From positions 1 through 63,835 of the forward strand of contig CAYJWW010000001.1 of assembly GCA_964374065.1 (NCBI GenBank): a stretch of DNA of 63,835 nt, written 5' to 3'. The notes under the pieces were generated by a model. It worked only from the letters and a program-made list of their open reading frames with translations. It had not been told where the DNA came from and ran no database searches. The stretch is from an uncultured Candidatus Saccharibacteria bacterium. GTDB taxonomy: Bacteria > Patescibacteriota > Minisyncoccia > UBA6257 > 2-01-FULL-56-20. Position 1 is the first letter of the stretch. Every line of letters starts with the position of its first letter. Both the position numbers and the translations under genes were made by a program. Positions 1-63,835 of this stretch are shown here, in pieces.

Positions 1-43
1 TAGCGAAATCGGGACGGGCGAGCCAATGACTCCATTTCCCAAT

Positions 44-133
44 TGGCGGAGAGGGAGGGATTCGAACCCTCGATGCCATTTCTGGCATACGGTCTTTCCA
101 GGACCGCCAGTTCAACCGCTCCTGCACCTCTCC
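44..133 (-). tRNA. tRNA-Ser (anticodon GGA), class II with long variable arm, CCA encoded
   Basis: The reverse complement folds as a cloverleaf. Acceptor GGAGAGG/CCTCTCC; anticodon stem CGGTC/GACCG with loop CTGGAAA; variable arm TATGCCAGAAATGGCATC; T-arm GAGGG-TTCGAAT-CCCTC; discriminator G then CCA. Confidence 0.9.
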
Positions 134-211
134 TCGGCACCGCCAATCATAAATGCGTTCGACCCGTTTGTCGACCGGGTCTGTTTCGTGAAGCCCGCGT
201 TTCGAACGCCG

Positions 212-1084
212 TTACCGGGGAGTGCCCGGCAAGGTCGGCAGCTCTGCGGGGATTATCGCAATATTCTTCGGCGACCGGAGATTGATCGAGACAATAACGA
301 TAAGGAGGATTGTCGTAAGATACGGGATGCGCGGGAAGAAGCCGATCATGCTCAAAACCTGCGCGAGAATGCCCGGCGTCGCCGCGTGGATCGCCACTTG
401 ATACGCCTTGCCGTACGTGATCTGCAGTTTCTTAACCTTTGCGATCACGAGCACGAAGAGCGCCGCGACGAGAAAATAGATCAATTTGAGATTAAGGAAG
501 ATGAATACCCCGATGCCGATAAGAAGAAATACGAGCGGCGTGAGCACGCGGAGCCATGGGCGCACGACCCCAACGAACCGCTCGACCCGTGCTTTCGTAA
601 GCTCAAAGTGCGGGACGTTCGCAAGGGGTTGGATGCGGATCTCGCCATCCTTGTCCCGAAGAGCGATGGAGTTCTTTGAAAGAACGGCGACGGTCTTGTA
701 TTCTTCGAACGTTTCGATCGAGAACGGGTTCCGCGTATCGAGCACGATCAGGTTCTTGATGCCTGGCTCCCCGTGAAAGACGCCGCTTTCTCCTTCCGGC
801 AGCGGGATCACATACGGTTCTTCCGCGTTCGTTGACGCCTCCCCGTTTTTGACGGTCACCGTAAGGCCGTCCGGATAGCTCTTCAAAATATCCGCGCTTA
901 GCTCGTTCAAGAACGCATTGAGCTGAGGCGCAACCCTAAACCCGAGGGTAAGCGCAATCACAAAAGCCGCCGAGAGGATCAGCATGTAAAAGTAGCCCAA
1001 GGAGAACGAGAACGGACGAGTAAGGAGCTCGCGATAGAACTCGGGTCCGTAAATGCTCGCGCCTATGCGTTTGAAGAAATTCAT
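212..1084 (-). CDS. polytopic membrane protein, function unknown (tentatively DUF1189-like)
   Basis: 290-aa ORF with several hydrophobic helices and a coherent composition. The N-terminus MNFFKRIGASIYGPEFYREL resembles DUF1189-type proteins, recalled from memory only. Confidence 0.6.
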   Translation of the reverse strand: MNFFKRIGASIYGPEFYRELLTRPFSFSLGYFYMLILSAAFVIALTLGFRVAPQLNAFLNELSADILKSYPDGLTVTVKNGEASTNAEEPYVIPLPEGESGVFHGEPGIKNLIVLDTRNPFSIETFEEYKTVAVLSKNSIALRDKDGEIRIQPLANVPHFELTKARVERFVGVVRPWLRVLTPLVFLLIGIGVFIFLNLKLIYFLVAALFVLVIAKVKKLQITYGKAYQVAIHAATPGILAQVLSMIGFFPRIPYLTTILLIVIVSINLRSPKNIAIIPAELPTLPGTPR

Positions 1085-1148
1085 GGGATGCGGAAATGAT
1101 ACACCAATTTCGCCGCCTCTTACACCGGGGCGTTCTTTGGCGGGATGG

Positions 1149-2063
1149 CTAGATGGACATTCTTCGGAGCGCCGCGAGCCGCTCCTGCACCGGCGGATGC
1201 GTCATGAAAAGCCTGTGGAACCACGGCGTTTTTTTATACCGCGTGCCTTTCGGGTCGTCGAAGGGGTCGTCGAACCACAGGTGCGCGGTGGTGTTCGTTG
1301 CGTAGCGCATCGGCGTCTGATCCTGCGAGATTTTCTCGAGCGCCCGCGCGAGTCCCTCGGGATATCTCGTAAGCAGGGCGCCCGACGCGTCGGCGAGGAA
1401 TTCCCGCTTCCGCGAGACGGCGAGCCGCATGAGCGTGGCGGCGATGGGGGCGAGAATCGCGAGCGCGATGCCCACAAGGAGCAGGATCCCCTGCGCGTTC
1501 CCCCGGTCACGACTCCTGCCGCCGCCCCACCACATGGAGCGCAGGAACATGTCGGAGAGAATGGAAATGAACCCCACGAGGACGACGGCGACAGTCGAGA
1601 CGAGCATGTCCCAGTTGCCGACGTGCGAGAGCTCGTGCGCGAGCACGCCTTCGAGCTCGCTCCGGTCGAGGCGCTCGAGAAGACCCTCGGTTACGGCGAC
1701 GACCGCGTGCTTCGGATTTCTGCCGGTCGCGAAGGCGTTCGGCGCCTTCTCGGGCACGATGTAGACCCTGGGCATCGGCAGGCCCGCGGTGATGGCGAGG
1801 TTCTCGACGATGCGGTAGAGCTCGGGCGCGTTCTCCATTGAGACCGGCTTCGCGTGCGTCATCGCGAGGATTATCTTGTCGGAGTACCAGTAGCTTATGA
1901 CGCTCATGACCGTGCTGAAAGCGACGGCGAAGTAGAGGATGCCGGGACTGCCGTAGGCCTGACTGAACACCCAACCGAGGCCGATAACCATGATCAAAAA
2001 GCCGGTGAACAAGAACCAGGTCTTCCGAATGTTGGAATCCTTGTGTGTGTAGATACTAGCCAC
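1149..2063 (-). CDS. htpX: M48-family zinc metalloprotease HtpX
   Basis: HELSHV (HExxH) motif, N-terminal TM helices and an overall HtpX-like layout. 8-nt overlap with the upstream gene. Confidence 0.9.
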   Translation of the reverse strand: MASIYTHKDSNIRKTWFLFTGFLIMVIGLGWVFSQAYGSPGILYFAVAFSTVMSVISYWYSDKIILAMTHAKPVSMENAPELYRIVENLAITAGLPMPRVYIVPEKAPNAFATGRNPKHAVVAVTEGLLERLDRSELEGVLAHELSHVGNWDMLVSTVAVVLVGFISILSDMFLRSMWWGGGRSRDRGNAQGILLLVGIALAILAPIAATLMRLAVSRKREFLADASGALLTRYPEGLARALEKISQDQTPMRYATNTTAHLWFDDPFDDPKGTRYKKTPWFHRLFMTHPPVQERLAALRRMSI

Positions 2064-3081
2064 GGTCTAATTCTACTGCCTCTTCTTGGGGTGCCCGATG
2101 AAAACGTTTCAAAAGATAGAGCGACGCACGCGCCACTGATTTCGGCCGGAAAAACGGCATGCTATGGTGCCCTATTTTTTCAGGGGCGACCATCTTCACA
2201 TAGGGACTTTTGGGAAAAAGATGCTCTTTGAGGTACTCTTCTCGTTCATCCGGCGGAGCTATCTTTTCCGGGTTCGAGATCGGATCGGATGTCCCGGAGA
2301 TCAATACCACCGGCACTTCTATCTCCGCCATTCTTGGATTCATCTTCGAAAGATTCTTCGCTTCGGCGCTGATCCGACTCATGGTACCGACCCTGGACTC
2401 CTTCCGCCAAATTTGCCAAATATCTTTCGCAATACCGAACGCCACATCCGTGCCGACCGACATACCCTTTTTAATGTGAGATAGTCTTGTTTGCCCTCCT
2501 TTTCGAGGCACGCCTTTTAATATTAAATCGCGTGGGACGTCCACCATCGCATCCTTAAAAAAACCTTTCGTAACCTCATTAGGAGATTGCTCGTAAAGCC
2601 CCGTGGAGTCAAGCAGGACCAGGCCGTCGATCGCGATGCCCGGATCCTTTTGTAGAATAGACACCACATCGATCGCCCTGTCTCCACCCTCGGAATGGCC
2701 CGCTGGCGTGATGTTCGTCTTCCCTTTCTCCCTGATAAATCGGGCGATGGCCACGGCTTGTTCGTAGAACGAATCATTAATTTCCTTCGTAACTTTAGTG
2801 GTCACTACGTACGCCCTCTCGTGCGACGCTTCGGCGAACGCTCCTCCGAGGTCTTCCGCGATCTTCGTGTCCACATCCACGCCCACGCCGGGGAAAAAGA
2901 ACACCTCGCTCCCGCGCTCTCTCTTCTCCTGTCCGTTCTCTTGCGCCGGATCGAACTCCCGGCACGCGAGCTCGATCGGAACACCCTCTTTCGTGTGATA
3001 GATCCTCTTTTCTATGGACGTTTCTTCGCGTCCTTTCTCTCGCTCACTTTCGGGAGTCGAGGGAAGCGGTTCTTTACGCAT
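2056..3081 (-). CDS. alpha/beta-fold hydrolase
   Basis: Nucleophile elbow GHSEGG (GxSxG). C-terminal HH and D positions are typical of the alpha/beta hydrolase fold. Confidence 0.7.
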   Translation of the reverse strand: MRKEPLPSTPESEREKGREETSIEKRIYHTKEGVPIELACREFDPAQENGQEKRERGSEVFFFPGVGVDVDTKIAEDLGGAFAEASHERAYVVTTKVTKEINDSFYEQAVAIARFIREKGKTNITPAGHSEGGDRAIDVVSILQKDPGIAIDGLVLLDSTGLYEQSPNEVTKGFFKDAMVDVPRDLILKGVPRKGGQTRLSHIKKGMSVGTDVAFGIAKDIWQIWRKESRVGTMSRISAEAKNLSKMNPRMAEIEVPVVLISGTSDPISNPEKIAPPDEREEYLKEHLFPKSPYVKMVAPEKIGHHSMPFFRPKSVARASLYLLKRFHRAPQEEAVELDRG

Positions 3082-3095
3082 AACGAACGGGGTGG

Positions 3096-3644
3096 TTAGA
3101 ACTTCACCTTAACGGGCTCCCGTTCCGCGTCGGACTCCGCCTCGAAGAATTTCTCCTCGTGGAAGCCGAAGGCGCCCGCGACGAGATTCGCGGGAAATGA
3201 TTGTACCGCGGTATTCAGGTCGTTCACGGTCGAGTTATAGAACCGCCGCGCGGCCATCATTTTATTCTCGGTGTCCGCAAGTTCGCGCTGGAGATCCAGA
3301 AAGTTCGCGTTCGCTTTGAGGTCGGGGTAGTTTTCGGATACCGCGAAAAGGGTCTTTAGGGTGTTCGACAGCATGTCTTCCGACTTCGCTTTTTCTAACG
3401 GCGTGCCGGAGGCGCCCGCGACCGCGGCGCGCGCCTTCGTGACATTTTCCAAAACCTCCCGCTCGTGAGCCATGTACCCCTTCACGGCCTCCACGAGATT
3501 CGGAATGAGGTCGAACCGCCGCTTTGACTGCACATCAATATCCGAGAGCGCTTCCTTGGCGCGATTCCTCAGCGTCACGAAACGGTTATAAATGAACGCG
3601 AGCCAAAGCGCGGTGACTGCGAGCGCGATCAATATATATATCAT
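3096..3644 (-). CDS. lemA: LemA family membrane protein
   Basis: N-terminal TM helix followed by YNRFVTLRNRAKEALSDIDVQSKRRFDLIPNLVE, a characteristic LemA signature. Confidence 0.9.
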   Translation of the reverse strand: MIYILIALAVTALWLAFIYNRFVTLRNRAKEALSDIDVQSKRRFDLIPNLVEAVKGYMAHEREVLENVTKARAAVAGASGTPLEKAKSEDMLSNTLKTLFAVSENYPDLKANANFLDLQRELADTENKMMAARRFYNSTVNDLNTAVQSFPANLVAGAFGFHEEKFFEAESDAEREPVKVKF

Positions 3645-3712
3645 GGACGTGTATTGTAGCAGAAATGTAACAGGCCCGCAATCCGCTGATTGCGAGCCCG
3701 CCTTGTTTCACT

Positions 3713-5440
3713 TTATGAGCCGGGAGCACCGCTCCCCGCTTTCTCCGTAATGTTCGCGAGGACGCGTTCTTCCCGCGCCTCCATCCGTTCCTCCATCCCG
3801 CGCCGCGCGAGCGGGTAGTCGTTCATATCGACGAACATGTGCTCGCCGAGGAGCGGGTATACCTGCTTCAAGAGCCGGAACTTCTCCTGCTCCACCCATC
3901 GGTAGTCGGGATGCCCCTGCGCCGTCGTGCGGAGCTCCGTCTCCCAGATGAACGCGCGCACGTTCTCGTACTGGTAGAAGCGGACGAACGAGGTCATCGG
4001 AACCGCATACTGTGCGAGGAGAAGATCCTCGTAGGTTCCCGATCTCGCCATCTTCTCGAAGAGGGCCTGCGCGTGGTCCACCGCCGCGCGGTACTCCGCC
4101 TTGAGGCCGGCCTCGACGACCTCCTCGGGAACGAAGTAACCGTGCTCCATCGTGAAGAGCTGGCGCTCCTGGGTGAGCGGCCGGTGGCGCTGGAGGTCGC
4201 GATACGCCCCGATGGGCATGACGATCTCGAAGCGCGCGAACGCGTTCTCGAACGCCCTCCCGACCTTCTGCCAGCGCTCCTTGCGGCCAAAGAGGTACGC
4301 TTCGAGGATATTCCGCTTCTCTTCGGAGTTCAGCTCGCGGGCGAGCTCCATCGCGGAGGTCCACGAGAGATCGAGCGCGGAGAAGAGCGCTCCCGCGATG
4401 ATCTTCGTCTCTCCGTCCTGGTCCCATTCGACGAGCTTCACTTGCGACGCGCCGTAAGTGCCCGGTTTGCCCCTCTTAACGAACCACTTGTGGTTGCCGG
4501 CGAGCACGAGGTCGCGCACGGCGGCGACGCGCTTCGCGAGTTGTTGCTGGTACTCGTGCGCCTTCTCGCCTTCCACGCGCGTGAGGAGCGACGGGATCTC
4601 GGTGTCGAGCTCCGCCTGCATCGCGCGCGCGAGCCATCGCACTTCACCGAGCGCGTGCTGGGCGCAGTGGTTGATGACGTACTCGAGCGCCTGGCCGTTT
4701 CCGCGGATCGCGACCTGGCCGAGTGTTGAGACGGGGAGGAGCCCCCGGAGCGTGTCGAACGCTTTCTTCTCCAAGACCGACGCCTTTTCGTCATACTTGG
4801 TCCTGAGCCACTCGATGAACCGGGGGACGAGCGCCGCGTATGTCCCGAAGAGGACATCCATCGCCGCGCAGTACTCGCCAACAAACCCCATGCGCGCGAG
4901 ATCGGGGTGCGGCACATAGTAGCGGTAGCGGCCGCCCCGCTTCTCCGCCATGTTCACGAAGCGCGTGGACTGCTCGATCGGTTCGATGCCGATCCGCCGA
5001 TCCTCGATCATCTTGATCGCGATCTGCGAGATGCCGTCGAAAACAAGGTGCGTCCCAGTCGTCTGCCCGATCGAGTCGTCGCCGTAGGCGCCGAGCCACT
5101 TTACGAAGAGCCGCTGGGCGCGCTGATTGTTCAGGACTTCTTTGAAGCCGTGCCGCGTGAGGAAGATCACGAGCCGGTTCAGTTCGAGCGCGAGCTCGCG
5201 GTCGTCCCCCTCGAGTATCGGATAGGCATATTCCTCGAGGAACACGCGGAGGAGGGATGCGGAGGCGCGGCTCGCCCTTGAGCAGAGCGCGCCCACGATC
5301 TCCGGCGGGAGGTTGCGGACAAGATGCACCGGTCCGTCGACATTCGTGAAGAACGGCTCGAGGAACCGGCGATCACGATCCGACCACTCGGTCGAGGGGT
5401 AATCCGGCGCGTAGGCCGAAGAGTTGTCTGCCGTCTTCAT
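3713..5440 (-). CDS. thyX: FAD-dependent thymidylate synthase ThyX-like, long (about 575 aa) form
   Basis: RHR-containing ThyX motif (DLQRHRPLTQERQ) in the C-terminal half, and a ThyX-like N-terminal half (ALCSRASRASASLL). Start placed at the ATG at 5440 behind AAGGAG with 8-nt spacing, not the ORF-track start at 5464. Confidence 0.65.
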   Translation of the reverse strand: MKTADNSSAYAPDYPSTEWSDRDRRFLEPFFTNVDGPVHLVRNLPPEIVGALCSRASRASASLLRVFLEEYAYPILEGDDRELALELNRLVIFLTRHGFKEVLNNQRAQRLFVKWLGAYGDDSIGQTTGTHLVFDGISQIAIKMIEDRRIGIEPIEQSTRFVNMAEKRGGRYRYYVPHPDLARMGFVGEYCAAMDVLFGTYAALVPRFIEWLRTKYDEKASVLEKKAFDTLRGLLPVSTLGQVAIRGNGQALEYVINHCAQHALGEVRWLARAMQAELDTEIPSLLTRVEGEKAHEYQQQLAKRVAAVRDLVLAGNHKWFVKRGKPGTYGASQVKLVEWDQDGETKIIAGALFSALDLSWTSAMELARELNSEEKRNILEAYLFGRKERWQKVGRAFENAFARFEIVMPIGAYRDLQRHRPLTQERQLFTMEHGYFVPEEVVEAGLKAEYRAAVDHAQALFEKMARSGTYEDLLLAQYAVPMTSFVRFYQYENVRAFIWETELRTTAQGHPDYRWVEQEKFRLLKQVYPLLGEHMFVDMNDYPLARRGMEERMEAREERVLANITEKAGSGAPGS

Positions 5441-5552
5441 GGTCGTTTCTCCTTGCGTAAACAAAGTCGGATCCGTTATGGATTATTTGGAAGGCCTACG
5501 GGCAAAGTACTCGCCTTACTTAGGTGCGTCAAGCCATTTGGCCTCAGTTCGC

Positions 5553-5590
5553 GCGAAAACAAAAGACCCCCGCCGAGGGGGCCTTCATAA
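5553..5590 (-). terminator. intrinsic terminator downstream of groEL
   Basis: On the minus strand, AAGGCCCCC-TCGGC-GGGGGTCTT is followed by TTGTTTTC. Confidence 0.6.
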
Positions 5591-5600
5591 ACGGGGTGGC

Positions 5601-7232
5601 TTAATAATCCATCCCCCCGCCCATCCCGCCGCCTCCCATCGGCGGCTCTTTCTTTTCAGGAATATCGGTTATCGCGGCGCCTACTGTAAGGTAGTTCGCG
5701 GCTACGGACACCGCGTTCAAGAACGCGGTCTTTGTCACCTTGAGGGGGTCCACGATGCCGGCTGCCTTCAAGTCCTCAATCGCCCGCGTGACGGCATTAA
5801 AGCCGGTCCATGGGTTGCTGTTTTTTGCGCGTTCCTGCTTCAAGAGCTGGGCCACTTCGTCCGGCGACCCGCCGCTGTTTAAGACAATCGCGCGGAACGG
5901 CGACTCCATGGTCTTTTGCAGGATGGTTTTTGTCGCATCAGACATATCCGCCCCCAAAGAGAACGTCGCGTTAAAGAGGGCCATGCCTCCGCCGGGGACT
6001 ATCCCTTCTTCCATCGCGGCCCGCGTAGCGGCAACCGCATCCTCGACGCGCTGCTTCAACTCCTTCTGCGCGGACTCCGTGGGCGCGCCGACTTTGATCA
6101 CCGCCACTCCGCCTGCGAGTTTCCCCAAGCGCTCCTGGAGCTTCTCTTTATCGAACTCGGAATCGGTTTTCTGGATCTGCGCCTTGAGCTGGGCGATGCG
6201 GGTCTCGATGTTCTTCTTGTCCCCTTTGCCGCCAACGATCGTCGCATCATCCTTGGTTGCCACCACCCGATGCGCGTGCCCGAGGTCCTTCAATTCGACG
6301 TTCTCGAGTTTTTTCCCAACCTCATCAGAAATGAATTGTGCGCCGGTCACGACCGCGATGTCTTGAAGCATTTCCTTCCGCCGATCGCCGAAACCCGGCG
6401 CCTTTATCGCGAGCACCGTGAACACCCCTCGGAGCTTGTTCACGACAAGGGTCGCGAGCGCCTCACCCTCCACTTCGTCGGCGATAATGACGAATTCCTT
6501 CCTGCCGCTCTGCACCACCTTTTCGAGGAGCGGCAACAGTTCATTGACCGAACCGACCTTCTTGTCCGTCACAAGAATATGCGGGTCTTCGAGCGCCGCC
6601 TCCATCCGTTCGTGGTTCGTGACCATATAGGGCGACACATAGCCGCGATCGAACTGCATCCCTTCCACGATCTCAAAGGAATTGCCGATAGTGTTCGAAT
6701 CGTCGACCGTGACGACTCCCTCCTTCCCGATCTTTCCCATTACTTCCGCGATCAATCTCCCGATCTCCGCGTCCTTCGCGGAAAGCGTCGCGACCTCCTC
6801 CACTTTCTTATTGTCATTAATGAGCTCCCGCTGCGCTTCGAGCGCCACGACGACGCCGGCCGACGCCCTCTTGAGCTCTTCGGCGAGATTGATGACATTA
6901 AATCCCTTCTCGCGGATGGCCTTCTCGCCTTCCTCGATCATCGCCTGCGCCAACACGACGGAGGTTGTCGTCCCGTCGCCGACGTTATCGTTTGTCTTGT
7001 CCGCGGCCTGCTTGATAAAGTCCGCCCCCAAGTTCTCCCACTTGTCCTGAAGTTCGATCTCCTTCGCGACCGTTACGCCGTCGAAAGTTACCTGCGGCGC
7101 GCCGTACCCCTTCTCTATCACGACCGCGCGGCCGCGAGGCCCCAAGGTCATCCGAACCGCATCGGCGAGTTTCTCGATCCCTTTTCGGATCGCCGTACGG
7201 GCTTCTTCGTTGAATAAGATCTGTTTCGCCAT
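5601..7232 (-). CDS. groL: chaperonin GroEL (60 kDa)
   Basis: MAKQILFNEEAR start, conserved GDGTTT, and a C-terminal GGM-type tail (GGGGMGGGMDY). Start at the internal ATG at 7232, 1 nt after the groES stop. Confidence 0.97.
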   Translation of the reverse strand: MAKQILFNEEARTAIRKGIEKLADAVRMTLGPRGRAVVIEKGYGAPQVTFDGVTVAKEIELQDKWENLGADFIKQAADKTNDNVGDGTTTSVVLAQAMIEEGEKAIREKGFNVINLAEELKRASAGVVVALEAQRELINDNKKVEEVATLSAKDAEIGRLIAEVMGKIGKEGVVTVDDSNTIGNSFEIVEGMQFDRGYVSPYMVTNHERMEAALEDPHILVTDKKVGSVNELLPLLEKVVQSGRKEFVIIADEVEGEALATLVVNKLRGVFTVLAIKAPGFGDRRKEMLQDIAVVTGAQFISDEVGKKLENVELKDLGHAHRVVATKDDATIVGGKGDKKNIETRIAQLKAQIQKTDSEFDKEKLQERLGKLAGGVAVIKVGAPTESAQKELKQRVEDAVAATRAAMEEGIVPGGGMALFNATFSLGADMSDATKTILQKTMESPFRAIVLNSGGSPDEVAQLLKQERAKNSNPWTGFNAVTRAIEDLKAAGIVDPLKVTKTAFLNAVSVAANYLTVGAAITDIPEKKEPPMGGGGMGGGMDY

Positions 7233-7233
7233 G

Positions 7234-7524
7234 TTATTCGATGATTGCCAGTATATCTTCTTCGTCCCCGACCAAATACTTTTTCCCTTCGACCTCGATC
7301 TCATCGGGGCCGTATTTCTTGAAGAGGACCGTGTCTCCGACCTTGACCGACATTGGGATCCGCTCCCCCTTCTCGTTCGTCTTACCCGGCCCCGTAGCGA
7401 ACACCCTGCCGCGGACCGGCCGCTCTTTTTCCGCCGTTTCCGGAAGCACGATGCCTGACTTCGTCGTCTTTTCCTCTTCGAGCGGCTCGAGGAACACGCG
7501 ATTCGACAGTGGCTTGAAATTCAT
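7234..7524 (-). CDS. groS: co-chaperonin GroES
   Basis: MNFKPLSNRVFLEPLEEEKTTKSGIVLPE is a classic GroES sequence, and the gene sits immediately upstream of groEL. Confidence 0.95.
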   Translation of the reverse strand: MNFKPLSNRVFLEPLEEEKTTKSGIVLPETAEKERPVRGRVFATGPGKTNEKGERIPMSVKVGDTVLFKKYGPDEIEVEGKKYLVGDEEDILAIIE

Positions 7525-7555
7525 CACGACTGATTTATATTTTTCGGAGCGCCGA

Positions 7556-7582
7556 CTAGCACTCTCTCTATAACACTGCTAA
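7556..7582 (-). promoter_or_regulatory. CIRCE-like HrcA operator
   Basis: cTAGCACTC-N9-CACTGCTAA against consensus TTAGCACTC-N9-GAGTGCTAA (8/9 and 7/9 matches, exact 9-nt spacer). It lies between the predicted promoter and groES. Confidence 0.6.
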
Positions 7583-7609
7583 TTTAGGCGAAAGAAGAAA
7601 GTATGTCAA
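7581..7609 (-). promoter_or_regulatory. sigma70-type promoter of groES-groEL
   Basis: The minus strand reads TTGACA-17 nt-TAAATT. The -10 abuts the CIRCE element. Confidence 0.55.
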
Positions 7610-7663
7610 GAGACAACCCTGTCTCTCTTTGATCGCCGTACGTGAGGGCTGTCGTACGCTGAA

Positions 7664-8011
7664 TTAGTCCGGAATCCGCGAGATCACCTTTAACTCCACT
7701 TTAGCGCCCATGGGTAATCCGGAGACAAAGACAGTCGTTCGTGCCGGGTATGGTTCCGAAAAAAGCTCCAAGTATGTTTCATTGAATTCTTCATAATCCG
7801 CGGGGTTCGTGAGAAAAGCGGCAACGTCAAAGACGTCGGACAATGACAGTCCTTCCCCGCCGAGTAGTGCGCATATATTTTCCACGGCTTGCTTGACCTG
7901 CCCGCGGAGATCGTCGGAAACAAGCTTTCCGTTTTTAAGTCCTATCTGACCGGAAACAAAAACAATATCCCCGGCGCGCCGAATCGGACTGAATGGAAGG
8001 TTGGCCATCAA
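7664..8011 (-). CDS. ridA: RidA/YjgF/L-PSP family reactive-intermediate deaminase
   Basis: 115 aa. IVFVSGQIG, NICALL and ARTTV...LPMGAKVEL motifs are typical of the YjgF/RidA family. Confidence 0.85.
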   Translation of the reverse strand: MMANLPFSPIRRAGDIVFVSGQIGLKNGKLVSDDLRGQVKQAVENICALLGGEGLSLSDVFDVAAFLTNPADYEEFNETYLELFSEPYPARTTVFVSGLPMGAKVELKVISRIPD

Positions 8012-8928
8012 CTGAACTTACGTATCGCGTCGTAGATGTTCAACACCGCCTTCACGGCATCGCCGGCGGAGATATTGTTCTGCTTATAGAGCACGTCCGA
8101 TACGTCCCCGACGGCCCAGATACCGGCACAGGATGTCGCCTGCGTTTTGTGGTCGACCACAACTTCCCCGAATTCATTGATCTCGACGAGCCCTTTTACG
8201 ATCTCGGAATTCGGAATGATGCCTATCTCCACGAATACGCCCCCGAGCGGCAGTTCTTTTGTTTCTCCGCTTGATATCGCCTTATATTTCAACCCGTTCA
8301 CAAATTGGTCTCCCAAGATTTCCATCGTCTCCGCCCCCAAGATGATATGCACTTTGTCGTTCGCCCGTATCTTCTCCTGCGTCACCGGATCGCCTTTGAG
8401 CGCATCGCTGCGGTTAAGAAGGTATATCTTCTCCGCGTACGGGAAGAGATCGATCACCGCTTCAAGCCCCGCATTCCCGCCCCCCACCACCGCCACGTCC
8501 TTCCCTTTAAAAAGCGGCGCGTCGCAGATGGAGCAATATGCCACGCCTCGGCCCTCGAACTTCTGTTCGCCGGGAACGCCGAGTTTCCGCCTGCGGCTTC
8601 CGGAGGCAAGCAGCACGTACTCCGCCTCGAGAGACTTGCCGCCCTCGGTTTTCATGGAAAATCCCGCCGGAGATCTCTCGATCAGCGCTACCCGATCGCC
8701 GTCCACGATCTCAATATCTTCCTGCGCGCGCAAGTGATCTTCGAGCATCTTCCCGAGATCGAATCCGCTCACGGACTTTGTCCCGATCCAGTTCCGTACA
8801 TCGGCGGAAACCAAAGACTGTCCGCCGAACGAGTCGGTGATGAGAAGCGTTTTCATCTTCTTCCTGGCCGCATATACTCCTGCAGCCACTCCCGCAGGAC
8901 CGCCGCCTATGATGATTAATTGGTACAT
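8008..8928 (-). CDS. trxB: thioredoxin-disulfide reductase
   Basis: GGGPAG FAD-binding motif, redox-active CSICD (CxxC), and a second dinucleotide motif VVGGGNAG. Confidence 0.93.
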   Translation of the reverse strand: MYQLIIIGGGPAGVAAGVYAARKKMKTLLITDSFGGQSLVSADVRNWIGTKSVSGFDLGKMLEDHLRAQEDIEIVDGDRVALIERSPAGFSMKTEGGKSLEAEYVLLASGSRRRKLGVPGEQKFEGRGVAYCSICDAPLFKGKDVAVVGGGNAGLEAVIDLFPYAEKIYLLNRSDALKGDPVTQEKIRANDKVHIILGAETMEILGDQFVNGLKYKAISSGETKELPLGGVFVEIGIIPNSEIVKGLVEINEFGEVVVDHKTQATSCAGIWAVGDVSDVLYKQNNISAGDAVKAVLNIYDAIRKFS

Positions 8929-9003
8929 TGTTGCGATTGGCGGACTTCCCTCATTCCGAGCGGACCGCCCGTTCTGATCTATTGCCGCATCATTCGAACC
9001 GTT

Positions 9004-9183
9004 CTACTTTGCATCGCGCGAGCCGCCCTTCGCGCCAAAAAGACGCCATAGGCTGACGAGCACCAATGCCGTCCCAACAACCGCATTGCTCCATAACATG
9101 AGCGTAATGCTGCTTGCTCCGAGAACCCAAGGAGAAATAAGCACCCACATACCGAGCATTAAAGCGCTCCACCACTCGTTCAT
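9004..9183 (-). CDS. small SPW-repeat-like membrane protein (59 aa; below the ORF-track cutoff)
   Basis: Hand translation gives MNEWWSALMLGMWVLISPWVLGASSITLMLWSNAVVGTALVLVSLWRLFGAKGGSRDAK. It has two TM helices and an SPW motif. ATG at 9183, TAG stop at 9004-9006. Confidence 0.5.
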   Translation of the reverse strand: MNEWWSALMLGMWVLISPWVLGASSITLMLWSNAVVGTALVLVSLWRLFGAKGGSRDAK

Positions 9184-9292
9184 CGTCCTATTTTATCGGG
9201 GCGAACGGAAGAAAGCAAAAAAACGCGGCAGAGGCCAAAGGCCGCTCGATATCGAGCGGCCCAACCGGCACGCCATCTCCTTCTTGTCTTTC

Positions 9293-9466
9293 CTATCTCC
9301 GTGAGGAATTCCTGGATGCCTTAAAGCAGTCCAGGCACTTAAGCGTATTCGCGCGGTCCGGATTCGGCTCAAACGGAAGCCGGTCGATCTTTTTACCGCA
9401 CTGCGAGCACGCCCAATCCCCTTGATACCACTTTCGCTCCTCTCGCGGTGAATCTTGAAATTGCAT
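9293..9466 (-). CDS. small CxxC...CxxC zinc-ribbon protein
   Basis: MQFQDSPREERKWYQGDWACSQCGKKIDRLPFEPNPDRANTLKCLDCF has two CxxC pairs. The internal ATG at 9466 avoids overlap with the upstream dsbA-like gene. Confidence 0.6.
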   Translation of the reverse strand: MQFQDSPREERKWYQGDWACSQCGKKIDRLPFEPNPDRANTLKCLDCFKASRNSSRR

Positions 9467-9509
9467 CGTGATGAATCTATGTCGCCCTTTTGTCGGAATT
9501 ATACCGTTT

Positions 9510-10259
9510 CTATTTCCCTTTAAACTCGGCCTCAACCGCAGCCTTGAATTCCTCGTACGGCACCGCGCCCCGAACGAGCGTGTCGTTCACATACGTCGTA
9601 GGCGTGGCGTTCACGCCGAGCGATTGGATCTTCGAGGTTTCTTGCGTTATCGATTCGACGTACTTTTTACTCTTCACGCATTCACCGAACGTCTTGTCGT
9701 CAAGCCCCGATTCCTTACCAAGCTTCAAAAAAAGAGTTTCGTTCAGGTTGCCGTTATTCTCGGCACCGTCCAGGATCTCCGCGGTGAAGAGCGCATCATG
9801 ATATGGCCAGAATTTCCCTTGGTCCCGTGCGCACATCGCTGCGGCCGCGGCCTGAACGGACTCGTCTCCAAGGAACGCCAAGTCGCGGTACACCATCTTG
9901 GCTTTGCCGGTCTCTATATACTCCCTGCGGATCTTCTGCTCGATCTGATTGAAAAACCTTCCGCAGAATGGGCATTGGTAATCTCCGTATTCAACGATGG
10001 ACACTGGAGCGCTCGCTTGCCCCAACACCACATCGCCATCCCATGGCTCGGTCAGCGAACCGGTTTGTGCCGCAGGTTCGGCCGGATCGGGCTGAAGCGC
10101 AGGGGCATTCTCCCTTGGCGCTCCTTTCCCCGTATTCGTAGAATAGATAATGGAGGCCGAAATCAACAGCGCAGAAATCAAAACGCTCCCCGCGAGAAAG
10201 TTGTTAGAATCCGATCGATGGGACTCGCGATGTTCTTCCATGTCCCGCCAGAATATCAT
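9510..10259 (-). CDS. DsbA-family thiol:disulfide oxidoreductase, membrane anchored
   Basis: N-terminal TM helix, then a thioredoxin fold with the active site YQCPFCG (CxxC). Confidence 0.85.
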   Translation of the reverse strand: MIFWRDMEEHRESHRSDSNNFLAGSVLISALLISASIIYSTNTGKGAPRENAPALQPDPAEPAAQTGSLTEPWDGDVVLGQASAPVSIVEYGDYQCPFCGRFFNQIEQKIRREYIETGKAKMVYRDLAFLGDESVQAAAAAMCARDQGKFWPYHDALFTAEILDGAENNGNLNETLFLKLGKESGLDDKTFGECVKSKKYVESITQETSKIQSLGVNATPTTYVNDTLVRGAVPYEEFKAAVEAEFKGK

Positions 10260-10318
10260 GCGTGTAACTCTGGGTCAATCTTCGCTACCAGGAGGGGGTT
10301 GGAGTAAAATGAAACCTC

Positions 10319-10921
10319 ATGGAACCAGATGCATTCACGCAAGCCGCTTCATGGATAGCCGCGAACGGATATATACTGCTCTTCCTTGCGATGCTCATCG
10401 AGGGACCGTTCGTCACCACCGCCGCCGCCTTTGCGGCCGCACTGGGGCATTTGAACATTTCCGCCGTGCTCGCACTCGCATTTATCGGAGATCTCGTGAG
10501 CGATATCGCGTTTTATGTCATCGGATTCTGGGGAAGGGCCGCTGTCGTGGAACGATACGGCAAGTGGGTTGGAGCAACCAAGGAGCAGCTCCTGGGCGTT
10601 GAGGAACATTTCCAAAAGCACGGCGTCAAGGAATTGGTGGCGATGAAATTCTTGCCGATGCTCTCTACGATCGGCCTCGCGACCGCCGGAGCGCTCCGCA
10701 TGCCATTCCGCAAGTTCCTCATCACGGTCACACTCGTCATTATCCCGCGGACGCTCTTCTTCGGCGCGATCGGTTTCTACTTCGGGCATATATACGACCA
10801 GATCGCCCGCTATCTCCAGAACGCGCAGATCGCCTTCCTTGTTGTCGCCGCTGCGGGGATCGTCGCGTATTTCGCGTATCGGAGGATCACGGCGTATATA
10901 AGAAAGCGGTCGAATATATAG
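10319..10921 (+). CDS. DedA/SNARE-associated family membrane protein
   Basis: 200 aa and multi-TM. LFLAMLIEGPFVTTAAAFAAALG is typical of the DedA family. Confidence 0.8.
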   Translation: MEPDAFTQAASWIAANGYILLFLAMLIEGPFVTTAAAFAAALGHLNISAVLALAFIGDLVSDIAFYVIGFWGRAAVVERYGKWVGATKEQLLGVEEHFQKHGVKELVAMKFLPMLSTIGLATAGALRMPFRKFLITVTLVIIPRTLFFGAIGFYFGHIYDQIARYLQNAQIAFLVVAAAGIVAYFAYRRITAYIRKRSNI

Positions 10922-10936
10922 CATGGGCCTGCTTGT

Positions 10937-12115
10937 ATGAAACTCGCGGTTTTCTCGGATAACTTCTATCCGGAACATTCGGGGATCGCGGACTCCATAG
11001 CGACGATCGTGCCTGCGCTTGCGGCGCGCGGGCATATAATACAATGCTTTGGCCCTAAATATTCCCCGGAAGACTATAAGAAAGTGGGGCGTCCTCTCGC
11101 CGAGCCAGACTGGGGAAAAACCGTAACGTTCCACCGTTTTCCCGCATTTTCCGTCTCTTCCCCGAGCGGCCAAGGAAGGGTGGTGGTGCCTCGAGGAAGC
11201 GGCTACTTCGCGCTCCGCGCATTCCGCCCCGACATCGTGCATGCCCACCAGCCGTACGGCACGGGGCTTGAGGGACTCATCGCCGCGAGGATGCTCGGCG
11301 CGCCGCTCGTGGGCACCGAACATACCCCGATCCGGGAATTCGCAAGCCGGTATGGGATGTTTCGCGGAGCGCTCAAGGGGATCCTGTGGGAGCGATACGA
11401 TGCATGGTTCTATAATCGATGCGATTTCGTAAGTTCTCCCACGCAAGCGATTTTCGATTCGTGGAAAGGGTTCAACCAGGCCATTCCGCATCGGCCTGTG
11501 CCGAATCCGATCGATGCGACGGAGTTCGTCCCGCCGAAAAAACGCCCGGCAAAAGGATTCATCCTCCTCTATGCGGGAAGATTTGCAAGAGAGAAGAATC
11601 TCGACCACATACTGCATGCCGCAGCAAAAGTGGCGCCAAAAATCCCGGGGTTCGTGCTTCGCCTCGTGGGACAGGGGCCGGTGCTCGGCGAGATGAAAGC
11701 GCTCGCGGCGCGGCTCGGCATAGAACGCTTCGTAGAATTCAAGGGGTTTGTCCCTGAACGCGAACTGCCCCGCGTATATCGAGCGGCGCATGCGTTCGTA
11801 ATCGTAAGTTCCGCGGAAACGCAGAGCATCGTGGCGATGCAGGCGATGCTCTCCTCGCTTCCTGTTATCGCGGTCCCGATGTGGGGGCTGAAGGAATACA
11901 TCAAGAGAAGCACCGGCATATTCGTCCCCGTCGGCGACATCGATGCGCTCGCGAATGCCGTCATGCGGCTCCATAAGAACCCCGCGCTTCGGGAGCGCCT
12001 CGGGAACGCCGGGAGAAAGTCCGCGCTCGCCTACCATACTCCATTCATTGCGGCACTATGGGAAACAATATATAAAGAAGTACGCACTTCGCATGTCTCC
12101 CGTGCCAGAAAATAA
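10937..12115 (+). CDS. glycosyltransferase family 4 (GT-B fold)
   Basis: MKLAVFSDNFYPEHSGIADS N-terminus and a C-terminal ETQSIVAMQAM (E-x7-E-like) region typical of GT4 enzymes. Confidence 0.85.
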   Translation: MKLAVFSDNFYPEHSGIADSIATIVPALAARGHIIQCFGPKYSPEDYKKVGRPLAEPDWGKTVTFHRFPAFSVSSPSGQGRVVVPRGSGYFALRAFRPDIVHAHQPYGTGLEGLIAARMLGAPLVGTEHTPIREFASRYGMFRGALKGILWERYDAWFYNRCDFVSSPTQAIFDSWKGFNQAIPHRPVPNPIDATEFVPPKKRPAKGFILLYAGRFAREKNLDHILHAAAKVAPKIPGFVLRLVGQGPVLGEMKALAARLGIERFVEFKGFVPERELPRVYRAAHAFVIVSSAETQSIVAMQAMLSSLPVIAVPMWGLKEYIKRSTGIFVPVGDIDALANAVMRLHKNPALRERLGNAGRKSALAYHTPFIAALWETIYKEVRTSHVSRARK

Positions 12116-12839
12116 GACCCCTGAATTCAGCTTCGTTATTCCTGCATATAACGAAGAAAAGCGTATCGGCGGCTGCATTGCCTCCATATCGGCCGAGATC
12201 GAGCGCGAGGGATGCGCTGCGGAAATCATCGTCGTGAATAACGCCTCGACAGACGGAACCGCCGCGACTGCGTTATCGTACCGAAACGTACGCGTCGAAG
12301 AGGAACCCCTGAAGGGTCTTACCCGGGCGCGTCAAAAAGGGCTTCTGTCCGCTCGAGGGGATTTTGTGGCATATCTTGACGCGGATAGCCGCATCGGACC
12401 GGGATGGATCGGGGTCGTCCGCAAAGATTTTATTTCCGCGGATGTCGTCTCGGTCTCCGGCGCTCCGAGATACTACGACCTCACCGGTTTAAAAAAATGT
12501 TCTGCCGAGATGGGATGGCTCCTCGCCGCGCCGCCAGCGTACTGGATTGCTGGCTATATGATTTGGGGTGGAAGTTTCGTGGTGCGAAAGCGGGCGCTCC
12601 ACGCTGCCGGAGGATTTGATACGTCAATCGTGTTCTACGGCGAAGATACCGATATCGCCAAGCGGCTCCGCCGCGTGGGGAAGACGGTGTTCCATTTCCG
12701 ATTCCCGGTGACCACTTCCGGACGGCGCCTGGCAAAACGCGGGCTACTTGCTACCTATTGCATCTACGGACTCAACTTCGTTTGGGAGGCGGTTTTTCAA
12801 AAGCCGTTCACAAAAGGGCGGGAAGAAGATGTTCGCTGA
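12093..12839 (+). CDS. glycosyltransferase family 2
   Basis: FSFVIPAYNEE start motif and a DAD (DxD) motif. Start at the internal ATG at 12093, overlapping the end of the GT4 gene. Confidence 0.85.
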   Translation: MSPVPENKTPEFSFVIPAYNEEKRIGGCIASISAEIEREGCAAEIIVVNNASTDGTAATALSYRNVRVEEEPLKGLTRARQKGLLSARGDFVAYLDADSRIGPGWIGVVRKDFISADVVSVSGAPRYYDLTGLKKCSAEMGWLLAAPPAYWIAGYMIWGGSFVVRKRALHAAGGFDTSIVFYGEDTDIAKRLRRVGKTVFHFRFPVTTSGRRLAKRGLLATYCIYGLNFVWEAVFQKPFTKGREEDVR

Positions 12840-13350
12840 TAGATCTTCCCGCCGCGCCGCGGCCGCAACGGCAATTTGGGGATGCACCGCGTTGATGGTA
12901 GCGGTGTTCGCGGTCCGGAATTCCGTTCAGGCGCTTCTCTTTCTTTTTTACGGCTTACTGTTATGGAACACCTTACTTTCGATCCGCTTTTTCGAAAAAC
13001 TTCTGCCGCGGCAGCCGATCATCGACGGCGCGCTTTTCGCGCTCTATATACTGCTTGCCCTCGCGATTCCCTTTGCTCGTGGGTTCGCAACGATCGCGGT
13101 CATCCTATTCTTTGTCGCCACGCTCAAGTATGCGGTCCTCCTGCCGAGCGGCGCGCTCACCTCGCTCCTCCGGAGAAAAACGCTGATCGATTCCATGGGA
13201 ATGATCCTTGCGGTCGTGGCGTGGACAGGGATATTCCTTGGACACGAACTGCCCGCGGTCGCCGGCTGGACGGTGATATTTGCGGCGGCAAACTATTACT
13301 TCATCTTCAAGAACCCCCTCTACTCCATCGCGCCCGCCCGCAAACCCTAA
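12829..13350 (+). CDS. polytopic membrane protein, unknown function
   Basis: About 5 hydrophobic helices. ATG at 12829 overlaps the GT2 stop, suggesting operon coupling with the glycosyltransferases. Confidence 0.6.
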   Translation: MFADRSSRRAAAATAIWGCTALMVAVFAVRNSVQALLFLFYGLLLWNTLLSIRFFEKLLPRQPIIDGALFALYILLALAIPFARGFATIAVILFFVATLKYAVLLPSGALTSLLRRKTLIDSMGMILAVVAWTGIFLGHELPAVAGWTVIFAAANYYFIFKNPLYSIAPARKP

Positions 13351-13970
13351 TCCAGTTTGGCTAACGCGTCTTTCACCGCCTCGTCGTCCGGCCAATAGGA
13401 TAGTATCTCTTCCCCCACGGCCCTCATTCCTCGTTCGTCTTTTTTGCCGCGATAGATCTCGAAAAGCCCGTAGAGAAACTGGGGGCGCTTCGGAGAAAGC
13501 GTAAGTCCCCATTCGTAGTAGCGCTTTGCAACCTCAAAATACTTTGCCTCGCCGGTTTTAAGGAACGCGATCTCGTTCATTTGCCCGAGGCCAAAAATAT
13601 ACTGGACGTAGCTTGGGGTTTTCCCTCCCTCTACGATCGATCGATAGAGCTCCTCTAGGTAGCGGGTAAGCCCTTCGATCACGAGGGGGTCATCGCTCGT
13701 TCGCATCGTGTTCAAGAGGATGCCACCGACGTTTCGGACCAGCTCTTCCCTGCCGTACGGAGAGGGCATCCGGTCCAATGAGACGGCTATAAGATCCTCG
13801 AATTCCGCGAGCGAACGCACGTCTTCCAAATTGCGGATGGTGCCGATGAAAGCTCGCGACTTGGCGAACGGAAGGTAGTTGCCGTACACGCCGATCGTAA
13901 GGACGAAGGCGCCAAAAACCGCCGCGATGAATTTTTTGGCCTGCGGCCCCAATATATCGTTACGCGGCAT
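13347..13970 (-). CDS. membrane-anchored hypothetical protein with helical-repeat (TPR-like) C-terminus
   Basis: MPRNDILGPQAKKFIAAVFGAFVLTIGVYG provides a TM anchor, followed by a helical region. Start at the internal ATG at 13970; the longer ORF-track version overlaps the ligase gene. Confidence 0.6.
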   Translation of the reverse strand: MPRNDILGPQAKKFIAAVFGAFVLTIGVYGNYLPFAKSRAFIGTIRNLEDVRSLAEFEDLIAVSLDRMPSPYGREELVRNVGGILLNTMRTSDDPLVIEGLTRYLEELYRSIVEGGKTPSYVQYIFGLGQMNEIAFLKTGEAKYFEVAKRYYEWGLTLSPKRPQFLYGLFEIYRGKKDERGMRAVGEEILSYWPDDEAVKDALAKLD

Positions 13971-15333
13971 GGTGCTCTTTTGATTCTTTGGAACGCATGC
14001 GCAAAAAGACCGTGAATCCGATGAGCGCGAAAAGATGGAGGTATGTCGGGAGAACATCGAACAGCAATATCCCCTGGACGAGGTATGCGACGGTGAATGC
14101 GAAGAGCACCCCTGTCGCCACCACCCCCTTCGGCCCTTCGCGAAAACGGATGCGGAAGATGGTGAAGAGCAGCGTAATGACCAGCGCAAGATACGAGAGG
14201 ATGCCCAGCGCTCCTGCCGCGATCAAGTAATCGAAGAACACATTATGCGCGCGGTCGTACCACGTATCGGAATTCTGGTTCCATTCAAAGTGCCGCGGAT
14301 CGAAATATTTGTCGTACACATAGGTAAAGTTCTCCAGTCCCCAGCCCAAAAGCGGACGCTCGCGGAATCCCTTCCATGCCGCCTCCCATACCCACGCCCG
14401 CGTCGTGATAGATCGATCGTTCACGTTGAGGCGCAAGAGCCTCCCCACGATGGGAAGGTCTTTGACCGCAGGATGGCTTCGGAACGCCCACGCAGCGGAT
14501 CCGGTGAGTATGCATACAATAAGGACCCCCGCAGCGTACGGTCGGAGCCGATGCCGGAGACGAAAGGCAAGATACGCGAGGAACGCAAAGGCCCCAAGAA
14601 CGAGCGCGACGAACGACCCTCTGGTTTGCGTGAATAAAAAGAAGTAGAGGAACGTCGCTGACAGGACTCCAAGAAAAATCCGTTCTCTTCGAATTTTGGA
14701 ATCAAGAAAGAGCCACGCAATCCATGCCTGCAAAAAAAGGAGGAATGAGCCGGTATAGGCAGCGTTGCCTAAGGACCCCCAAAAGCGCTGGTTCAGCCAT
14801 CCTTGAACACCTACCGGGCCCAGAAGGAGGACGCTTGCCGAGGGAAAACCGAATATCGCTGCGATCCAGTCGCGATACGACACCAGGATCCCATACCCCA
14901 CGACGAAAATCCCCGCCGCCAGCAATACCCGCATAAGCGCTCGCCAATCTTCGCGGGTTTTCAGCACCAGAAGCATGAGGACGAAAAAGACGTAGTAGTG
15001 CAGTATTTGGAACATGCCGTCGCCTCGTTCGTAGTTCGACCAGAACGCTGCGCTCCTGTCGTGGGCGAACACGCTTGATGCAAGGAGAACAAGAACGAAT
15101 ATCGAAACCGCGATTGTGAGCGGTTCGCGGAATACGCGCCGGAGCCGGACGACAAGCTCCTTGCCGGCATCTTCGAACGCCCACGCGAATACGGCGAAAA
15201 TCAGCGCGAACTCGATGCAAAAACGGAAGAAATAATACTTCCCGCCGATGAAGGGGAAAAACGTGGTGGGGAGCACGACCGCGACCGAAAGAAGCGAGAG
15301 GTACAGGAAGTATTGGGAGAAGCGGAGCAGCAT
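13960..15333 (-). CDS. O-antigen ligase/polymerase (Wzy_C) family membrane protein
   Basis: 457 aa and about 12 TM. A central loop with TQTRGSFVAL is typical of the O-antigen ligase-like family. Confidence 0.8.
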   Translation of the reverse strand: MLLRFSQYFLYLSLLSVAVVLPTTFFPFIGGKYYFFRFCIEFALIFAVFAWAFEDAGKELVVRLRRVFREPLTIAVSIFVLVLLASSVFAHDRSAAFWSNYERGDGMFQILHYYVFFVLMLLVLKTREDWRALMRVLLAAGIFVVGYGILVSYRDWIAAIFGFPSASVLLLGPVGVQGWLNQRFWGSLGNAAYTGSFLLFLQAWIAWLFLDSKIRRERIFLGVLSATFLYFFLFTQTRGSFVALVLGAFAFLAYLAFRLRHRLRPYAAGVLIVCILTGSAAWAFRSHPAVKDLPIVGRLLRLNVNDRSITTRAWVWEAAWKGFRERPLLGWGLENFTYVYDKYFDPRHFEWNQNSDTWYDRAHNVFFDYLIAAGALGILSYLALVITLLFTIFRIRFREGPKGVVATGVLFAFTVAYLVQGILLFDVLPTYLHLFALIGFTVFLRMRSKESKEHHAA

Positions 15334-15336
15334 GCG

Positions 15337-15460
15337 ATTGAATTTCTAATGACCAATTTCTAATTGCCCTAATGAATGACCAATGCCCTAATGAATACGC
15401 ATTTTTGGAATTCGTGCGTGGAGCTTGATTAGAAATTAGATCAATTAGGCATTAGAAACT
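15337..15460. repeat. AT-rich intergenic repeat module (direct and inverted copies of AATTTCTAAT / TGCCCTAATGAAT)
   Basis: AATTTCTAAT at 15341 and 15355 (14-nt phase), with its reverse complement at 15428. TGCCCTAATGAAT at 15365 and 15384. CATTAGAA at 15450. Confidence 0.8.
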
Positions 15461-15465
15461 TTCGC

Positions 15466-16989
15466 TTACCTCGCGTACTCCACCGCCCGCATTTCGCGGA
15501 TCACGTTCACTTTTATTTCGCCGGGGTATTTGAGTTCCGACTGGATCCGGTTCGCAGTTTCGCGCGCGAGCTCGAGCGCGCGAAAGTCGTCCACCTTTTC
15601 CGGGACCACGAAAATACGAAGCTCGCGTCCCGCGGATATGGCATAGGCTTGTTTCACGCCTGGAAACTCCATCGCAATTCGTTCGAGATCCTGCAGGCGC
15701 TTGATGTAATTCTCCACGGTATCCCGACGCGCACCGGGACGAGCGGCGGAGAGTACGTCTGCGGCGGTAACCACGAACGCTTCCGGACTTGCGTACGGGT
15801 AATCCTCGTGATGCGACTGCATCGCCTCAATGATCTTTTCGTCAATACCGTACTTTTTAAGGATTTTCCTTCCGAGTTCGACGTGCGTCCCTTGCACCTC
15901 GTGGTCGATGGCCTTGCCGATGTCGTGGAGAAGCGCCCCTTTCCTGGCCACTTCGACATTGAGCCCCAACTCGGCCGCGATCATTTGTGAAATATAGGTC
16001 ATCTCGATCGAGTGCATGAGCACGTTCTGCCCGTAACTCGTGCGGAAATGGAGCCGGCCGATCAGTTGGACGATTTCCTTCGGCAGGTCATACACGCCGA
16101 CTTCCATGGTCGCGGCTTCTCCGATCTCTTGGACGCGTTTCTGAAGCTCGGCTTTCGCTTCTTCCACTTTCTCCTCGATCTTCGCGGGCTGAATTCTGCC
16201 GTCTTTTATGAGCTTTACGAGCGCAAGCCGGGCGACTTCCCGTCGATAGGGGTCGAAGGAGGAGATGACGATGGAATCCGGCGTTTCGTCGATCACAAGC
16301 TCCACGCCGGTAGCCCGCTCTAACGCGCGGATATTCCTGCCTTCGCGGCCGATGATCTTCCCCTTGAGCTCTTCGTCCGCAATGGGGAATGCGGTCGTCG
16401 TAAGTTCCGCGACGTGCGAACGCGCATACCGCTGGAGCGCGATGGTGATGACCTCCAAGGCCCTTTTTTCCACTTCGTCCCGCCGCTCCTGATCGAACTT
16501 CTGGACACATTCGGCGAGCTCCCGCGAGTTCTCCGTCCGAACTTCTTCGAGTAGCATCGACTTCGCGGACTCCTTGCTTAAATTGGAAATTTCTTCAAGC
16601 CGACTGAGCGCCTTTTCCCGAACTTTCGATACCGCTTCGCGATCGCGGTCCAGCGCTTCACTCCGCTCTTTTAGCTTCTTCTCCTCGTCATCGAGACCTG
16701 CGTACCGTTTGTCGATCACCGCTTCGCGTTCACGAAGCCGGGCTTCGATGCCTTCGAGCTGCTTTTTCCGCTCACGCTCTTCCCGCGCCGCCTCCGCCAA
16801 AAAGGCGGCGGCTTTTTCTTTGCCTTCTACGGTTATCTCTTTCGCTCGAGCCTCGGCTTCCTCGAGCTTTCGCTTTATGTCGGCCTCAACGGAGTTACGC
16901 TGCTGCGCCGCGAGATATCGCCGAATGAGAAACCCCAGCCCGGTGCCCACCGCAAGTCCGAGCGCGAGAAACACGGTCCCCGATTCCAT
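15466..16989 (-). CDS. rny: ribonuclease Y
   Basis: N-terminal TM helix, a long coiled coil, a KH domain (GREGRNIRALE) and an HD domain (LLHDIGKA). Confidence 0.95.
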   Translation of the reverse strand: MESGTVFLALGLAVGTGLGFLIRRYLAAQQRNSVEADIKRKLEEAEARAKEITVEGKEKAAAFLAEAAREERERKKQLEGIEARLREREAVIDKRYAGLDDEEKKLKERSEALDRDREAVSKVREKALSRLEEISNLSKESAKSMLLEEVRTENSRELAECVQKFDQERRDEVEKRALEVITIALQRYARSHVAELTTTAFPIADEELKGKIIGREGRNIRALERATGVELVIDETPDSIVISSFDPYRREVARLALVKLIKDGRIQPAKIEEKVEEAKAELQKRVQEIGEAATMEVGVYDLPKEIVQLIGRLHFRTSYGQNVLMHSIEMTYISQMIAAELGLNVEVARKGALLHDIGKAIDHEVQGTHVELGRKILKKYGIDEKIIEAMQSHHEDYPYASPEAFVVTAADVLSAARPGARRDTVENYIKRLQDLERIAMEFPGVKQAYAISAGRELRIFVVPEKVDDFRALELARETANRIQSELKYPGEIKVNVIREMRAVEYAR

Positions 16990-17173
16990 TATGTGAATAA
17001 ATCCCTAAATTCTTCATGTTCGATGTTCCCGATCTCCTCTCCGCCATATCACCGCTGAGAGGTGAATTTTTTAGGAATAAGAAATTAAGTGACTCTTTAA
17101 TTCGATTCGGATTATACAAAATTCGGTGCGATTCCGTCAATCCGCGCAGAACACGGGCAAATCCCAATTTCCT

Positions 17174-17182
17174 TGGTACAAT
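17174..17182 (+). promoter_or_regulatory. possible extended -10 promoter (TGgTACAAT) of gpmI
   Basis: TGGTACAAT lies 14 nt upstream of the gpmI ATG. No clear -35 was seen, and the leader would be very short. Confidence 0.35.
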
Positions 17183-17195
17183 GGACGGATAATCA

Positions 17196-18728
17196 ATGAA
17201 ACAGACCGTAGCGCTTATCATTCTTGACGGCTGGGGCATCGGATCCGCGAGCGAAACGAACCCTATCCACGTAGCGGCTCCCGAACGTTTCAAATGGCTC
17301 GAGGATAATTTCCCCGTCACGAGCCTTCAGGCGTCCGGCATCAACGTGGGGCTCCCATGGGGAGAAGTCGGAAATAGCGAGGTGGGGCACCTATCGCTCG
17401 GCGCGGGCAAGATCATATACCAGTATTTCCCCAAGATCTCTATGGCGATCAAGGACGGCACTTTCTTTTCAAATGCAGTGCTGAAACGGGCGTTCGCGCA
17501 TGCGAAGGAGCGGGGCACGGGGGTGAACTTTGTGGGCCTTCTCTCCAATGCAAACGTACACGCCTCGTTCGATCATCTTCAGGCGCTTCTCCGCATGGCG
17601 GAGCAAGAGGGCGTTCCGAACGTAAAGCTCCACCTGTTCGCGGACGGGAAAGATAGCGGTCCGAAAAGCATCGATAGGCTGCTCCTCGCGCTTCCCAAGG
17701 AAAAACTTGCGAGTCTTATCGGCAGGTACTATGCAATGAACCGGAACGAACAGTGGTCGCTCACCGCCCAAACATACGGATGCCTCGTCGGAACAAGCGG
17801 GCAAGCGGTAGACGATCCGTCTCCCGCGATCGAGGCGATCTTCCGCCGCGGCATGTCCGAGGAGTTCTTGCCGCCTCTCCGCATCGGGCAAGGGAAACAG
17901 ATAGCCGCGGGCGATGCGGTATTATTCTTCAACTACCGCGAAGACAGCATGCGGCAGATCGCCGCCGCGTTCATCAAAAAGGATTTCAGCGAGTTCCCGC
18001 GCCAAAAGCCGGACGACCTTTTCATCGCCACAATGACGCCGTACAAAAGGGACTTCGACGCGCCTGCCGCGTTCATGCCAGACATGGCGGAGATGCCGCT
18101 CGCGGAAGTGCTTTCCAAAAATAATAAGTCGCAGCTGCGAATAGCGGAAACGTACAAGTACGCGCACGTCACGTATTTTTTCAACGGCTACCGCGAGGAA
18201 CCCTACGCCGGCGAATACCGAGTGCTTATTCCGTCGCTTAATCTCGCACACCCGGAGGAGCGACCGGAGCTCATGGCCCCCGCCATTACTGACCGGCTGA
18301 TCGAAACGATTCGAGGGCAGGCGTTTGATTTCGTACTCGCCAACTACTCGAATCCTGACACTATCGCGCATACCGGCAATTACCAGTCGTGCCTCCAAAC
18401 GGTCAAAGTGATCGACCGAGAGATCGGAAGAGTTGTGGATGCGGCGCTTGCCACGTCCGCTATCGTGCTTATTACCTCCGATCATGGAAATATTGAACAG
18501 GTGCTGAACGCGACGACCGGACAGACGGAAACCCAACACGATCCGAATCCTGTTCCGTTCCATCTAGTCGGGAAGAGATTCGAGAAAAGGAAGTTTTGGA
18601 ACTCGCAGAATTTTCGAACCGACCCGCTTGGCCTCCTCTCCGACGTTGCGCCGACTGTGCTCGAACTGATGCGCATACCGCAGCCAAAAGAGATGACCGG
18701 CAAAAGCTTGCTCCGGAACCTGCTATAA
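17196..18728 (+). CDS. gpmI: 2,3-bisphosphoglycerate-independent phosphoglycerate mutase
   Basis: ILDGWG, NSEVGHLSLGAG, QLRIAETYKYAHVTYFFNG and TSDHGN motifs. Confidence 0.95.
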   Translation: MKQTVALIILDGWGIGSASETNPIHVAAPERFKWLEDNFPVTSLQASGINVGLPWGEVGNSEVGHLSLGAGKIIYQYFPKISMAIKDGTFFSNAVLKRAFAHAKERGTGVNFVGLLSNANVHASFDHLQALLRMAEQEGVPNVKLHLFADGKDSGPKSIDRLLLALPKEKLASLIGRYYAMNRNEQWSLTAQTYGCLVGTSGQAVDDPSPAIEAIFRRGMSEEFLPPLRIGQGKQIAAGDAVLFFNYREDSMRQIAAAFIKKDFSEFPRQKPDDLFIATMTPYKRDFDAPAAFMPDMAEMPLAEVLSKNNKSQLRIAETYKYAHVTYFFNGYREEPYAGEYRVLIPSLNLAHPEERPELMAPAITDRLIETIRGQAFDFVLANYSNPDTIAHTGNYQSCLQTVKVIDREIGRVVDAALATSAIVLITSDHGNIEQVLNATTGQTETQHDPNPVPFHLVGKRFEKRKFWNSQNFRTDPLGLLSDVAPTVLELMRIPQPKEMTGKSLLRNLL

Positions 18729-18741
18729 TGAGCGTGCTGAC

Positions 18742-19095
18742 ATGCGATTGATCGCCCGCCTCATCGTTGCCGTAATCGCGAATGCCGCGGGGCTCCTTGC
18801 GGCGCAGTATTTTATACCGGGATTTACTCTTACCCCGGGGCTTAAGGAGATCCTTCTCGTCGCCCTCCTTCTCACTGCCATTAATGTATTTTTAAAGCAC
18901 GCCATTAAGCTCCTTTTGGGTCCCGTGATCGTCCTTACGTTCGGCCTCGGGCTCCTGGCCGTAAATATTCTCCTTCTCAAGTTCCTTGACTTACTTTCGG
19001 ATAGTCTTACCATTCATACGGTTCCGGCGCTCATATTCGCATCACTCCTCATCGGAGCGGTCAACTTTGTCTTCCATCTTGCAACTAAAAAATGA
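18742..19095 (+). CDS. phage-holin-4-like / YvlD (DUF360) small membrane protein
   Basis: 117 aa and 4 TM. The motif IANAAGLLAAQYFIPGF is typical of this family. Confidence 0.65.
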   Translation: MRLIARLIVAVIANAAGLLAAQYFIPGFTLTPGLKEILLVALLLTAINVFLKHAIKLLLGPVIVLTFGLGLLAVNILLLKFLDLLSDSLTIHTVPALIFASLLIGAVNFVFHLATKK

Positions 19096-19301
19096 TCCCT
19101 GTATTCCAAATCATCATCTCCGTCGCTCTGATAATCTCGATACTCCTCCAAACGCGCGGCGGCGGAACGTCCGGACTTTTCGGCGGCGACGGCGGCGGGT
19201 TCTACCAAGCGCGACGCGGTCTTGAGAAAGCTCTTTTTTGGGGCACCATTGCGCTTGCGGCGGCATTCATCGGCCTTGCGGTCGTCCAGCTTCTTCGTTG
19301 A
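19092..19301 (+). CDS. secG: preprotein translocase subunit SecG
   Basis: 69 aa. SILLQTRGGGTSGLFGG is the SecG signature. ATGA overlap with the upstream gene. Confidence 0.85.
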   Translation: MIPVFQIIISVALIISILLQTRGGGTSGLFGGDGGGFYQARRGLEKALFWGTIALAAAFIGLAVVQLLR

Positions 19302-19352
19302 ATGGAGCCTTAAAGACCTCGGCCCTTTTCGGGCCTTGAGGCGGTTCGAGCT

Positions 19353-20999
19353 ATGAATGCGCTCCAAAAAGTCTTTCGGATATTTACGCAACGAGAACGA
19401 TATGCCTTCTTGGCCTCGGTTCTCGTTGCGCTCTTTTCCGCCGGTGCGCTCGCCGGTATCTTAATGTACCGCAACACGAAGGTGGCCCCCGCCGCGGGCG
19501 GAACGTACACGGAAGGAACGACGGGGCAGCCAACGTACGTGAATCCGGTGCTTGCATCAAGCGAAATCGATAAATCGCTTGTCAGACTTCTCTTTGCCAG
19601 CGTGAAAGACGTTGCGGAAAAAATCGAACCATCGAAAAACGCACGGAGCTGGAATATCCGGCTCAAGGAGGGCCTCACGTGGTCTGACGGGAAAAAGCTC
19701 ACAAGCGACGACATTCTGTTCACGCTGGAGAAGATCCAAGATCCTGAAACGCAATCCCCGGGATTTTCCGCCTGGCAGGGAGTCACCGCCGAACGGAAAA
19801 GCGAATTGGAGTTCGCGCTTAATCTGATCGGCCCCTATCCGTTCTTTGAAGAGAACCTTTCCCGATTGTACCCGGTCCCGAAGCATCTTTTTGCGGATAT
19901 CCCCGCGCCGAACTGGCGGCTTTCGGAATACATCCTGCGTCCGATCGGGAACGGTTCATTTATATACGATGGCGATGAAAAGGAACCGAACGGTTTCATC
20001 TCGTGGTATCGCGTAAAGCGGAACTCGCTTTCGAAGGGCCCCTTGCCGTTTCTGGATTACATCGTGTTCCGCTTCTACACGACCGAGGAGCGGCTCGTTC
20101 AGGCGTTCAATCGAGGGACCATTGACGGGCTCTCCGACATCGCACCCGAGCGGCTCGCGGCGCTGAAGCGTCCGCATCAGCTCGTTTCCTTCCTCTTCCC
20201 TCGCTATTACGCCGTGTTTTTTAATCAGGGTCAGAGCTTGGCGCTCAAGGATGGGCAGGTTCGCCGCGCGCTTGATCTGGCGGTCGATCGGGAAACAATG
20301 ATCCGGGATGTGTTTGGCGGACATGCGCTCGGCGTGGAAAACCCGCTGCCGCCGTTCATCCTTGGGGAAGTCGGCGGGGGAACGCCCAAGGCGGACCCAG
20401 AAGGCGCGAAGCGCGTCCTTGAGGAAACGGGCTGGAAGGCGTCCGGGGGTGGAATGCGGCAAAAGGCTTCTCGGAGCGGCGATATCCCGCTCAAATTCGA
20501 TCTCGTCGTCCCCAATATCCCGTTCCTCGCCCGAACGGCCGCGCTCCTCAAGGACTCGTGGCAAAACACCGGCGTGCAGGTAAATCTCATTGTCACGCCT
20601 CCGGAAGAGGTCGCGTCGCGGACCATCAAGAACCGGTCCTACGAGGCGCTGCTTTTCGGCAACGAACTGAAGCCGAACGCCGATCTCTACGCGTTCTGGC
20701 ATTCGAACGAGCGGTTCTACCCCGGAACAAATCTCTCGCTCTATTCAAGCCGTACGGCGGACGAGCTCATCGAATCCGTGCGGCTAAGCCTCGATCAAGA
20801 GGAGCAATACGCGAAGCTCAAGGAGCTCCGCGAAGTGATCGCGGGTGATGTGCCGGCGGTGTTCCTCTACTCCCCGGAATATCTCCTTATTCTCGGGAAG
20901 AACGTAAAAGGGGTCTCTGGAGGATTTGTGAGTGATGCCGTTGAACGCTGGACGAAGGGGCGTGAATGGCACGTGAAAACCGCCCGCGTGCTCCGATGA
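19353..20999 (+). CDS. ABC transporter substrate-binding protein, family 5 (peptide/nickel type), membrane anchored
   Basis: N-terminal TM/signal anchor. GGTYTEG...P.YVNPVL and LTSDDILFTLEKIQDP are typical of SBP family 5. Confidence 0.8.
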   Translation: MNALQKVFRIFTQRERYAFLASVLVALFSAGALAGILMYRNTKVAPAAGGTYTEGTTGQPTYVNPVLASSEIDKSLVRLLFASVKDVAEKIEPSKNARSWNIRLKEGLTWSDGKKLTSDDILFTLEKIQDPETQSPGFSAWQGVTAERKSELEFALNLIGPYPFFEENLSRLYPVPKHLFADIPAPNWRLSEYILRPIGNGSFIYDGDEKEPNGFISWYRVKRNSLSKGPLPFLDYIVFRFYTTEERLVQAFNRGTIDGLSDIAPERLAALKRPHQLVSFLFPRYYAVFFNQGQSLALKDGQVRRALDLAVDRETMIRDVFGGHALGVENPLPPFILGEVGGGTPKADPEGAKRVLEETGWKASGGGMRQKASRSGDIPLKFDLVVPNIPFLARTAALLKDSWQNTGVQVNLIVTPPEEVASRTIKNRSYEALLFGNELKPNADLYAFWHSNERFYPGTNLSLYSSRTADELIESVRLSLDQEEQYAKLKELREVIAGDVPAVFLYSPEYLLILGKNVKGVSGGFVSDAVERWTKGREWHVKTARVLR

Positions 21000-21022
21000 C
21001 CCATTGCGGGTAAAATTAGAAA

Positions 21023-21997
21023 GTGACCCGATTCGAAAAAAATATCCGAGAATTCCCCAGGCAGCTTTCCGCGGCATCGCTCGAAACGCTGGGACTTGGT
21101 GCGCTTCGGGGAACCAAAGCCGACGGCGTCATAGTCGCGGGGATGGGCGGTTCCGGCATCCCGGGCGAGATCGCTCGTGCACACGCCGAAGGCGTCGGCC
21201 TTAATATTCCCATCGTTCTTCACAAAGCATACGGACTCCCCGCTCCAAAAAAGCTCGGTATTTCAAGACCGCTCTATGTGTTCGCGTCATTCTCTGGAAA
21301 CACCCAAGAAACGCTCTCGGGGTTCGCCGAGGCGCGCCGCCGCGGAGCGCGTATTGCGGTCATCACGGGAGGAGGGAGCCTGAAGCGCCTTGCCGAGCGG
21401 CATCGCGTGCCGATGGCCGCCTTCGACCCCGGTCATTTGACGCCTCGACAAGCATCCGGTATCATGTTCTATGCGCTTATCGAAATCCTCCACGCTGCAC
21501 GGGTGCTCGCAAAACCCGTTCCGGACCTCACGAGACTGAACACAAAAACGCTCGAACGTGACGGGCGACTGCTCGCAGGGAGGGTCTCCGACGGACCGAT
21601 CTGCATCTACACGGACGCATCAAATGCGCATCTCGGCTACTTTTGGAAAATAAGCTTCAACGAAACCGCGAAAGCGCTGGCGTTCACGAATGTGCTTCCC
21701 GAGTCGTCGCATAATGAGATCGTCGCGTTCGAACTTCCGCGGAACCGCGCGACCGTGCTTCTGCTTTCTCCCCCTCGCATGAGCGGATTTATGAAAAAAG
21801 AATTCTCGTTCGTCGCGAAACTGCTCCGAGAACGCGGAGTGGGAGTGCTCGCCGTACCGATCCGCGGCGATGGCCTTGGAGCAACGTGGCGCTCCGTCAT
21901 GCTTGCGGAATGGACCGCGTTCTACCTCGCAAAAAAGCGCCGTATCGCTCCCGAACCCACGCATATTATTGAGGATCTCAAAACACTTATGCGATAG
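21023..21997 (+). CDS. bifunctional phosphoglucose/phosphomannose isomerase (SIS domain)
   Basis: GMGGSGIPGE and SFSGNTQETL SIS motifs. The size (324 aa) fits the PGI/PMI family. Confidence 0.8.
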   Translation: MTRFEKNIREFPRQLSAASLETLGLGALRGTKADGVIVAGMGGSGIPGEIARAHAEGVGLNIPIVLHKAYGLPAPKKLGISRPLYVFASFSGNTQETLSGFAEARRRGARIAVITGGGSLKRLAERHRVPMAAFDPGHLTPRQASGIMFYALIEILHAARVLAKPVPDLTRLNTKTLERDGRLLAGRVSDGPICIYTDASNAHLGYFWKISFNETAKALAFTNVLPESSHNEIVAFELPRNRATVLLLSPPRMSGFMKKEFSFVAKLLRERGVGVLAVPIRGDGLGATWRSVMLAEWTAFYLAKKRRIAPEPTHIIEDLKTLMR

Positions 21998-22029
21998 CGC
22001 AGCACATTACCGCGTGGAAACCAGCCCCT

Positions 22030-22113
22030 GCCCTCCTGGCGGAATCGGCAGACGCGCACGCTTCAGGGGCGTGTGGGAGTAATCCCGTAGAGGTTCAAAT
22101 CCTCTGGGGGGCA
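22030..22113 (+). tRNA. tRNA-Leu (anticodon CAG), class II, CCA not encoded
   Basis: Acceptor GCCCTCC/GGGGGGC; D-arm GGCGGAATCGGCAGACGCGC; anticodon loop TTCAGGG on stem CACGC/GCGTG; long variable arm; T-arm AGAGG-TTCAAAT-CCTCT. Confidence 0.9.
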
Positions 22114-22165
22114 CATCGAAGGGAAATTCAAATATCCCTCGACGCAAAATAAATAACCAAACACA

Positions 22166-23902
22166 ATGATAAGAAGACCCGCTGAGCGCCATCGGTCCGC
22201 GCGACCGCACGGAGAAGTCAGGAAACAAGAAAAGGACGAGCCCGCGGTGCGGTTCGTCGCCTTAGGCGGCCTCGAGGAGATCGGCCGCAACTGCATGTTC
22301 CTCGAATACAAGAACGAGATCGTCGTGATCGACGTCGGCTTGCAGTTCCCCGAAGAAGAAACCCCCGGGATCGACTACATAATCCCGAATGTTTCCTATC
22401 TTGAAAAGAAGAAGGCGAACATCCAGGGGATCATCATCACGCACGGACATTACGACCACATCGGCGCGCTTCCCTATGTGCTGGACAAGCTCGGCAACCC
22501 TCCCATCTACGCCACCCAACTCACCAAGGAGATCGTGATGAAGCGGCAGGAAGATTTCCCGAATATGCCGAAGCCGATATTCGAGATCGTAAGAGCCGGG
22601 GATAAGAAAAAAATCTCCGAGCACTTTACCGTCGAGTTCTTCTCCGTAGAACACAACATCCCTGAAGGCGTGGGGATGGTCTTCGACACGCCGATCGGGA
22701 AAATCGTCCACCCGGGCGAGTTTAAGTTCGACTATGACCACGACGGAAAACCGCGGGGCCTTGAAACCTGGGAGCGCCTCGGCAAGGAAGGGATCCACAC
22801 GCTGATGCTCGATTCAACCGGCGCCGAAGCTCCCGGATGGTCGCTTTCCGAGCGCGTCGTGGAGCAGGAACTTGAAAAGCTCTTCCGCGCCGCCGAAGGA
22901 AGGATCATCGTCGCGACGTTCGCGTCGCTTCTCGGCCGGGTCGCCGAGATCATAAAGATCGCGGAGAAACTCGGACGCAGGGTGACGGTAAGCGGCTACT
23001 CGATGAAAACGAACATCCAGATCGCGCTGAATCTTGGCTATATCAAGGCCCAAAAAGGCACGATCATCCCGATTGAAGAGGTCCGGAAATACAAAGATGA
23101 CAAACTCTTGATCCTCTCCACGGGAGCGCAGGCGGAACCGAACGCAAGCTTAATGCGCATCGCCGAGCGGCAACACCGGCATGTGACGCTTAAAAAGACC
23201 GACACCGTGATCCTTTCTTCTTCGATCGTCCCGGGGAACGAACGCGGAGTGCAAATGCTCAAGGACCTTATCGCGCGGCAATGCTCGAACGTGTACCACT
23301 ACAAGATGCTCGACATTCACTCGAGCGGCCATGCCCCGATGGAAGAGTTGAAGACGGTGATGAAACTCGTGAAACCGAGATACTTCCTTCCGATCCACGG
23401 GTACTATTTCATGCGCCTGCGGAACACGCGGCACGCGCAAGAAGTGCTTGGCTTAAAACCGGAACATACCATCCTCACGGATAACGGCCTCGTGACCGAA
23501 TTACGGAAAGATTCCGTCGTGGTGACGAACGAAGAAATCCCGTCATATTACGTGATGGTGGACGGACTTGGCGTGGGCGACGTCGAGGAAGTGGTGCTCC
23601 GAGACCGGCGAAGCTTGGCGCAGGAAGGAATGGTGGTCATCATCGCGACGATCGACCGGCGCCAGGCGCGGCTCTTAAAGAATCCCGACATTATCTCGCG
23701 CGGCTTCATTTATCTAAAAGAGAACCAGGATATCCTCGAAGACATCCGGAAGCGCATCCGCGGCCTGATCTCGCGGCTCCCGAGCTATCAGCAACTCGAA
23801 CCTGATTATCTAAAGACCCTTATCCGCGACCAGATCGGCCAGTTCCTGTACAATAAGACCAAGCGGCGGCCGATGATCCTGCCGGTGGTGATAGAAATTT
23901 AA
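22166..23902 (+). CDS. rnj: ribonuclease J (metallo-beta-lactamase / beta-CASP)
   Basis: LGGLEEIGRNC, HxHxDH motif (ITHGHYDH), beta-CASP region and a C-terminal RNase J domain. Confidence 0.92.
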   Translation: MIRRPAERHRSARPHGEVRKQEKDEPAVRFVALGGLEEIGRNCMFLEYKNEIVVIDVGLQFPEEETPGIDYIIPNVSYLEKKKANIQGIIITHGHYDHIGALPYVLDKLGNPPIYATQLTKEIVMKRQEDFPNMPKPIFEIVRAGDKKKISEHFTVEFFSVEHNIPEGVGMVFDTPIGKIVHPGEFKFDYDHDGKPRGLETWERLGKEGIHTLMLDSTGAEAPGWSLSERVVEQELEKLFRAAEGRIIVATFASLLGRVAEIIKIAEKLGRRVTVSGYSMKTNIQIALNLGYIKAQKGTIIPIEEVRKYKDDKLLILSTGAQAEPNASLMRIAERQHRHVTLKKTDTVILSSSIVPGNERGVQMLKDLIARQCSNVYHYKMLDIHSSGHAPMEELKTVMKLVKPRYFLPIHGYYFMRLRNTRHAQEVLGLKPEHTILTDNGLVTELRKDSVVVTNEEIPSYYVMVDGLGVGDVEEVVLRDRRSLAQEGMVVIIATIDRRQARLLKNPDIISRGFIYLKENQDILEDIRKRIRGLISRLPSYQQLEPDYLKTLIRDQIGQFLYNKTKRRPMILPVVIEI

Positions 23903-23970
23903 GACTTAGCCATCAAGACTTAGAAGCTGCAGCTTGGGTCGGCTAAGTTCTAATGGTTAAGTTCTAATGG
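23901..23970. repeat. symmetric intergenic repeat module between rnj and trpS
   Basis: AAGACTTAG occurs twice (23901, 23915). A central 12-bp palindrome AAGCTGCAGCTT follows. TAAGTTCTAATGG occurs twice (23944, 23958; 14-nt phase). The last copy contains the trpS ATG. Confidence 0.8.
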
Positions 23971-24962
23971 CTAAATCCCTACCCATTCTCGTTTCCGGCA
24001 TCCAACCCTCCGGACGGCTCCATATCGGCAATTATTTAGGCGCTCTGAAGAACTTCGTTGAGCTTCAGAACTCGGGGAAATACGACTGTTATTTCTTCAT
24101 CGCGGATCTTCACTCGCTCACCGAGGAATTCGATCCAAAGGAAAAATCGAAGCAAATTCTCGAGCTTGCGGCTGATTTTTTGGCGGCGGGGCTAGATCCA
24201 GAGAGATCCGTTCTCTTTCTCCAGTCCCATATCCCCGCGCACACGGAATTGGGATGGATTCTTGAGACCATCGCCCCAATCGGCGAATTGCGTCGCATGA
24301 CGCAATACAAGGAAAAGAGCGAATCGGAGAAGGAATCCTCGAACGCCGGTCTTCTTACCTACCCAGCGCTCATGGCGGCGGATATTCTGCTCTACGACGC
24401 GCGGTTCGTGCCGGTCGGGGACGATCAGGACCAGCATCTCGAACTCACGCGTATGCTTGCGCGGAAATTCAACAAGCGATTCGGCGAGACGTTCGTCGAA
24501 CCGAAAGGGCTCCACACCAATACCCCGCGCGTGATGAGCCTTGCGGATCCGGCGAAGAAAATGTCCAAGTCGCAGCCGGAGAGCTGCCTCTTCCTAGGCG
24601 ACGAGCCTGATGTGGTGAGGAGCAAAGTGAAACGCGCGGTGACCGATTCGGGAAGTGAAATCTCATATGATCGCGCAAAGAAACCGGGCGTGAGTAATCT
24701 CTTGGAAATATATGCGGCGTTTTCAGATGTCGACATTCCTGCGCTCGAAAAACAATTCAAAGGGAAATCGTATTTGAACCTAAAAAGCGGCGTTGCCGAA
24801 CTGATCGTTGATTCGCTCTCCGATTATCGCAAACGCAAGAAGGCGCTCCTGACCAAACCCAATGACCTCGCGGCAGCGCTCGCTACCGGTTCAAAGAAAG
24901 CCTCGCTTCGAGCGGACAAGAAAATCGCCGAGGTGAAACGGAAGGTCGGCATCGCGATCTGA
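23967..24962 (+). CDS. trpS: tryptophan--tRNA ligase
   Basis: Class I HIGN (HIGH-like) motif GRLHIGNYLG and a KMSKS motif. Confidence 0.95.
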   Translation: MAKSLPILVSGIQPSGRLHIGNYLGALKNFVELQNSGKYDCYFFIADLHSLTEEFDPKEKSKQILELAADFLAAGLDPERSVLFLQSHIPAHTELGWILETIAPIGELRRMTQYKEKSESEKESSNAGLLTYPALMAADILLYDARFVPVGDDQDQHLELTRMLARKFNKRFGETFVEPKGLHTNTPRVMSLADPAKKMSKSQPESCLFLGDEPDVVRSKVKRAVTDSGSEISYDRAKKPGVSNLLEIYAAFSDVDIPALEKQFKGKSYLNLKSGVAELIVDSLSDYRKRKKALLTKPNDLAAALATGSKKASLRADKKIAEVKRKVGIAI

Positions 24963-24978
24963 GTTTTAAAAACGTGAA

Positions 24979-25008
24979 CGCCGTCCTTGGACTGATCCAA
25001 GGACGGCG
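24979..25008. terminator. bidirectional hairpin terminator between trpS and the convergent orphan operon
   Basis: 12-bp perfect stem CGCCGTCCTTGG / CCAAGGACGGCG with a 6-nt loop. A T-run follows on the minus strand (GTTTTTAAAAC). Confidence 0.7.
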
Positions 25009-25023
25009 CGTTGTGCTATGCGG

Positions 25024-25248
25024 CTAGCCGTCGCCGTATTTGCGCTCCGTACCGCACACTTCGCAGCGGTAGCAGTTGCGCCGAGCCGTCGGCTCGTGCG
25101 GCGTATGCTTCAGTTCAAACGGGACCTTAAGGAGAGGCTTGTCCTTGTGCGGCGAAATCCTCCCATTCCGCATCTCTCCCGCCGCTTGGTCGAGCGAACT
25201 GAGCCAGGGGTTGCAGCTCCCTTCGCAGACGAGAAGGTAGGTGGTCAT
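25024..25248 (-). CDS. small Cys-containing protein (74 aa), unknown function
   Basis: Has CEGSC near the N-terminus and CYRCEVC near the C-terminus. 4-nt overlap with the upstream 393-aa gene, followed by a strong terminator. Confidence 0.5.
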   Translation of the reverse strand: MTTYLLVCEGSCNPWLSSLDQAAGEMRNGRISPHKDKPLLKVPFELKHTPHEPTARRNCYRCEVCGTERKYGDG

Positions 25249-26426
25249 CCGCGCCTCCTTCGCACGCGGGGGTCTCCCTCGAAGGGATCGCAGGGTGACG
25301 GTTTTTCTTTCGGCGCGAGCGGGACGCGCATCTTGAAGAGCGTCCCCTTTCGCCGCGCGAAATAAACGAGCGAACGCTCCCCCACGCTTGCCCGCACGGA
25401 GAGGATCTCATCGAAGGTCGGACCCGGCGCGCCGTCCATCACGAGGCACTGGTCGTACGGTTCCACTTCTTCGATCTCCCAGCGCTTGCGGAGCCGCTCG
25501 CCGAAGCTCGCCCGCTTCGGATGAGCGTTCGGCTGCCATGGCTCCCGGAAACAGTCGTTGAACTCGTCGGGGTCGAACGAATCTGCCGAGCCGATCTTCA
25601 TATACACCTGCCAGCAGCCCGGCGCGTGTTCGAACACGGGGTCTCCCTTTTGAGGATTTCCGGTCAGCGTGATGAGATCTCGTTTGGGCTTTCGCTTCCC
25701 CGGATGGATCACGACGCAGGAAAGCGCGTGCGCTTCTTCGCCGAAGTCGACATAGTAGCCGCGGGAATTGATCGCCCAGAGCGGCGTCCCCCACGGCACG
25801 CCCCAGAGCGCGTAGAGCGCGTGCTTGTCGCACGGCCCGTACCGCACCACGTCCGTGATGCGATCAAGGTGCTCGTGGTCCGTATATCGGCCCACTCCGA
25901 ATGCGGCGACACAGAGGAGCAGTTCGTTGCGCCGCTCACCATCCTGCCAGAACGCGGCGAAGTTGCTCCGGCCCGAACCTGTCGCGACGTTACCGCAGGC
26001 CCGTTGATCAGGGACATGATACATATGGCCATGCCCCAACTCGACGAAGAGCCGGAACTTGTCCACCTCGTCCTTGGAGTCCTTGAGGTGCCGGAAAACC
26101 GCCCAGGGCCGATCGACCGCATAGTCCGTCCAGATGCCCGCCCCTTCGAGGTAGAGCATCGGATCGTAGGACTTTTTGTTGATCATGGTCCCGAACCGCA
26201 CCTGCTGGTGCCGGACAGGCGGCGTAAGCACCGCGGAGGCGACCGGCTCTTTGCCGCTCACGCGCCGGATGACCTTCCCCCAGTCAAACTCGCCGCGCCG
26301 AAGCGCGAGCGCCACAGCGTCCTCAAGCGTGACGTACCGGTCTCCTTCGTTATGCCCTTCCTTGGGACACACCAGCAGCCCATCCTGGACCACCGGATGC
26401 CCCAGGCGGCAGAAGATATTGGCCAC
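25245..26426 (-). CDS. hypothetical protein (393 aa), no family recognised
   Basis: Long ORF with balanced composition, starting behind AAAGGAGGAC (SD). His/Cys-rich patches: CRLGH...CPKEGH, GHGHMYH, TDHEHLD. Confidence 0.7.
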   Translation of the reverse strand: MANIFCRLGHPVVQDGLLVCPKEGHNEGDRYVTLEDAVALALRRGEFDWGKVIRRVSGKEPVASAVLTPPVRHQQVRFGTMINKKSYDPMLYLEGAGIWTDYAVDRPWAVFRHLKDSKDEVDKFRLFVELGHGHMYHVPDQRACGNVATGSGRSNFAAFWQDGERRNELLLCVAAFGVGRYTDHEHLDRITDVVRYGPCDKHALYALWGVPWGTPLWAINSRGYYVDFGEEAHALSCVVIHPGKRKPKRDLITLTGNPQKGDPVFEHAPGCWQVYMKIGSADSFDPDEFNDCFREPWQPNAHPKRASFGERLRKRWEIEEVEPYDQCLVMDGAPGPTFDEILSVRASVGERSLVYFARRKGTLFKMRVPLAPKEKPSPCDPFEGDPRVRRRRG

Positions 26427-26604
26427 TGACGTCCTCCTTTAAATGCCAGCGTGTCGCTTGTCTCCTCTGGCGTGCCTGTCGAAGCCTTGGCGCAGATAGG
26501 TCGTTTGATTTTGTTGAACTGCCGATATTAAGGCACCGCAGGGCCGCTCCCGTCAAGACAATTCTGACAGGAACTGTGTATGCGCGATCATCTTAATCCG
26601 GCGC

Positions 26605-26642
26605 GATATTAACTAACGTACGATCGTACGTTAGTTAATATC
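26605..26642. repeat. perfect 38-bp AT-rich palindrome
   Basis: GATATTAACTAACGTACGATCGTACGTTAGTTAATATC equals its own reverse complement. It is flanked by GCGCGAT / ATCGCGC arms with a 3-nt bulge. It lies in the 303-nt spacer between the ileS stop and the start of the 393-aa gene. Confidence 0.95.
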
Positions 26643-26729
26643 ATCGCGCATTCAATGTTTTGAGCATGAGATGCATTGCGTACCGTATGCGACCTATTAG
26701 ACTTACTAGTCTGACAAGGCCTACTGACT

Positions 26730-29700
26730 CTATCCTCGGCGCAGCTCGAGAGAAATCTCTTTGCCGTCTATTGAGATCGGTCCCCCGGTAATATCTGCGT
26801 TCTCGCGCACGCCGCTCAAATACGTTTTCACCCTGTTAATGCTCCCCATCGCCCGCCGCAGATCTTCGTCCGCGGTGCGGTACAAAAGCGCGGTTTTTTC
26901 TCCAACCTTGAATCCCGCGCGCTTTCGGGCTTCCTGGATCGCCCGCTCGAGGCCACGGACGAGTCCTTCCATCTGGAGTTCTGCCGTGAGCTCGGTGTTC
27001 AATACAACCTCTTCTTTGAGGTTCGGGTCAAACGCTATTTCTTTTACATTCAACTCTTGCTTCAGGACTTCAAGCAGCGCATCCGCCCCTTTCAATTCCT
27101 GATTCTTGACTCTTAACTCTGGCAACGGCTGCCGCACAGGAACGTTCGCTTGCTTGCGAAACGCGAGACCTAGGCTCGCGATATTTCGCACCACATCCAT
27201 TTGCTTCAAGAGCATGTGATCCTCGGTCGAAAGTTCCTTCTTGCCCGGCCATGATTCCAAGTGCACCGAGGGGAAGCCCCCGATAAAATCCAGCTTTCTA
27301 AAGATCGCTTCGCTTATGTAAGGCATGAAAGGCGCGGCGGTCAAAGACGCTACGAGAAGGCAATGGCGGAGCGTAAGAAAGAATTCTTGATCCTTCCTCC
27401 CCCTGCTCCGTCTCACATACCACGTGGAGAGATCGTCGATGTATTCCGCGATCGCGCGCGTGGCTTTTACCGTATCATAGTCGTCCAAGTGTTCCGTCAC
27501 GGCGTTCACGAGTTCCTGTGTCTTCGCGAGCGCCCACCGGTCGAGAACTGAATCGAACGTTTTTCCTTCTTCCCACCGGGTTTTAGGATCAAAGCCCGCC
27601 TCGGAAGCATACGTATCGTAGTAATTAAAGACGTTCCAGAGGATGAGGATAACCTTGCGGTACGTGTTCTGCAGCTCCCGTTCGCTGAAGTTGAGGTTGT
27701 CCGCCTGCATGACGACGGAATTCATGAGATAGAATCGCAAGGCATCCACGCCGTATTTCTCGATTACCGCCCATGGATCGGGATAATTGGCTTTTGACTT
27801 TGACATCTTGGAGCCGTCTTCGGCGAGGATCGTTCCCGTCGTTACCACATTCTCAAACGGGGCCTTCCTGAAAAGCGTGTGTCCCACGACGTGCATCACA
27901 TAGAACCATGCGCGCGTCTGTGCGATGTATTCCGCGACGAACTGCCCGGGATAGCGGGATTCGAACGTCTTTTTCTGGTCGAATGGGTAGTGGTATTCGG
28001 CGAAGGGCATGGATCCCGCTTCGACCCAAGAATCGAAAATTTCCTTGATGCGGCGGGCTTTCCCTCCGCACGCGGGGCACTTCAATACCGCCTCGTCTAT
28101 CGCCGGACGATGCAAGTCGGGCACCGCAACATCCATCTCGAACGGAACCGCGAACTCCGGATACGGCCGCTCGGAGCCGAAGTGCTGCTGCAGGACCCAT
28201 AACGGATCGCCGTGGCTCACGACAAGGATCCGCTTGCCGGAATGCTTCCGGTTTATCTCGTCCGCGAAATCGAGCACTCGCGTCCGGATATCGCTCCAGC
28301 TTTCTCCTCCCTCCGGAGCTTCGTCCCAGCGACGCGAGGCCGGAATTGCGCTTCCAAACTCTTCCATGGGCCGGCCGGTAAAGATACCGACATTATATTC
28401 GCGGATTCGCGTATCGCATTCCACCGGTATGCCAAGCGTACTGCCGACGATCTCCGCGGTGCGCCTTGTGCGCTTGAAATCGGATGCGTAAATGAGATCG
28501 ACGCCCCCCATCTCGCGCAGCGTTTCGGCAAGGCGTTGCGCACGCACCGCTCCCTCTTCGGTCAGGTCGTACGGATCGTTTACATTCGAACTGTTGATCC
28601 TCCGCACATTGTGCTCCGCTTCTCCGTGGCGGCTAAAGATGAAAGTGTTCCGCGAAACGCCCAACTCCTTAATGCTTCCTACCACCATGGGCGGACAATT
28701 TTCCGTTTCACATTTCCACACCGGGATAGGATTGCCCCAATAGCGGTTCCGCGAGATGTTCCAATCGGGCGCTTGCTCCACGCTCTTCTCGTAACGACCG
28801 TGTTTCAGATGTCCCGGGAACCAGTTGGTCTCTTTCGCGTTCGACCGGATCAAGTCCCGCTTGATCTTTTGGATATTGATAAACCACGCGGGGATCGCGT
28901 TGTAGAAAAGCATATTGCCGCACCGCCAGCAGTGCGGGTACGAGTGGGTAAATTGCGTTTTCGCAAAGAGCAACCCGCGCTTCTCGAGATCTTCGATTAC
29001 GACTTTGTCCGCATCTTTGAAATACATCCCGCGCAGCAATTCCGGCGCCTTATCATTGAACGTCCCCTTCTCGTCCAAGAGCGGCACGACCGGCAAGCCG
29101 ACTTTCTGGCCCAGCTCGTAATCTTCCTCCCCGTAGACGACTGCCGTGTGCACAATGCCGGCGCCCTCTTCGGTGGAGACGAAATCCGCAAGATACACTT
29201 TGAAAGCGGCTTGCCCTTCGGAGCCTTGGCGAAGAAGGGGAACATCAAAGAGCGGTTCGTAGACAAGACCGACGAGGTCCTCGCCCCTCACTTTTTGACC
29301 AGTGTGCCCGAGTTCCTTCCCAAGCGGAGAATCCTCGGCGACAATCAGGTAATCGTCTCCTTTCTTTGTTATCGCATACGAAATATCCTTGCCCACCGCA
29401 AGCGCCACATTCCCGGGCAGCGTCCACGGCGTTGTCGTCCACGCAAGCAGGTATATTGGCGCATCACTTGGAAGTTGTAATTTGGAACTTACTTGTGATT
29501 TGTTGTTTGTAATTTGGAATTTTACCGTCACCGCTTCTTCGGTCACATCCTGATAGCTGTTGTCCATCGCCACCTCGAAGTTCGAGACCGGCGTCTCGCA
29601 GCGCGGACAATAGAGGAGCACGCGCCGTCCCTCGTATACGAGCCCTTTCTTCCAAAACTCCTTGAACGCCCACCAGACCGACTCCATATAGTCGCGGTCC

Positions 29701-30140
29701 ATGGTTTTGTAGGAGTTGTCGAATTCGGTCCAGCGCGCGATGCGGCGCACCATCTTCTTCCACTCGTCCGCGAACTCGAGCACCTTCGCGCGGCAAACTG
29801 CGTTGAATTTCGCGATGCCGATCTCTTCTATCTGCTTCTTGCCGGAGATGCCGAGGTGCCGCTCCACAACCTCCTCGATGGGAAGTCCGTGGCAATCCCA
29901 TCCCCAGCGCCTGCGCACGAAGCGCCCGCGCATCGTCTGATAGCGCGGAATCACGTCCTTAATGGTGGAAGCCAGAATATGGCCATAGTGGGGAAGTCCG
30001 GTGGCAAAGGGCGGTCCGTCATAGAAAGTGAACGGCTCCCCGTCCTTTGTTTTCTCCAGCGTTTTCTCGAAGATTTTCTTATCTTCCCAAAACTTCAAAG
30101 TTTCTTCTTCGAGTTTTGCGGGATTGAATGGCTCGGGCAT
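26730..30140 (-). CDS. ileS: isoleucine--tRNA ligase (type 2-like) with a nested histidine-phosphatase domain
   Basis: HIGH-type PHYGH, CP1 editing signature AWTTTPWTLPGN, KMSKS, and Zn-binding Cys pairs. 1136 aa. Confidence 0.95.
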   Translation of the reverse strand: MPEPFNPAKLEEETLKFWEDKKIFEKTLEKTKDGEPFTFYDGPPFATGLPHYGHILASTIKDVIPRYQTMRGRFVRRRWGWDCHGLPIEEVVERHLGISGKKQIEEIGIAKFNAVCRAKVLEFADEWKKMVRRIARWTEFDNSYKTMDRDYMESVWWAFKEFWKKGLVYEGRRVLLYCPRCETPVSNFEVAMDNSYQDVTEEAVTVKFQITNNKSQVSSKLQLPSDAPIYLLAWTTTPWTLPGNVALAVGKDISYAITKKGDDYLIVAEDSPLGKELGHTGQKVRGEDLVGLVYEPLFDVPLLRQGSEGQAAFKVYLADFVSTEEGAGIVHTAVVYGEEDYELGQKVGLPVVPLLDEKGTFNDKAPELLRGMYFKDADKVVIEDLEKRGLLFAKTQFTHSYPHCWRCGNMLFYNAIPAWFINIQKIKRDLIRSNAKETNWFPGHLKHGRYEKSVEQAPDWNISRNRYWGNPIPVWKCETENCPPMVVGSIKELGVSRNTFIFSRHGEAEHNVRRINSSNVNDPYDLTEEGAVRAQRLAETLREMGGVDLIYASDFKRTRRTAEIVGSTLGIPVECDTRIREYNVGIFTGRPMEEFGSAIPASRRWDEAPEGGESWSDIRTRVLDFADEINRKHSGKRILVVSHGDPLWVLQQHFGSERPYPEFAVPFEMDVAVPDLHRPAIDEAVLKCPACGGKARRIKEIFDSWVEAGSMPFAEYHYPFDQKKTFESRYPGQFVAEYIAQTRAWFYVMHVVGHTLFRKAPFENVVTTGTILAEDGSKMSKSKANYPDPWAVIEKYGVDALRFYLMNSVVMQADNLNFSERELQNTYRKVILILWNVFNYYDTYASEAGFDPKTRWEEGKTFDSVLDRWALAKTQELVNAVTEHLDDYDTVKATRAIAEYIDDLSTWYVRRSRGRKDQEFFLTLRHCLLVASLTAAPFMPYISEAIFRKLDFIGGFPSVHLESWPGKKELSTEDHMLLKQMDVVRNIASLGLAFRKQANVPVRQPLPELRVKNQELKGADALLEVLKQELNVKEIAFDPNLKEEVVLNTELTAELQMEGLVRGLERAIQEARKRAGFKVGEKTALLYRTADEDLRRAMGSINRVKTYLSGVRENADITGGPISIDGKEISLELRRG
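28122..28652 (-). other. histidine phosphatase (PGAM-like, His_Phos_1) domain inserted in IleS (aa about 497-673)
   Basis: All family motifs appear in order: SRHGEAEHN, LTEEGAVRAQRLA, IYASDFKRTRRTAEIV, IREYNVGIFTGRPMEEF, PEGGESWSDIRTRV, ILVVSHGDPL. Confidence 0.85.
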
Positions 30141-30322
30141 GGTCGGTAGGTGGTAATAAAATATCAGATTTTCCTTGAAATATAAAGGTTTTTTACTTTT
30201 CTCCTGCGTTCTTATGATCTCTCGGTAGAGGAACTTACTAAGGGTTGCGCGTTCCCGCGCAGCCCTTCACGCATCTTTCCACATCCCCTTTTTAATCTTT
30301 TATTTTTTCTCTTTTATGTCTC

Positions 30323-32020
30323 CTATACCCTCTCCGGCGCCTCGATCCCCAGCAGATTGATCCCTCGCCGCAACGCCTCCGCCGTCTTTCGAACCAGCAT
30401 AAGGCGCGCGCGCCTGCGTCCCGCATGCTCATCCTTCAAAATCGGTTCCGCTTCGTAGAAGCGGTTTGCCGCGTTCGCGAGCGAGAACAAATAGCCCGCA
30501 AGCCGGCTCGGGGCGAGTTCCCGCACGGCGTCGCCGAGCGCATCCGGAAATTCCACGAGCTCCCGGATGAGCGCGAGCTCGGCCTTTTGGGTTAGGGAAG
30601 AGAAATCGGCATCTCCGTTCCCGTCCGCTTTTTTGAGCACGCGCTTCAGACGCGCGTGCGTGTACTGTAGATATGGCCCGGAGTCGCCCTGGACCGCGAG
30701 CGATTTCTCGAAATCGAATACGATGTCCTGCCCGGGACGCTGTTTTAAGATCGAATACTTGATGGCGCCGATCGCGATTTGGTCGAGCAATGCATCGTCG
30801 GCCGCTTCACTCTCGTCATTTTTTACCCGCTCCCGAAGCTTTAATTTCGTTTGCTCGATCAGCTCGTCCGCGGTTATCACCTCTCCGGTGCGCGAGGACA
30901 TCTTCCCCGAGGGAAGCCGCAGCATGCCGTGAGGGATATGGCGCGTCGCTTTGGCCACCTCCGGCATCACACGCTCCATCACCTTGAGAAGTACTTTGAA
31001 ATATTCAGCGATTTCATTGCCGGTCACGATGAGCGACGCATCCGGATGAAAGAGATCGAACTTCCGCCGGTTGAGCCCCAGCTCTTTCGCTTCATATGTC
31101 GGGAGTCCCTGCGAATTTATGAATACGCGCGTGTGCAATCCGTATGGTTCTCCGCGGAATACGATGGCGCCTTCGCTTTCTTCGAACATCTCCGAGTGCT
31201 CGCGCACAATGGCCGCGCCGCGCGGCCCCTCTTCGCTTTCGAAGAAATAGTGGTCGAACTTCGTGCCGAGGCGCGCATAGATCGCTTCGAAGTATTCCAA
31301 GCTCCACGCCCTCCCTTTGTCGTACAGTGCGTTGATCTCCGTGTCGCGTTTCGCATAGATCGCCCGGTTCACCGATTCAACCTCATGCTTCAACCCCTCG
31401 TCCCCGCTGCGATACGCGTTCGCCCCCGCGGCATACGCCGCGCCAAGATATTGCACGAGTTCTTTGTGCGTGCCCTGAGCGGGGAGCGGGCCGGCTTTCC
31501 CTCCCCGTATCGCCCAGACGGCCATCGCCACATGGAGCCCGATATCGCCCTGCCAGTTGACGCGGAGCACCTTCGCCCCCGCCGCTTCATGAAGCCGCGC
31601 GATCGCCTCGCCGATCGCGTTCGACATCAAATGCCCGATATGGAACAGCTTGAACGGGTTCGGGTCGGTGTACTCGACCATAACCGTCTTGCCGTTAAGC
31701 GCGGCGGCTTTCCCGAAATCGGGAGTTGTCGCGATCCCTTCGAATTCCTTTTGAAGTTTTGCTTCCGTCACCCATATATTCACGAATCCCGGCGGGACCG
31801 TCTCAATGTTCTGGAAAAGTCCGGTGGTGTTCGAGCGTAATTTTTTTGCGATCGATTCTGCGATCGCCATAGGGTCCTCTTTCCGTTCCTTCGCAAGCTT
31901 CAACGCGACACTCGTCGCATAGTGCCCAAATCCTTCCCGCGGCGGGACAGCGAGGTCGGCCGAGCCGGTGTCGGCAGCTTCTTCTATTGAAGATACGATT
32001 TCATCTTTGAGCATTGCCAC
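30323..32020 (-). CDS. argS: arginine--tRNA ligase
   Basis: NPFKLFHIGHL (HIGH), an MSSR(TG) KMSKS-equivalent, and a C-terminal DALR anticodon-binding region. Confidence 0.93.
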   Translation of the reverse strand: MAMLKDEIVSSIEEAADTGSADLAVPPREGFGHYATSVALKLAKERKEDPMAIAESIAKKLRSNTTGLFQNIETVPPGFVNIWVTEAKLQKEFEGIATTPDFGKAAALNGKTVMVEYTDPNPFKLFHIGHLMSNAIGEAIARLHEAAGAKVLRVNWQGDIGLHVAMAVWAIRGGKAGPLPAQGTHKELVQYLGAAYAAGANAYRSGDEGLKHEVESVNRAIYAKRDTEINALYDKGRAWSLEYFEAIYARLGTKFDHYFFESEEGPRGAAIVREHSEMFEESEGAIVFRGEPYGLHTRVFINSQGLPTYEAKELGLNRRKFDLFHPDASLIVTGNEIAEYFKVLLKVMERVMPEVAKATRHIPHGMLRLPSGKMSSRTGEVITADELIEQTKLKLRERVKNDESEAADDALLDQIAIGAIKYSILKQRPGQDIVFDFEKSLAVQGDSGPYLQYTHARLKRVLKKADGNGDADFSSLTQKAELALIRELVEFPDALGDAVRELAPSRLAGYLFSLANAANRFYEAEPILKDEHAGRRRARLMLVRKTAEALRRGINLLGIEAPERV

Positions 32021-32071
32021 GGTCTCTATAGCTTACCACGACCCCACAAAGGGTTTGCCGCGATGACATTG

Positions 32072-32422
32072 TCATCGCGGCGACTCCACAACGCGGGTTC
32101 GCGTCCGTGCTTCGGCGAACGTGCGCCGGATAACCACGACCCGCATGCCGGGCCGAACTTCCCAGCGGCTCGAGAGGCCGCCTTCGATGTCCGGCGACTC
32201 GTAAAGGATCCACACTTGCCCTTCGGTGTTCCGGATGACGGCGACCGTCGGTTCCGACTCTTCGAATCTCCCGATCGCAAGCACCTCCGCCACCGTCATG
32301 GGGAATTCTTCTTCGCCCACTGCCTGTGGCTTTTCGAGCGGCTTGTTCGCGGCGCTCGCGATGAGCGCCTGGAACGCCTGCTCTCGTTCCGTTTCGTTTC
32401 GCATCTGCGCGGTTCCGGCCAT
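32072..32422 (-). CDS. hypothetical protein (116 aa)
   Basis: ORF with plausible composition in the gap between argS and smpB. No motif recognised. Confidence 0.45.
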   Translation of the reverse strand: MAGTAQMRNETEREQAFQALIASAANKPLEKPQAVGEEEFPMTVAEVLAIGRFEESEPTVAVIRNTEGQVWILYESPDIEGGLSSRWEVRPGMRVVVIRRTFAEARTRTRVVESPR

Positions 32423-32481
32423 ACGGACCTCCTTGAAGCGGTGATTCGTGCCGGCTATACGGTAGCAGGTATAATACAGGA

Positions 32482-32937
32482 ATGAAAGACAGCGGCGGGA
32501 AAAAAATTATTGCCGAGAATCGCCGCGCGCGGTTCGATTACGAGATCCTCGAAACGTTCGAGGCCGGCGTCGAACTCACGGGCCAGGAGGCGAAAAGCGC
32601 CAAGAGCGGGCGCATGAACCTCGCGGGAAGCCATGCCGTGATCAGAAAAAAAGAGGTGTGGCTTTTGGGCGCCGAAATCCCTGCGTGGCAGCCCAAGAAC
32701 GCTCCACCGGACTATGACGCCTCCCGCTCGCGGCGGCTTTTGCTCCGAAGGGATGAGATAAGAAACTTGACGGGGCGACTGCACGAAAAGGGGCTGTCGC
32801 TTATCCCCGTCGAAGCGCATCTCTCGCGCGGGTTCCTGAAGATCGGGCTTGGGCTCGCGAAGGGCAGAAAGAAAAGCGACAAGCGCGAACTCTTAAAGCG
32901 CCGGGCCGTGGAACGCGAAGCGGAACGGGGCATGTAG
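32482..32937 (+). CDS. smpB: SsrA-binding protein SmpB
   Basis: IAENRRARFDYEILETFEAGVELTGQEAKS and a C-terminal basic tail, the canonical SmpB sequence. Confidence 0.95.
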   Translation: MKDSGGKKIIAENRRARFDYEILETFEAGVELTGQEAKSAKSGRMNLAGSHAVIRKKEVWLLGAEIPAWQPKNAPPDYDASRSRRLLLRRDEIRNLTGRLHEKGLSLIPVEAHLSRGFLKIGLGLAKGRKKSDKRELLKRRAVEREAERGM

Positions 32938-32969
32938 CGTACTTTATCCTTATGCTCCGCGCGCGAGTG

Positions 32970-34133
32970 TCAATGGATCGCGCTTGCAACCGCCGGGACG
33001 ACGCGCGGATCGAAGGGCATCGGCAAGAGCTGGCCTGCGTGGGGCGAAGAAACTAATCCGGCGAGGGTGCGGGCCGCTTCAATGAGCATCGGGGTTGTGA
33101 TCTCGCGCACGCCGTTGTCCAGCGCGCCGCGGAAAATCCCCGGGAATGCGAGTACGTTATTGATCTGATTCGGGAAGTCGGATCGGCCGGTCGCGATGAT
33201 CAAGGCGCCCGCCGCGCGCGCGGTATCCGGCATGATCTCCGGTACGGGGTTTGCGAGCGCAAAGATGATCGGGTTCGGCCGCATCGAGCGGATCATGTCG
33301 CCGGCAAGGAGATTCGCCTTGCTTACGCCGACGAACACGTCCGCCTCGCGGAGCGCATCCGCAAGACCTCCGGCAATGCTTCGCGGGTTCGTCCGCCCGG
33401 AAATCTTCTTCTTATAGTGATCAAGATCGGTCCTGTGTGCGCCGATAACGCCTTTACTATCGCAGACGGTAAGATCGCTCGCGCCATATTCCAAAAGAAG
33501 ATTCGCGATCGCATTGCCCGCGGCCCCCGCCCCGTTTATCACAATTCGCGCTTCATTGAGCGCACGCTTCCGCACGCGGAGCGCGTTTATGAGCGCCGCG
33601 AGCACCACAACCGCCGAGCCGTGCTGATCGTCATGGAATACCGGAATGGAAAGCTCCGCTTTGAGCCGCGCCTCGATCTCGAAACAGCGCGGCGCAGAGA
33701 TGTCCTCCAGATTGATGCCGCCGAAGACGGGCGCGATGAGTTTCGCCGTGCGTATGATCTCCTCCGTGTCTTGCGTATCGAGGCAGATCGGGAATGCATC
33801 GACACCGCCGAGCCGCTTGAAGAGTGCGGCCTTTCCTTCCATCACGGGGAGCGCGGCCAGCGGTCCCACGTTCCCGAGTCCCAAGACCGCCGAGCCGTCG
33901 GTCAGAACCGCAACGGTGTTGCGCGTGATCGTGAGCTCGCGCGCGCGCGAGGGATCCGCGAAGAGCGCCCGCGAAACGGCGGCCACGCCCGGCGTATAGG
34001 CGAGCGAAAGGTCGCTCGCGTTCTCGATAGGCACCTTGAGCGCGGTCCCGATCTTGCCATGCGCTTCTCCGTGAAGCCGTAACGATGCCTCGTTTATTTC
34101 CTCGCTATGCCCATCCGTGCCGTTATGTGCCAT
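32970..34133 (-). CDS. NAD(P)-dependent malic enzyme
   Basis: LSLAYTPGVA, GLGNVGPLAALPVMEGKA, NLEDISAPRCFEIE and a GAGAAG dinucleotide motif. Confidence 0.9.
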   Translation of the reverse strand: MAHNGTDGHSEEINEASLRLHGEAHGKIGTALKVPIENASDLSLAYTPGVAAVSRALFADPSRARELTITRNTVAVLTDGSAVLGLGNVGPLAALPVMEGKAALFKRLGGVDAFPICLDTQDTEEIIRTAKLIAPVFGGINLEDISAPRCFEIEARLKAELSIPVFHDDQHGSAVVVLAALINALRVRKRALNEARIVINGAGAAGNAIANLLLEYGASDLTVCDSKGVIGAHRTDLDHYKKKISGRTNPRSIAGGLADALREADVFVGVSKANLLAGDMIRSMRPNPIIFALANPVPEIMPDTARAAGALIIATGRSDFPNQINNVLAFPGIFRGALDNGVREITTPMLIEAARTLAGLVSSPHAGQLLPMPFDPRVVPAVASAIH

Positions 34134-34136
34134 ATA

Positions 34137-35495
34137 CTATATGCGCTTCGCCTCGAGCGATCGCTCGAGCGCCGCAAGATCGCCTTCGATGATCATGTAA
34201 GGATTCGCGTAACGCCCCGCTTCGCGGGATTTGTGGAACCCGATGCCCGCTTCCGAGAATTTGATCCCCGAGGCGGTGGAGATGGAGATCACCGTATCGC
34301 GCTCCCTCACCGTGCCTTCCGCGCACGCTTGCATCACGCACTGGAGGGCGACCGCGCTCTGCGGACAGATATTCGCGCCCGCGCGGGTGAAGCGCGCCCA
34401 AGTGTTCAAAATATCCTCCTCCTCGGCTTTATAGAACTTAATGGTAAAGCCGCCGTAGAGTTTTTGCACCCGCGGAAAACTCACGGGGTTATTGATGTTC
34501 ATCGCGGTCGCCGCCGTGTCTTTAAACTCTCCCGGCTCATATGACATAAAGCCGCTCTCTGCCCAGCGGACAAGCGTGTCCGCAGCCGCGGTTTGCGCGC
34601 CGATCACGCCCGGCAGCCGGTCGATCAGTCCGAACTCCTTCGCGCGAAGCAGGCTGTTCAAAAGCGCCGCGAGATTGCCGCTGTTCCCGATGGGGACTGC
34701 GATCCAGTCTGGAACTTCCCAGGAAAGATCTTGGAGGATCTCAAGCGCGATGGTCTCCTGCCCCACCACCCGCATATCGTTCTTGCTGTTCACGAGGACG
34801 TATTCGGGATGCGCCTGCGTGAATTCCTGAATAAGCTGCATGCAGCCGTCGAATCCCTTGGGATGACGGATCGCCCGCACCGCGGCGCCGTGCGCCATCG
34901 CCTGAAAAAGCTGGGGGTCGGAAATTTTCTCGTGAGGCAGGAGTACGAGGCATGAGAGCTTGTCCCGCACGTACGCCGCGTAGATCGCGGCGGAGGCGGA
35001 GGTGTCGCCCGTTGAGGCGCAAGAGATGCCCTTGATGCCGAACGCGGGGTATTCACTCTGGAGACGCAACGCGTCAGATATCGCGACCGGCATTCCCCGG
35101 TCCTTGAAGCTTTCCGAGGGCGCTTGCCCTTCCATCTTGATATAGAGATTCTCGAGCCCTATCTCGCGCTTGAGCCATGAGGGAATCTCAAAGAGATCGG
35201 TTTGCCCTTCGTTCAGGGATAGGATGTATTGCGTGGGGAATTCCGGAAGAATGAAGTCTCGCCAGAGCCATACGCCGGAGTTATTGGGATAAGACTTCCG
35301 GGACGCGCCGAACCGAAGGTCCTCGAAATATCGGCGCGCTTGCGGCCCGTTCCCGATCTTCGCCCGCACGAACTCTTCGTCGCGCACCACCATGAGAAGT
35401 CCCGCGCACGAGGGGCACGTGTAGAGAAAGCGGTCCGGATCGAATTCCTTCTCGCATCCCACGCAGCGATGCCGGTATCTGAATTCCATACCCAT
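34137..35495 (-). CDS. thrC: threonine synthase (long form with N-terminal zinc ribbon)
   Basis: CVGCEKEF...CPSCAGLL zinc ribbon and a PLP lysine region SFKDRG. Start at ATG 35495 (or 35489). The 739-aa ORF-track version is an artefactual upstream extension. Confidence 0.88.
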   Translation of the reverse strand: MGMEFRYRHRCVGCEKEFDPDRFLYTCPSCAGLLMVVRDEEFVRAKIGNGPQARRYFEDLRFGASRKSYPNNSGVWLWRDFILPEFPTQYILSLNEGQTDLFEIPSWLKREIGLENLYIKMEGQAPSESFKDRGMPVAISDALRLQSEYPAFGIKGISCASTGDTSASAAIYAAYVRDKLSCLVLLPHEKISDPQLFQAMAHGAAVRAIRHPKGFDGCMQLIQEFTQAHPEYVLVNSKNDMRVVGQETIALEILQDLSWEVPDWIAVPIGNSGNLAALLNSLLRAKEFGLIDRLPGVIGAQTAAADTLVRWAESGFMSYEPGEFKDTAATAMNINNPVSFPRVQKLYGGFTIKFYKAEEEDILNTWARFTRAGANICPQSAVALQCVMQACAEGTVRERDTVISISTASGIKFSEAGIGFHKSREAGRYANPYMIIEGDLAALERSLEAKRI

Positions 35496-35615
35496 CAAAT
35501 CTACTCGGGAAGGCGCGCGGTGTAAAACCAGCGATGTTCGCGGGTTGCTGGACATATGTTGTAAGAAATGCTTTAATCTGCGCCGGTAAAACCGCCCCAA
35601 AGGAGGGGGCAGACA

Positions 35616-35987
35616 TTGAAATTCCCGGCATATATGGAAAAAGGGTCGGAAGGCCCCGCGGTGAACCTCGTGCTCGCGTTTTTGATCGGCTGGGCGCGGG
35701 GACACGCCCAAGACATCCACTGCGACGGCGTCTACGGCGAGGTCGGCGTGCGCTGGGCGAAGGAATTCCAGGGAGCACATGCGACGCTCGGCCTCGAACC
35801 GGACGGCGGCATCGGCCCCAAGACGCGCGGCGTCATGAAGGACCAATACGGCTTCGATTTCGAAGCAGCCGCCCGCTCGACCGGCGGCACGACGATCTTC
35901 GTGCAGCAGGACGGCACGACCAAGGAGTGGTCGCCCGGCGCCGAAGAAGCGGCGCGGAGGGCGGCTCTCGCGACGCACGACGAGTGA
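35616..35987 (+). CDS. standalone peptidoglycan-binding (PG_binding_1-like) domain protein
   Basis: Pattern G-x-G-x-V-x2-L...DG-x-YG-x2-T/V...FQ...L-x2-DG-x-IGPKT. TTG start 8 nt after AAAGGAGGGGG. Has its own terminator. Confidence 0.65.
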   Translation: MKFPAYMEKGSEGPAVNLVLAFLIGWARGHAQDIHCDGVYGEVGVRWAKEFQGAHATLGLEPDGGIGPKTRGVMKDQYGFDFEAAARSTGGTTIFVQQDGTTKEWSPGAEEAARRAALATHDE

Positions 35988-36007
35988 GAGCTCGTTCGAA
36001 GAACACT

Positions 36008-36042
36008 TAGGCCCGACGTTTCCGTCGGGCCTGCGCATTTTT
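36008..36042 (+). terminator. intrinsic terminator
   Basis: AGGCCCGACG-TTTC-CGTCGGGCCT followed by GCGCATTTTTT. Confidence 0.75.
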
Positions 36043-36102
36043 TGACATCCTCCTTCGATTTTTGTAATACAACAGTGGAATTCGCTTGAGAAAGGAACGC
36101 CG

Positions 36103-36906
36103 ATGAAAACTCCGACCGATGAAGAGGCCTGGGAAGCCGCGCTCGATCTGGCGCTCCAGGAACGATACGACGCGTACCACCGCGAGGAAGCGCGACAATC
36201 GAAGATCGGGAGAAAGCTCCGCGCCGAGCACGAGAGCATCAAAACGGGCGACCTCGAAGTGCTCGCCGAGCATCCGAAGGCAGGCGAGCTCATGGACGAG
36301 GCCCGCGAGTATGCGGCCCTCCAGACCGCGCGCGATGATGCGATCCGCGCAAGCATCTTGGGCGAGCTCTCACAGAACGTGGGCGAGATGCGGGCGTACG
36401 ACTACCGAACTCCGGCCCAAATCGCGGAGTTCTACCTCGCGAACTACGACCGGATGGCCCACTTCGTGGCCCCGGATGCCGAGAGGGCGTGGCGCGCGTT
36501 CTGCGAAACGATCGCGGCGTGGGATGTCCCCGCGATCTTCGCTGGTCTCTGCCGCCTCCTTGAGTTGGCGAAAGCGGAACTCCTCCGAACCGGACTCCCG
36601 CCGACGCCGGTGCGGCGAGGCGAGGAACGGAAGCCGGGAACAGATGACCAGCTGCTTTTCGCGCTCCCCTTCGGGGTTCTGCGCATCGCAAACGCGAAGC
36701 CCACGGCGGAACAGCTCCCCCACTTCTTCGACGGGAGCTTGCTCGACGACTTCGACGACGAGTCCGCCCTAAGGGACTGGGGGCAATTCCTCGAAGCCGC
36801 ATCCAAATGCGACGTCGCGCACATGCTCGAGGGGCTCTCCGGCACGCTCTCGTCGGTCATGAGCGAACTGCTCTTTACGGAACTGCCGCAGCCGAAGGCG
36901 GAGTAG
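36103..36906 (+). CDS. acidic hypothetical protein (267 aa)
   Basis: The frame with coherent helical, acidic composition is MKTPTDEEAWEAALDLALQERYD. The alternative overlapping frames are Arg/Ser-rich artefacts. Confidence 0.6.
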   Translation: MKTPTDEEAWEAALDLALQERYDAYHREEARQSKIGRKLRAEHESIKTGDLEVLAEHPKAGELMDEAREYAALQTARDDAIRASILGELSQNVGEMRAYDYRTPAQIAEFYLANYDRMAHFVAPDAERAWRAFCETIAAWDVPAIFAGLCRLLELAKAELLRTGLPPTPVRRGEERKPGTDDQLLFALPFGVLRIANAKPTAEQLPHFFDGSLLDDFDDESALRDWGQFLEAASKCDVAHMLEGLSGTLSSVMSELLFTELPQPKAE

Positions 36907-36925
36907 GAACTTCCCCGAATCCAAC

Positions 36926-36949
36926 ACGGCCCGACTAGAACGTCGGGCC
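36926..36949. terminator. hairpin between convergent genes (no clear U-tract)
   Basis: CGGCCCGAC-TAGAAC-GTCGGGCCG. The stem sequence is nearly identical to the hairpin at 36008. Confidence 0.4.
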
Positions 36950-36955
36950 GAAGTA

Positions 36956-37888
36956 TCACCGCAACTGGACCACGTCGCCGTCCTCCAGGCGGTGCTCCAG
37001 GCCGACTTCCTGCCCGGGGAACTTGCCGGACGGCCCCCAGATCGCGGCGCACGTAACGTGTTCCAGCATCTCTCCGTGAATCTTCAACGCAAGCTCCTTG
37101 ATCGTGCTCTGCACCGGCAAAAGAATCGGCTTTTCAGATGCGATCCCATTTTTGTCTTTGGGGAAGATCCGGATCAGCCCGAGCATCTCCCAAATCTTCA
37201 TTTTTAATTCGTGAAGCCCTTCTCCGGTAACCGCAGATACGGGGAGAACCGCGACGTTCGCAAACTGCGCGTTGATCGCGTCCAGGCTGCGCCTCGAATC
37301 AGGAAGATCCGACTTATTCGCCGCGACGAGCCGGATATCCGCGATCCCGACCGCCCGGATTTCGGCAAGGATTTTGCGCAGTTCCTCCGGACCATCCGCC
37401 AAACTGCAGACCACGATCACAAAATCAGCCCCTTTCGCAACCGAAAGAAGTTTCCTCCCCATGCCCCTGCCTTCGTGGGCTCCTTCGATCAGCCCCGGCA
37501 CCTCGACGAGCTGTACCTGGGCGCCGTATATGTCGCAGATGGCGGGAACCGGCTTCAAGGTCGTAAAGGCATACGGTGCGACTTTCGTCTGAACGGCGGT
37601 GAGCGCTCGAAGGAGCGAGGACTTCCCCGCATTCGGGGCTCCCACGATCGCGACCTGCGCGTCTCCCTTTTTTTCTACCGCAAACCACTCCCTCCGCGTG
37701 GAAGATTTTCTGACCTTCGCTTCCGCGAGTTCCGCCTTGAGCCACTTGCGGATCTCTCCGTAGGGACCCGTGCGATAGCCGGGGAGTTCGGCGATGAGTT
37801 TCCGTATCTCCTTGATCTTTTCGGATCCGGCTTTCCCCTCGAGCCGCTTTTTCGCCTGTTGCTTAAAGATGATATGTGGTATTGCCAT
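36956..37888 (-). CDS. OBG/DRG-type GTPase with C-terminal TGS domain
   Basis: G1 GAPNAGKSSL, G3 VEVPGLIEGA, G4 NKSD, and a C-terminal TGS-like DGDVVQL. Confidence 0.85.
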   Translation of the reverse strand: MAIPHIIFKQQAKKRLEGKAGSEKIKEIRKLIAELPGYRTGPYGEIRKWLKAELAEAKVRKSSTRREWFAVEKKGDAQVAIVGAPNAGKSSLLRALTAVQTKVAPYAFTTLKPVPAICDIYGAQVQLVEVPGLIEGAHEGRGMGRKLLSVAKGADFVIVVCSLADGPEELRKILAEIRAVGIADIRLVAANKSDLPDSRRSLDAINAQFANVAVLPVSAVTGEGLHELKMKIWEMLGLIRIFPKDKNGIASEKPILLPVQSTIKELALKIHGEMLEHVTCAAIWGPSGKFPGQEVGLEHRLEDGDVVQLR

Positions 37889-37950
37889 GGTTTCTTGATT
37901 CTTGGTTTTTCGTCCCTTCGCCGTTCACTCAGGGCCGTTTCCGCGCGTCG

Positions 37951-37980
37951 AAAACAAAAAAGCCCTGCATGGGCTTTTCT
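37951..37980. terminator. bidirectional intrinsic terminator
   Basis: AAAACAAAAA-AGCCC-TGCAT-GGGCT-TTTCT. On the minus strand the hairpin is followed by TTTTTTGTTTTC. Confidence 0.7.
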
Positions 37981-38007
37981 CCAAAACGCTGCGCCCTTGC
38001 CGCTTTT

Positions 38008-38103
38008 CTACGATTTTGAAGAAAATGTTCCCATGCAAAAACAAGCCCGACCCGTGGCTCCCTTGAAGTTCCCGTAGAGAATGAACGTTTTGAGCTTTTT
38101 CAT
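38008..38103 (-). CDS. candidate leaderless micro-ORF (31 aa) MKKLKTFILYGNFKGATGRACFCMGTFSSKS
   Basis: The ATG sits 7 nt after a TTGACG-17-TACCAT promoter-like element. The ORF is followed by the strong terminator at 37951-37980. Coding status is uncertain and it could be an sRNA. Confidence 0.25.
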   Translation of the reverse strand: MKKLKTFILYGNFKGATGRACFCMGTFSSKS

Positions 38104-38110
38104 GTGCCTG

Positions 38111-38139
38111 ATGGTATGAAATTCAGCGGCTCGCGTCAA
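38111..38139 (-). promoter_or_regulatory. sigma70-type promoter-like element (TTGACG-17-TACCAT)
   Basis: Read on the minus strand. It lies between the terminator of the upstream HExxH gene (38193-38217) and the micro-ORF. Confidence 0.45.
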
Positions 38140-38192
38140 ATTGATCAAAGAGGCCGCGCTTCGTTGCGGAATCCGTCGCCTTAAAAATGTTT

Positions 38193-38217
38193 GGGGCGGC
38201 TCGCGATGAGCCGCCCC
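38193..38217 (-). terminator. intrinsic terminator of the HExxH protein gene
   Basis: GGGGCGGCTC-GCGAT-GAGCCGCCCC (10-bp stem), followed on the minus strand by CAAACATTTTTAA. Confidence 0.75.
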
Positions 38218-38234
38218 GTACTGGTGCGCTTTTC

Positions 38235-39197
38235 TTACTGGAAGTTCTTGGTCGCCCGGATGATCCAGCCGTACGCCTCGGGCTTCTCCGCGCCGCGCCC
38301 GCGGCGGTCGAGGTAGTCGAAGGCCACCGCGATGTAATGAGCAATGCTCATGTGCAAGGCGGCCTGGCGATCGAGAGTTTCACCGAAAGCTTTTTCGAGC
38401 TCCCGCAGATCAGCGGCCGTGAGGCCCGAGAGCAGCTGCCGGCAGCCCCATGCGCGCCTGCCGCTCAAGCGGCGAACCGCATCCTGATACTGCCCGCCGC
38501 TCAGGTTCACGAGCATCCGGAAGCTCGCCTCATGCGCAATAGCCTCTTCCTCGTTCGCCGGCGCCACGACGCCTCTCTGCTTGCGGCTCAAATGCGTACC
38601 CTCGTGGTTCACGATGACCGCGAGGAAGATCCGATTGTACCGGACGGCGGGCAGGAAGAATCCGTCTCCCCGCGGCGCGGCCATGAGCGGACTTTCGTAT
38701 CGCCTCGATACGTCCGCCATTTGATCCTGGGGGACAAGGCCCACGAACGGCAGTTGCCCCTCGATCACTCCCACCACATTCTGGTCGTCCGGCAAGCGAA
38801 CCGCGATCGCCGGATTGGGGAGCGCCTGTCGGACCTCCGGGTCCGCAACGGATAGGGCTTCGAGGAAGCGTTCCCGGAATTCGCGGAATGCCTCGAGTTG
38901 CTCCTGGGGCTCGTGGTGGGTCTTGAGCCACCATGTTTCCGGCTCGCGATTTACGACATACTCCGCGATCGCCTGCCGCATGTTCCGGCCGGCGCGATGG
39001 TCGGCGAACGCATCACAGGCAAACCATGCGCCCAGAACCGCGCTCGCCACAACGATAATCCCGAAGATGCGCCGCACATGGGCGCGGCTGATCCGGGGCG
39101 GCGGCGGCGCGGGCTGAGTGCGCCGTGCGGCTCTTGCTCTCCGCTGGGACACGGAACCTCCTTCCTTCAAGATGCGAACATGTGATTCGGTTCTCAA
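38235..39197 (-). CDS. membrane-anchored putative zinc metallopeptidase (HExxH)
   Basis: One TM helix (IFGIIVVASAVLGAWFA), then VNHEGTHLS (HExxH) and a downstream EEEAIAHEASF as a possible third ligand. The true start may be the GTG at 39152, behind AAGGAGG. Confidence 0.6.
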   Translation of the reverse strand: MRTESHVRILKEGGSVSQRRARAARRTQPAPPPPRISRAHVRRIFGIIVVASAVLGAWFACDAFADHRAGRNMRQAIAEYVVNREPETWWLKTHHEPQEQLEAFREFRERFLEALSVADPEVRQALPNPAIAVRLPDDQNVVGVIEGQLPFVGLVPQDQMADVSRRYESPLMAAPRGDGFFLPAVRYNRIFLAVIVNHEGTHLSRKQRGVVAPANEEEAIAHEASFRMLVNLSGGQYQDAVRRLSGRRAWGCRQLLSGLTAADLRELEKAFGETLDRQAALHMSIAHYIAVAFDYLDRRGRGAEKPEAYGWIIRATKNFQ

Positions 39198-39266
39198 ATA
39201 ATGCCTTCTGGGGACTGAAGTGTAGGCGGAAGATCCGCGGCAGTCAAGGAACGCGGCGTGATCCTC

Positions 39267-39488
39267 TTAAACTAAGTGCTTGTTGCGGGAAGTAAAACCG
39301 GAGCCTTGCTTCAGGTATTTTTCAAAGTCTAGAGCTTTTTTCTTATCCCAAAAACAACAATACCAAACAAGTTTAAACGGGACTTTGCTCGCAGTATGTT
39401 TTGATACATGCCAATTGTGATTCTTAACACGACCATCGGGATCCTCGCTGAAACCGGCGTAATAGCTTTTATCTTTTTCACTTCGCAC
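39267..39488 (-). CDS. GIY-YIG nuclease-family small protein, probably 5'-degenerate
   Basis: SEKDKSYYAGFSEDPDGRVKNHN...PFKLVWYCCFWDKKKALDFEKYLKQG matches the short GIY-YIG (URI) domain layout. The first strand reads NFLV with only a GTG start and no ATG upstream in frame. The region is low-GC. Confidence 0.55.
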   Translation of the reverse strand: MRSEKDKSYYAGFSEDPDGRVKNHNWHVSKHTASKVPFKLVWYCCFWDKKKALDFEKYLKQGSGFTSRNKHLV

Positions 39489-39520
39489 AAGAAAGTTTCC
39501 TCCCCCGCCCCTCCATTTTT

Positions 39521-39545
39521 TGCCCGCTCGCCGGATTTACTCTAG
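39521..39545 (+). repeat. left inverted repeat flanking the Cys-rich gene
   Basis: TGCCCGCTCGCCGGATTTACTctAG. 21/21 nt (23/25 overall) are identical to the reverse complement of 41368-41392. Confidence 0.95.
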
Positions 39546-39562
39546 GGCCAAGTGGAGATATA

Positions 39563-41365
39563 ATGGAGATAATGAGTACGGAAACTCGCCGATGCCAAAG
39601 TTGTAAAACCCAGTTTACGATTGAACCGGAGGACTTTCTGTTTTACAAAAAAATCAATGTCCCTCCACCGACTTTTTGTCCCGAATGCAGGATGATCCGG
39701 CGAATGAATTTCAGGAATGCTCGGGTGATGTACAAAAGAAAAGTTGAGCAGGCGAATTTGGAGGTTTTTTCTTCTTTTTCTCCCGATACACCCCTCACCA
39801 TCTATGAGCAAAGCTATTGGTGGTCTGGTGATTGGGACGCTATGCAGCGGGGCAAGCCGTATGACTTTTCACGACCGTTTTTTGTTCAACTCAAAGAACT
39901 GATGCAAAGAGTCCCGTGGCCATCTGGTTACAATCTCCGATCAGTAAACAGCGATTATTGCAACAATGTTACAGATTTGAAAAATTGCCATCTTTTATTC
40001 AATTCAGGATTTTCCGAATCCTCTGCCTATGGAGCGGAAATGTTGCGGTGCAATGAAGTTTTTGATTCAACCAAAGTCATCGGATGCGAATTATCCTATG
40101 AACTCCTTGATTGTGAAAAGTGCAATCGCGCTTTTTTCTCTCAGGATTGCGTTGGATGTTCAGAAATTTATTTTTCTCAAAATCTAACAGATTGCCATAA
40201 CTGCTTCGGGTGTATCAATCTCCGCCACAAGCAATACCGTATTTTCAATGAGCAGTACACAAAAGCGGAATACAAGGAATTTCTGAACAAGATCAACCTC
40301 GGCTCTTACAAGGTTGTTGAGGAAATGAAAGAAAAAAGTGTGAGCCACTATTTTCACTTCCCGCGGAGGTATGTGCATGGACAAAACAACAACAACGTAA
40401 GCGGCGATTACTTGGATCATTCAAAGAATACCCACCGTTCCTACTTGTGCAGAGAAATGGAGGATTGCAAGTATTGTCAGCTGATACTTTTTTTGCCCAG
40501 CCGAGAATCATATGACATGACAGTGGCCGGAGGGGAGTTATGTTATGAAGTTGAGGAAGGCGGGGGTTATGGCGTTAAATTTTCGTGGCTTGCATTGCCT
40601 AAAAATCTGAAAACGAGACAAATAAATCTTTTCGATATGGAATATTCGATGGAATGTTTTGATTCGTCATATCTTTTCGGGTGCATAGGTCTCAAAAATA
40701 AGCAGTACTGTATTTTGAACACGCAGTATACAAAAGAAGAATACGCAGAGTTGGTGCCGAAAGTTATTGATCACATGAACTCCATGCCATACACCGATAC
40801 AATGGGGCGTACTTATAAGTACGGAGAGTTTTTCCCGGTTGACCTTTCGCCTTTCGGATACAACGAGACAATCGCACAAGAATATTCCCCTTTGACAAAA
40901 AAAGAAGCGGTCGCGCGGGGTTATGCTTGGAGAGATACTGACGAGCAAAACTACAAGGCAACGGTTGAAGACAACGAACTCCCCGATAGCATTGACGAGG
41001 TAAAGGATTCGATCATCAATGAAAAAATTCATTGTGCTCATTCCGGGAAATGCAACGATGGTTGCACTTCCGTTTTCCGTATTATTCCGATTGAATTGCA
41101 ATTTTATCGAAGATTTAATCTCCCGATTCCGAGATTGTGCTCCAACTGCCGCTATTACCAACGAATCGTAAAACGAAATCCTTTACGTCTTTGGCGACGC
41201 AAATGCACATGTGGCGGAAACAAATCAGAGAACGGCGTTTATCAAAACACAACCGTACACTCTCACGCCGAGAATCCTTGCCCGAACCGGCTCGAGACCT
41301 CTTATGCGCCAGAGAAACCGGAGATTGTCTACTGCGAGCAGTGCTATAACAAGGAGATAGTTTAG
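39563..41365 (+). CDS. 600-aa Cys-rich protein with terminal zinc-ribbon modules and internal duplication; family not recognised
   Basis: N-terminus CQSCKTQFTIEPEDFLFYKKINVPPPTFCPECR; C-terminus CTSVFRIIPIELQFYRRFNLPIPRLCSNCR. Internal duplicates CFGCINLRHKQYRIFNEQYTKAEYKEF and LFGCIGLKNKQYCILNTQYTKEEYAEL. Many evenly spaced Cys. Low-GC. Confidence 0.8.
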   Translation: MEIMSTETRRCQSCKTQFTIEPEDFLFYKKINVPPPTFCPECRMIRRMNFRNARVMYKRKVEQANLEVFSSFSPDTPLTIYEQSYWWSGDWDAMQRGKPYDFSRPFFVQLKELMQRVPWPSGYNLRSVNSDYCNNVTDLKNCHLLFNSGFSESSAYGAEMLRCNEVFDSTKVIGCELSYELLDCEKCNRAFFSQDCVGCSEIYFSQNLTDCHNCFGCINLRHKQYRIFNEQYTKAEYKEFLNKINLGSYKVVEEMKEKSVSHYFHFPRRYVHGQNNNNVSGDYLDHSKNTHRSYLCREMEDCKYCQLILFLPSRESYDMTVAGGELCYEVEEGGGYGVKFSWLALPKNLKTRQINLFDMEYSMECFDSSYLFGCIGLKNKQYCILNTQYTKEEYAELVPKVIDHMNSMPYTDTMGRTYKYGEFFPVDLSPFGYNETIAQEYSPLTKKEAVARGYAWRDTDEQNYKATVEDNELPDSIDEVKDSIINEKIHCAHSGKCNDGCTSVFRIIPIELQFYRRFNLPIPRLCSNCRYYQRIVKRNPLRLWRRKCTCGGNKSENGVYQNTTVHSHAENPCPNRLETSYAPEKPEIVYCEQCYNKEIV

Positions 41366-41367
41366 TC

Positions 41368-41392
41368 CTGAAGTAAATCCGGCGAGCGGGCA
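41368..41392 (-). repeat. right inverted repeat flanking the Cys-rich gene
   Basis: The reverse complement reads TGCCCGCTCGCCGGATTTACTtcAG. It begins 3 nt after the stop codon. Confidence 0.95.
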
Positions 41393-41531
41393 TCGCTCCG
41401 CCTGCCCGATAGGGCAGAACGCCTCAATAAAGTTTTCTTCTTCCTTATTTGAACTTTTTGGGGGCGTGCGCGAAATCCGAGAACAATGTGAAACCCGCAA
41501 GTTGCGAGTTTTGCGATTTTCAGCGAAGAAG

Positions 41532-41846
41532 TGGAGATGGAGGGAATCGAACCCTCGTCTAAAGATGAAGCCAATGAACCTTCTACGAGCGTGTTTCGGT
41601 TGGGAACCGAACGAAGGCGATCCTGAATTTTCGTCCGAGGACCAGGATCGTCATCCTCGGCTTAACCTCCTTATATAAGACCGTACGATGCCTAAGAGGT
41701 ACAGGCGAGGCGGTCCTCTGGCTTACGCGTAAGCGAATGCCGGAGCTGCAACGTTTCGGTTGGCAGTTAAATTGATTTGCGAGTTTTGCGACGTCGCGGT
41801 CGGCTCGCCAGCCCACGGCCAATCTTCATCGAAGCCGTGCATCCCC
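41532..41846 (-). ncRNA. ssrA: tmRNA (ssrA), tag ANRNVAAPAFAYA
   Basis: 5' GGGGATGCACGGCTTCGA and 3' GAGGGTTCGATTCCCTCCATCTCCA form an acceptor stem with a G3:U pair. The internal ORF GCC AAC CGA AAC GTT GCA GCT CCG GCA TTC GCT TAC GCG TAA lies at 41723-41764. Confidence 0.9.
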
Positions 41847-41869
41847 GTATATAGTTTTCAATCGCGAAC

Positions 41870-41898
41870 AGTATAACCGAGAATTGCTGAAAAGTCAA
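41870..41898 (-). promoter_or_regulatory. near-consensus sigma70-type promoter of ssrA
   Basis: The minus strand reads TTGACT-17 nt-TATACT. The -10 ends about 23 nt upstream of the mature tmRNA 5' end. Confidence 0.6.
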
Positions 41899-42000
41899 AT
41901 CTTAGAGCGAGCGGTATACCGCATCACATACACAAGGCGACCCGCCGTTTCGGGGGTCGCCTTCGCGTTTCTTGACGGAAGCGGCTGTAACCGATAGCGT

Positions 42001-42246
42001 ATGAATAGTTTCATCCAAGCCGTGCTATATCGGAAAGGAGACACCGTGGCGCTTGTGAGGCTCATTGGATTTACGACGCTCGATTGCGGGTGCGTCATCG
42101 GCAGATACCGGGAGATAGGAACCCAGCGCGAGCTCGCATATGTTGAGGAAAAAGGTGCCTCCTGCACGAATACCACCCATAGGCGAAGCAGCCGATTCAC
42201 CGAGCCGCCTGCAAAACCGGCCGAACCGCGCCGGAAAACCGAGTGA
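42001..42246 (+). CDS. hypothetical small protein (81 aa)
   Basis: ORF with plausible composition (MNSFIQAVLYRKGDTVALVRLIGFTTLDCGCVIGRY). Its stop overlaps the next ORF. No SD. Confidence 0.4.
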   Translation: MNSFIQAVLYRKGDTVALVRLIGFTTLDCGCVIGRYREIGTQRELAYVEEKGASCTNTTHRRSSRFTEPPAKPAEPRRKTE

Positions 42247-42254
42247 GGTGTCTC

Positions 42255-42515
42255 ATGCCGAAACTCACGATCGAAGTGAATGAAGCGGTCCACACGCTCT
42301 TGGGCCAGCCGGAGATCCGCTTCCTCGGCGAAACTCCGGAGGAAGTCGCTTCGTTCCTCGTCAAAAACGGCTGCATCGAGCTCGTTGCGAAAGGCGGCCT
42401 GCTCGACCACCTAGGAAGCTCGTCAACTCGGCGCCCGCCAGCTCCACCGCGGACGGCAAGGCGCCACATTGGGACAAGTCATGGAATCGAAATTCATCGT
42501 CGGCGTGGCGAATAA
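42255..42515 (+). CDS. hypothetical small protein (86 aa)
   Basis: The ATG at 42255 follows GAGGTG. The N-terminal 55 aa look protein-like (MPKLTIEVNEAVHTLLGQPEIRFLGETPEEVASFLVKNG). The tail is Arg/Pro-rich and overlaps the next gene. Confidence 0.45.
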   Translation: MPKLTIEVNEAVHTLLGQPEIRFLGETPEEVASFLVKNGCIELVAKGGLLDHLGSSSTRRPPAPPRTARRHIGTSHGIEIHRRRGE

Positions 42516-42837
42516 AGTGAGTGCGACGTGGAACATCGAGGAGCGCCGAGCGCGGGTTGCGGTGTATCCGGACCAAGAGAGCGATGTTCCCACCCATCCG
42601 GAACATCTGAATCTCCACTTCGTCTGCGCGGGCGTTGAGGCGGCGAACACCGTGCTCCGCGCGCACGACATAAACGTGCGCCTGCATGAACGGCAGAACC
42701 GCGAACTCCCGATCCGCTTTACCATCTCCGAGCCGATCAAGGAACAAGAACGGCCGGACCAAGTGATGCGGCGGATCGTCCGCGAAGTGGAATCGCAATT
42801 CGCGATGAAGCTCCGGAAGATCGCCCTGAATCGGTAA
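42481..42837 (+). CDS. hypothetical protein (118 aa)
   Basis: MESKFIVGVANKVSATWNIEERRARVAVYPDQ. Balanced composition, followed directly by a strong terminator. Confidence 0.55.
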   Translation: MESKFIVGVANKVSATWNIEERRARVAVYPDQESDVPTHPEHLNLHFVCAGVEAANTVLRAHDINVRLHERQNRELPIRFTISEPIKEQERPDQVMRRIVREVESQFAMKLRKIALNR

Positions 42838-42876
42838 TCCCTCGTTTTGCAAGCAAGACGAGGGATTCGCGTTTTA
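42836..42876 (+). terminator. intrinsic terminator
   Basis: AATCCCTCGT-12 nt loop-ACGAGGGATT followed by CGCGTTTTA. Confidence 0.7.
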
Positions 42877-43180
42877 ACCGGCTCAGCCGCTCTTAGCGGT
42901 GGCTGTTCCATTCCTTCTAGACACACGAAAAAGCCCCGAACCGCTCTGGCGGCAAGGGACCTTCGCATTTTCTATGCACAAAATGCCTTGACGAAGGGTA
43001 CGTTCGGCGCCATAGTAATGCCGTTCGCGTTCTTTGACAGTACTTGAATACCGCGCGGAAACACAATGCGCCTTTTAAAATAGACTGAAACAATAAGAAG
43101 GCGTACGGAGTTCCGCGAGGAATCGCCCGTTGTGAGGACGAGCGACTTTACTTAAAAAGTCGAAAAAACATTCGAGTCAT

Positions 43181-43894
43181 ATGATAAAACACATCGCTCT
43201 TTTTGCGATCGTGTGCGCTGCTGTCTTCGCGTTCGTTCCAGGGAACCAAGCTCTTGCATCGCACGGCGGAGCGGAGATCACGCAAGTGGTGACGCTCTCG
43301 TCTCAGCCGTTGGGTAAGGAAACGCTCCAATTGCTCGGGCAAACATTAGGAGCATTGAGGCAGGTCCTCGACACCATCGGCACGCGCGTGAATTCGGCGG
43401 ATCCGCAGGTCGCCTTTAGCGCGGCCCAGCGCCCGGCAGTCTATGCCGTACTGGGCGGGATCCGCGAGTCGCTTCTCTCGATCGACGCGCAGCTCGCGGG
43501 CAAGGCGGTTGCGGCGGGGTATCCGCAGGCGCCTCTGACCGCACAGACGCCCGCACCCGCTCCGGTAGCGCAGCGCGCGCCCGAAGGGGCTCCCGCCCCT
43601 GCGACCGCTTCGAATGAAGCCGCGCGGCAGCCGGCCGCCGCCACAGCCCAGCCCGCTCCGCAATTCAGCGCATCCGAGGTAGAGCGGACGGGGCAAACCG
43701 CGGTCGTTGCGGCGCGCGCCGAAACCGCACGGCGCTGGTTCTTCATCACTTTGGGGATCATCCTGCTCGCAGGTGCCGCGTTTTACTGGTGGCGCGAGCG
43801 ACAAGTCGCGAGCGAGGACGCAGTGTTCGAAGCTCCGCAATTCGCGACAGGTTCTCCCAAAGAAGACGCTCCCTCGTGGAGCCCGGGAACGTAA
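43181..43894 (+). CDS. secreted/anchored Ala-Pro-rich protein (signal peptide + C-terminal TM)
   Basis: MIKHIALFAIVCAAVFAFVPGNQALA looks like a signal peptide. It is followed by a helical region, an A/P/Q-rich linker, the TM helix WFFITLGIILLAGAAFYWW and a short tail. Confidence 0.65.
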   Translation: MIKHIALFAIVCAAVFAFVPGNQALASHGGAEITQVVTLSSQPLGKETLQLLGQTLGALRQVLDTIGTRVNSADPQVAFSAAQRPAVYAVLGGIRESLLSIDAQLAGKAVAAGYPQAPLTAQTPAPAPVAQRAPEGAPAPATASNEAARQPAAATAQPAPQFSASEVERTGQTAVVAARAETARRWFFITLGIILLAGAAFYWWRERQVASEDAVFEAPQFATGSPKEDAPSWSPGT

Positions 43895-43903
43895 CGGATC
43901 CGA

Positions 43904-43932
43904 GAGACCCCGAAAGGGGTCTTTTGGTTTTT
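43904..43932 (+). terminator. canonical intrinsic terminator
   Basis: GAGACCCC-GAAA-GGGGTCTT followed by TTGGTTTTT. Confidence 0.85.
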
Positions 43933-43959
43933 GACACGCTTCACCAATCGATATACAAA
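43931..43959 (+). promoter_or_regulatory. sigma70-type promoter-like element
   Basis: TTGACA-17 nt-TACAAA lies about 55 nt upstream of the ATG at 44013, which has the SD AAGGAGGAGGG. Confidence 0.5.
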
Positions 43960-44012
43960 TAGGGCGGAACCGCCCAAGAGGTGCGCCTCGCGGGCCAAAC
44001 AAGGAGGAGGGT

Positions 44013-44699
44013 ATGCCCTTACCGAACGAACTGTGCGGATTACGAACGCTCGCTGCCCGCGGACCCTTGGCCGACGATGACTGGTGCGCGCTCCTCGAGG
44101 CGCGCCACAGGCTCATCGCGCCGCAACTCGACCGATTCACGCTTCCCTCGCTGGGAACGTTCCAGTGCCTCAAAACGGAATCGCACTGGACACGCCAGAT
44201 CAGCTGTTTCGTCTCGAACACTACCGGCGATTCCCGGTTCTCGCTCGAGACGCAGGGACTCTTTGGATACTCGTGGAGCAGCCGGGAAGAAACGAGCCCC
44301 GACCGGCACGTCAACATGTGGTACGCACAGACCCTTCATCCAGCGGACGGATGTCTCCGCATCTGGGGACTCACTCGGAAGGGCAACTGGATCATTGCCA
44401 CCGTCGTATATGTCGGCGAGGAAGGATACAAGGGACGAGGCGCCGAACGCGCGACGGAAATCGGGATCCGCGAAGTCACCATCCAGGAGCTCGTCGCGCA
44501 ATCGAAGTGCCACCCGCGGGAGATCTGGAGGGCGCTGGGAAAGCGCTTTCACGAACTCGTTCAGATCCGGCGGGCGCAGTACGAGAACGCTCGCGAAATC
44601 GCGGCGGTTATGAACACCGAAGAGCAGCTCGAAGCGCTCATTGAAGAACGACTCAGGAAGGCGGAACATGGAGATCACAACGAACCGGCCTCCGCATGA
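44013..44699 (+). CDS. hypothetical protein (228 aa)
   Basis: Strong SD and balanced composition with a C-terminal helical tail. No family recognised. Confidence 0.65.
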   Translation: MPLPNELCGLRTLAARGPLADDDWCALLEARHRLIAPQLDRFTLPSLGTFQCLKTESHWTRQISCFVSNTTGDSRFSLETQGLFGYSWSSREETSPDRHVNMWYAQTLHPADGCLRIWGLTRKGNWIIATVVYVGEEGYKGRGAERATEIGIREVTIQELVAQSKCHPREIWRALGKRFHELVQIRRAQYENAREIAAVMNTEEQLEALIEERLRKAEHGDHNEPASA

Positions 44700-44871
44700 A
44701 AAACCCGTCGCGTTCGAGTACCTTTCGGACTACGGCTTCGCTGCCATATGCCCCTTCTGCGGGAAGCCGGCGGTACTCGAGGCGACCTGCGACGAAGGAA
44801 GGAAGTTCTGCTGCGAACGCGACGCCTGCAAGGATCGTGCCGCAGCGTTCGCCCGTGCCTTCGCGGCGTAA
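44668..44871 (+). CDS. small Cys-rich (zinc-finger-like) protein (67 aa)
   Basis: MEITTNRPPHEKPVAFEYLSDYGFAAICPFCGKPAVLEATCDEGRKFCCERDACKD. The ATG overlaps the end of the previous gene. A hairpin terminator follows. Confidence 0.5.
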   Translation: MEITTNRPPHEKPVAFEYLSDYGFAAICPFCGKPAVLEATCDEGRKFCCERDACKDRAAAFARAFAA

Positions 44872-44888
44872 CCCACTTGAACATCCAG

Positions 44889-44910
44889 AGGCCCCGACTC
44901 GTCGGGGCCT
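44889..44910 (+). terminator. hairpin terminator
   Basis: AGGCCCCG-ACTCGT-CGGGGCCT followed by TCGCATTTATTC. A second hairpin lies at about 44943-44968. Confidence 0.5.
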
Positions 44911-45026
44911 TCGCATTTATTCACAAGGCATTAAATAAGTTCGGGGCCGCTCGTGTGAGTGGCCCCGTATGAAAGATTCCGACCCCTGGGTCGGCAGGTT
45001 ACGCTCTATTGATGATGCCAAGGTGC

Positions 45027-45099
45027 GTATTTATATGATACCGCGAATGTGCACATCCGCAATACGGCCTGTGGATAACTCCGGTAAATATGTGGATAT
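45027..45099 (+). repeat. AT-rich tract plus three phased DnaA-box/iteron-like repeats (candidate replication origin)
   Basis: GTATTTATATGATA at 45027-45040. Then TGTGCACAT (45048), TGTGGATAA (45070; exact reverse complement of TTATCCACA) and TGTGGATAT (45091), spaced 22 and 21 nt apart. Confidence 0.5.
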
Positions 45100-45183
45100 C
45101 TCGCTTAACGGGCTTTTTCCGTGCTCTACAAATGAAACGGCGCGCAGGGCCTCCTTTCGGAGACGCGCTACGCGCCGGTGATG

Positions 45184-47907
45184 TCAGCCGTCCTCTGTGA
45201 CGGCTTGGCTTTCGAACCCTGCGGGGCCCGTACGCGGATCCATTGCCGCGATCCGGGCAAACCGCTCAAGCTCTGCCACGTGCCTGCCTTCCTTCACCCA
45301 CCAGGTGTTGATGTCGTCGTGCGGCGACCCTGGCGAAATGATCTCGGGCGTGCCGTTCCGAACCTCTCCCTGGAAACCGAGCTTCCGCACCTCGGCGATC
45401 AAGGCGTCTGCCGCCTTAATCCCCGCATCGTCGTTGTCGAGCGCGACGACGAGTGCGTTGCCGGTTCGCTTCACGGCCTCGACAACCGCTTTCGTAATCG
45501 TCGCGTTCGCGATGCCGGCGTACGCGATCGTTGATTTCCCCAGGCCTTCGAGGGTCAAGGCATCCATCACTCCCTCCACGAGCCAAACCTCGCGCCCGAG
45601 GGTACGGAACGATTCTCGTCCGAACCAACCATGGGGAACCCCCGTGTGTTCGGTGGAGAGCTTGAGATGCTTCGGCTTCCCCTCCGAACGGATCGTCCGG
45701 GCGTAAAAGTTCGTGAGCTTCCCGTCATAGGTCAGCGGAAAGGTGATGCGGCCGTCGACGAATAGCGAGTACGGCAGGCCATACTTTTGCTCCTCGCCTT
45801 TCAGGGCGGAGGAGATCGGGCGTTTCGCCGTCTCGAACGTGAATCCAAGGCGGGCGAGGAGCTGCGGCATCGACTGTCCCCAGCGCACATTCTCCGAGAG
45901 TCCGAGGATGCCGTAGTGGATAAGCTCGTCGAGGCTATACTCGCACTCCTTGATGAGCGCGGAGATGAGCCCGAGCGTTGCGAACCCCGCTCCTTTCTCG
46001 TATGCGAAGTCTGGATCGAGTCCCCGTTCGCGCCACAGGTAATCCGCCGCCGCGCTCCGTATGAAGCACGCGTGGAGGAGTTCTTGCACGGCCGCGAGGA
46101 AGCGATGATGCTCGGCGGGTACGGCGATCACGTCTCCCTTTGCGCCTCGGACTCGTCCGGCTCCTGGCGCGAAAGCGATCTCGTACTCCGCAGGAACGGA
46201 GCGCGGATCGATCCCTCCGGCGCGATTGCATCCGAAACAGTGGAACGCGCCTCTCGGGATGTTCACGTAGAACGATGGATTGCCGGGATCGGCGTGATCA
46301 GGGAATGGGCAACGGATATGCCCGCCGCGCCCAGGATTGAAGGACTTCGAAATGTCGATCTCTCCGTCACGGATCGCTTCGATCAAGTTCCCGAGATGAA
46401 GCGAGAATTTCCCGTCCGGCTCCCGCGCGATGATACGCGCATCGTCCACGAAACGGTACCGCTCAATGAGCTGGACCGCCCGCGTTCGAGGCGCGATCAT
46501 TGCATCCAAGAGCGGACTTTTTCTCCGGAGACGCGGTGCTTCCGACTTCCCGCGCAACGTTCGGATAAGGTAATTCGCGAGGTCGGCGTTCAGTGCCCGC
46601 ACGTCGGCGCGCCGTTCGGCTCTCTTCCAGCGTGCGACTACCCACTCGAGAAAGCCCTGCTTTTGCTCGCTCGGAGCGGAGGTCACGCCGTGGGAGATTG
46701 CGTTCGCGGTCGGAATGAAATACACCATGTCTCCGCGCTTCGCGCTCGTTTCCTCCCACAGCCGCCCGCCTCCCGCCAGGTGGTGGCTCATCGCGGCGAA
46801 GATGAGATAGGTGAGCATCTGGTCTTCGTGGCGCCGGATCGGCTTGTCGCTCACTTCGGCGAGTTGGATGATCTTCCCCCTCGTCCCATCGCCCACCGCG
46901 AATTTCCAGTCGCGGACCTCGGCTTCGAACTCGCCGAAGAGGACGATGAGGTTGCGGAGGAGCTCGACGAGCGAGCCCCACCGATACCGCGTCATCCGCT
47001 CGAGCACCCGAAACTGCGAGTGAGTCGGTGGTTTGCCGTTGATCGTCGCGATCTCCAGGGCGTCGATGCGCCGGCCCCCCATGCCGTGGATCGAGGGCTG
47101 GAAAATGGGTATCTCCGAGAAGAAGATCCTCGGCTGCTCCAATTCCTCCCGATAGAGGCGGAGCACCATTGCCCAGGCCATCGCGGTTAAAGCGGCAAGG
47201 TAACCGGAATCGGCGAGTTCCGGGCGTTGGATCGCCCTCGTGTAGTCGCCCATGATCGGCGCGAGCGCATCATAGAGCTCACAAACCTCCGGCCGAGCGG
47301 AAAAGTACCATGCCGACCAGTCGCGTGATGATTCGACGTTTGCCTGAAGCGCTTGCCATGCCGTATCGATCCGGTCGAACACGCGCTCAAGGGCCTTGCC
47401 CTCGAGCGGTTTCGCTTTCCCGCCGCCGGTCATATGGCCGTTCGGATATCCGTCGAAAAGCGGCAGCGGGCTTGGTTCGCCGAAAAGCTCGAGCTGACCC
47501 GCATGCGCGCGTTGCGGCTGATTCAGGAAAAGCGCTCCCGAAAAAAGCCGCGGCACCATTGCATGGCCGATGATCCCGAAAACCCGCGTGGAATCGGCCC
47601 GCCGATCGCGCTTCACGCCCGTGAGCTCTTCGAGCTGCGCGAAGAGCGCGTAGTGGAAGCGGTCGTTGTTCAGGTCGCCCCAGAGCGGCGGACCGCCTTT
47701 GCGGTTCATCCGCTTCGCGAGTTGGACCAAGGCGGCGAGCGCGGCCTCTTTCGAGTCCGCGATCTTCGCGGCGATGAGCGCCCGGACGAAAAGGTCAAGC
47801 CTTCCGCCCGAGAGCATTTCCCACGCCCAATCTCCGAACTGAGGAGAGGGCACGGGGAGATCGCTCAAGTCTTCGGCCGTCACCGGCTCGATGAGCTGGT
47901 CTTCCAT
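45184..47907 (-). CDS. fusion protein: N-terminal PD-(D/E)xK (RecB/Cas4-like) nuclease-like region + DnaG-type primase (zf-CHC2 + TOPRIM)
   Basis: zf-CHC2: CPFPDHADPGNPSFYVNIPRGAFHCFGCNRAG. TOPRIM: VWLVEGVMDALTL ... VVALDNDDAGIKAA. Nuclease-like motifs: GRRIDAL, EVRDWKF, QMLTYL. Start at the ATG at 47907, behind AAGGAG. Confidence 0.8.
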   Translation of the reverse strand: MEDQLIEPVTAEDLSDLPVPSPQFGDWAWEMLSGGRLDLFVRALIAAKIADSKEAALAALVQLAKRMNRKGGPPLWGDLNNDRFHYALFAQLEELTGVKRDRRADSTRVFGIIGHAMVPRLFSGALFLNQPQRAHAGQLELFGEPSPLPLFDGYPNGHMTGGGKAKPLEGKALERVFDRIDTAWQALQANVESSRDWSAWYFSARPEVCELYDALAPIMGDYTRAIQRPELADSGYLAALTAMAWAMVLRLYREELEQPRIFFSEIPIFQPSIHGMGGRRIDALEIATINGKPPTHSQFRVLERMTRYRWGSLVELLRNLIVLFGEFEAEVRDWKFAVGDGTRGKIIQLAEVSDKPIRRHEDQMLTYLIFAAMSHHLAGGGRLWEETSAKRGDMVYFIPTANAISHGVTSAPSEQKQGFLEWVVARWKRAERRADVRALNADLANYLIRTLRGKSEAPRLRRKSPLLDAMIAPRTRAVQLIERYRFVDDARIIAREPDGKFSLHLGNLIEAIRDGEIDISKSFNPGRGGHIRCPFPDHADPGNPSFYVNIPRGAFHCFGCNRAGGIDPRSVPAEYEIAFAPGAGRVRGAKGDVIAVPAEHHRFLAAVQELLHACFIRSAAADYLWRERGLDPDFAYEKGAGFATLGLISALIKECEYSLDELIHYGILGLSENVRWGQSMPQLLARLGFTFETAKRPISSALKGEEQKYGLPYSLFVDGRITFPLTYDGKLTNFYARTIRSEGKPKHLKLSTEHTGVPHGWFGRESFRTLGREVWLVEGVMDALTLEGLGKSTIAYAGIANATITKAVVEAVKRTGNALVVALDNDDAGIKAADALIAEVRKLGFQGEVRNGTPEIISPGSPHDDINTWWVKEGRHVAELERFARIAAMDPRTGPAGFESQAVTEDG

Positions 47908-48146
47908 GTTCCGTCTCCTTATGAGATGGGTTCCGAGTTCCAAGCTGCAAGTGGTAAGTTTTCAAACGAGTCCCTGCTGGCTATATAGCATTATTCGGAT
48001 CGCGGGCTCAAGTGAAGCTGTGCACAGCCTGTATGCGGGCGCACACCATGACGATGACGGCTGTGGTTTTTGCCATCGTCATCGCACGGAGATGCGTATC
48101 CCCCGCGAGCGCGATGCCCGCAGGGGATCCTGTGATGTGCCCGGCC

Positions 48147-48752
48147 TTAGGCCACGCGCTTCTTCAAGCGCGCCTCGTCGGCGATGACCTCCTCGATCTC
48201 GTCGCCGGCGGGCTTTACGCGGAATTCCACGACCTGGACGATCTTCACGCCCTTCACGTTCGCGGCCTTCTCGCGGTTCTCCTCCGACTGGAGGATCGTC
48301 TCGCGGTCCACCTCTTCCTTCTTCCGCACGAAGTCGGTGAGGCCGAGCGCCTTCAAGCGCCCGATCACGGCGTCCGCCTTGTCGGTCAATTCCACCTTGT
48401 GCGGATTCGTGTGCTCGCCGATCACTCCCGTGCCCAAGTCCACCGACTTGCGCGCGCCGTTCTCGGTAAGCTCGGCGCGGTTCGCGTCGAAGAAGAGGAA
48501 GAGCGCGTCCACGAGAGAGTCGATTCTCTGCTGGTGGGGGCCCGCCTTTTGGGTAACCTCTTCCTGGATCTTCGCCATGCGCCCTTGGGCGTCCGTGGCG
48601 ATCGTCTTGAGCTTCCGCTGCTCGTCGCCCAAGAGGCGCACGAGCCGCGCGGCCCCTTCGCGGTCCGCGGGGACCTCGACGGCGGGTTTCGGTTGGACGA
48701 TTTTCTCGCCGACCGGCTTTCGGGCGGCAACTGCCCCTTTCGCGCTTGCCAT
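48147..48752 (-). CDS. gam: bacteriophage Mu Gam-like DNA-end-binding (host nuclease inhibitor) protein
   Basis: ANRAELTENGARKSVDLGTGVIGEH and LKALGLTDFVRKKEEVDRETIL align closely with Mu Gam (ANRDELTNGGKVKTANLVTGDVSWR; LERLGLQRFIRTKQEINKEAIL), preceded by a coiled coil. ATG at 48752, behind GAGGAGG. Confidence 0.85.
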   Translation of the reverse strand: MASAKGAVAARKPVGEKIVQPKPAVEVPADREGAARLVRLLGDEQRKLKTIATDAQGRMAKIQEEVTQKAGPHQQRIDSLVDALFLFFDANRAELTENGARKSVDLGTGVIGEHTNPHKVELTDKADAVIGRLKALGLTDFVRKKEEVDRETILQSEENREKAANVKGVKIVQVVEFRVKPAGDEIEEVIADEARLKKRVA

Positions 48753-48861
48753 GGGAACCTCCTCTGACCGGCCTCCGGCGCCGGACGAAGTTTGGGATGC
48801 TGGATCAGAACCGCCATTAGATAAGCAAAGGAGAACGCCGCCGTCAAACGATGCGGGCCCG

Positions 48862-48872
48862 GTGGATAACTC
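48862..48872 (+). repeat. second copy of GTGGATAACTC (DnaA-box-like) upstream of gam
   Basis: The 11-mer is identical to 45071-45081, in direct orientation. The two copies bracket the gam-primase module. Confidence 0.7.
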
Positions 48873-48998
48873 GGCTCGTAAAAAGTTCTCACTCGCGTAT
48901 ACTGTGGGCAAAAGGTCGTTTGCGTAACCATGAAGCCCTTCGGGGCGCGCCGGGCTATGCCGGGCGGCCAATCGTTTGGATCTCGACGCAAGCGAGCG

Positions 48999-49030
48999 AT
49001 CCCGCCTCCCGGCGGGATTTGTTAGTTTAA
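48999..49030 (+). terminator. orphan plus-strand intrinsic terminator
   Basis: ATCCCGCC-TCCC-GGCGGGAT followed by TTGTTAGTTT. No plus-strand CDS lies upstream of it. Confidence 0.55.
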
Positions 49031-49040
49031 AATAGCTACC

Positions 49041-49112
49041 AAATACGAATTTTTTACGAATCTACGAATGCATGCTTTCATTCGTATATTCGTACTTTTT
49101 CGTATTTCGTAG
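49041..49112. repeat. three-tier TACGAA/TTCGTA palindromic array immediately upstream of murB
   Basis: TACGAA at 49044, 49055 and 49063. TTCGTA at 49081, 49089, 49099 and 49106. The array is symmetric around about 49075 and ends 9 nt before the murB ATG. Confidence 0.85.
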
Positions 49113-49120
49113 CGAAACCC

Positions 49121-50185
49121 ATGCAGATCAAAGAACACGTTCCATTGGCTCCGCTCACGACGTTCGGCATCGGGGGACCAGCCAGATACTTTACGGAAGT
49201 CACAACCGAGGCGGAGGCCGGAGAGGCGGTGCGATTTGCCCGAGCGCGCGGGCTGTGGGTATTCGTACTTGGCGCAGGGAGCAATATCCTGGTAAGCGAC
49301 AATGGCTTCGCGGGCCTTGTGATCGCAAACCGCATACGCGGGATAACGGTCTCGGACGAAGGCGTTGTCCGCGCCGGCGCCGGAGAAGCGTGGGATCGCG
49401 TCGTGGCGCACGCGGTCGAGAAACGCCTCGCCGGGGTCGAATGCATTTCCGGCGTCCCGGGACTCGCAGGAGGAGCACCGGTGCAAAATGTCGGCTGCTA
49501 CGGGCAGAGCGCCGATGCGGTCATCCGCGAAGTACGCGCCGTAAGCCTACAAACCGGTGCGATCGAATCGCTCACGAATGCGCAATGCGAGTTCCGTTAT
49601 AGGGACAGCTTCTTTCGAAGAAACCCCGGCCGCTATTTGATCACCGAAGTCTCGCTTGGGCTCATTCCGGGAGGACCGCCGACTACCGCGTATCACGACG
49701 TGGCGCGGCGCCTTGCGCGCAATCCCTCCCCGACGCTTAGGGACGTCCGGGACGCGATCATCGAGATCCGCGCAAGAAAAGGAATGGTGCTATTGCCCGG
49801 ATGGGAATCGTTCAAAAGCGGCGGGTCGTTCTTCAAGAACCCCGTGGTCTCCGAAGATGCGCTTTCCGGAGTTGCAGCGAGGGTCCGCAATGCGCCTTCG
49901 GGCGCATGCGCTCCGCCGTGGTTCTGGGAAATGCGGGACCGGAGCATAAAAATAGCCGCCCCATGCCTTCTGGAGTGCGCGGGTTTCCCGAGGGGACACA
50001 TGGACGGCAATGTCGGCATTTCGCCTAAACACGCCCTTTCAATCATTAATAGAGGCGGCGCAACGGCAGCAGAGGTCGTCGCATTCGCGACGCGCATCAG
50101 GGATGCCGTAAAGGACGCCTTTGGCATCCCTCTCGCGCCAGAAGTGGAATGCGTGGGCTTCGACGCTGACCCGTTCGGCTCATAA
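49121..50185 (+). CDS. murB: UDP-N-acetylenolpyruvoylglucosamine reductase
   Basis: PLAPLTTFGIGGPA, FVLGAGSNIL, GGAPVQNVGCYG and a C-terminal GSFFKNP motif. Confidence 0.92.
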   Translation: MQIKEHVPLAPLTTFGIGGPARYFTEVTTEAEAGEAVRFARARGLWVFVLGAGSNILVSDNGFAGLVIANRIRGITVSDEGVVRAGAGEAWDRVVAHAVEKRLAGVECISGVPGLAGGAPVQNVGCYGQSADAVIREVRAVSLQTGAIESLTNAQCEFRYRDSFFRRNPGRYLITEVSLGLIPGGPPTTAYHDVARRLARNPSPTLRDVRDAIIEIRARKGMVLLPGWESFKSGGSFFKNPVVSEDALSGVAARVRNAPSGACAPPWFWEMRDRSIKIAAPCLLECAGFPRGHMDGNVGISPKHALSIINRGGATAAEVVAFATRIRDAVKDAFGIPLAPEVECVGFDADPFGS

Positions 50186-50212
50186 GCGCGTGAACTGCTA
50201 TACTGAATCATA

Positions 50213-51394
50213 ATGGCCCTCACGAAGAGCATGGGTTTCAAAATCACCTACGGCGGGTGGTATCAGCGCACGACGCTCCACCTTACCGAGGTGTATGATC
50301 TTTTCACCAGAGGCTATTCCAAGCTTGCGTTAGACCCCGGCAAACTCAAGAAGTTCCACGAATTACTCGCGCTCAAGGAGATTTCGCGCGAAGCGGGAAA
50401 TTTGGAGTTCATTTGGGCGAAAACCGCGCACGGCATCGAGATCAGGTACTTCGAGGACGGCCTCTATATTCTCGAGCTCCGGTCGGGGGACATCCGACAC
50501 GGGCAAAAGATCCTTGAAAACTACTTCGCGAGCGCGTTCAACCCGGCAATTGCCTATATTTTCTCATTGGGGGCTCCCACCCCGAAAGTGCTCGCGAATA
50601 TCCAAACCGCGCACCCCACTGTCGTAAGCGTCGCAGCGGAGAATCCCGCCCGCTTCGAGGTCCCTGGAGAATTCGGGCCCGTCTATGGCGTGATCACCGC
50701 TCGGGACGTCACGGTGTATAAAACGCCGGGGTATATTTTTGTCGCCTCGCTTCCAAAGCCCGACCTTCCCGTCTCCCAGCTCGTCGAGATGCAGATATTT
50801 TTCCGGGAATTCAAGGACCAGCTCGAAAAATATTTGAACATCCACCGGACCGCATGGGAAGAGATCTCGGCCATCAAGGAGCGGAGAGCGATAAAGGGGC
50901 AGGAAGTGGATGCGCTGCGCAGCCGGCTCGACGGATATCAAAAAACAATAAGCCTTATCACGAACCGCATCAACCAGATGGGGACGTACATCCACACGCG
51001 TTCTTCGATCGCGAAGGCCCTCCGGATCGACGAGGACCTCATCACGCTGTTCCAGTTCAAGTTCGAGGCGCTCCGCGACACCCTCGATTATATTAAAGAG
51101 CTTTGGAAAATGACGAGTGACTATTTGAGCTCCGCCATTCAAAATCTAGTCGAGATAAAATCGCAAGCGACGAATCGGAGCATTCAGTCTCTCCAGGTGA
51201 TCGCGAGCCTGGGCGTCGTCTCCGCGATCATCGGCTACCTTTCGAAGAACGAGGTTCCTCGGGTCACCGCGATCGGCGCGCTTTATTTTGTCGTGATCGT
51301 CGCCGCCGCATGGGCCGTCAATCGGGTGATCACCGTTTTGTATCGAAATAAGAAGTACAAATTGAAATTCGGCGACCGGGCTGAGGATTTATGA
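50213..51394 (+). CDS. conserved-looking hypothetical protein with coiled coil and two C-terminal TM helices
   Basis: 393 aa. Soluble N-terminal domain, a helical region and a C-terminal hairpin of two TM helices (CorA-like topology, but no GMN motif). Confidence 0.7.
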   Translation: MALTKSMGFKITYGGWYQRTTLHLTEVYDLFTRGYSKLALDPGKLKKFHELLALKEISREAGNLEFIWAKTAHGIEIRYFEDGLYILELRSGDIRHGQKILENYFASAFNPAIAYIFSLGAPTPKVLANIQTAHPTVVSVAAENPARFEVPGEFGPVYGVITARDVTVYKTPGYIFVASLPKPDLPVSQLVEMQIFFREFKDQLEKYLNIHRTAWEEISAIKERRAIKGQEVDALRSRLDGYQKTISLITNRINQMGTYIHTRSSIAKALRIDEDLITLFQFKFEALRDTLDYIKELWKMTSDYLSSAIQNLVEIKSQATNRSIQSLQVIASLGVVSAIIGYLSKNEVPRVTAIGALYFVVIVAAAWAVNRVITVLYRNKKYKLKFGDRAEDL

Positions 51395-51442
51395 AGGCGG
51401 TCGTCGCGCGGACATTTTTATTCAGGATAAATCCCACACGCA

Positions 51443-51471
51443 TTGACACCGGGCCTCGAACTGCGTAAGCT
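51443..51471 (+). promoter_or_regulatory. sigma70-type promoter of the infC-rpmI-rplT operon
   Basis: TTGACA-17 nt-TAAGCT. Confidence 0.55.
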
Positions 51472-51494
51472 TGTCCTGAACTCGCGCACATAAA

Positions 51495-52022
51495 ATCTTT
51501 TCCGCTGCCATCCAGAAGCCACGCATCAACAATGAAATAGCCGCCCCCGAGATCAGGGTGATCGGGGAAGACGGGAAGAACCTCGGAGTTATGCCGCGCG
51601 AACGCGCACTCTCCCTCCGAGATCCGGAACGAGGCATCGATCTTATCGAGATCGCACCGGAGGCGAAGCCGCCGGTTTGCCGGCTTATGAGCTTCGACAA
51701 GTACCGCTATGAGCGAGGAAAAGCGGAGAAGAAAGAGCGCCTGGCTCAGCGCGGGCTTGGAATGAAGCAGATCCAGATCAGCGCCCGGGCGGCGGAGAAC
51801 GACCTCCGCGTCAAGCTGCGGCAGCTCGAGCAGTTCCTTGCGGAAGGCCACCAGATCGAAATTCAAATGCGGCTCCGGGGAAGGGAAAAGAGCCACAAGG
51901 ACTGGGCGCGGGAAAAACTCAACGGCTTTCTCGGCATGATCGCGACGGAGCATCGGCGCCTCGACGAGCCGAAATTCGGAGGACGGGGAATGCTTGTGCA
52001 TATCGCAAAGAAACAACCATGA
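51495..52022 (+). CDS. infC: translation initiation factor IF-3, non-AUG start inferred
   Basis: RINNEIAAPEIRVIGEDGKNLGV is the conserved IF-3 N-terminus and lies upstream of the ORF-track GTG. The frame is open back to a TGA at 51477 and contains no ATG. ATC codons at 51495, 51510 and 51525 are candidate starts. Confidence 0.85.
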   Translation: MFSAAIQKPRINNEIAAPEIRVIGEDGKNLGVMPRERALSLRDPERGIDLIEIAPEAKPPVCRLMSFDKYRYERGKAEKKERLAQRGLGMKQIQISARAAENDLRVKLRQLEQFLAEGHQIEIQMRLRGREKSHKDWAREKLNGFLGMIATEHRRLDEPKFGGRGMLVHIAKKQP

Positions 52023-52198
52023 AAACGAAGACGTCGAAAAGCGTTTCGAAACGGATACGGATCACGCGCCGAGGGAAGATCATCCGCAGAAAGACGGGAG
52101 TGGATCATTTTCGCACGAAGAAAACCTCGAAAAACCTTGCGCAAAAACGCAAGACTTACTCGTTGGACGTTTCCAAGAAAACCATCCTTAACTATTAA
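52019..52198 (+). CDS. rpmI: 50S ribosomal protein L35 (59 aa; below the ORF-track cutoff)
   Basis: Hand translation gives MKTKTSKSVSKRIRITRRGKIIRRKTGVDHFRTKKTSKNLAQKRKTYSLDVSKKTILNY. ATGA overlap with the infC stop. Confidence 0.9.
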   Translation: MKTKTSKSVSKRIRITRRGKIIRRKTGVDHFRTKKTSKNLAQKRKTYSLDVSKKTILNY

Positions 52199-52209
52199 TT
52201 CATTTTTAC

Positions 52210-52557
52210 ATGCCGCGAGTTAAGCGAGGGAAAATAGCCCATAAGAAGCGCGAACGACTTCTTAAGTATACCAAGGGGTTCCGTTGGGGAAGGAAATCAA
52301 AGGAGCGGGCCGCAAAAGAGGCCCTGCTTCATGCGTGGACGCATGCGTTCCGGGGCAGAAAGCAAAAGAAAGGGGTCCGGCGCCGGCTTTGGAACGTTCG
52401 CGTGAACGCAGGCGCTCGCGCGGTCGGGACAAAATACAGCGCCCTTGTCTCCGGGCTGAAGCGTAAAAGCGTCAAACTGAACCGCAAGATGCTTGCGGAA
52501 CTTGCCGAAAAACATCCTGCGATTTTCGAGCGCATAGCGTCTGCGGCAAAGGAATAG
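52210..52557 (+). CDS. rplT: 50S ribosomal protein L20
   Basis: MPRVKRGKIAHKKRERLLKYTKGFRWGRK is the canonical L20 N-terminus. Confidence 0.95.
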   Translation: MPRVKRGKIAHKKRERLLKYTKGFRWGRKSKERAAKEALLHAWTHAFRGRKQKKGVRRRLWNVRVNAGARAVGTKYSALVSGLKRKSVKLNRKMLAELAEKHPAIFERIASAAKE

Positions 52558-52572
52558 TCCCGACCTGTCGAG

Positions 52573-52923
52573 CTAGTCTGATCTGCCGGACTTACGGGGC
52601 CGATCCCAGCCGTATTTCTTCAGGTCGATTTTCCCGTCCTTAAGCGAAACCCCTTCTTTGCGAAGAAGAAGGATTTTCTTTTCCGGTCCGCCTGCATAAC
52701 CGCCTAACGTGCCGTCGGAGCGGACCACGCGGTGGCACGGCACCTGCCTGCCGGCAGGCAGGCCCGAGGACGCGCCGAAGGGATTTTTGTTCAACGCGTT
52801 CCCGACCGCGCGGTAGGCCGCGCGGTGTCCGATATGCTCCGCAAGCGCGCGATAGGTGGTCACCTTGCCGCGCGGAATTGCTTCAAGCGCCCGCCATACT
52901 CGCTCATTAAAATTAGCCGCCAT
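52573..52923 (-). CDS. MGMT-family protein (methylated-DNA--protein-cysteine methyltransferase, DNA-binding/active-site domain)
   Basis: PCHRVV active-site motif and VTTYRALA helix-turn-helix region. 116 aa. Confidence 0.85.
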   Translation of the reverse strand: MAANFNERVWRALEAIPRGKVTTYRALAEHIGHRAAYRAVGNALNKNPFGASSGLPAGRQVPCHRVVRSDGTLGGYAGGPEKKILLLRKEGVSLKDGKIDLKKYGWDRPRKSGRSD

Positions 52924-53410
52924 GGCCGTGCCGCTTGCGCCGCTCGATGAAGTCGCGGGATTCCTTTAACACCCGCTTCGTGCCGGCATATTTTTTCCCA
53001 AGTATCTTCATTGCGTCCTCGTAGAGGAACCAGGCAAACCCGCTGTGCTCCCGCGGCGAGATGCGCACTTCCGCTTGTTTGGTTTCCGCGAGGTATAAGA
53101 TGAGCGTGTCGTAGATCTTTTCGCGCCCGCGGTAGAAATGAAACTTCACGTATGTTTTGAAATCCGGGATGATGCGGAGCTCCGAGGGCTTAAGGCCGGT
53201 TTCCTCTTCGGTTTCGCGGAGTGCCGCTCCCAGGCTCTTTTCTCCCGAGGCAAAATGTCCTTTGGGAAAATTCCAGTAATTTCCCCTTCGATAGAGCAGC
53301 AGGAATTTAAGGCCCTCATCCGTTTTCCGATACACGACGAATCCTGCAACGACTTGCTTCTTCACCTGCACCTGTTTTTTCCGGTTCACATCGTGAGTCA
53401 TGCGGATCAT
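52913..53410 (-). CDS. NUDIX hydrolase
   Basis: Nudix box GHFASGEKSLGAALRETEEETGL. Start at ATG 53410, forming an ATGA overlap with the polX stop. Confidence 0.85.
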   Translation of the reverse strand: MIRMTHDVNRKKQVQVKKQVVAGFVVYRKTDEGLKFLLLYRRGNYWNFPKGHFASGEKSLGAALRETEEETGLKPSELRIIPDFKTYVKFHFYRGREKIYDTLILYLAETKQAEVRISPREHSGFAWFLYEDAMKILGKKYAGTKRVLKESRDFIERRKRHGHGG

Positions 53411-55173
53411 TTTACCACTATTCCCCATCTGCGCCGATTTCTCTTTATGCGTGCGAGCATTTTCTGAAGCGGCCATGCGTTAATCACATCTTTGCGCTCG
53501 ACCCATCCCCGCCTCGCCTGTCCGATGCCGTATTCAAGATTCTTAAGATGGGATGCCGCGTGCGCATCGGTATCGATCGCGAGCATTACCCCCGCCTCGA
53601 CCGCCTTTTTCGCATACTCTCCATGCAGATCAAGGCGATGGGGATCGGCATCGATTTCCAGCACCGTTCCGGTCCGCTTCGCGGCCTCGATCACCGCATC
53701 CATATCGAGCGCTATGGGCTCGCGCCGGCCAACGAGCCGGCATGTCGGATGGAACAAGATATCCGCATGCGGGTTCTCCATCGCCCGGATCACGCGCCGT
53801 GTTTGCTCCTCCCGGGGAAGGCCGAAGTGGGAATGGACCGCCACCCCCACAACGTCGAGTTTTGCGAGAACGTCGTCCCGGATATCGAGCGAACCGTCCT
53901 TCGTGATGTTCACCTCGGCGCTCTTCAGAATGCGCAGCTTTGAGTTTTTAGTTTTTAGTTTTGAGTTTAATCTGTCGATCTCCTTCATTTGGCGCAGGAG
54001 CTTCTTCTCGTCCGCGCCGCCAGTCATGGCAAGGGATTTCGTATGATCCGTGATCGCGAGGTATTCATGCCCCAGGAGCGCGGCCGCTTCCGCCATCTCT
54101 TCGATCGAATCCGCTCCGTCCGTCCAATCCGTCGTAACCTGGAGGTCCCCCCTGAGATCGCCGTAGCCTATCAGGCGCGGGAGCTTGCCCATGGCAGCCG
54201 CTTCGATCTCCCCGGTATCGGTGCGCATCTCGGGAGGGATCCACGGAAGTCCGAGTCGTTCATAGATGTCCTTCTCCGAGAACGCCGCTATCGGCTTCTT
54301 GCCCTTGAATAACCCGTACTCGTTCAATTTATATCCCTTCTTGATCGCGCGCTCGCGCATTTTGATGTTGTGCCGCTTATCACCCGTGAAATATTGAACG
54401 GCTGCGCCGAACGACTGCGGCGGCACCACGCGAAGGTCGGCGTCGATACCCGGCCGAAGCCGCACAAGTGTCTTGGAATCGCCCTTCGCATACACGTGAA
54501 CCACTTCGGGGAGTGATGCGAAGTAATCCATAACCGGCTTCGGCCTGTCGGATGTTACCAAAATATCTATGTCCCCCACGGTCTCCTGCCAGCGCCGATA
54601 CGATCCGCACACCACCACTTCTTTCACCCCTTTTGCTCCTTTCAATCTTTTCACGATCGACTCCACGAGGGGCCGCGCGACGCCTATCGGAAACCTTCCT
54701 CTCGCCCGCTTCTCGAAATCGATCGCTTTGAGTATCTTCGCTTCGAACTTTTCTCCCAGCCGCGGGAGCGTGCGGATCTTCTTTTCTCTCGCGGCCCGCG
54801 CGAGGTCCTTGATGCTCCGGATCCGAAGCGTTTCCCAAAGGACTTTCACCATCTTCGGCCCGAGCCCCTCGAGCGAGATAAGCGCTCCGATCTCCATTGG
54901 ATATTTTTTCTTGAACCGCTCGTGGTCTTTCGCCCTCCCCGTTTTCAACAGTTCTTCGATTCGAAGCGCGATGCCTGCGCCAACGCCGGGTATCCGCATA
55001 AGCCCCTTTTTGCCTTCTTTTGCGTAGACATCGGCAAGATCCTCGGTGAGCCCGCTCACCGCGTACGCGGCACGCTCATATGCGCGCGGCTTAAACGGCG
55101 CCTCCTCCATCTCGAGATAAACCGCGAGTTCTTCCAAGACCTTTGCGATCTCCTGGTTTGAAACACGGCGCAT
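53407..55173 (-). CDS. polX: DNA polymerase X family protein with C-terminal PHP phosphoesterase domain
   Basis: N-terminal HhH (IPGVGAGIALRIEELL), nucleotidyltransferase GSYRRWQETVGDIDILV, and PHP motifs (TDHT, VHSH, IDTDAH). Confidence 0.9.
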   Translation of the reverse strand: MRRVSNQEIAKVLEELAVYLEMEEAPFKPRAYERAAYAVSGLTEDLADVYAKEGKKGLMRIPGVGAGIALRIEELLKTGRAKDHERFKKKYPMEIGALISLEGLGPKMVKVLWETLRIRSIKDLARAAREKKIRTLPRLGEKFEAKILKAIDFEKRARGRFPIGVARPLVESIVKRLKGAKGVKEVVVCGSYRRWQETVGDIDILVTSDRPKPVMDYFASLPEVVHVYAKGDSKTLVRLRPGIDADLRVVPPQSFGAAVQYFTGDKRHNIKMRERAIKKGYKLNEYGLFKGKKPIAAFSEKDIYERLGLPWIPPEMRTDTGEIEAAAMGKLPRLIGYGDLRGDLQVTTDWTDGADSIEEMAEAAALLGHEYLAITDHTKSLAMTGGADEKKLLRQMKEIDRLNSKLKTKNSKLRILKSAEVNITKDGSLDIRDDVLAKLDVVGVAVHSHFGLPREEQTRRVIRAMENPHADILFHPTCRLVGRREPIALDMDAVIEAAKRTGTVLEIDADPHRLDLHGEYAKKAVEAGVMLAIDTDAHAASHLKNLEYGIGQARRGWVERKDVINAWPLQKMLARIKRNRRRWGIVVK

Positions 55174-55180
55174 TTGTTTG

Positions 55181-55837
55181 CTATTTCGCGAAATGCGGCG
55201 AACGCTTCTTCATCCCTTCTGCGCCGGGGACCGTCGGCGCCGGAAGCGAAATGTTCGGCGCAAAGAGAAGGATGACGAATGCGGCAAGCGAGAAAAGCGA
55301 CGTGAGCGCGAATACCGCGCGGAAACCGAACGCATCGGCGACAACGGCCCCTAAGAATGCCGTGATCCCCGCAGAGACGCCGACCGCCGTCGAATCGAGC
55401 GACCAATCGAACGCGATCCGATCGGGGTCGAGATGCCGCGAAAAGATCGCCGCCCATGAAGGCACGTATAACCCCAATGCCAGGGCATGAATCACCTGCG
55501 CCACATAAAGCTGCCAGATCTCATGGACGAATATGAACGCGAATGCGGAGAGGGAGGCAGCGAGAAGCCCGATCATGAGCGCCCGGATATCATCGGCCTC
55601 CCCGCGATGCGTGTCTAAATAATTTGCGATGGGAATCTGCAGAATCGATTTGACGCCCCAGTATAATGCGGCCGCGGTCCCCGCGGTAATAACGGTAGCC
55701 CCTGCGATCTCTTTAATAATGAAGACCGAAAAGATCGGTTCGATGAACCCCCATCCCGCAAAAAGGGCGAGGTCAAGAAGCACGAAGCTCCGCACTAATT
55801 TGTTGACGCCGAGATTAAGGCTTACGCGAACGCGCAT
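55181..55837 (-). CDS. MFS-type transporter, six-TM half-size (218 aa)
   Basis: Six hydrophobic helices and an MFS-like loop YLDTHRGEADD between TM2 and TM3. The second six-helix half is absent. Confidence 0.55.
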   Translation of the reverse strand: MRVRVSLNLGVNKLVRSFVLLDLALFAGWGFIEPIFSVFIIKEIAGATVITAGTAAALYWGVKSILQIPIANYLDTHRGEADDIRALMIGLLAASLSAFAFIFVHEIWQLYVAQVIHALALGLYVPSWAAIFSRHLDPDRIAFDWSLDSTAVGVSAGITAFLGAVVADAFGFRAVFALTSLFSLAAFVILLFAPNISLPAPTVPGAEGMKKRSPHFAK

Positions 55838-55849
55838 AGGAAATGAATT

Positions 55850-58357
55850 TTACACCTCCTCGACCGTGAACATGATTTCTTCTCCTGCCGCCCCGACCTT
55901 CACTTCGCCTCCTTTCGGGATCTCTTTGCGCAAAATCTTTTGGGCAAGCGGGGCCTTGATCCGATCGTTGATCACGCGGCGGAGGGGCCGCGCACCGAAG
56001 GAAGGGTCGTACCCGAGCTTCGCGATGAGCTTGATCACTTCGGGATCGAACGAGATCGTAATCCCCTGCTGCGACAAGTGTTGCGAAAAACCGCGAAGTT
56101 CCCGCGACGCGATCTGCGCAACCTGTTCGATTGAAAGATCTCTGAAAATAACTATCCGAGAAAAGCGGTTCAGGAGTTCTGGCCTGAACGCGTCGGTGAG
56201 TCTCCGTTTCACATACTCTCCGACGGCTTCCATCGTCTCTCCTTTCCGAATCGCTTCGTTGATGATGTCCGAATGGGCGTTCGAGGTGGCGATCACGATC
56301 GCATTCGAGAAATTCACCGTGCGCCCAAGATGGTCCGTAAGCCGTCCGTCATCGAGCACCTGGAGAAAAAGATTCAGGATGTCCGGAAATGCTTTCTCAA
56401 ATTCGTCCAAAAGCACGAGCGAGTAGGGTTTCTCGCGCACCGCGTCGGTTAATGCTCCCGCGACGCTCCCGTCCGCGGAACCTATAAAACGAACAAAACT
56501 CTGCTTGTCCTGATACTCGGTCATATCAAACCTGATCATCGCCTCCTCGGAACCGAACTGGAACGCCGCAAGCGTTTTCGCGAGCTCCGTTTTCCCCACT
56601 CCGGTCGGCCCCACAAAGAGAAAGCTTGCAATGGGGCCTTTTCGGGCCGCGATACCGCTCCGGTACTCCCGCAAGGCATTCGCGACCGCGGCGACTGCCT
56701 CTTCCTGGTCGACGAGCCGAGAATGAATCGTCTCTTCGAGATGGAGAAGGGCTTCCGCTTCTTCGCCGGTCGCCTCGCGGATCGGGATGTTCGTTTTCTC
56801 TTCCGCCGCGGCGATCACGGTATCCGGCCCCAAGAACTTGTCTCCCCTGCCTGCGGCGAGCGAGAGAGCGCTCTTCAGAAGCGCTTCGGCGCTTCCGGGA
56901 AGACGCGTGTCGCTGAAATACTTTTTGGCGAGTTTTACGGAAGTTTTAACCGCCCCGAAACTTATCACGATCTTCGTTTTCGCTTCGAGAAAGAGGCTCT
57001 CGTATACGAGAAGCCGCTGGGCCTCGTTCTCGGTCAGCTCTTCCACGCGTATTGCCTCGAAAATGCCGGTAAAATCACTCCGCGGCTCAACTAACTGCTT
57101 ATACTCGCGGGGATACGTGGTCCCGACCACGGGAAACGCGTCGCCTTCAATGACCGGAGAGAGCGCGTCCGCCGCGGAAAGAAATCCCTCGCCGGACGTC
57201 TTCATGAGATTATGGATATCGGGGATATAGAGGATGATGTTCCCTGCGGCTACGATTTCTTCGGCGACGCGCTTCACCCGCTCCTGGAGCTCCGCTTGCG
57301 CCGCTCCCGCGACGAGCCTGGCCACATCGAGCGCGACGAGGCGCTTGTCGAAGATCGGGGACGGCACGCGATCCGTCGTGAGCTCGAAGGCCAGGTGCGC
57401 AATGAGCGCCTCTTTGCCGATGCCCGCCTCCCCTATGAGGATCGCGTTCGGATGTATGGGGCGCGCAAGCGTTTCGATCAAACGCGCGTATTCCCCCCGA
57501 TGCCCGACTAAAAACCCGACAGAACCGGCCCGGGCCATGTCGGTAAAATCGGCGCTGAAACGGTCGAGTGTGGGGGTCGGCCGGCTGGTCCACGCGCGAT
57601 TCATCACTCGGTGCCTCATGCCCCGTTCAATGCCGGGCACGACGCCCGTCAAGGACTTGGAGCTCTGCTTCACGAGGTCGGTCTTCGCTCCGCTAAAAAC
57701 CATCGCAAGGTCGAGGTCTCCCGCGTCGATCATGAAGGCTTTGAACAGACGGTCTACGAGCTCGTCCTTGATGAGCGGGAGGGCGGCAAAAAGATCGCTT
57801 GGATATACGAACCGGTGTCCGTTCGCGACCGCTCGGTCAAACCCCATCAATACAAGCGCTTGGACACCCGCCAGAGCATCCAGTGCGTCTGGTTTGTTCC
57901 TGCTCTCTTTCAGGAATCCCTCGAGTTTCTGCTTGAATTCAGCAGGGGGCACGTCGAGACGGCGCATTCCTTCCTCTATCTCCTTCTGTGCCAAAAGCCG
58001 AAGGCACGCCTCAAGGAATACATTGCTCTCTGTCACAATGCTTCGATCGTATATCCGTTCGATGAGTAAGAGCGCGCGAGGGCTCATATACCGCGCCGCA
58101 TTCACCGCTCCTGTTTGAGGGAGCTCGGAGAGCGGCCGGTCTCCTTCGGCGGCATGGATCATGCGATCGCCCAGAAAGAGCAGGAGCAGAATCCCCAGCA
58201 CCTCAAGCGGCCGATAATCGGAGAAGAGGAGGGCGAGAACGAGGGCGAACAGAAAAATATAAGTTGCGTAACTCACGATCCGGACGAACATCCGCCCGAG
58301 GATCGTCATATGGAGCCTTGGATACGAGAAATACGGATCGACGCGCGATTGATTCAT
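55850..58357 (-). CDS. ClpA/B/C-family double AAA+ ATPase with N-terminal transmembrane segment
   Basis: Two Walker A motifs (GEAGIGKEAL; GPTGVGKTELAK), a DEFEKA Walker B region, and N-terminal hydrophobic helices (IVSYATYIFLFALVLALLF, VLGILLLLFLG). Start at ATG 58357. Confidence 0.88.
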   Translation of the reverse strand: MNQSRVDPYFSYPRLHMTILGRMFVRIVSYATYIFLFALVLALLFSDYRPLEVLGILLLLFLGDRMIHAAEGDRPLSELPQTGAVNAARYMSPRALLLIERIYDRSIVTESNVFLEACLRLLAQKEIEEGMRRLDVPPAEFKQKLEGFLKESRNKPDALDALAGVQALVLMGFDRAVANGHRFVYPSDLFAALPLIKDELVDRLFKAFMIDAGDLDLAMVFSGAKTDLVKQSSKSLTGVVPGIERGMRHRVMNRAWTSRPTPTLDRFSADFTDMARAGSVGFLVGHRGEYARLIETLARPIHPNAILIGEAGIGKEALIAHLAFELTTDRVPSPIFDKRLVALDVARLVAGAAQAELQERVKRVAEEIVAAGNIILYIPDIHNLMKTSGEGFLSAADALSPVIEGDAFPVVGTTYPREYKQLVEPRSDFTGIFEAIRVEELTENEAQRLLVYESLFLEAKTKIVISFGAVKTSVKLAKKYFSDTRLPGSAEALLKSALSLAAGRGDKFLGPDTVIAAAEEKTNIPIREATGEEAEALLHLEETIHSRLVDQEEAVAAVANALREYRSGIAARKGPIASFLFVGPTGVGKTELAKTLAAFQFGSEEAMIRFDMTEYQDKQSFVRFIGSADGSVAGALTDAVREKPYSLVLLDEFEKAFPDILNLFLQVLDDGRLTDHLGRTVNFSNAIVIATSNAHSDIINEAIRKGETMEAVGEYVKRRLTDAFRPELLNRFSRIVIFRDLSIEQVAQIASRELRGFSQHLSQQGITISFDPEVIKLIAKLGYDPSFGARPLRRVINDRIKAPLAQKILRKEIPKGGEVKVGAAGEEIMFTVEEV

Positions 58358-58358
58358 G

Positions 58359-58724
58359 TTAAACGGCCCAGAAGGCGTAGACGAGAAGGAATGGCGGGAG
58401 CAGGAACCATGCGGCGAGAACGACGAGGAACGCCGCGGCAAGGAAGAGATATACAGTTCCGCCGATCAGCATCCTTCCGGAACGGAAGATAACTCCCAAA
58501 ATCCTTCCGACGACCGTGTAGTCCTTATAGAGGGGCTGGAAAAAGTATCGGAAGGTTACGCGAACGGCGAACGTCCGATCGAGTTGCTCGAGGATCGACA
58601 TAAACCGGTGCATAACGACTCGGCTGCCGTCGACGTACCAGTGATGAAAAAAGTCCGCGATCCGGAAGAAAAGCCTGTGCAGCACGTAGATCACGGCAAA
58701 ATTCATACATTTATTATATCGCAC
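58359..58724 (-). CDS. small membrane protein, translationally coupled to the Clp-like ATPase gene
   Basis: 121 aa with a C-terminal TM pair. Its stop (58359-58361) is 1 nt from the ATPase ATG (58355-58357). Confidence 0.6.
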   Translation of the reverse strand: MRYNKCMNFAVIYVLHRLFFRIADFFHHWYVDGSRVVMHRFMSILEQLDRTFAVRVTFRYFFQPLYKDYTVVGRILGVIFRSGRMLIGGTVYLFLAAAFLVVLAAWFLLPPFLLVYAFWAV

Positions 58725-58728
58725 TTAT

Positions 58729-59364
58729 TCAAAAGAGCTTCGGCTGAGGTGCATCCTCCGATGGCGCGGCGCCCTGCTCGCGAAACGGCGATGCGGCAAT
58801 GAGTTTTTCGTAGTTTCGGAGTGCGACCGCGAGTTTTTTAAAGCTTTCCCGGAATTGCAGCATCACTTCCGTGCCTCGCAGCGCCGCCGCCGGATGGAAA
58901 AGCGGCACGATGAGCCTGTGTTTCATGCGGAACACCTTGCCCTGGTCGCGGGTGATCTTTGCCGCCGGCAGGAAGAAATTCATTGAAAAACGCCCAAGGG
59001 TCGCGATGATCTTCGGCTCGATGCATTCGATCTGCCGCGCAAGATAGGGCTGGTAGGCCTCGATCTCTCCGGGAAGCGGGTCGCGATTTTCCGGCGGACG
59101 GCGTTTGACGATGTTCGTGATATATACGTCTTCCTCCTTCCATCCGATACTCCGGATGCATTCGCGCAAAAGCTGCCCGCCGCGCCCCACGAAAGGGCGC
59201 TTTTGGACGTCTTCGTGATAACCCGGGGCTTCACCGATAAACATGACTTCGGCTGCCGGACTCCCTTCCCCAAACACAAGGTTCGTCTGAAGCGGCAGTG
59301 TTTCATCCGCGGCCATTTCAGCCTCGAGTCCCTGGAGCAGTTTTTCTTTCTCGCCACGCGTCAT
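58729..59364 (-). CDS. udg: uracil-DNA glycosylase, family 4
   Basis: GEAPGYHEDVQKRPFVGRGG and HPAAALR motifs. Confidence 0.9.
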   Translation of the reverse strand: MTRGEKEKLLQGLEAEMAADETLPLQTNLVFGEGSPAAEVMFIGEAPGYHEDVQKRPFVGRGGQLLRECIRSIGWKEEDVYITNIVKRRPPENRDPLPGEIEAYQPYLARQIECIEPKIIATLGRFSMNFFLPAAKITRDQGKVFRMKHRLIVPLFHPAAALRGTEVMLQFRESFKKLAVALRNYEKLIAASPFREQGAAPSEDAPQPKLF

Positions 59365-59377
59365 ATGTCGAATTATA

Positions 59378-59452
59378 TGGTGCCCTCGGCTGGAATCGAA
59401 CCAGCATCACCTCCTTCGGAGGGAGATATCCTATCCGTTGAACGACGAGGGC
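59378..59452 (-). tRNA. tRNA-Arg (anticodon CCG), CCA encoded
   Basis: The reverse complement is GCCCTCGTCGTTCAACGGATAGGATATCTCCCTCCGAAGGAGGTGATGCTGGTTCGATTCCAGCCGAGGGCACCA. Anticodon loop CTCCGAA; T-arm GCTGG-TTCGATT-CCAGC. Confidence 0.88.
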
Positions 59453-59468
59453 GAAACGCCGCGCGACG

Positions 59469-60566
59469 CTATCCTACTATAAAGTGATAAACCTCGTAAA
59501 CCGCGGCGAGAAGAAATAGCGCGGTCGCGAAATTCAGAAATATCCTCTCGTTTGGGTTCGGCCTCGACGCCTCGCGGCAGACAAGCGCGATAAGAAGATA
59601 TTGGACGCTTAGAAATATCCCCCCCGCAAGGCCCACGACCGCGAGGAAGCTTGTGAGACCGAGCGAGAAAAGCAGCGGCGGGGTCAGAAATACGATCGTC
59701 GAGGCGGCGTAGCTCGGCCATGCAAGATCGACGGCCAGGGCGTTCTTGATCTCGCGGCCGATGGGAACATATGAAGTCCAGAGCGCGATGAGCCCGAGGA
59801 TCCCGAACACAAACCGCAGTCCGTCGGGCCAACCCGCAAGACCGGAAACGGTATTCGGCGCTATGGGCAGGCCGGAACCGAGGATTCCCATCGCGAACAT
59901 AAGATAGAGGACGGCGATCCCGGCCGTGCCGGATCGCAGGGCGGGGAGAAAGCGCTTTACGCTTTTTGTCTTCTCATGGTAGTCGCGCATGGGCTCGATG
60001 GCGGTCCATCCCGTAAGGGCAAAAAGAACGGGGCCGAAAGGAAGAAGCGCGTTTGACCAATCCGCGAGAGGCGCCGCGCCGAATGACAGCGACGTCGCAT
60101 TCAGAAATACGATGCCGATCAGGGCCGCGATCGCAATCGCGCCGATCGCTTCCGCCCATGCGAACCTGCGCGGGTTTAAGGCGATCGGCAGGGTTGCAGC
60201 GAGCCAAAACACAAGGACGCCCGTCGAGCCTCCTTGAAATCCCAAAAGCTCAACGAAACCGCTCGATAAAATAAGATATACCACGAGCGCAAGAAGGAGC
60301 CCTCCTGCGATCGCCACAGAACCGAGTCCCGCCGCGGTCCTCCCGAAATGTTTCGCGAGCAGTCCCGTGAGCCCGCTCCTCCCCCTCCCCTCAAGGGAGG
60401 CCCGGGCAAAGAGCGCATGAATCTCATAGAGGATCGCGCTTAACGCGACGAGATAGAAAAGGCCCAAGAACCAGCCGGCTTTGAGAAATACGTACGGGAG
60501 CGCAAAGATACCGGCTCCTATTGTGGTCGCAACAAGAACCCCCGCGGATCCGAAGATCGCTTTCAT
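59469..60566 (-). CDS. amino-acid permease-like membrane transporter (aromatic amino acid/SdaC-like family, tentative)
   Basis: 365 aa and about 11 TM. The N-terminal motif GVLVATTIGAGIFALPYVFLKAGW is typical of this transporter family. Confidence 0.65.
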   Translation of the reverse strand: MKAIFGSAGVLVATTIGAGIFALPYVFLKAGWFLGLFYLVALSAILYEIHALFARASLEGRGRSGLTGLLAKHFGRTAAGLGSVAIAGGLLLALVVYLILSSGFVELLGFQGGSTGVLVFWLAATLPIALNPRRFAWAEAIGAIAIAALIGIVFLNATSLSFGAAPLADWSNALLPFGPVLFALTGWTAIEPMRDYHEKTKSVKRFLPALRSGTAGIAVLYLMFAMGILGSGLPIAPNTVSGLAGWPDGLRFVFGILGLIALWTSYVPIGREIKNALAVDLAWPSYAASTIVFLTPPLLFSLGLTSFLAVVGLAGGIFLSVQYLLIALVCREASRPNPNERIFLNFATALFLLAAVYEVYHFIVG

Positions 60567-60584
60567 GGCCCAGGAGATGAACCG

Positions 60585-60839
60585 CTATGCCTCGAAGACT
60601 TGATCCCCTTGCCGAACCTTTTCACTTACCTTGATGCCCACCTCCTGCCCTTTTTTCGCGCCATCGATCGCTTTGTGATCGAACTGCATCGACGCGATTG
60701 CCTCTTCAAAATCCGTGGTTGCGCCTTTGAAATGAACGGTGGATCCCGCCGCGACCGCCTTCGAGAACTTCACGATCGCGACGCCAAGGTTGCCGTAGTA
60801 GTGGGTGACTTTTCCGATCGGCTTTGTTGCTTTTGCCAT
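60585..60839 (-). CDS. small EF-Tu-domain-2-like beta-barrel protein (translation elongation factor-like), function unknown
   Basis: MAKATKPIGKVTHYYGNLGVAIVKFSKAVAAGSTVHFKG ... GQEVGIKVSEKVRQGDQVF shows a beta-barrel pattern. Start at the internal ATG at 60839. Confidence 0.6.
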   Translation of the reverse strand: MAKATKPIGKVTHYYGNLGVAIVKFSKAVAAGSTVHFKGATTDFEEAIASMQFDHKAIDGAKKGQEVGIKVSEKVRQGDQVFEA

Positions 60840-60883
60840 AATGATTGAGCGGATCAAATGCTTCGACCTTTGGTTTGCGCGCG

Positions 60884-61483
60884 CTACAACGCGAGGTGAA
60901 AGTTTTTGCGCTTCTGAACGAGCTCGATCAGCGCCCCGACGAGCTCCTTCGGGTTTTTGGAAAAGATGATCTCGCCCGCCCGTTCTTCGGCGCGGTGGGA
61001 TTGTTTCAGGATCTCCTCGATCATCTCGTCGGTGGACCAGTCTCCCTGAAGGACGCCGATCGGTTTTTTATCCTCGAACGCGATCGTGAACTCGTTGATG
61101 GTGCCGATCCTCCCGCATCCCACAATGACGGCATCCGCAGCGCGCGTGAGGAGCAGGTTTCTTCCCGAGTAGTTGAATCCCGTATACACGATGATGTCGC
61201 GATAGTCGGTCGGGAGCTTGTATGTTTCCCGATGCTCGCGCTCGGACGCGGCGGGCGAAAAGCCCACCACGATCCCTCCCGCCTCCTTCGCGCCTTTCGC
61301 CGCCCAGAAGGGAAATCCGGTGGTGGCGCCTTCAACAAGCACGCAATCGCGCCGAGCGATCTCGCGGCCGAGCTCCTCCGCGATTGCAAACGTATTTTCG
61401 GGAAAACTTGCCATATCGGCTGTCCCGGAAACGCAAATTTTATACTTTGGCTCGTAGGATGCCGATTGAGTGTTGGAACTCAT
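60884..61483 (-). CDS. LOG/TIGR00725-like Rossmann-fold protein
   Basis: ICVSGTA..., GGATTGFPFWAAKGAKEAGG and GCGRIGTINEF patterns resemble the LOG/DprA-like Rossmann family. Confidence 0.5.
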   Translation of the reverse strand: MSSNTQSASYEPKYKICVSGTADMASFPENTFAIAEELGREIARRDCVLVEGATTGFPFWAAKGAKEAGGIVVGFSPAASEREHRETYKLPTDYRDIIVYTGFNYSGRNLLLTRAADAVIVGCGRIGTINEFTIAFEDKKPIGVLQGDWSTDEMIEEILKQSHRAEERAGEIIFSKNPKELVGALIELVQKRKNFHLAL

Positions 61484-61502
61484 GTCTCTGAGGCATTATA
61501 CC

Positions 61503-62855
61503 CTATAACTCCACGCTCATTCCCTTCCGAGGCGCGGTCGCCCGGACCGCAAGCTCGTCCCGGATCTTCGAAGCCAGAGCGCCGCTGGCCTCTTCTTCCC
61601 CCTGTACCACGAACACCTGCCGCAGATTCAAACGCCGGGGGCGGAGCCACGCGAGCAAATGCGGCTGGTCGGCGTGGGCGGAATAGCCGGAGAGTATCCG
61701 CTTCTCCGCCCGAACCGGCACCTCCTCGCCGAACAGGTGGATGGATCGCGCGCCGTCCAGAATCGCACGACCCAAAGAACCCTTTCCCTGGTACCCCACG
61801 AAAAGGATCATGCTTTGGGGATCGGGGAGATAGCGCCGCTCATGATGAAGGATCCGGCCTCCGTGGGACATCCCCGAACCGGCAATGACCACCTTTGGCG
61901 AAGGAACGCTGTTTATGGCCTTTGATTCTTCCGTGGTGAGCGCGACGTGAAGACCGGGAAAGTTCAAAATATCGTCTCCCTCTCGGATAAGTTTCGAGGC
62001 CTCGGCATTGAAGTATGAGCGGTATTTTTGGTACACCGCGGTGAGCTTGATGGCAAGCGGGCTGTCGATGAAAATCGGGATGCGCGGCACGCGCTTTTCC
62101 TCCACGAGATAATTGAGGTGATACAGAAGGTCCTGGGTCCGCTCCATCGCGAACGCGGGGATGAGCAGGGTGCCGCCCGAGCGGACTATGTCTTCGATCA
62201 CATCCTCAAGCTTCTCGCGCCTGCCGAGCGTATCTTCGTGTATCCGGTTGCCGTACGTCGATTCGATCACGCAATACTCGGTGTCCGGCAACGGGTCGGT
62301 CGGCATGATGATCGGCGCCGGCGAATTGCCCAAATCTCCGGAAAACACGATCCGCGTATTACTCGCGATGTCCGTAACCTGAACGATCGAGGAGCCGAGA
62401 ATATGCCCGGCGTTCAAGAACAAAACACGGAAAGGCCCTGTTTTGAATTCCTTATAATACGGAACTCCCTGCCAGCGGTTCATGGTCGCCATAATATCGG
62501 AAGCCACATAGAGCGGCGGCCTTCCCTCGCGCTCCGCCTCTTTCGTCAGAATATGCTCGGAATCAAGAAGGAGGAGCTCCGCAAAGTCCTTTGTGGGAGG
62601 GGTCGAAAAAATCGTTCCGCGGAACCCGTCACGCGCCAGTTTCGGCAGAAGGCCGATGTGGTCGATGTGGGCATGGGTGACGCACACCGCTTCGATGCGT
62701 TTGGCGTCATAGGGGAAGCGCTCAAAGTTTTCCCGCTCCGCGTAGTGCCCGCCTTGGTGCAGGCCGCAGTCGATCAAAACCCGGTGGTCGCCGGATTCCA
62801 AAAGATAGTTCGCACCGGTCACGCTCCCCGCTCCGCCGTGGAAAGTAAGACGCAT
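61503..62855 (-). CDS. metallo-beta-lactamase / beta-CASP family RNA-processing nuclease
   Basis: LIDCG, HxHxDH (THAHIDHIG), beta-CASP motifs (ESTYG; SGMSHGGRI) and a terminal SAHAD. Confidence 0.85.
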   Translation of the reverse strand: MRLTFHGGAGSVTGANYLLESGDHRVLIDCGLHQGGHYAERENFERFPYDAKRIEAVCVTHAHIDHIGLLPKLARDGFRGTIFSTPPTKDFAELLLLDSEHILTKEAEREGRPPLYVASDIMATMNRWQGVPYYKEFKTGPFRVLFLNAGHILGSSIVQVTDIASNTRIVFSGDLGNSPAPIIMPTDPLPDTEYCVIESTYGNRIHEDTLGRREKLEDVIEDIVRSGGTLLIPAFAMERTQDLLYHLNYLVEEKRVPRIPIFIDSPLAIKLTAVYQKYRSYFNAEASKLIREGDDILNFPGLHVALTTEESKAINSVPSPKVVIAGSGMSHGGRILHHERRYLPDPQSMILFVGYQGKGSLGRAILDGARSIHLFGEEVPVRAEKRILSGYSAHADQPHLLAWLRPRRLNLRQVFVVQGEEEASGALASKIRDELAVRATAPRKGMSVEL

Positions 62856-62950
62856 GGGGGAGATTATACCATTCTCCCAGACGCCGCCTTGCGAATAATC
62901 GGGTTTAGTGATAAAAAATCCTCCGGCGTTTCCGGAACCGATTCAAGGAG

Positions 62951-63307
62951 GTGTGGACTGTGACGTGCATCTTGAAGACCAACCGGCCGCTCTGCGCATG
63001 CGTGTCCGAGGCGCTGAAGCAGAGTGCGTGGGCGCTTGCCCACGGAAAAAATGCCGAGGGCGCGATCGAGGCGCCATGCGGGAAAGGGCTCATCCGCACC
63101 GACTGGCAGGATGCCTCGCTCGCAGGCGTGAGCGGCGCGGTGTTCCATGCCTCTCTTTGCCTAAGGTCGGGCCACGAAACCGAGGTGAGTTTCATCGTCA
63201 CCTTCGGCTGTCTGGCGCAAGACGAACCGCCCGCGACCGGCGTATGGGCAAGCCACTACTTCCGGGAAGAGCCACCCCTCGTGCCGCTCTCCGCGAGAGT
63301 TCACTGA
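62951..63307 (+). CDS. hypothetical protein (about 115 aa)
   Basis: ORF behind AAGGAGG; the GTG at 62960 gives better spacing than the one at 62951. Followed by a hairpin terminator. No family recognised. Confidence 0.45.
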   Translation: MWTVTCILKTNRPLCACVSEALKQSAWALAHGKNAEGAIEAPCGKGLIRTDWQDASLAGVSGAVFHASLCLRSGHETEVSFIVTFGCLAQDEPPATGVWASHYFREEPPLVPLSARVH

Positions 63308-63355
63308 CCCCTCGCGCGGCCGCGATCGCGCAAAACCTGCGCCCAAGGATAAACG

Positions 63356-63390
63356 GCGCCGCTTAAAAAGCGGCGCTTCGCCTTATTCTG
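63356..63390 (+). terminator. intrinsic terminator
   Basis: GCGCCGCT-TAAAA-AGCGGCGC followed by TTCGCCTTATTCT. Confidence 0.6.
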
Positions 63391-63408
63391 TATAGTCGAA
63401 ACGACGGC

Positions 63409-63437
63409 TTGACTTTTAAGATACTTTGTCGTAGTAT
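63409..63437 (+). promoter_or_regulatory. sigma70-type promoter-like element
   Basis: TTGACT-17 nt-TAGTAT, upstream of the 63490 gene. Confidence 0.5.
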
Positions 63438-63489
63438 TACTAGACGATCTTTCGCACCTTGACGCAACCCATATTCCTAGGAGGCAGCT

Positions 63490-63819
63490 GTGGGAGAGAA
63501 AACGGCGGCTGCGAGGGTAAAAAAGCAGTTTCGTTTCAAAGGTGCCATCCCGAAGTTGCTGGTCGTGATCGACGAGCTCCATTGGGCAGAGGACGAAACC
63601 CAAGCGCGAGCGATGATTCACCGCATCTTCGAGGTTCGCTTTGGTCGAAAGGTTTTCTTCAGCGACGAAGACTTACTGATCGAAGCGACGGGTAGAACTT
63701 GGGTACCGCCGGAGAAAATCCCGCCGCCTGGAATCCACGCGTCGAGACGGAACCCGGAACCCAAGCCGAACGGCGTCCACAAAAACGGCGGTGTCGCGCC
63801 AAAACACGTCGCGCGATGA
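63490..63819 (+). CDS. hypothetical protein (109 aa)
   Basis: GTG start 7 nt after TAGGAGG. The N-terminal 70 aa are protein-like and the tail is Pro/Lys-rich. No family recognised. Confidence 0.5.
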   Translation: MGEKTAAARVKKQFRFKGAIPKLLVVIDELHWAEDETQARAMIHRIFEVRFGRKVFFSDEDLLIEATGRTWVPPEKIPPPGIHASRRNPEPKPNGVHKNGGVAPKHVAR

Positions 63820-63835
63820 CGCGCGAGAAAGGACT

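Follow-up and report, generated by a model that had tools for sequence, protein, structure and literature searches.

What is a histidine phosphatase doing inside an isoleucyl-tRNA synthetase (IleRS)? The question is raised by a window of 63,835 nucleotides, the whole stretch of DNA analyzed here, from an uncultured Candidatus Saccharibacteria bacterium, an ultra-small member of the Patescibacteria (CPR), as the first-pass annotation had supposed, in which the gene ileS (26730..30140, minus strand; ORF and translation, 1136 aa) encodes a type-2 IleRS with a nested phosphatase. Its 1136 codons form one uninterrupted frame, and all features of ileS given below lie on the minus strand.

The host enzyme itself is readily identified. 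A search of the whole genome (790 kb, 99.3% complete) returns this gene as its single IleRS match, and the protein reaches 800 bits against the TIGR00392 ileS equivalog (cut-off 621.4) and stays under the cut-offs of the valS, leuS and metG NCBIfam models. Pfam recognizes tRNA-synt_1 (1.4e-124), His_Phos_1, Anticodon_1 (aa 867-1007) and DUF5915 (aa 1020-1098). In a search of the PDB, the type-2 relatives 1ILE, 6LDK, 8WND and 8C8U match with E-values of 1e-201 to 1e-192, with 1ILE the best at 1e-201, and the type-1 enzymes 8C9E and 1FFY reach only about 1e-79 to 1e-77. An AF2 model of the protein (pLDDT 88.2, pTM 0.82) is in line with this assignment, as Foldseek ranks IleRS2 first and the synthetase body can be superposed on those of IleRS2 and the yeast enzyme with target-normalized TM-scores of 0.79-0.85. 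Specifically, residues 1-494 (28659..30140), which align to residues 9-477 of Thermus thermophilus (Tth) IleRS, comprise the first Rossmann half, CP core, CP1 editing domain, CP2 and the first half of CP3. They include the HIGH signature in the form HYGH (aa 51-54, 29979..29990; HVGH in Tth) and an editing domain whose matches to 1WK8 and 1UE0, structures of the isolated Tth editing domain, have E-values of 1e-33 to 1e-28 and whose motifs TTTPWT (aa 235-240) and GAGIVH (aa 326-331) are both intact. Residues 675-1136 (26733..28118; Tth 489-819) supply the second Rossmann half, the KMSKS signature (aa 778-782, 27795..27809), the anticodon-binding domain and the type-2 C-terminal domain (DUF5915). 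Across an alignment of 66 IleRS homologues at 44-68% identity, K778, S780, K781 and S782 are invariant and M779 is kept in 90% or more. The ileS product is an intact type-2 IleRS and the only one of the cell, and as such is expected to charge tRNA(Ile) with isoleucine.

Within this enzyme, the phosphatase interrupts the CP3 zinc knuckle. The two phmmer segments against 1ILE pair residues 6-494 with Tth 9-477 and residues 675-998 with Tth 489-819, so that about 180 residues stand in for 11 of the Thermus enzyme. This alignment delimits an insert of 180 residues (aa 495-674, 28119..28658), made up of a histidine-phosphatase domain and two short structured linkers. CP3 of Tth IleRS bears a zinc-binding motif (PMC7191050), the two halves of which are retained on either side of the insert: the first Cys pair, Cys477/Cys482 in WKCETENC (28695..28712), aligns to Tth C461/C464, and the second, Cys688/Cys691 in DLHRPAIDE...CPACGG (28068..28079), aligns to Tth C502/C504. 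Cys477, Cys688 and Cys691 are invariant across the 66 homologues. The chain accordingly runs through IleRS to Cys477/Cys482, then through the phosphatase, and returns to IleRS ahead of Cys688/Cys691, which places the insertion between the knuckle halves of a type-2 IleRS, where the first-pass annotation had located it.

The inserted domain is just as clearly recognized. His_Phos_1 (PF00300) matches residues 501-655 (28176..28640) with an E-value of 2.9e-35 and 122.1 bits against a cut-off of 21.7, a scan of the whole genome finds it at identical coordinates (5.7e-37), and residues 497-673 alone (28122-28652) match it at 8.9e-37. The match covers profile positions 2-159 of 194, with roughly the last 35 positions absent. 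In the AF2 model, pLDDT is 85-97 in the phosphatase domain and 79-93 in the linkers. The motifs follow one another in the expected order, RHG (504-506), LTEEG, RTRRT (557-561), REYNVG (580-585), GGES (611-614) and SHGD (642-645), and the earlier description of a complete domain with RHG, LTEEG, RTRRT, GGES and SHGD in order therefore stands. Judged by profile and motifs, the insert is a complete branch-1 histidine phosphatase of the PhoE/PspA-like type, looped out of the CP3 zinc knuckle. Because both enzymes sit on one polypeptide, IleRS and phosphatase are produced in a 1:1 ratio.

The residues needed for catalysis are conserved to a degree that suggests a functioning enzyme. The RHG motif (28623..28631) provides Arg504, the nucleophile His505 and Gly506, and both R504 and H505 are invariant in the 66 homologues as well as in all 34 nested IleRS copies examined. 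Arg557 (28470..28472), the phosphate-binding arginine, aligns to the Arg of the PhoE segment SGRALETAE and is likewise invariant, as is His643 (28212..28214), the second catalytic His of SHGD. Glu581 (28398..28400), the general acid/base Glu of REYNVG, and N511 are each conserved in at least 90% of the same homologues. Among 61 domains examined more widely, the position of Glu581 is E or D in every one, and the second catalytic His is kept in 59; both losses concern copies nested in valyl-tRNA synthetase (ValRS), that is, two of the nine such copies examined. The 34 nested IleRS copies, drawn from at least nine families, all carry the full catalytic set. As such, the insert is predicted to be a working phosphomonoesterase that proceeds via a phospho-His505 intermediate with the help of Arg504, Arg557, His643 and Glu581.

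Several more familiar roles can be set aside. The insert is not the phosphoglycerate mutase of the cell, which possesses its own iPGM (510 aa, window 17196-18728; PF06415, 1.3e-53); no enolase was detected in the genome. The dPGM models remain far under their cut-offs (dPGM_arch 86.9 vs 225, pgm_1 34 vs 81.7), and the motifs SRHGEAEHN, REYNVG and SHGDPL differ from the dPGM motifs RHGESEWN, ERHYG and HGNSLRAL. Nor does the insert stand in for a missing pyrophosphatase: no soluble PPase was found in the genome, but a membrane H+-PPase (5.6e-270) is present. The presence of these two enzymes argues that the insert is neither a phosphoglycerate mutase nor a pyrophosphatase. More generally, it does not reach the cut-off of any named NCBIfam equivalog, including PRK07238 (RNase H/acid phosphatase, 90.5 vs 326), CobC (77.8 vs 162.9), PspA (76.4 vs 350), GpmB (63.6 vs 261) and SixA (31.2 vs 74.5).

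The arrangement is not a peculiarity of one genome. The nested architecture of tRNA-synt_1 and His_Phos_1, in an unchanged domain order, is shared by over 120 independent clusters of proteins; they come from assemblies of NCBI, JGI, ENA and Logan, and contigs are as long as 827 kb in some cases. Of 400 genomes sampled from the phylum, at least 56 have a nested copy. Within the class of the present genome, the phosphatase is nested in 19 of 23 genomes, and three have a free copy adjacent to argS. Junction sequences are conserved across relatives, and the same CP3 loop is occupied in many families. A second IleRS site is used in family f90, near aa 856, just ahead of the anticodon-binding domain. 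Tandem arrangements of two to four copies also occur, among them those of family f20 and a representative protein with four. The first-pass annotation had considered that the segment might be a normal lineage-wide insertion devoid of the catalytic His and Arg residues; it is indeed lineage-wide, but the residues are kept, and for this reason its wide occurrence does not speak against an enzymatic domain. At the same time, 123 genomes out of 401 in the phylum (31%) are devoid of any His_Phos_1 gene, and most genomes have an IleRS without the insert.

The hosts examined extend beyond IleRS, although only to other synthetases. Nine genomes have ValRS hosts, and in all seven that were aligned the insert occupies the loop homologous to the IleRS site. 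In class II alanyl-tRNA synthetase (AlaRS; family f56), it occupies a catalytic-domain loop flanked by EIWNNVFMEY and DTGMGLER and retains RH(G/A), R, E and SHGD, and one representative protein combines ArgRS domains with His_Phos_1. Among the 55 longest close representatives, 51 contain tRNA-synt_1 and one ArgRS domains, and no host family other than synthetases was found; likewise, none of the fusions examined places the PhoE-like domain in a highly expressed non-synthetase gene. Those non-synthetase fusions that were found (2-Hacid_dh, Nudix, VTT) show the dPGM-type motifs RH[AG]ESEWN, ERDYG and HGNS instead of the PhoE-like SHGD. A PhoE-like phosphatase, as recognized by these signatures, is thus repeatedly joined to aminoacyl-tRNA synthetases across Patescibacteria. 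The synthetases of these relatives also accept unrelated domains, namely GNAT, found in IleRS as well as ValRS, and, inside the editing domain of one IleRS, a Y1 transposase-like domain of the IS200 type; in several relatives (L008, L009 and L011) the zinc Cys of CP3 around the insert are degenerate.

The surroundings of the gene hint at its origin. Upstream of ileS by 182 nt and on the same strand lies argS (30323..32020, minus strand, 565 aa; Pfam Arg_tRNA_synt_N, tRNA-synt_1d and DALR_1), which adjoins ileS in 13 of 16 relatives. In family f16, which belongs to the same class as the present genome, a free histidine-phosphatase (HP) gene directly follows argS, giving the order argS, free HP, ileS (loci L015-L017), and a free copy beside ileS also occurs in families f81 and f133. 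In the HP tree, the free f81 copies are sister to the nested f133 copy with support of 100/100; the deep branches are weakly supported, and the tree forces at least three independent nesting events. The composite gene would probably have arisen by capture of an adjoining phosphatase gene, and in the present genome ileS and its insert appear to have been replaced laterally, probably as one unit. Scans for promoters and terminators around argS-ileS yielded no more sites than shuffled sequence. The genome also holds a free HP paralogue separate from the insert, followed by a Nudix-like ORF; at 16 other loci, no Nudix was seen next to the HP gene.

The available data are compatible with a model in which the insert acts as an accessory phosphomonoesterase with a functional tie to aminoacylation, a model to which we assign a probability of roughly one half. 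In this model, the association of the phosphatase with synthetases would have been selected and not be accidental, and the enzyme would take a phosphate off something that all host synthetases handle. What hosts of both classes have in common is ATP/AMP and the 3'-terminal tRNA adenosine, so the likeliest concrete mechanism would be removal of a phosphate from an adenosine ribose. Candidate substrates are a 2'/3'-phosphate that blocks the tRNA CCA end and a phosphorylated adenine nucleotide acting as a competitor at the active site; in either case, dephosphorylation would keep the substrate chargeable. A more specific version, which we advance tentatively and consider rather unlikely as it stands, is that synthetases of both classes (IleRS, ValRS, AlaRS and the ArgRS-domain protein) have gained a third catalytic center that strips a blocking 2'/3'-phosphate from the CCA end. 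The adenosine ribose would then be inspected before acylation, and the phosphate might stem from the action of nucleases or from toxSAS-type pyrophosphorylation followed by a Nudix step. If true, repair and charging would be united on one enzyme, and the insert would be the first histidine phosphatase of its superfamily to be directed at a nucleic acid; we know of no histidine phosphatase that acts on a nucleic-acid end, and no sequence kinship of the insert to known RNA-end healing enzymes was seen. The first-pass annotation had pictured the phosphatase beside the aminoacylation site, where a nucleotide, a tRNA end or an alarmone would be its putative substrate. A single long RSH gene is present in the genome and speaks neither for nor against a link to alarmones.

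The chief competitor of a functional tie is that the insert is an autonomous passenger, an ordinary small-molecule phosphomonoesterase in a permissive loop with no mechanistic link to aminoacylation. A neighboring gene would have been captured and retained because its activity was still needed and co-expression was guaranteed in a streamlined genome. We consider this less likely, though by no means improbable. The nearest characterized relatives, PhoE, PspA, GpgP and CobC, are metabolite phosphatases; tolerance of GNAT and Y1 transposase-like domains in the same enzymes indicates that the loops are permissive; two to four tandem copies look more like dosage than like a precisely placed active site; and a catalytic His is missing from two ValRS copies. 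Aminoacylation can evidently do without the phosphatase, given the 31% of genomes without His_Phos_1 and the majority of IleRS without insert, and clean loss of a nested domain is difficult, so that persistence by itself is weak evidence. Even the spread to ValRS may have no functional reason, as the conserved flanks WGxPIPxW and D.WF.S could allow transfer between ileS and valS by recombination. However, such recombination between paralogues cannot account for AlaRS, which belongs to class II and has no flanks in common with IleRS. A mere passenger is also hard to reconcile with the restriction of all PhoE-like fusions examined to synthetases, with three or more independent nestings, with catalytic residues strictly kept in every IleRS copy examined, and with a genome that retains a free HP paralogue and iPGM besides.

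Other readings carry less weight. HipA-family kinases inhibit GltX and TrpS by phosphorylation, and the insert could in principle undo an inhibitory phosphorylation of the synthetase itself (e.g., at a Ser/Thr near the KMSKS loop) or of a partner. Some branch-1 histidine phosphatases, namely SixA, PGAM5 and Sts-1, do act on proteins, the insert gives a weak NCBIfam match to SixA (1.7e-7), and the covalent 1:1 tether with its confidently modeled linkers would fit action in cis. Its closest sequence relatives are nevertheless of the PhoE/PspA type and not SixA or PGAM5, which makes a protein-directed phosphatase improbable. We regard as very improbable a catalytically silent module that stabilizes or extends CP3, or senses a ligand, without turnover. 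The degenerate zinc Cys around the insert in some relatives raise the thought that the phosphatase domain might replace the knuckle structurally, and the ValRS copies without the second His would suit a silent fold, but the set of R, H, N, R, E and H is near-invariant at 44-68% identity and complete in every nested IleRS copy examined, which is more than a purely structural role would require. Finally, a chimeric join, a frameshifted gene pair or an intein-like spliced element can practically be dismissed. The continuous frame, the conserved junctions and the domain order common to so many independent clusters and sampled genomes rule out an assembly artefact, and they confirm the initial view of a domain-in-domain insertion in place of a terminal fusion or assembly join. 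The first residues of the insert are GVSRN and its last are VAVPD, after which comes LHRP; it has neither a Cys/Ser first residue nor a terminal His-Asn, and Pfam found no Hint, LAGLIDADG or HNH family, and hence no endonuclease domain, in the ileS protein, which rules out an intein or mobile element.

Few enzymes have been studied as thoroughly as the aminoacyl-tRNA synthetases, for which synthesis and editing make up the accepted catalytic repertoire. An apparently active phosphatase, under selection within the catalytic body of the sole IleRS of a minimal genome, points either to an unrecognized phosphate-removal step tied to tRNA charging, such as tRNA-end repair, clearing of an inhibitory nucleotide or toxin defense, or to a rule for the packaging of enzymes in ultra-reduced genomes. 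In addition, the CP3 loop presents a naturally tolerated insertion site that may be of use in synthetase engineering.

Among known systems, the type-2 IleRS of Thermus thermophilus (1ILE), Priestia megaterium (IleRS2, 8C8U/8C8V) and yeast/Candida (8WND, 6LDK) share the whole synthetase body of the composite enzyme, including HIGH, KMSKS, CP1 editing, CP2, CP3 and the type-2 C-terminal domain, and the zinc Cys pairs in CP core and CP3 are those of the Thermus enzyme, in which the CP3 knuckle holds 11 residues where here it holds an enzyme domain of 180. To our knowledge, a catalytic domain in CP3 is absent from every solved IleRS. Small branch-1 histidine phosphatases of broad specificity, namely PhoE of Geobacillus stearothermophilus (1H2E/1EBB), PspA (4IJ5), GpgP (4PZ9) and CobC (6E4B), belong to the same fold family as the insert, which has all their catalytic residues and a similar length (about 160-200 aa), and matches to solved phosphatases range from 5.7e-16 (PhoE, 1H2E) and 3.7e-15 (PspA, 4IJ5) to 8e-7. 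These enzymes, of which PspA is a phosphoserine phosphatase, all act on small metabolites and are free-standing, whereas the insert is nested in a synthetase.

The architecture itself is not entirely new to print, contrary to the initial impression that no IleS with this insert had been described. Kantor et al. 2013 (mBio, PMC3812714) mention, in a single descriptive sentence, that the IleRS of SR1 (Absconditabacteria) is interrupted by 'phosphoglycerate mutase' (His_Phos_1) domains; the SR1 enzyme has two such domains and a Nudix domain, whereas the present one has a single copy and no Nudix. Beyond that sentence, no functional or evolutionary study of the IleRS-phosphatase architecture was found in print. 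A conceivable substrate is suggested by the toxSAS toxins FaRel2 and CapRel, which are reported (bioRxiv 10.1101/2021.04.30.441581; PMC11559606) to block aminoacylation by pyrophosphorylation of the tRNA 3'-end, a modification reversed by small alarmone hydrolases. A phosphate group at the CCA end could thus be imagined as a target of a synthetase-borne phosphatase, though strictly by analogy, as the known reversing enzymes are HD-domain hydrolases and not histidine phosphatases. The closest parallels in design are the 'ileS_w_GNAT' IleRS of NCBIfam, with its N-acetyltransferase domain, and CP1 editing, both of which follow the same principle of an extra enzymatic domain in a connective-peptide loop of a class Ia synthetase. 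CP1 hydrolyzes mischarged tRNA, as has been demonstrated, whereas the nested phosphatase brings an unrelated fold and a predicted phosphomonoesterase chemistry to the same enzyme.

The ileS gene is a single open frame of 1136 codons (window 26730..30140, minus strand) whose product passes the NCBI ileS equivalog model (800 bits against a cut-off of 621) and matches tRNA-synt_1 (1.4e-124), His_Phos_1 at residues 501-655 (2.9e-35), Anticodon_1 and DUF5915 in Pfam. Alignment with the Thermus thermophilus enzyme (Tth) falls into two blocks, Tth 9-477 with residues 6-494 and Tth 489-819 with residues 675-998, so that about 180 residues replace 11 of Thermus IleRS. Specifically, the zinc-knuckle cysteine pairs flank the insert (Tth C461/C464 align with Cys477/Cys482, and Tth C502/C504 with Cys688/Cys691), which bears out the insertion point between the two knuckle halves proposed by the first-pass annotation; the published domain scheme places a CP3 subdomain with a zinc-binding motif here in Thermus IleRS (PMC7191050). 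The segment which that annotation had assigned to His_Phos_1 (28122-28652, residues 497-673) scores 8.9e-37 when scanned alone, and the full set of phosphatase motifs is found intact: RHG at 504-506, Asn511, Arg557, Glu581 and His643. The synthetase motifs HYGH, KMSKS, TTTPWT and GAGIVH are likewise intact on inspection. An AlphaFold2 model built from 66 homologues has a mean pLDDT of 88.2 and a pTM of 0.82, with values of 85-97 in the insert and 79-93 in both linkers, and its synthetase body superposes best on P. megaterium IleRS2 and yeast IleRS. The insert-bearing protein is the sole IleRS of the genome (790 kb, 33 contigs, 99.3% complete), whose ValRS (923 aa) and LeuRS (947 aa) carry no such insert.

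The architecture is not peculiar to this contig. In a search of 5.8 billion proteins, the best 120 matches show PF00300 together with synthetase families; they come from NCBI, JGI, ENA and Logan assemblies, on contigs of up to 827 kb, under the names Patescibacteria group, Doudnabacteria, Liptonbacteria, Saccharibacteria and Paceibacterota. This recurrence across assemblies of separate databases and the open frame exclude a chimeric join or a frameshift, so the earlier reading of a domain within a domain holds. An intein is also excluded: the insert neither opens with Cys/Ser nor closes with His-Asn, and it contains no endonuclease domain. The first-pass annotation knew of no described IleS with such an insert; the architecture had in fact been mentioned by Kantor et al. 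in 2013 (PMC3812714), beyond which literature searches found no further study of it. It is thus visible in databases and has one mention in print.

The closest solved relatives of the insert are PhoE (1H2E, 5.7e-16), PspA (4IJ5, 3.7e-15), GpgP and CobC, and it scores far under the cut-off of every named NCBIfam equivalog compared (RNase H/acid phosphatase, archaeal dPGM, CobC, PspA, GpmB, SixA). Judged by these comparisons, the insert is an unnamed PhoE-like lineage. Its catalytic site is strongly conserved: across 66 full-length homologues of 44-68% identity, R504, H505, S553, R557, D576, E613, R621 and H643 never vary, and N511 and E581 are conserved at 90% or more. An alignment of 59 histidine phosphatase (HP) domains extracted from relatives and two PDB sequences shows the full R-H...R...E/D...H set in all 34 IleRS-nested copies; the second His is lost in two of the ValRS-nested copies examined. 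Elsewhere in the genome, contig 27 carries a further His_Phos_1 gene, which is free (L002 755-1363) and in which VHG replaces RHG. Directly after this paralogue lies a Nudix-like frame (L002 1407-1835) with a degenerate Nudix box and weak NCBIfam matches (~2e-6); no such HP-Nudix adjacency occurs beside the HP gene in 16 other loci.

Two housekeeping roles can be set aside. The insert does not serve as the phosphoglycerate mutase of the cell, since profile searches find a 510-aa iPGM (window 17196-18728), dPGM motifs are absent, and enolase is undetected in the genome. Nor is it a stand-in pyrophosphatase: profile searches of the genome find no soluble PPase and a membrane H+-pyrophosphatase (C1:107893-109854) that rules this role out. 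With iPGM present and enolase undetected, lower glycolysis is incomplete here, as is often reported for CPR bacteria.

Across the phylum, an even set of 400 other genomes was surveyed together with this one. Some His_Phos_1 gene is present in 278 of the 401 genomes and none in 123, and 156 have a close relative of the insert (E<=1e-10). Among the 400 others, at least 56 hold a match within an open frame of 900-1550 aa, a lower bound counted among the matches listed, with nesting judged by frame length. In the class of this genome (23 genomes), 19 have a nested copy, three, all of family f16, a free copy, and one has neither; the nested host is verified as IleRS for six and inferred from frame length for the remainder.

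Joining to synthetases has been recurrent. In the alignment of relatives, all inserts at the site seen here (site 1) occupy exactly one IleRS loop, which measures ~10-15 residues in the insert-less f16 enzymes. In family f90, site 1 is empty and the phosphatase sits close to position 856, immediately ahead of the anticodon-binding domain; family f20 carries two tandem copies from different HP clades, and one representative protein holds four. ValRS is the host in nine genomes, with the homologous loop after ISRQIWWGHRIPVWY used in the seven aligned. Furthermore, the class II enzyme AlaRS hosts a complete His_Phos_1 domain in family f56 (L053-L055; genomes G051, G142 and G100), inserted in the catalytic domain with EIWNNVFMEY before it and DTGMGLER after it; RH(G/A), R, E and SHGD are all retained, and frames of similar size suggest the same nesting in G122 and G076. 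Among the best 150 representatives of 1.84 billion proteins, ~60% exceed 300 aa. Of 55 long close representatives scanned, 51 contain tRNA-synt_1, one ArgRS domains and one the C-terminal arm of ValRS; these representatives include no other host family. The only non-synthetase HP fusions met involve 2-hydroxyacid dehydrogenase, Nudix and a VTT membrane domain; they show the dPGM-type motifs RH[AG]ESEWN, ERDYG and HGNS without the PhoE-like SHGD and are therefore read as a different branch of the family. These dPGM-type fusions are to D-2-hydroxyacid dehydrogenase in four genomes (L056-L059), to Nudix (L060) and to VTT/DedA (L061), the first of which suggests paired enzymes of glycerate/3-phosphoglycerate metabolism or of the serine pathway. 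Synthetases of relatives host further nested domains as well: a GNAT acetyltransferase in an IleRS (G147; L036 aa 666-764) and in a ValRS (G116; L062 aa 531-625), and an IS200-type Y1 transposase-like domain within the editing domain of an IleRS (G314; L039 aa 299-375).

Gene order offers a view of how the insert arose. In the window, argS precedes ileS on the same strand at a distance of 182 nt, and of 16 relatives checked, 13 also have these genes side by side. In family f16, argS is followed by the free phosphatase and, after one or two further genes, by an insert-less ileS; in f81 and f133 a free copy adjoins an ileS that itself bears a nested copy. Between the free phosphatase and ileS of f16 lies a frame (L016 7309-8055, L017 8430-9278) which we take by eye to be di-iron and alternative-oxidase-like from the motifs EVIARIPYQSWEV, ESHAF and DEIIHRN. 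A tree of HP domains, built on 178 columns and weak at its deep nodes, puts the insert with family f94 in a 99/99 clade within a 95/85 clade of site-1 inserts; the free genes linked to argS stand next to the latter with weak support. The f133 nested copy is sister to the f81 free copies (100/100), and on well-supported branches the domain must have passed between the free and the nested state at least three times independently. Most simply, a phosphatase gene already resident in the synthetase locus would have been captured repeatedly.

The ileS gene itself appears to have moved. Without the insert, the IleRS body is 64-67% identical to four f94 enzymes, which belong to another class, against 37-45% to IleRS of its own class, and the body tree groups it with those four at 100% support, apart from the own-class clade. 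ArgRS behaves in the opposite manner (44% to an own-class genome, ~30% to f94). We read these patterns as an in-place lateral replacement of ileS, insert included, downstream of argS, with the caveat that ArgRS evolves fast. Family f94 (L004-L009) itself has two ileS lineages, even inside one genus, and Patescibacteria seem to exchange ileS laterally. Directly downstream of ileS lies a 393-aa frame (window 25245-26426, minus strand), set in a block of 62-65% GC against ~48-60% in the flanks, with no Pfam family match and an overlapping 302-aa frame on the opposite strand; the gene may be of foreign origin or specific to the lineage.

What might the nested enzyme do? One chain holds two intact catalytic sets (three with CP1) at 1:1 stoichiometry, joined by confident linkers. 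The HP domain would act as a phosphomonoesterase through phospho-His505. We give a probability of about 0.5 to a function tied to aminoacylation, a link favoured by the restriction of nested PhoE-like domains to synthetase hosts of both classes, the independent insertions, the conserved catalytic site and the coverage of housekeeping roles by other enzymes. The main rival account, somewhat less probable, is that an autonomous phosphatase rides in a permissive loop. In its favour, characterised relatives all act on metabolites, the same enzymes also host nested GNAT and IS200-type transposase-like domains, tandem amplification resembles a dosage effect, a nested domain is difficult to delete cleanly, and about one third of the phylum (123/401) manages without any His_Phos_1 gene.

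For the link to aminoacylation, the most concrete proposal follows from what these synthetases share, namely ATP/AMP and the terminal adenosine of tRNA: the domain could strip a 2'/3'-phosphate off either the CCA end or an adenine nucleotide competing at the active site. Two reports describe toxSAS toxins that pyrophosphorylate the CCA end (bioRxiv 10.1101/2021.04.30.441581; PMC11559606); groups blocking this end therefore exist in nature, and they serve here as an analogy only.

Taken together, these findings include a class II host, AlaRS, the exclusive use of synthetases as hosts among close representatives, the exclusion of mutase and pyrophosphatase roles, and the probable lateral replacement of ileS in this genome. 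The architecture falls among synthetases with extra domains and is not categorically new. The phosphatase differs from its nearest characterised relatives in its setting: PhoE, PspA, GpgP and CobC are small free-standing metabolite phosphatases, whereas the insert is nested in a synthetase.

Follow-up and report, generated by a model that had tools for sequence, protein, structure and literature searches.

An Islet-Like, Low-GC Patch beside ssrA in a GC-Rich Patescibacterium and the Inverted Repeat around Its Cys-Rich Gene

A perfect inverted repeat that closely surrounds a single gene, set in DNA of deviant composition against the 3′ end of a tmRNA gene (ssrA), raises the question of whether the enclosed gene is a mobile cassette, an invertible segment, or simply part of a DNA segment acquired in some other way. 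We addressed this question in the window, by which we mean the whole 63.8-kb stretch of DNA that was analyzed. A first-pass annotation had described a sharply GC-poor and presumably foreign patch on the island side of ssrA and had suggested that the repeats delimit a mobile cassette that landed in or next to a degenerate GIY-YIG gene. The features of the locus are listed in table 1.

Table 1. Coordinates of the Features in and next to the Low-GC Patch
Feature	Position	Strand	Support
Low-GC patch, ~2.3 kb	39250..41530	.	GC, GC3, promoter-like site at left border
Stand-alone small GIY-YIG nuclease gene, 5′ end clipped	39267..39497	-	PF01541
Upstream module of Cys-rich gene: C-rich tract, T-run, 21-mer, 30-nt spacer	39487..39571	+	
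Inverted repeat, left arm (perfect 21-mer 39521-39541)	39521..39551	+	31 nt at 87%
Sigma-70-like promoter match: TTTACT, 17-nt spacer, TATAAT	39536..39564	+	10/12 matches
Intact Cys-rich gene, 597 aa (600 aa from 39563), 32 Cys	39572..41365	+	
Inverted repeat, right arm (perfect 21-mer 41372-41392)	41362..41392	-	31 nt at 87%
Hairpin cluster 3′ of Cys-rich gene	41380..41470	+	MFE -21.4 kcal/mol, z = -3.0
tmRNA gene (ssrA), full length, tag ANRNVAAPAFAYA	41529..41846	-	Rfam RF00023, 100.4 bits

The GC content is 0.440 over positions 39200–41530 and 0.577 in the remainder of the window, and the patch is the lowest-GC 2.3-kb segment within the 63.8 kb (z = −5.8 relative to windows outside the patch). 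In 300-nt windows the GC content remains between 0.39 and 0.48 across 39150–41400, with about 0.55–0.67 in the flanks, and GC at third codon positions (GC3) is 0.39 in the GIY-YIG gene and 0.48 in the 600-aa ORF versus 0.62–0.80 in 19 other ORFs of the window. Both the sliding-window and the codon-level measures therefore bear out the sharp drop in GC and the compositional part of the proposal that the patch is foreign. On the left, the junction is bounded by the promoter-like site of the host gene (down to 39219–39247) and the stop codon of the GIY-YIG gene at 39267, and on the right it falls somewhere within 41393–41530; two ORFs with homologs, the GIY-YIG gene and the Cys-rich gene, make up the content of the patch. 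The source metagenome is rich in CPR bacteria (Patescibacteria) and the switch in composition is abrupt, as would be expected if reads of a low-GC CPR genome had been joined into a high-GC contig during assembly; however, such a chimera is the least probable of the explanations that we considered. An independent assembly produced by a different pipeline (Logan contig L001 from run ERR3478686) has the same 11.9-kb structure, matching window positions 37194–49110 at 99.97% with identical patch junctions, and the four SNPs that separate the two are distributed over the patch (two) and its flanks (two). Moreover, the GC junctions and the inverted repeat are located at different places.

The single Cys-rich ORF of 600 aa that had been described between the repeats (39563–41365, + strand) is indeed present; the start codon favored by the family consensus is ATG 39572, giving a protein of 597 aa in which Cys accounts for 5.4% of the residues. 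Treble-clef or zinc-ribbon modules are located at the two ends of the protein, and its Cys-rich core is internally duplicated. A search for homologs returned 6,591 matches, every named one from Patescibacteria, and among the matches listed most had 99–100% coverage and 48–72% identity. All 33 invariant columns in an alignment of 72 family members, the invariant Cys residues included, are kept in the window protein. The nearest named cluster is assigned to Ca. Nomurabacteria, and the closest homolog (72% identity) is encoded in a CPR contig with a GC content of 47.6%. Pfam contains no family for this protein, the zf_Tbcl model matching weakly in 26 of the 72 members. A confident AF2 model was obtained, with a pLDDT of 82.5 and a pTM of 0.86; a Foldseek search with this model against the PDB gave nothing (best E = 5.9), the corresponding search against BFVD returned only short zinc-ribbon pieces, and sequence and profile searches of the PDB yielded no credible match. 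A full-text search of the literature found nothing on the Cys-rich family or on CPR ssrA islets. The Cys-rich protein thus belongs, in intact form, to a very large and uncharacterized family of predicted zinc-finger proteins that is restricted to the CPR.

Paralogs in this family are arranged in tandem, tightly packed and diverged, and they leave no room for terminal repeats; elsewhere in the window no paralog was found. Compared with the sequence P0002, the window protein is 83% identical over residues 1–400 and 51% identical over residues 446–600, and the gene is possibly a mosaic. The IS-like layout of the locus led us to consider the Cys-rich protein as a transposase, an assignment that is disfavored by the packed tandem paralogs without terminal repeats and by an AF2 model that matches no solved fold. 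A role as phage or plasmid cargo was rejected because IMG/VR, the INPHARED phages, and the PLSDB plasmids contained no homolog and the PHROG search gave one weak match (E = 4.8e-4). PADLOC gave no match.

The GIY-YIG ORF matches positions 5–73 of the 78 in PF01541 (E = 2.3e-12) with 47.5 bits against the Pfam gathering cutoff of 22.6, and the domain homology reaches to about 39497. Its best representative is 51% identical, and its nearest named relative is a cluster from Ca. Paceibacterota. Homologs begin with MYYVYIL, and the alignment to them confirms that the equivalent codons are here in frame without an ATG. The sole canonical in-frame start is GTG 39488, with GGAGG 10 nt upstream; this codon specifies the last residue of strand 1, so that the first β-strand is not complete from a start. 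The Logan gene caller did not call the gene on the independent contig. Most likely it is a pseudogene or a crippled remnant that is started at GTG. The loss of the start coincides precisely with the onset of the upstream region of the Cys-rich gene, and the two genes were therefore brought together by a rearrangement, in agreement with the initial suggestion of a landing in or next to the GIY-YIG gene.

The 21-mer TGCCCGCTCGCCGGATTTACT occurs at 39521–39541 (+) and 41372–41392 (−) with 21 of 21 positions identical, and no third copy was detected in the 63.8-kb window at up to five mismatches, the chance expectation being 0. The perfect repeats first noted around the ORF are thus confirmed in exactly two copies, and a REP-like element, which had been named as the reading that would undo the significance of the repeats, is rejected for the window. 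The left 21-mer is separated by 21 nt from ATG 39563 and by 30 nt from ATG 39572; the right one begins 6 nt past the stop codon (41363–41365), which the 31-nt version overlaps. An apparent T-loop plus acceptor look suggested a tRNA fragment, which was rejected because it implies CCCGCTC as the 5′ end: among the tRNAs of the examined loci none ends accordingly, and Rfam searches at E ≤ 1 were empty there. An analogy to integron cassettes (attC) was discarded by reasoning, because the circular-permutation model requires a G-rich loop after the right arm and this loop is absent.

What, then, is the left arm? Its final 6 nt are the −35 hexamer (TTTACT) of the sigma-70-like promoter match, and the arm as a whole corresponds to positions −51 to −31 of the Cys-rich gene, that is, the hexamer plus 15 bp upstream. 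ATG 39572 is located 7 nt past the −10 hexamer, a distance that would suggest a leaderless mRNA. The same upstream module precedes a 40%-identical paralog in Ca. Liptonbacteria (locus L010), where the geometry is TTTACT-17-CATGAT-7-ATG. Between the two loci, 25 of 26 nt are identical at −56 to −31 and the distance to the ATG is 30 nt in both, with 18/30 identities in the spacer and 27/60 (45%) at third codon positions. In the flank outside the 26-mer the best block is identical at 18 of 20 positions (0/1000 shuffles reach its score), and the homology runs about 45 nt beyond the outer edge of the left arm. Because the homology continues outside it, the left arm is not the terminus of an element, and the persistence of a nearly unchanged module before a distant paralog in another CPR lineage speaks for a functional element, either a promoter or a binding site for a protein. 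We conclude that the 21-bp inverted repeat is genuine but does not delimit a transposable unit. The complete identity of the arms (21/21) would fit recent formation as well as selection.

The alternative that the 1.87-kb unit 39521–41392 is a nonautonomous cassette bounded by terminal inverted repeats, similar to a mobile insertion cassette or a cargo-bearing MITE and moved in trans by a transposase encoded elsewhere, draws on the layout of the locus: a perfect 21-bp terminal repeat that widens to 31 nt, an interval filled by one ORF, a −35 hexamer within the left repeat and a stop codon within the right one as in many IS elements, foreign DNA around the unit, and a GIY-YIG gene that is clipped on the side of the unit. 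We nonetheless consider it unlikely, given that the flanks, ending in CCATTTTT on the left and beginning with TCGCTCCG on the right, share no 2 nt or more when read from the sequence, which leaves the unit without a target-site duplication, and that the window holds no additional copy. Exact matches to the 21-mer were found at a single locus in the GTDB species genomes and at a single locus in the JGI metagenomes, both from the same Liptonbacteria population and both with one unpaired arm, whereas two viral scans were empty (the exact 21-mer is absent from IMG/VR). The homology with the Liptonbacteria locus passes the left arm, five other family loci including that of the closest homolog have no flanking inverted repeat, and no IS with matching ends was present in the data examined. 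Across the patch boundaries, no significant direct repeat was detected; the candidate pair CAAGAAAGTTTCCT / CAATAAAGTTTTCT was reached by 102 of 300 shuffles. The search for the 21-mer elsewhere thus recovered the Liptonbacteria arm but no paired copy, and the original view of the repeats as the limits of a mobile cassette is not supported. Under the favored islet explanation, which is developed below, the IS-like layout is treated as a coincidence.

A somewhat less probable alternative is that the repeats are the recombination sites of an invertible segment, with inversion of the entire gene by a site-specific recombinase encoded at an unlinked position. The repeats are perfect, inverted, and of a size used by invertases, the Liptonbacteria locus contains, at a distance of 3.4 kb from the 21-mer, a large serine recombinase gene bracketed by its own perfect 133-nt inverted repeat, and some recombinases, such as Mpi of Bacteroides fragilis, are known to act on sites far from their own genes. 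However, among the 48 window ORFs scanned none carries an integrase, recombinase, or transposase Pfam domain, so the earlier remark that a local recombinase is missing stands; furthermore, the window assembly and the Logan contig have the same orientation, and the Liptonbacteria locus carries one arm only. With a −35 hexamer in both arms and the −10 hexamer inside the segment, flipping would rebuild the same promoter and provide no obvious ON/OFF switch. Overall, we found no sign that the inverted repeat makes the enclosed gene mobile or invertible. A broader version, with a fainter chance still of being correct, holds that the promoter-bearing 21-mer is a recognition site by which genes of this CPR family are moved or inverted, through either an unlinked recombinase, which would make the unit a single-gene element of a new kind, or the zinc-finger protein itself; if true, either form of recognition would help to explain the many paralogs of the family, their varied contexts, and their apparent mosaicism.

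On the other side of the Cys-rich gene, no more than 140 nt separate the patch from the tmRNA 3′ end, which faces it; the adjacency that had been reported is supported by ARAGORN (41531–41846, − strand) as well as by Rfam. The intervening hairpin cluster consists of GGCGAGCG-GGCAT-CGCTCCGCC, built with the GC-rich half of the right arm, a second hairpin CTGCCC-GATA-GGGCAG, and a longer stem at 41419–41470, and 1 of 200 shuffles folded as well. This predicted cluster is possibly a terminator or insulator, to which the right arm would contribute. A classical integrase-mediated ssrA island was rejected because the scanned ORFs contain no integrase domain and the ssrA 3′ end is not duplicated: the terminal 70 nt of the gene aligned to 36000–41500 and 41850–50000 no better than shuffled sequence. 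The patch is at best the decayed remnant of an ssrA island, or it was inserted by another route.

All named relatives of the host ArgRS belong to Minisyncoccia, Yanofskybacteria, Paceibacterota, or Patescibacteria (identity ≤59%), and the host is therefore a Patescibacterium. Its nearest relative (L005–L009, 65% GTPase identity) has no synteny with the window and no tmRNA nearby, and an exact look-up of both flanking host proteins retrieved only the Logan contig. Neither a donor sequence nor an empty site or orthologous locus, for which a search had been proposed, was found. A native origin of the patch genes, with vertical inheritance and a low GC content intrinsic to the family, has to be weighed at this point: the family occurs throughout the CPR, to which the host belongs, its genes have a GC content of 0.41–0.43 across four genomes that differ in GC and consistently rank among the GC-poorest of their neighborhood, and the lack of a syntenic relative leaves room for vertical presence in the immediate lineage. 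Part of the GC deviation of the Cys-rich gene is indeed intrinsic to the family, whose genes are somewhat GC-poor in every genome examined. We nevertheless hold a native origin to be about as improbable as inversion, because the GC3 of the window gene is 0.19–0.33 below that of nearly all other ORFs, whereas the family genes of the other genomes fall near the bottom of the GC3 range of their neighbors, because the unrelated GIY-YIG neighbor is lower still, because the window has no second paralog, and because the gene is 76.7% identical in DNA over 1,285 nt to a homolog from a 47%-GC genome. GC at the three codon positions is 0.446/0.366/0.478 in the window gene and 0.459/0.360/0.452 in the 72%-identical homolog.

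Because the host is a CPR bacterium, the family is CPR-only among named hits, and the 72%-identical homolog comes from a 47%-GC CPR contig, we infer a transfer within the CPR. Our preferred reading, to which we assign a probability of roughly 0.55, takes the patch as a horizontally acquired islet, small, decayed, and without an integrase, that was left with a passive, promoter-derived inverted repeat. An unusually GC-rich CPR genome (about 58%) would have recently acquired DNA from a lower-GC CPR bacterium (about 43–48%), which would have brought in two donor-type genes, a GIY-YIG gene, now without its first codons including the ATG, and an intact Cys-rich gene. The left arm would then be part of the promoter-proximal module of the gene itself rather than a transposon end, and the right arm an inverted secondary copy of the same 21–31 nt set at the stop codon. 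This copy may have been born by inverted duplication, or two copies of the module may have recombined, as when a convergent pair of paralogs collapses; the family forms arrays of paralogs, and signs of mosaicism are seen in the window copy. If the arms are active at all, they would more plausibly be binding sites for one factor or parts of the promoter and terminator than recombination ends.

Read in this way, the patch is a record of genes that passed between CPR lineages with widely differing base composition and entered the flank of ssrA, here without the usual integrase signature, and it draws attention to a huge CPR-restricted Cys-rich family with tandem arrays of paralogs, no Pfam family, and no relative in the PDB. 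The one surprise is the promoter-proximal sequence of ~26 nt that is kept before 40%-identical paralogs in two distant CPR lineages and is additionally duplicated in inverted form at the window locus. If it is the site of a regulator or recombinase, it provides an entry point into how the family is regulated or moved; if not, the locus is an ordinary acquired islet. Our verdict is an ordinary decayed islet with one unexplained, sharply conserved cis-element.

Several known systems resemble parts of this locus. Williams and others have reportedly catalogued genomic islands and islets that use the ssrA 3′ end as their integration site. Like these, the patch is DNA of foreign composition immediately downstream of the tmRNA 3′ end; unlike them, it has no integrase, its far boundary does not carry the ssrA 3′ end as a direct repeat, and it comprises just 2.3 kb and two genes. 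The GIY-YIG gene resembles the small stand-alone GIY-YIG nucleases (PF01541; COG2827/YhbQ-like) in its single domain of about 80 aa and in the presence of the GIY, Arg/His-Asn, and Glu motifs but lacks the start codon and the first 2–3 codons. It has no DNA-binding extension and is therefore not built like the classical homing endonucleases.

Mobile insertion cassettes and cargo-bearing MITEs, such as MIC231 of Bacillus cereus, carry a passenger gene between terminal inverted repeats and encode no transposase. The unit in the patch likewise contains one passenger gene, short inverted repeats, and no transposase but has no target-site duplication, parent IS, or second copy, and its left repeat is not a terminus but lies inside a conserved upstream region of greater length. 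Invertible segments (invertons) include the Hin/Gin/Cin systems and those served by trans-acting recombinases of the Mpi type. They share with our locus inverted repeats of 20–30 bp around a segment with promoter parts, whereas here no recombinase domain occurs in the scanned ORFs of the 64-kb window, a single orientation was seen, and the unit to be flipped is a whole gene whose promoter is rebuilt either way. Finally, Nijveen, Matus-Garcia and van Passel are said to have described, around 2012, putative mobile promoters that recur upstream of nonorthologous genes. Similarly, a promoter-bearing sequence of ~26–55 nt is nearly identical here before two genes whose coding DNA is saturated; in this case, however, both genes are paralogs of one family in two CPR lineages, and only three copies of the sequence are known, one of which is inverted and apparently lacks the −10 hexamer.

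The patch has a GC content of 0.440 against 0.577 for the remaining window (z = -5.8), the minimum among 2.3-kb windows of the 63.8 kb. Sliding GC falls from ~0.60–0.66 to 0.39–0.48 over ~39150–41400 and then runs at 0.49–0.55 through the tmRNA gene, and third-codon GC (GC3) is 0.39 in the GIY-YIG gene and 0.48 in the long ORF, compared with 0.62–0.80 in 19 other window ORFs, among which one small ORF alone is below 0.67. ARAGORN and Rfam agree on a full-length tmRNA gene on the minus strand, and the tmRNA 3' end therefore points toward the patch. Thus, composition and both tools bear out the low-GC patch abutting the tmRNA 3' end that was described in the first-pass annotation. An independent Logan contig (L001, run ERR3478686) matches the locus at 99.97% with four SNPs, two inside the patch and two outside, and because it reproduces the junctions they are not an artefact of a single assembly.

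Features of the window and of related loci
Feature	Sequence	Position	Strand	Remark
IleRS	window	26730–30140	-	1,136 aa
DRG/Rbg-like GTPase, TGS domain	window	36956–37888	-
L001 match	window	37194–49110
Low-GC patch	window	39200–41530
G-rich tract	window	39498–39520	-	GGAGGGGCGGGGGAGGAAAC
Left arm	window	39521–39541	+	TGCCCGCTCGCCGGATTTACT
ORF between arms	window	39563–41365		600 aa
Cys-rich gene, second ATG	window	39572–41362		597 aa
Right arm	window	41372–41392	-	TGCCCGCTCGCCGGATTTACT
Exact 15-nt direct repeat, copy 1	window	41502–41516		TTGCGAGTTTTGCGA; 15 nt past tmRNA 3' end
tmRNA gene	window	41531–41846 (ARAGORN); 41529–41846 (Rfam)	-
Exact 15-nt direct repeat, copy 2	window	41777–41791		within tmRNA, just upstream of tag-coding region
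ssrA 5'-side genes	window	42000–48971
Phage-type primase	window	45184–47943		Toprim_2, CHC2 finger, phrog_47
Mu Gam-like gene	window	48147–48971
Large serine recombinase locus	L010	2744–4536		adjoins tRNA-Ala(GGC); 3.4 kb to 21-mer
Perfect 133-nt inverted repeat bracketing recombinase	L010	2792–2924; 4404–4536
G-rich tract counterpart	L010	7808–7838		GGAAGGGGGTACGAGGGGGAGGGAAAC
Cys-rich paralogues	L016	8308–21555		two tandem groups
tRNA-Ile, anticodon TAT	L005 (nearest host relative)	18641–18714

The window encodes IleRS, ArgRS, a TrpRS/TyrRS-type synthetase, RNase Y, RNase J, iPGM, PolX, MurB, a Cpn60 chaperonin, and the like. Because the named relatives of its ArgRS are all Patescibacteria (CPR; Minisyncoccia, Yanofskybacteria, Paceibacterota, and others, identity at most 59%), the host is, judged by sequence affinity, itself a CPR bacterium with an unusually high GC content. 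Unlike ArgRS, whose affinity is clearly CPR, the window GTPase has its closest named relatives in Ca. Torokbacteria (51%) followed by Tectomicrobia, Ktedonobacteria, and Dehalococcoidia (~45–47%). A His_Phos_1 histidine-phosphatase domain (residues 501–655) interrupts the synthetase core of IleRS. On the 5' side of ssrA, four ORFs without a family are followed by the phage-type primase and the Mu Gam-like gene; these genes have host-like GC and are possibly what remains of an older mobile element that has since ameliorated.

As expected from the first-pass annotation, one Cys-rich ORF lies alone between the repeats. The family-consensus N-terminus, MxxETKxCQNCK, matches its second ATG, giving a protein with 32 Cys, mutually similar zinc-finger modules at both ends, and a core formed by an internally duplicated Cys-rich region. 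Pfam has no family for this protein, the only matches being weak ones to zf_Tbcl (treble clef) in 26 of 72 members, and sequence and profile searches of the PDB yielded no credible relative. AF2 produced a confident model (pLDDT 82.5, pTM 0.86); a fold search with it gave no PDB match and only zinc-ribbon fragments in BFVD. All 33 invariant family columns are kept in the window copy, for which reason the gene looks functional. There are 6,591 matches among scored candidates, and the named ones in the best 120 are all Patescibacteria. The closest homologue, P0002 (72% aa identity; 76.7% DNA identity over 1,285 nt), is encoded on a contig of 47.6% GC, with a hibernation-factor gene on one side and fmt-def-hisS on the other, and the cluster after it is named Ca. 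Nomurabacteria. The family is arranged in tandem arrays, with five paralogues inside 13 kb of L016, a 44%-GC CPR contig; these are 31–48% identical to the window copy and interspersed with mreB, mreC, PBP2, and L21 genes. Identity of the window copy to its two closest homologues falls from 83% (P0002) and 75% over residues 1–400 to 51–52% (P0002, 51%) over residues 446–600. This drop from P0002 is sharper than that between P0002 and P0003, which hints at mosaicism and suggests a recombinant C-terminal third, identity falling at ~40770–40900 (residues 400–445).

With the patch, this CPR genome carries foreign DNA of CPR origin at the 3' flank of ssrA; of the patch genes, the GIY-YIG gene is clipped and the Cys-rich family member intact. 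Given the deviant GC3, the CPR relatives, and a GC1/2/3 profile in which the window Cys-rich copy nearly equals P0002, the best reading is that the patch was probably transferred recently from a lower-GC CPR donor. The GC contrast is partly intrinsic to the family, since its genes have a GC of 0.41–0.43 in all four CPR genomes examined (the window, L002, L010, and L016), near the bottom of local GC3, where other genes have a GC of 0.39–0.65. The contrast is far greater in the window than in the other genomes, and the unrelated GIY-YIG gene has the same deviation. An empty site was not found; the nearest relative is non-syntenic, and exact look-ups of two flanking host proteins returned the Logan contig only.

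The perfect 21-bp inverted repeat reported around the Cys-rich gene is real and lengthens to 31 nt at 87%. No further copy exists in the window even with five mismatches (chance expectation, none), and the 21-mer is therefore not a repetitive, REP-like element there. Exact scans of GTDB species genomes and JGI metagenomes found one locus each, both from one Ca. Liptonbacteria population (L010, VGJV01000004.1, and L011), and IMG/VR yielded none; the two assemblies both end ~200 nt beyond the 21-mer. In L010, the 21-mer lies in the same orientation upstream of a paralogue with just 40% protein identity, and in both loci it is 30 nt from the family-consensus ATG. A T-run plus the 21-mer is identical at 25/26 positions, compared with 18/30 in the following spacer and 27/60 third positions of the first 60 codons, making this element a conservation island in diverged DNA. 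The final six bases of the 21-mer, TTTACT, belong to a sigma-70-type promoter match (10/12) with a 17-nt spacer and TATAAT, the L010 counterpart being TTTACT-17-CATGAT. Because the ATG is only 7 nt past the -10 hexamer in both loci, the spacing suggests a leaderless transcript. Homology between the loci runs outward beyond the left arm via a C-rich tract up to CAAGAAAGTTT, a block that matches at 18/20 (0/1000 shuffles as good) and abuts the first GIY-YIG-homologous codons. The left arm thus lies within a conserved promoter-proximal module, and its outer end does not mark the limit of a mobile unit. On the opposite strand to the Cys-rich gene, the G-rich tract of both loci resembles a strong Shine-Dalgarno sequence serving the divergent gene, and it could equally form a G-quadruplex; a similar GGCGGGGAGGAAAC is the Shine-Dalgarno sequence of the homologue in L002.

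The window GIY-YIG gene exceeds the Pfam threshold, and the best representatives are ~50% identical; among six clusters looked up, the one named is Ca. Paceibacterota. Its degeneracy was recognized correctly: homologues start MYYVYIL, whereas the window reads ...GGGGN-FLV-RSEKD without an ATG, the sole in-frame start being a GTG where strand 1 ends, and the gene is missing from the Logan gene calls. Because window/L010 homology ends at the first GIY-YIG codons, the start was lost at the joint with the upstream module.

The proposal that the repeats are the ends of a mobile cassette is unlikely; it keeps some weight from an IS-like layout but conflicts with the homology past the left arm, the lack of a target-site duplication, and the absence of a flanking repeat at 5/5 other family loci, closest homologue included, where the longest exact inverted matches (8–10 nt) are at chance level. 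Searches also found neither a duplicate of the ssrA 3' end nor a significant direct repeat spanning the patch boundaries; phage, plasmid, and viral contigs yielded no homologue of the Cys-rich protein, and the patch genes gave no defence-system match. An inverton bounded by the arms is likewise unlikely but keeps some weight: the only other 21-mer, in L010, is close to a serine recombinase, whereas none of the 48 window ORFs scanned contains a recombinase, integrase, or transposase domain, in agreement with the first-pass annotation. The right arm repeats the 21–31 nt in inverted orientation and reaches into the stop codon. Its GC-rich half folds into a local hairpin, the surrounding cluster folding better than 199/200 shuffles; the equivalent half of the L010 21-mer base-pairs with an inverted copy close by, leaving a C-rich loop of 25 nt between them. 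The right arm may have arisen by inverted duplication or by recombination of two module copies, the latter being plausible given the paralogue arrays and possible mosaic. The arms would serve, if at all, as binding, promoter, or terminator parts and not recombination ends.

An acquired islet without an integrase beside ssrA is an already known kind of feature, and transfer between CPR bacteria is no surprise. On present evidence, the Cys-rich family and its upstream element make up no new system; noteworthy are an uncharacterised Cys-rich family and, upstream, a sharply conserved 26-nt element.

Follow-up and report, generated by a model that had tools for sequence, protein, structure and literature searches.

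A RecB-like domain fused to a DnaG-type primase, encoded beside a Mu Gam homologue between ssrA and murB in a Candidatus Saccharibacteria bacterium

The DNA between the tmRNA gene (ssrA) and murB in the analyzed window, a 63,835-nucleotide stretch from an uncultured Candidatus Saccharibacteria bacterium, contains a rare and previously undescribed gene, termed g7, in which a RecB-like nuclease domain is fused to a DnaG-type primase. The gene adjoins a homologue of phage Mu Gam. We found no description of a nuclease-primase fusion of this architecture in the literature. Our preferred reading, to which we assign a probability of roughly 55%, is that the region (42.0-49.1 kb) is ordinary, poorly conserved host chromosome that carries genes for DNA-end metabolism together with lineage-specific genes, and is not an integrated element. 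The region would then consist of separately transcribed units with no linkage between them in the relatives examined.

Both landmarks are secure. The ssrA gene lies on the minus strand at 41529(/41531)-41846 (ARAGORN; Rfam RF00023, 100.4 bits), encodes the tag peptide ANRNVAAPAFAYA, and is preceded by a promoter-like site on the same strand (TTGACT-17-TATACT, 41870-41898) that fits the consensus at 10 of 12 positions. The murB gene is on the plus strand at 49121-50185, as identified by the Pfam families MurB_C and FAD_binding_4; its best genome matches are in Acidobacteriota and Sorangium, at just 44-47% identity. The region is therefore on the 5' side of ssrA, as a previous reading of the sequence alone had concluded, and its content is indeed not of the housekeeping type. 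All eight open reading frames (g1-g8) that this sequence-only reading had counted as coding sequences are present where it placed them; three have weak coding scores. It had also described two convergent minus-strand genes; g7 and g8 do converge on the plus-strand block but are in tandem with each other. Beyond murB are several repair genes, including one for uracil-DNA glycosylase (UDG) and a PolX-PHP, Nudix, and Ogt string at 52573-55173 on the minus strand, assigned from Pfam matches and synteny.

The g7 gene (45184-47907, minus strand) encodes 907 amino acids from a start at 47907, and has its own promoter-like element (TTGAGC-18-TATATA) and an AGGAG ribosome-binding site. Profile and PDB matches, together with an alignment of 16 sequences, identify its C-terminal part as a DnaG-type primase. 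The CHC2 zinc ribbon (46216-46314, minus strand) matches PF01807 with an E value of 3.3e-5 and a score of 24.1 bits, just below the 24.9 cut-off, and also matches the structures 1d0q and 2au3; its residues C533, C557, and C560 are invariant in the alignment. The Toprim domain (45358-45591, minus strand; PF13155, E 3e-11) scores 44 bits (cut-off 22.1) and keeps the acidic residues E778, D824-x-D826, and D865, of which E778, D824, and D826 vary little or not at all in the alignment. With DnaG, g7 shares the zinc ribbon, the catalytic core, and a Toprim domain with acidic metal-binding residues (E, DxD, D), and the matched profiles include Aquifex, E. coli, and Staphylococcus structures.

Unlike replicative DnaG, g7 ends without a C-terminal DnaB-binding domain: no DnaB_bind match was obtained, and the protein stops ~45 residues past the Toprim domain. 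It also has a conserved N-terminal extension of ~520 residues that contains the nuclease-like domain. In two relatives (loci L054 and L063), a complete DnaG that includes DnaB_bind is encoded 4-6 kb from the g7 homologue. Because canonical DnaG coexists with the fusion on the same contig, g7 is a DnaG paralogue with another role, and the fusion is an auxiliary primase rather than the replicative one.

The N-terminal domain (residues 165-500; 46408-47415, minus strand) is consistent with a RecB-type nuclease. Residues E265, R280, D282, D333-W-K335, G339, D340, Q363, Y367, and H406 are invariant among the 16 aligned sequences. These include, in canonical order, the D ... DxK ... QxxxY motifs of RecB-family PD-(D/E)xK enzymes (D282, D333-W-K335, and Q363...Y367), in which D is placed at the start of β-2, DxK at the end of β-3, and QxxxY in the next helix. 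An AlphaFold2 model of the domain (pLDDT 71, pTM 0.64) has a predicted alpha-beta-beta-beta-alpha-beta core with its elements in the expected order, again as in that family. When the model was compared with BFVD by Foldseek, the top matches were mostly RecB/PD-(D/E)xK exonucleases, at weak scores (E 0.017-1, TM 0.2-0.3).

A Foldseek search of the PDB with the same model returned nothing at E ≤ 0.001, the N-terminal half has no sequence-profile match in the PDB, and none of 15 N-terminal domains from the g7 family matches Pfam. The domain also differs from Cas4 and AddB, whose conserved cysteine cluster it lacks, and from RecB-family exonucleases generally in being fused to a primase. Thus, of the fusion proposed from sequence alone, the primase half is well established, whereas the label "nuclease" for the other half is provisional, drawn from its motifs, its modeled topology, and fold matches that are weak.

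Upstream of g7 in the same orientation is g8 (48147-48752, minus strand), which encodes a predicted double-strand DNA-end-binding protein of the Ku-like Mu Gam family. Mu Gam is an orthologue of Ku that binds double-strand ends as a dimer, blocks exonucleases, shields the ends, and can also stimulate end joining (PMC8987985). The g8 protein matches PF07352 over positions 2-149 of 149 (E 1.7e-26; 93.4 bits, cut-off 28.3) and matches phrog_491 (E 2.3e-29), which bears out the sequence-only assignment. The length of 274 amino acids proposed there is not retained: a start at 48752, with a GGAGG ribosome-binding site, gives 201 amino acids, and further extension upstream scores as non-coding. Although it shares the full-length family match with phage Mu Gam, g8 is not part of a Mu-like prophage, and a transposase and other phage genes are missing nearby. 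Its identity is 29-32% with the Gam proteins of Mu-like phages and 58-64% with chromosomal homologues, one of them from a bacterium named Candidatus Jorgensenbacteria. In related candidate-phyla bacteria, homologues of Gam occur singly on the chromosome and in unrelated contexts.

LigD carries a nuclease module and a primase-polymerase module in one protein. The arrangement of a Ku-like end binder (g8) beside a polypeptide with nuclease-like and primase domains (g7) resembles Ku-LigD as a functional analogy only. The g7 primase is of the DnaG/Toprim type and not of the archaeo-eukaryotic type, its nuclease-like domain is PD-(D/E)xK-like and not a LigD phosphoesterase, and neither a ligase domain nor an archaeo-eukaryotic (AEP) domain was detected in g1-g8 with Pfam, PHROGs, PADLOC, or NCBIfam. 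The pairing is also unconserved. Adjacency of g7 and Gam occurs only in this population and is missing from about 30 other g7-family loci; thus, the neighborhood does not support a functional partnership.

If the region is host chromosome, g7 and Gam may be two units of host DNA-end metabolism. Gam would be the Ku-like component, which attaches to double-strand ends and shields them. The g7 protein would act as an auxiliary primase, in which a RecB-type nuclease-like domain is joined to a complete DnaG zinc-ribbon/RNA-polymerase core that carries no helicase-binding tail. Its nuclease domain might trim or resect a broken or stalled DNA end, after which the primase domain could synthesize a short RNA primer on the single strand thus exposed, with no need for DnaB. 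A repair polymerase, for example the PolX encoded nearby, would then fill in, and Gam may hold the end meanwhile. Nuclease activity, a role in repair, and any joint action of g7 with Gam are inferred. The sequence-only suggestion of a locus centered on DNA ends thus survives as putative host repair, but not as a mobile element.

A bolder proposal is that the g7 family comprises previously unrecognized, helicase-independent repair primases, in which the RecB-type nuclease processes the end and the fused DnaG-type primase primes fill-in; in this bacterium, g7 would join a domesticated Gam, PolX, and the replicative ligase in a minimal end-repair pathway. We regard this as a long shot. If true, it would mean that an end-repair pathway can be built from DnaG-type parts, in contrast to the archaeo-eukaryotic-type parts of Ku-LigD.

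The remaining open reading frames, all on the plus strand, presumably include the lineage-specific genes of the region: g2/g3, a secreted and anchored g4, and g5 (perhaps with g6). Where sure genes have coding scores of 0.14-0.34 per codon, g1, g2, and g6 are weak at about 0.04. The doubtful g1 (42001-42246, score 0.044) has an alternative GTG start at 42047 with an AAGGAG ribosome-binding site, but it is absent from the gene calls of L074, where the same population was assembled independently and its genes were called by a separate pipeline. The same pipeline called g2 (42243-42515, score 0.036) as 86 amino acids, the length that results from its likely start, an ATG at 42255. Also called in L074, g3 (42469-42837) encodes 118-122 amino acids, has a host-like score of 0.262, and is without a homologue in IMG/VR. 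The Ala/Pro-rich g4 (43181-43894, score 0.095) is translated with a signal-like hydrophobic segment at its N-terminus and a membrane-spanning segment at its C-terminus. The Cys-rich g6 (44641-44871; CxxC...C...CC...C; score 0.043) overlaps the end of g5, is called as 67 amino acids, and has a sub-threshold match to Lar_restr_allev (E 0.037).

The plus-strand frames had been described as six orphans. Searches of Pfam, PHROGs, PADLOC, and NCBIfam gave no family match for g1 or g2 and none above threshold for g4. However, g5 (44013-44699, 228 amino acids), which has no Pfam or PDB match, belongs to an uncharacterized family of ~210-amino-acid proteins with 266 representative clusters at E ≤ 1e-3 and 120 at E ≤ 1e-10. 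The member nearest to it, at 48% identity, stands alone in a chromosome, flanked by a tRNA synthetase gene and mraY.

It is possible, though we think it rather unlikely, that most of the plus-strand frames (g1, g2, g6, and perhaps g4) are not genes, and that the region is mostly spacer with three or four real genes. In addition to their weak scores and the absence of g1 from the L074 calls, these four have no homologue in any library or locus, and long spurious open reading frames are frequent at 60% GC. However, g1 (start at 42047) and g2 (start at 42255) have credible ribosome-binding sites, g2, g4, and g6 were all called independently in L074, and the signal-peptide and anchor design of g4 is coherent. 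Hairpin terminators also lie exactly 3' of g3 (inverted repeat I2, 42829-42874), g4 (43900-43927, 12-bp stem), and g6 (44888-44911, 10-bp stem). Strong terminators in the block had been proposed from the sequence alone; their total number (12, compared with 9.6 ± 2.7 expected) does not exceed chance.

The case for host chromosome draws on the distribution of g7. The family is rare: 241 million metagenome records yielded about 30 loci. Orthologues with 46% identity (L003 and L045-L047) are located between ogt and rplT, directly after ogt, in a block (UDG-Clp-PolX-Nudix-Ogt, then L20-L35-InfC) that is syntenic with 51.5-61.9 kb of the window. The neighboring housekeeping genes of this block are 38-73% identical, so g7 diverges within their range, at a position offset by 4.6 kb from that in the window. 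More distant members are found among genes for Mur ligase, PPDK, YceG, MlaC, and L9/L27, and several of them are within ~1.5 kb of a tRNA gene. Genes of the g7 family carry promoters of their own, and so a location near repair genes says little about function. The g7 orthologues thus keep a chromosomal neighborhood, but synteny to the closest relatives extends no further than infC, and the ssrA-murB block as a whole is unconserved in the nearest relatives found; the genomes compared for ssrA-murB adjacency include no relative of >60% identity.

These gaps leave room for an ancient insertion that has come to resemble the host in composition. Under such an explanation, the integrase and structural genes of a prophage, plasmid, or satellite have disappeared, and Gam and g7 are what is left of its replication and end-protection module. 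Gam is a classic gene of transposable phages, mobile elements often carry primases that lack a DnaB-binding domain, the region adjoins the tmRNA gene, and distant g7 homologues near tRNA genes would fit as well. Nevertheless, we consider this explanation improbable. The region is on the wrong side of ssrA, and no att-like flanking repeats or integrase fragment were found. The composition is host-like: GC content is 58-64% compared with a background of about 57%, codon-usage scores of g3, g5, g7, and g8 are within the range of sure genes, and the tetranucleotide distance is 0.014-0.020 (median 0.015, 90th percentile 0.020). No relative of g7 was found in phage or IMG/VR collections, and plasmids yielded only weak matches to the primase domain (26-28% identity) and no full-length relative. 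Moreover, g7 orthologues diverge like housekeeping genes in the same neighborhood, and homologues of Gam and g5, which are single genes elsewhere, are never linked to each other or to g7; thus, nothing indicates that g1-g8 travel together. The accessory island or integrated replicon inferred from the sequence alone is therefore disfavored.

A role for g7 in conflict with phages also seems improbable. The protein could be a single-gene anti-phage defense (or counter-defense) system, with a nuclease effector and a primase-like sensor or synthetase, that forms with Gam a conflict locus centered on DNA ends. Its rare and patchy occurrence, variable contexts, self-contained unit with its own promoter, and shift of 4.6 kb between relatives are features of this kind, and its PADLOC matches are to DnaG-like modules of defense-associated reverse transcriptases. 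However, those matches cover only the generic primase domain, the neighbors of g7 homologues examined are housekeeping genes with no known defense genes among them, and g7 has been retained stably in one block despite protein divergence of roughly 50%.

Two other candidates also lack support. A phage- or plasmid-type replication module, as first suggested, finds none in the distribution of g7 in phage, IMG/VR, and plasmid collections, and Pfam, PHROGs, PADLOC, and NCBIfam gave no helicase or initiator domain for the eight open reading frames. An island or prophage targeted to the tmRNA gene would likewise adjoin ssrA and have non-housekeeping content, but this region is on the 5' side, shows no shift in composition, and, in the same four libraries, encodes no integrase, transposase, recombinase, capsid, or terminase. 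Thus, the previous judgment holds: neither a standard prophage nor an island at the 3' end of ssrA is present here. The 3' end of the tmRNA gene is not duplicated, save for a match to the T-arm of an unrelated tRNA-Ser, and a 16-nucleotide copy (15/16) of a tmRNA 5' segment at 42010-42025 is at chance level. The real compositional anomaly is on the 3' side of ssrA, at 39.2-41.5 kb.

ARAGORN and Rfam place the tmRNA gene, ssrA, at 41529/41531-41846, and MurB_C and FAD_binding_4 matches identify murB at 49121-50185. These genes are thus confirmed as the landmarks that bracket the region at 42001-49120. Because ssrA runs on the minus strand, the region lies, as the sequence-only reading had stated, on its promoter (5') side; a promoter-like site of ssrA (TTGACT-17-TATACT, minus strand) is present at 41898-41870.

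All eight ORFs listed in that reading (g1 to g8) are present between the landmarks, although several details needed correction. The two minus-strand genes, g7 and the Gam gene (g8), had been called convergent, but they lie in tandem and do not converge on each other. The product of g7 (45184-47907, start at 47907) has 907 amino acids. Gam (48147-48752) has 201, and its start at 48752 is preceded by a GGAGG site; a 73-codon extension upstream of this start scores as non-coding by codon-usage log-odds. With 21 sure genes from the window as its training set, this score is host-like for g3 (0.26), g5 (0.14), g7 (0.23) and Gam (0.42), and weak for g1, g2 and g6 (each about 0.04) and g4 (0.095). In a second, independent assembly from this population, which differs from the window by 3 mismatches in 10,964 bases, seven of the eight ORFs are called as genes, the exception being g1. 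It is possible that some of the small ORFs are not genes. Terminator hairpins do occur exactly 3' of g3, g4 and g6, but the total number of terminator-like structures is not above chance. Another strong hairpin (9-bp stem and T-rich tail, plus strand, 48998-49019) resides between the Gam gene and murB, with no upstream plus-strand gene to terminate and no Rfam match. Across 38-51.5 kb, a permissive Rfam scan and a search for tandem repeats returned nothing beyond the tmRNA and a single trivial repeat of 22 nt.

The proposal that this region is an accessory island is not supported by any positive evidence. Its composition is host-like, with a GC content of 58-64% versus a background of about 57%, and tetranucleotide distances to the whole window of 0.014-0.020 across 41-51 kb (window median 0.015, 90th percentile 0.020). 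Searches of Pfam, PHROGs, PADLOC and NCBIfam revealed no integrase, transposase, capsid or terminase gene, in agreement with the sequence-only reading. They also revealed no helicase or initiator, and g7 has no relatives in IMG/VR or among 50,697 phage records; a phage- or plasmid-type replication module is not supported. Neither direct or inverted repeats flanking the region nor a second copy of the tmRNA 3' end could be found. A decayed mobile element is an unlikely explanation for a stretch of this composition and gene content.

Two short repeats were noted near ssrA. A 16-nt copy (15/16) of a tmRNA 5' segment (41825-41840) is located at 42010-42025, inside g1 and 185 bp upstream of ssrA; it was rejected as an att site, since such a match is expected by chance and a displaced gene fragment would lie on the other side. 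The exact 15-nt repeat TTGCGAGTTTTGCGA occurs just 3' of ssrA (41502-41516) and within it (41777-41791), and was judged near chance level. The analysis covered 64 kb of the genome, and a single scan of species-representative genomes produced no close relative. Because homologues of Gam, g5 and g7 occur in separate contexts, the eight genes have not been seen travelling together, and there is no evidence of their joint transfer.

The 3' side of a t(m)RNA gene is the canonical side for islands, and it is directly 3' of ssrA that the true compositional outlier of the window is found. Across 39267-41500, GC content falls to 42-49% versus a background of about 57%, and the tetranucleotide distance is the largest in the window (0.035). 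Two genes with non-host codon usage reside here: a 73-aa GIY-YIG gene (39267-39488) and a Cys-rich ORF of 600 aa (39563-41365) that contains internal repeats and has no relatives in Pfam, phages or IMG/VR. Neither an integrase nor an att repeat was detected at 39267-41500. Thus, failure of the island interpretation removes a false lead and moves attention to the other side of ssrA.

The lasting interest of the region lies in the g7 family, in which a second primase of DnaG type is joined to a conserved nuclease-like domain. The C-terminal half of g7 matches Zn_ribbon_DnaG, Toprim_2, PHROG primase families and TIGR01391 (dnaG), and the family profile recovers solved structures of DnaG (2au3, E 3e-15; also 5vaz, 1d0q and 1dd9). 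Zinc ligands and Toprim acidic residues are invariant in 16/16 aligned family members, and the primase is predicted from these sequences to be catalytically intact. Relative to DnaG, g7 has the primase core features and an added nuclease-like domain but no replicative tail, the DnaB-binding domain being absent. A role as the organism's replicative primase was rejected: two distant loci of the family (L054 and L063) encode, 4-6 kb from the g7 homologue, a canonical DnaG that has a DnaB_bind domain, which indicates that the family is a second, non-replicative primase.

The family is rare, with about 30 metagenomic loci in total. Four full-length relatives were recovered from 5.8 billion proteins and 27 loci from a metagenome scan, and searching with an N-terminal-domain profile brought only two more proteins, one from Candidatus Yanofskybacteria. 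The presumed placement in Patescibacteria is based on the named homologues and on sample types such as 0.1-micron groundwater fractions. On plasmids, matches are confined to the primase domain (26-28% identity), and a literature search found no description of an architecture joining a nuclease-like domain to a DnaG-type primase.

The N-terminal domain has no Pfam match and no sequence-profile match in the PDB. Its invariant residues in the 16-sequence alignment are E265, R280, D282, D333-W-K335, G339, D340, Q363, Y367 and H406. An AlphaFold2 model of the full-length protein, built from 5 sequences, was unusable (pLDDT 43.5). A model of the domain alone (pLDDT 71, pTM 0.64) has a helix, three strands, a helix and further strands; D282 starts the second strand, DxK ends the third, and QxxxY falls in the next helix. 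As modeled, this layout is that of RecB-family PD-(D/E)xK enzymes. Foldseek gave no significant match for the model in the PDB, and the top of its BFVD list consists mostly of PD-(D/E)xK and RecB-like exonucleases at E 0.017-1 with low TM-scores. Because these fold matches are weak, the domain is described only as a likely nuclease.

The genomic position of g7 is informative about its history. In its closest relatives (loci L003 and L045-L047, 46% identity), the gene resides between ogt and rplT, within a block syntenic with 51.5-61.9 kb of the window. The block contains, in order, genes for a transporter, tRNA-Arg, UDG, Clp ATPase, PolX-PHP, Nudix and Ogt, followed by L20, L35 and InfC. Its proteins share 38-73% identity, and the divergence of g7 is thus similar to that of the housekeeping genes around it. 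The ogt-rplT junction that holds the g7 orthologue in relatives is a 15-bp gap in the window, where g7 lies 4.6 kb away, past infC, a 393-aa gene, murB and Gam. That g7 has stayed within 5 kb despite such divergence argues for vertical inheritance with local rearrangement, rather than independent acquisition. The portion conserved with L045 (51558-61888) is rich in repair genes, encoding UDG (58729-59364), PolX-PHP (53407-55173), Nudix and Ogt.

The sequence beyond infC differs even between close relatives. L046 (4792-8455) encodes PGA_cap, an FAD oxidoreductase and YGGT, whereas L047 (3705-5591) encodes two unknown proteins and YGGT; thus, this junction is a hotspot of gene turnover in the lineage. 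The best matches to murB in species-representative genomes are from Acidobacteriota and Sorangium (44-47% identity), versus only 35-41% for Patescibacteria and Saccharibacteria, and its codon score is lowish (0.107). Sequence comparison therefore leaves room for murB itself having been horizontally acquired, in which case the variable stretch may reach infC.

More distant g7 genes neighbor those for Mur ligase, PPDK, an AIR-synthase-like protein, YceG, MlaC, a nucleotidyl-transferase and ribosomal proteins. In almost all members of the family, the gene is preceded by a TTGACA...TATAAT-like promoter of its own, with a long leader and a strong ribosome-binding site; the gene is thus a self-contained unit. 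A search upstream of the family's genes yielded just promoters and ribosome-binding sites, with no shared operator motif. Several distant members lie about 0.1-1.5 kb from a tRNA gene (L048, 9801-9876; L052, 7475-7549; L053, 6102-6176 and 10725-10797; L055, 13623-13695), which may be a weak hint of past single-gene mobility. A single-gene defence module is a rival reading of g7 that we regard as improbable. In this clade, g7 is kept a few kb from PolX, Nudix, Ogt and UDG.

PF07352 matches Gam along its entire length, and the protein shares 29-32% identity with Gam of Mu-like phages; it is a member of the known Mu Gam family. Mu Gam is a Ku orthologue that binds double-strand ends, shields them against exonuclease attack and, together with a host ligase, can promote end joining (PMC8987985). 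Homologues at 58-64% identity, one of them from Candidatus Jorgensenbacteria, are single genes in unrelated chromosomal contexts, such as between parAB and rpsR-ssb-rpsF or between a response regulator gene and msrB. No primase is found near them, conserved non-coding sequence around them has nothing in common with the window, and an IMG/VR scan with Gam was negative. Conversely, no Gam or g1-g6 homologue is present in about 30 g7-family loci. A functional link between g7 and Gam is therefore only weakly suggested, by adjacency in one population. At the Jorgensenbacteria locus (L004), the Gam gene is flanked by unusually long intergenic regions (0.5-1 kb). A direct repeat of 50 nt (92% identity) has one copy upstream of it (9531-9580) and the other at 11169-11218, inside a downstream strain-specific insertion carrying an HTH gene and a serpin gene.

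The evidence best supports a reading of Gam and g7 as host genes for DNA-end metabolism, located within a stretch prone to gene turnover. The nuclease domain of g7 would trim or resect a DNA end, the fused primase would then prime the exposed strand without DnaB, and fill-in by a repair polymerase would follow. The pairing of an end binder with a nuclease-plus-primase polypeptide resembles Ku-LigD by analogy only, since the ligase and archaeo-eukaryotic primase that define Ku-LigD are absent. To our knowledge, DnaG-type primases are seen almost exclusively as replisome components. If the reading is correct, a helicase-independent, nuclease-coupled DnaG paralogue beside repair genes of ultra-small bacteria would widen the roles of this enzyme class, and would offer a handle on how genome-reduced bacteria lacking canonical pathways treat broken DNA ends. 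Stand-alone chromosomal Gam genes in these lineages point in the same direction.

Among the plus-strand genes, no relatives could be detected for g1-g4 and g6. The g5 family is uncharacterized (about 210 aa; 266 clusters at E <= 1e-3), its profile has no Pfam match, and a marginal hit on a coat protein of a phage (E 0.0016) is probably spurious. IMG/VR scans with g3 and g5 were negative, and the protein closest to g5 (48% identity) is encoded by a single gene flanked by mraY and a gene for a tRNA synthetase. Elsewhere in the window, an ORF for an isoleucyl/valyl-type tRNA synthetase (26730-30140, 1136 aa) has an unusual architecture, in which a histidine-phosphatase domain (His_Phos_1) interrupts the catalytic domain.
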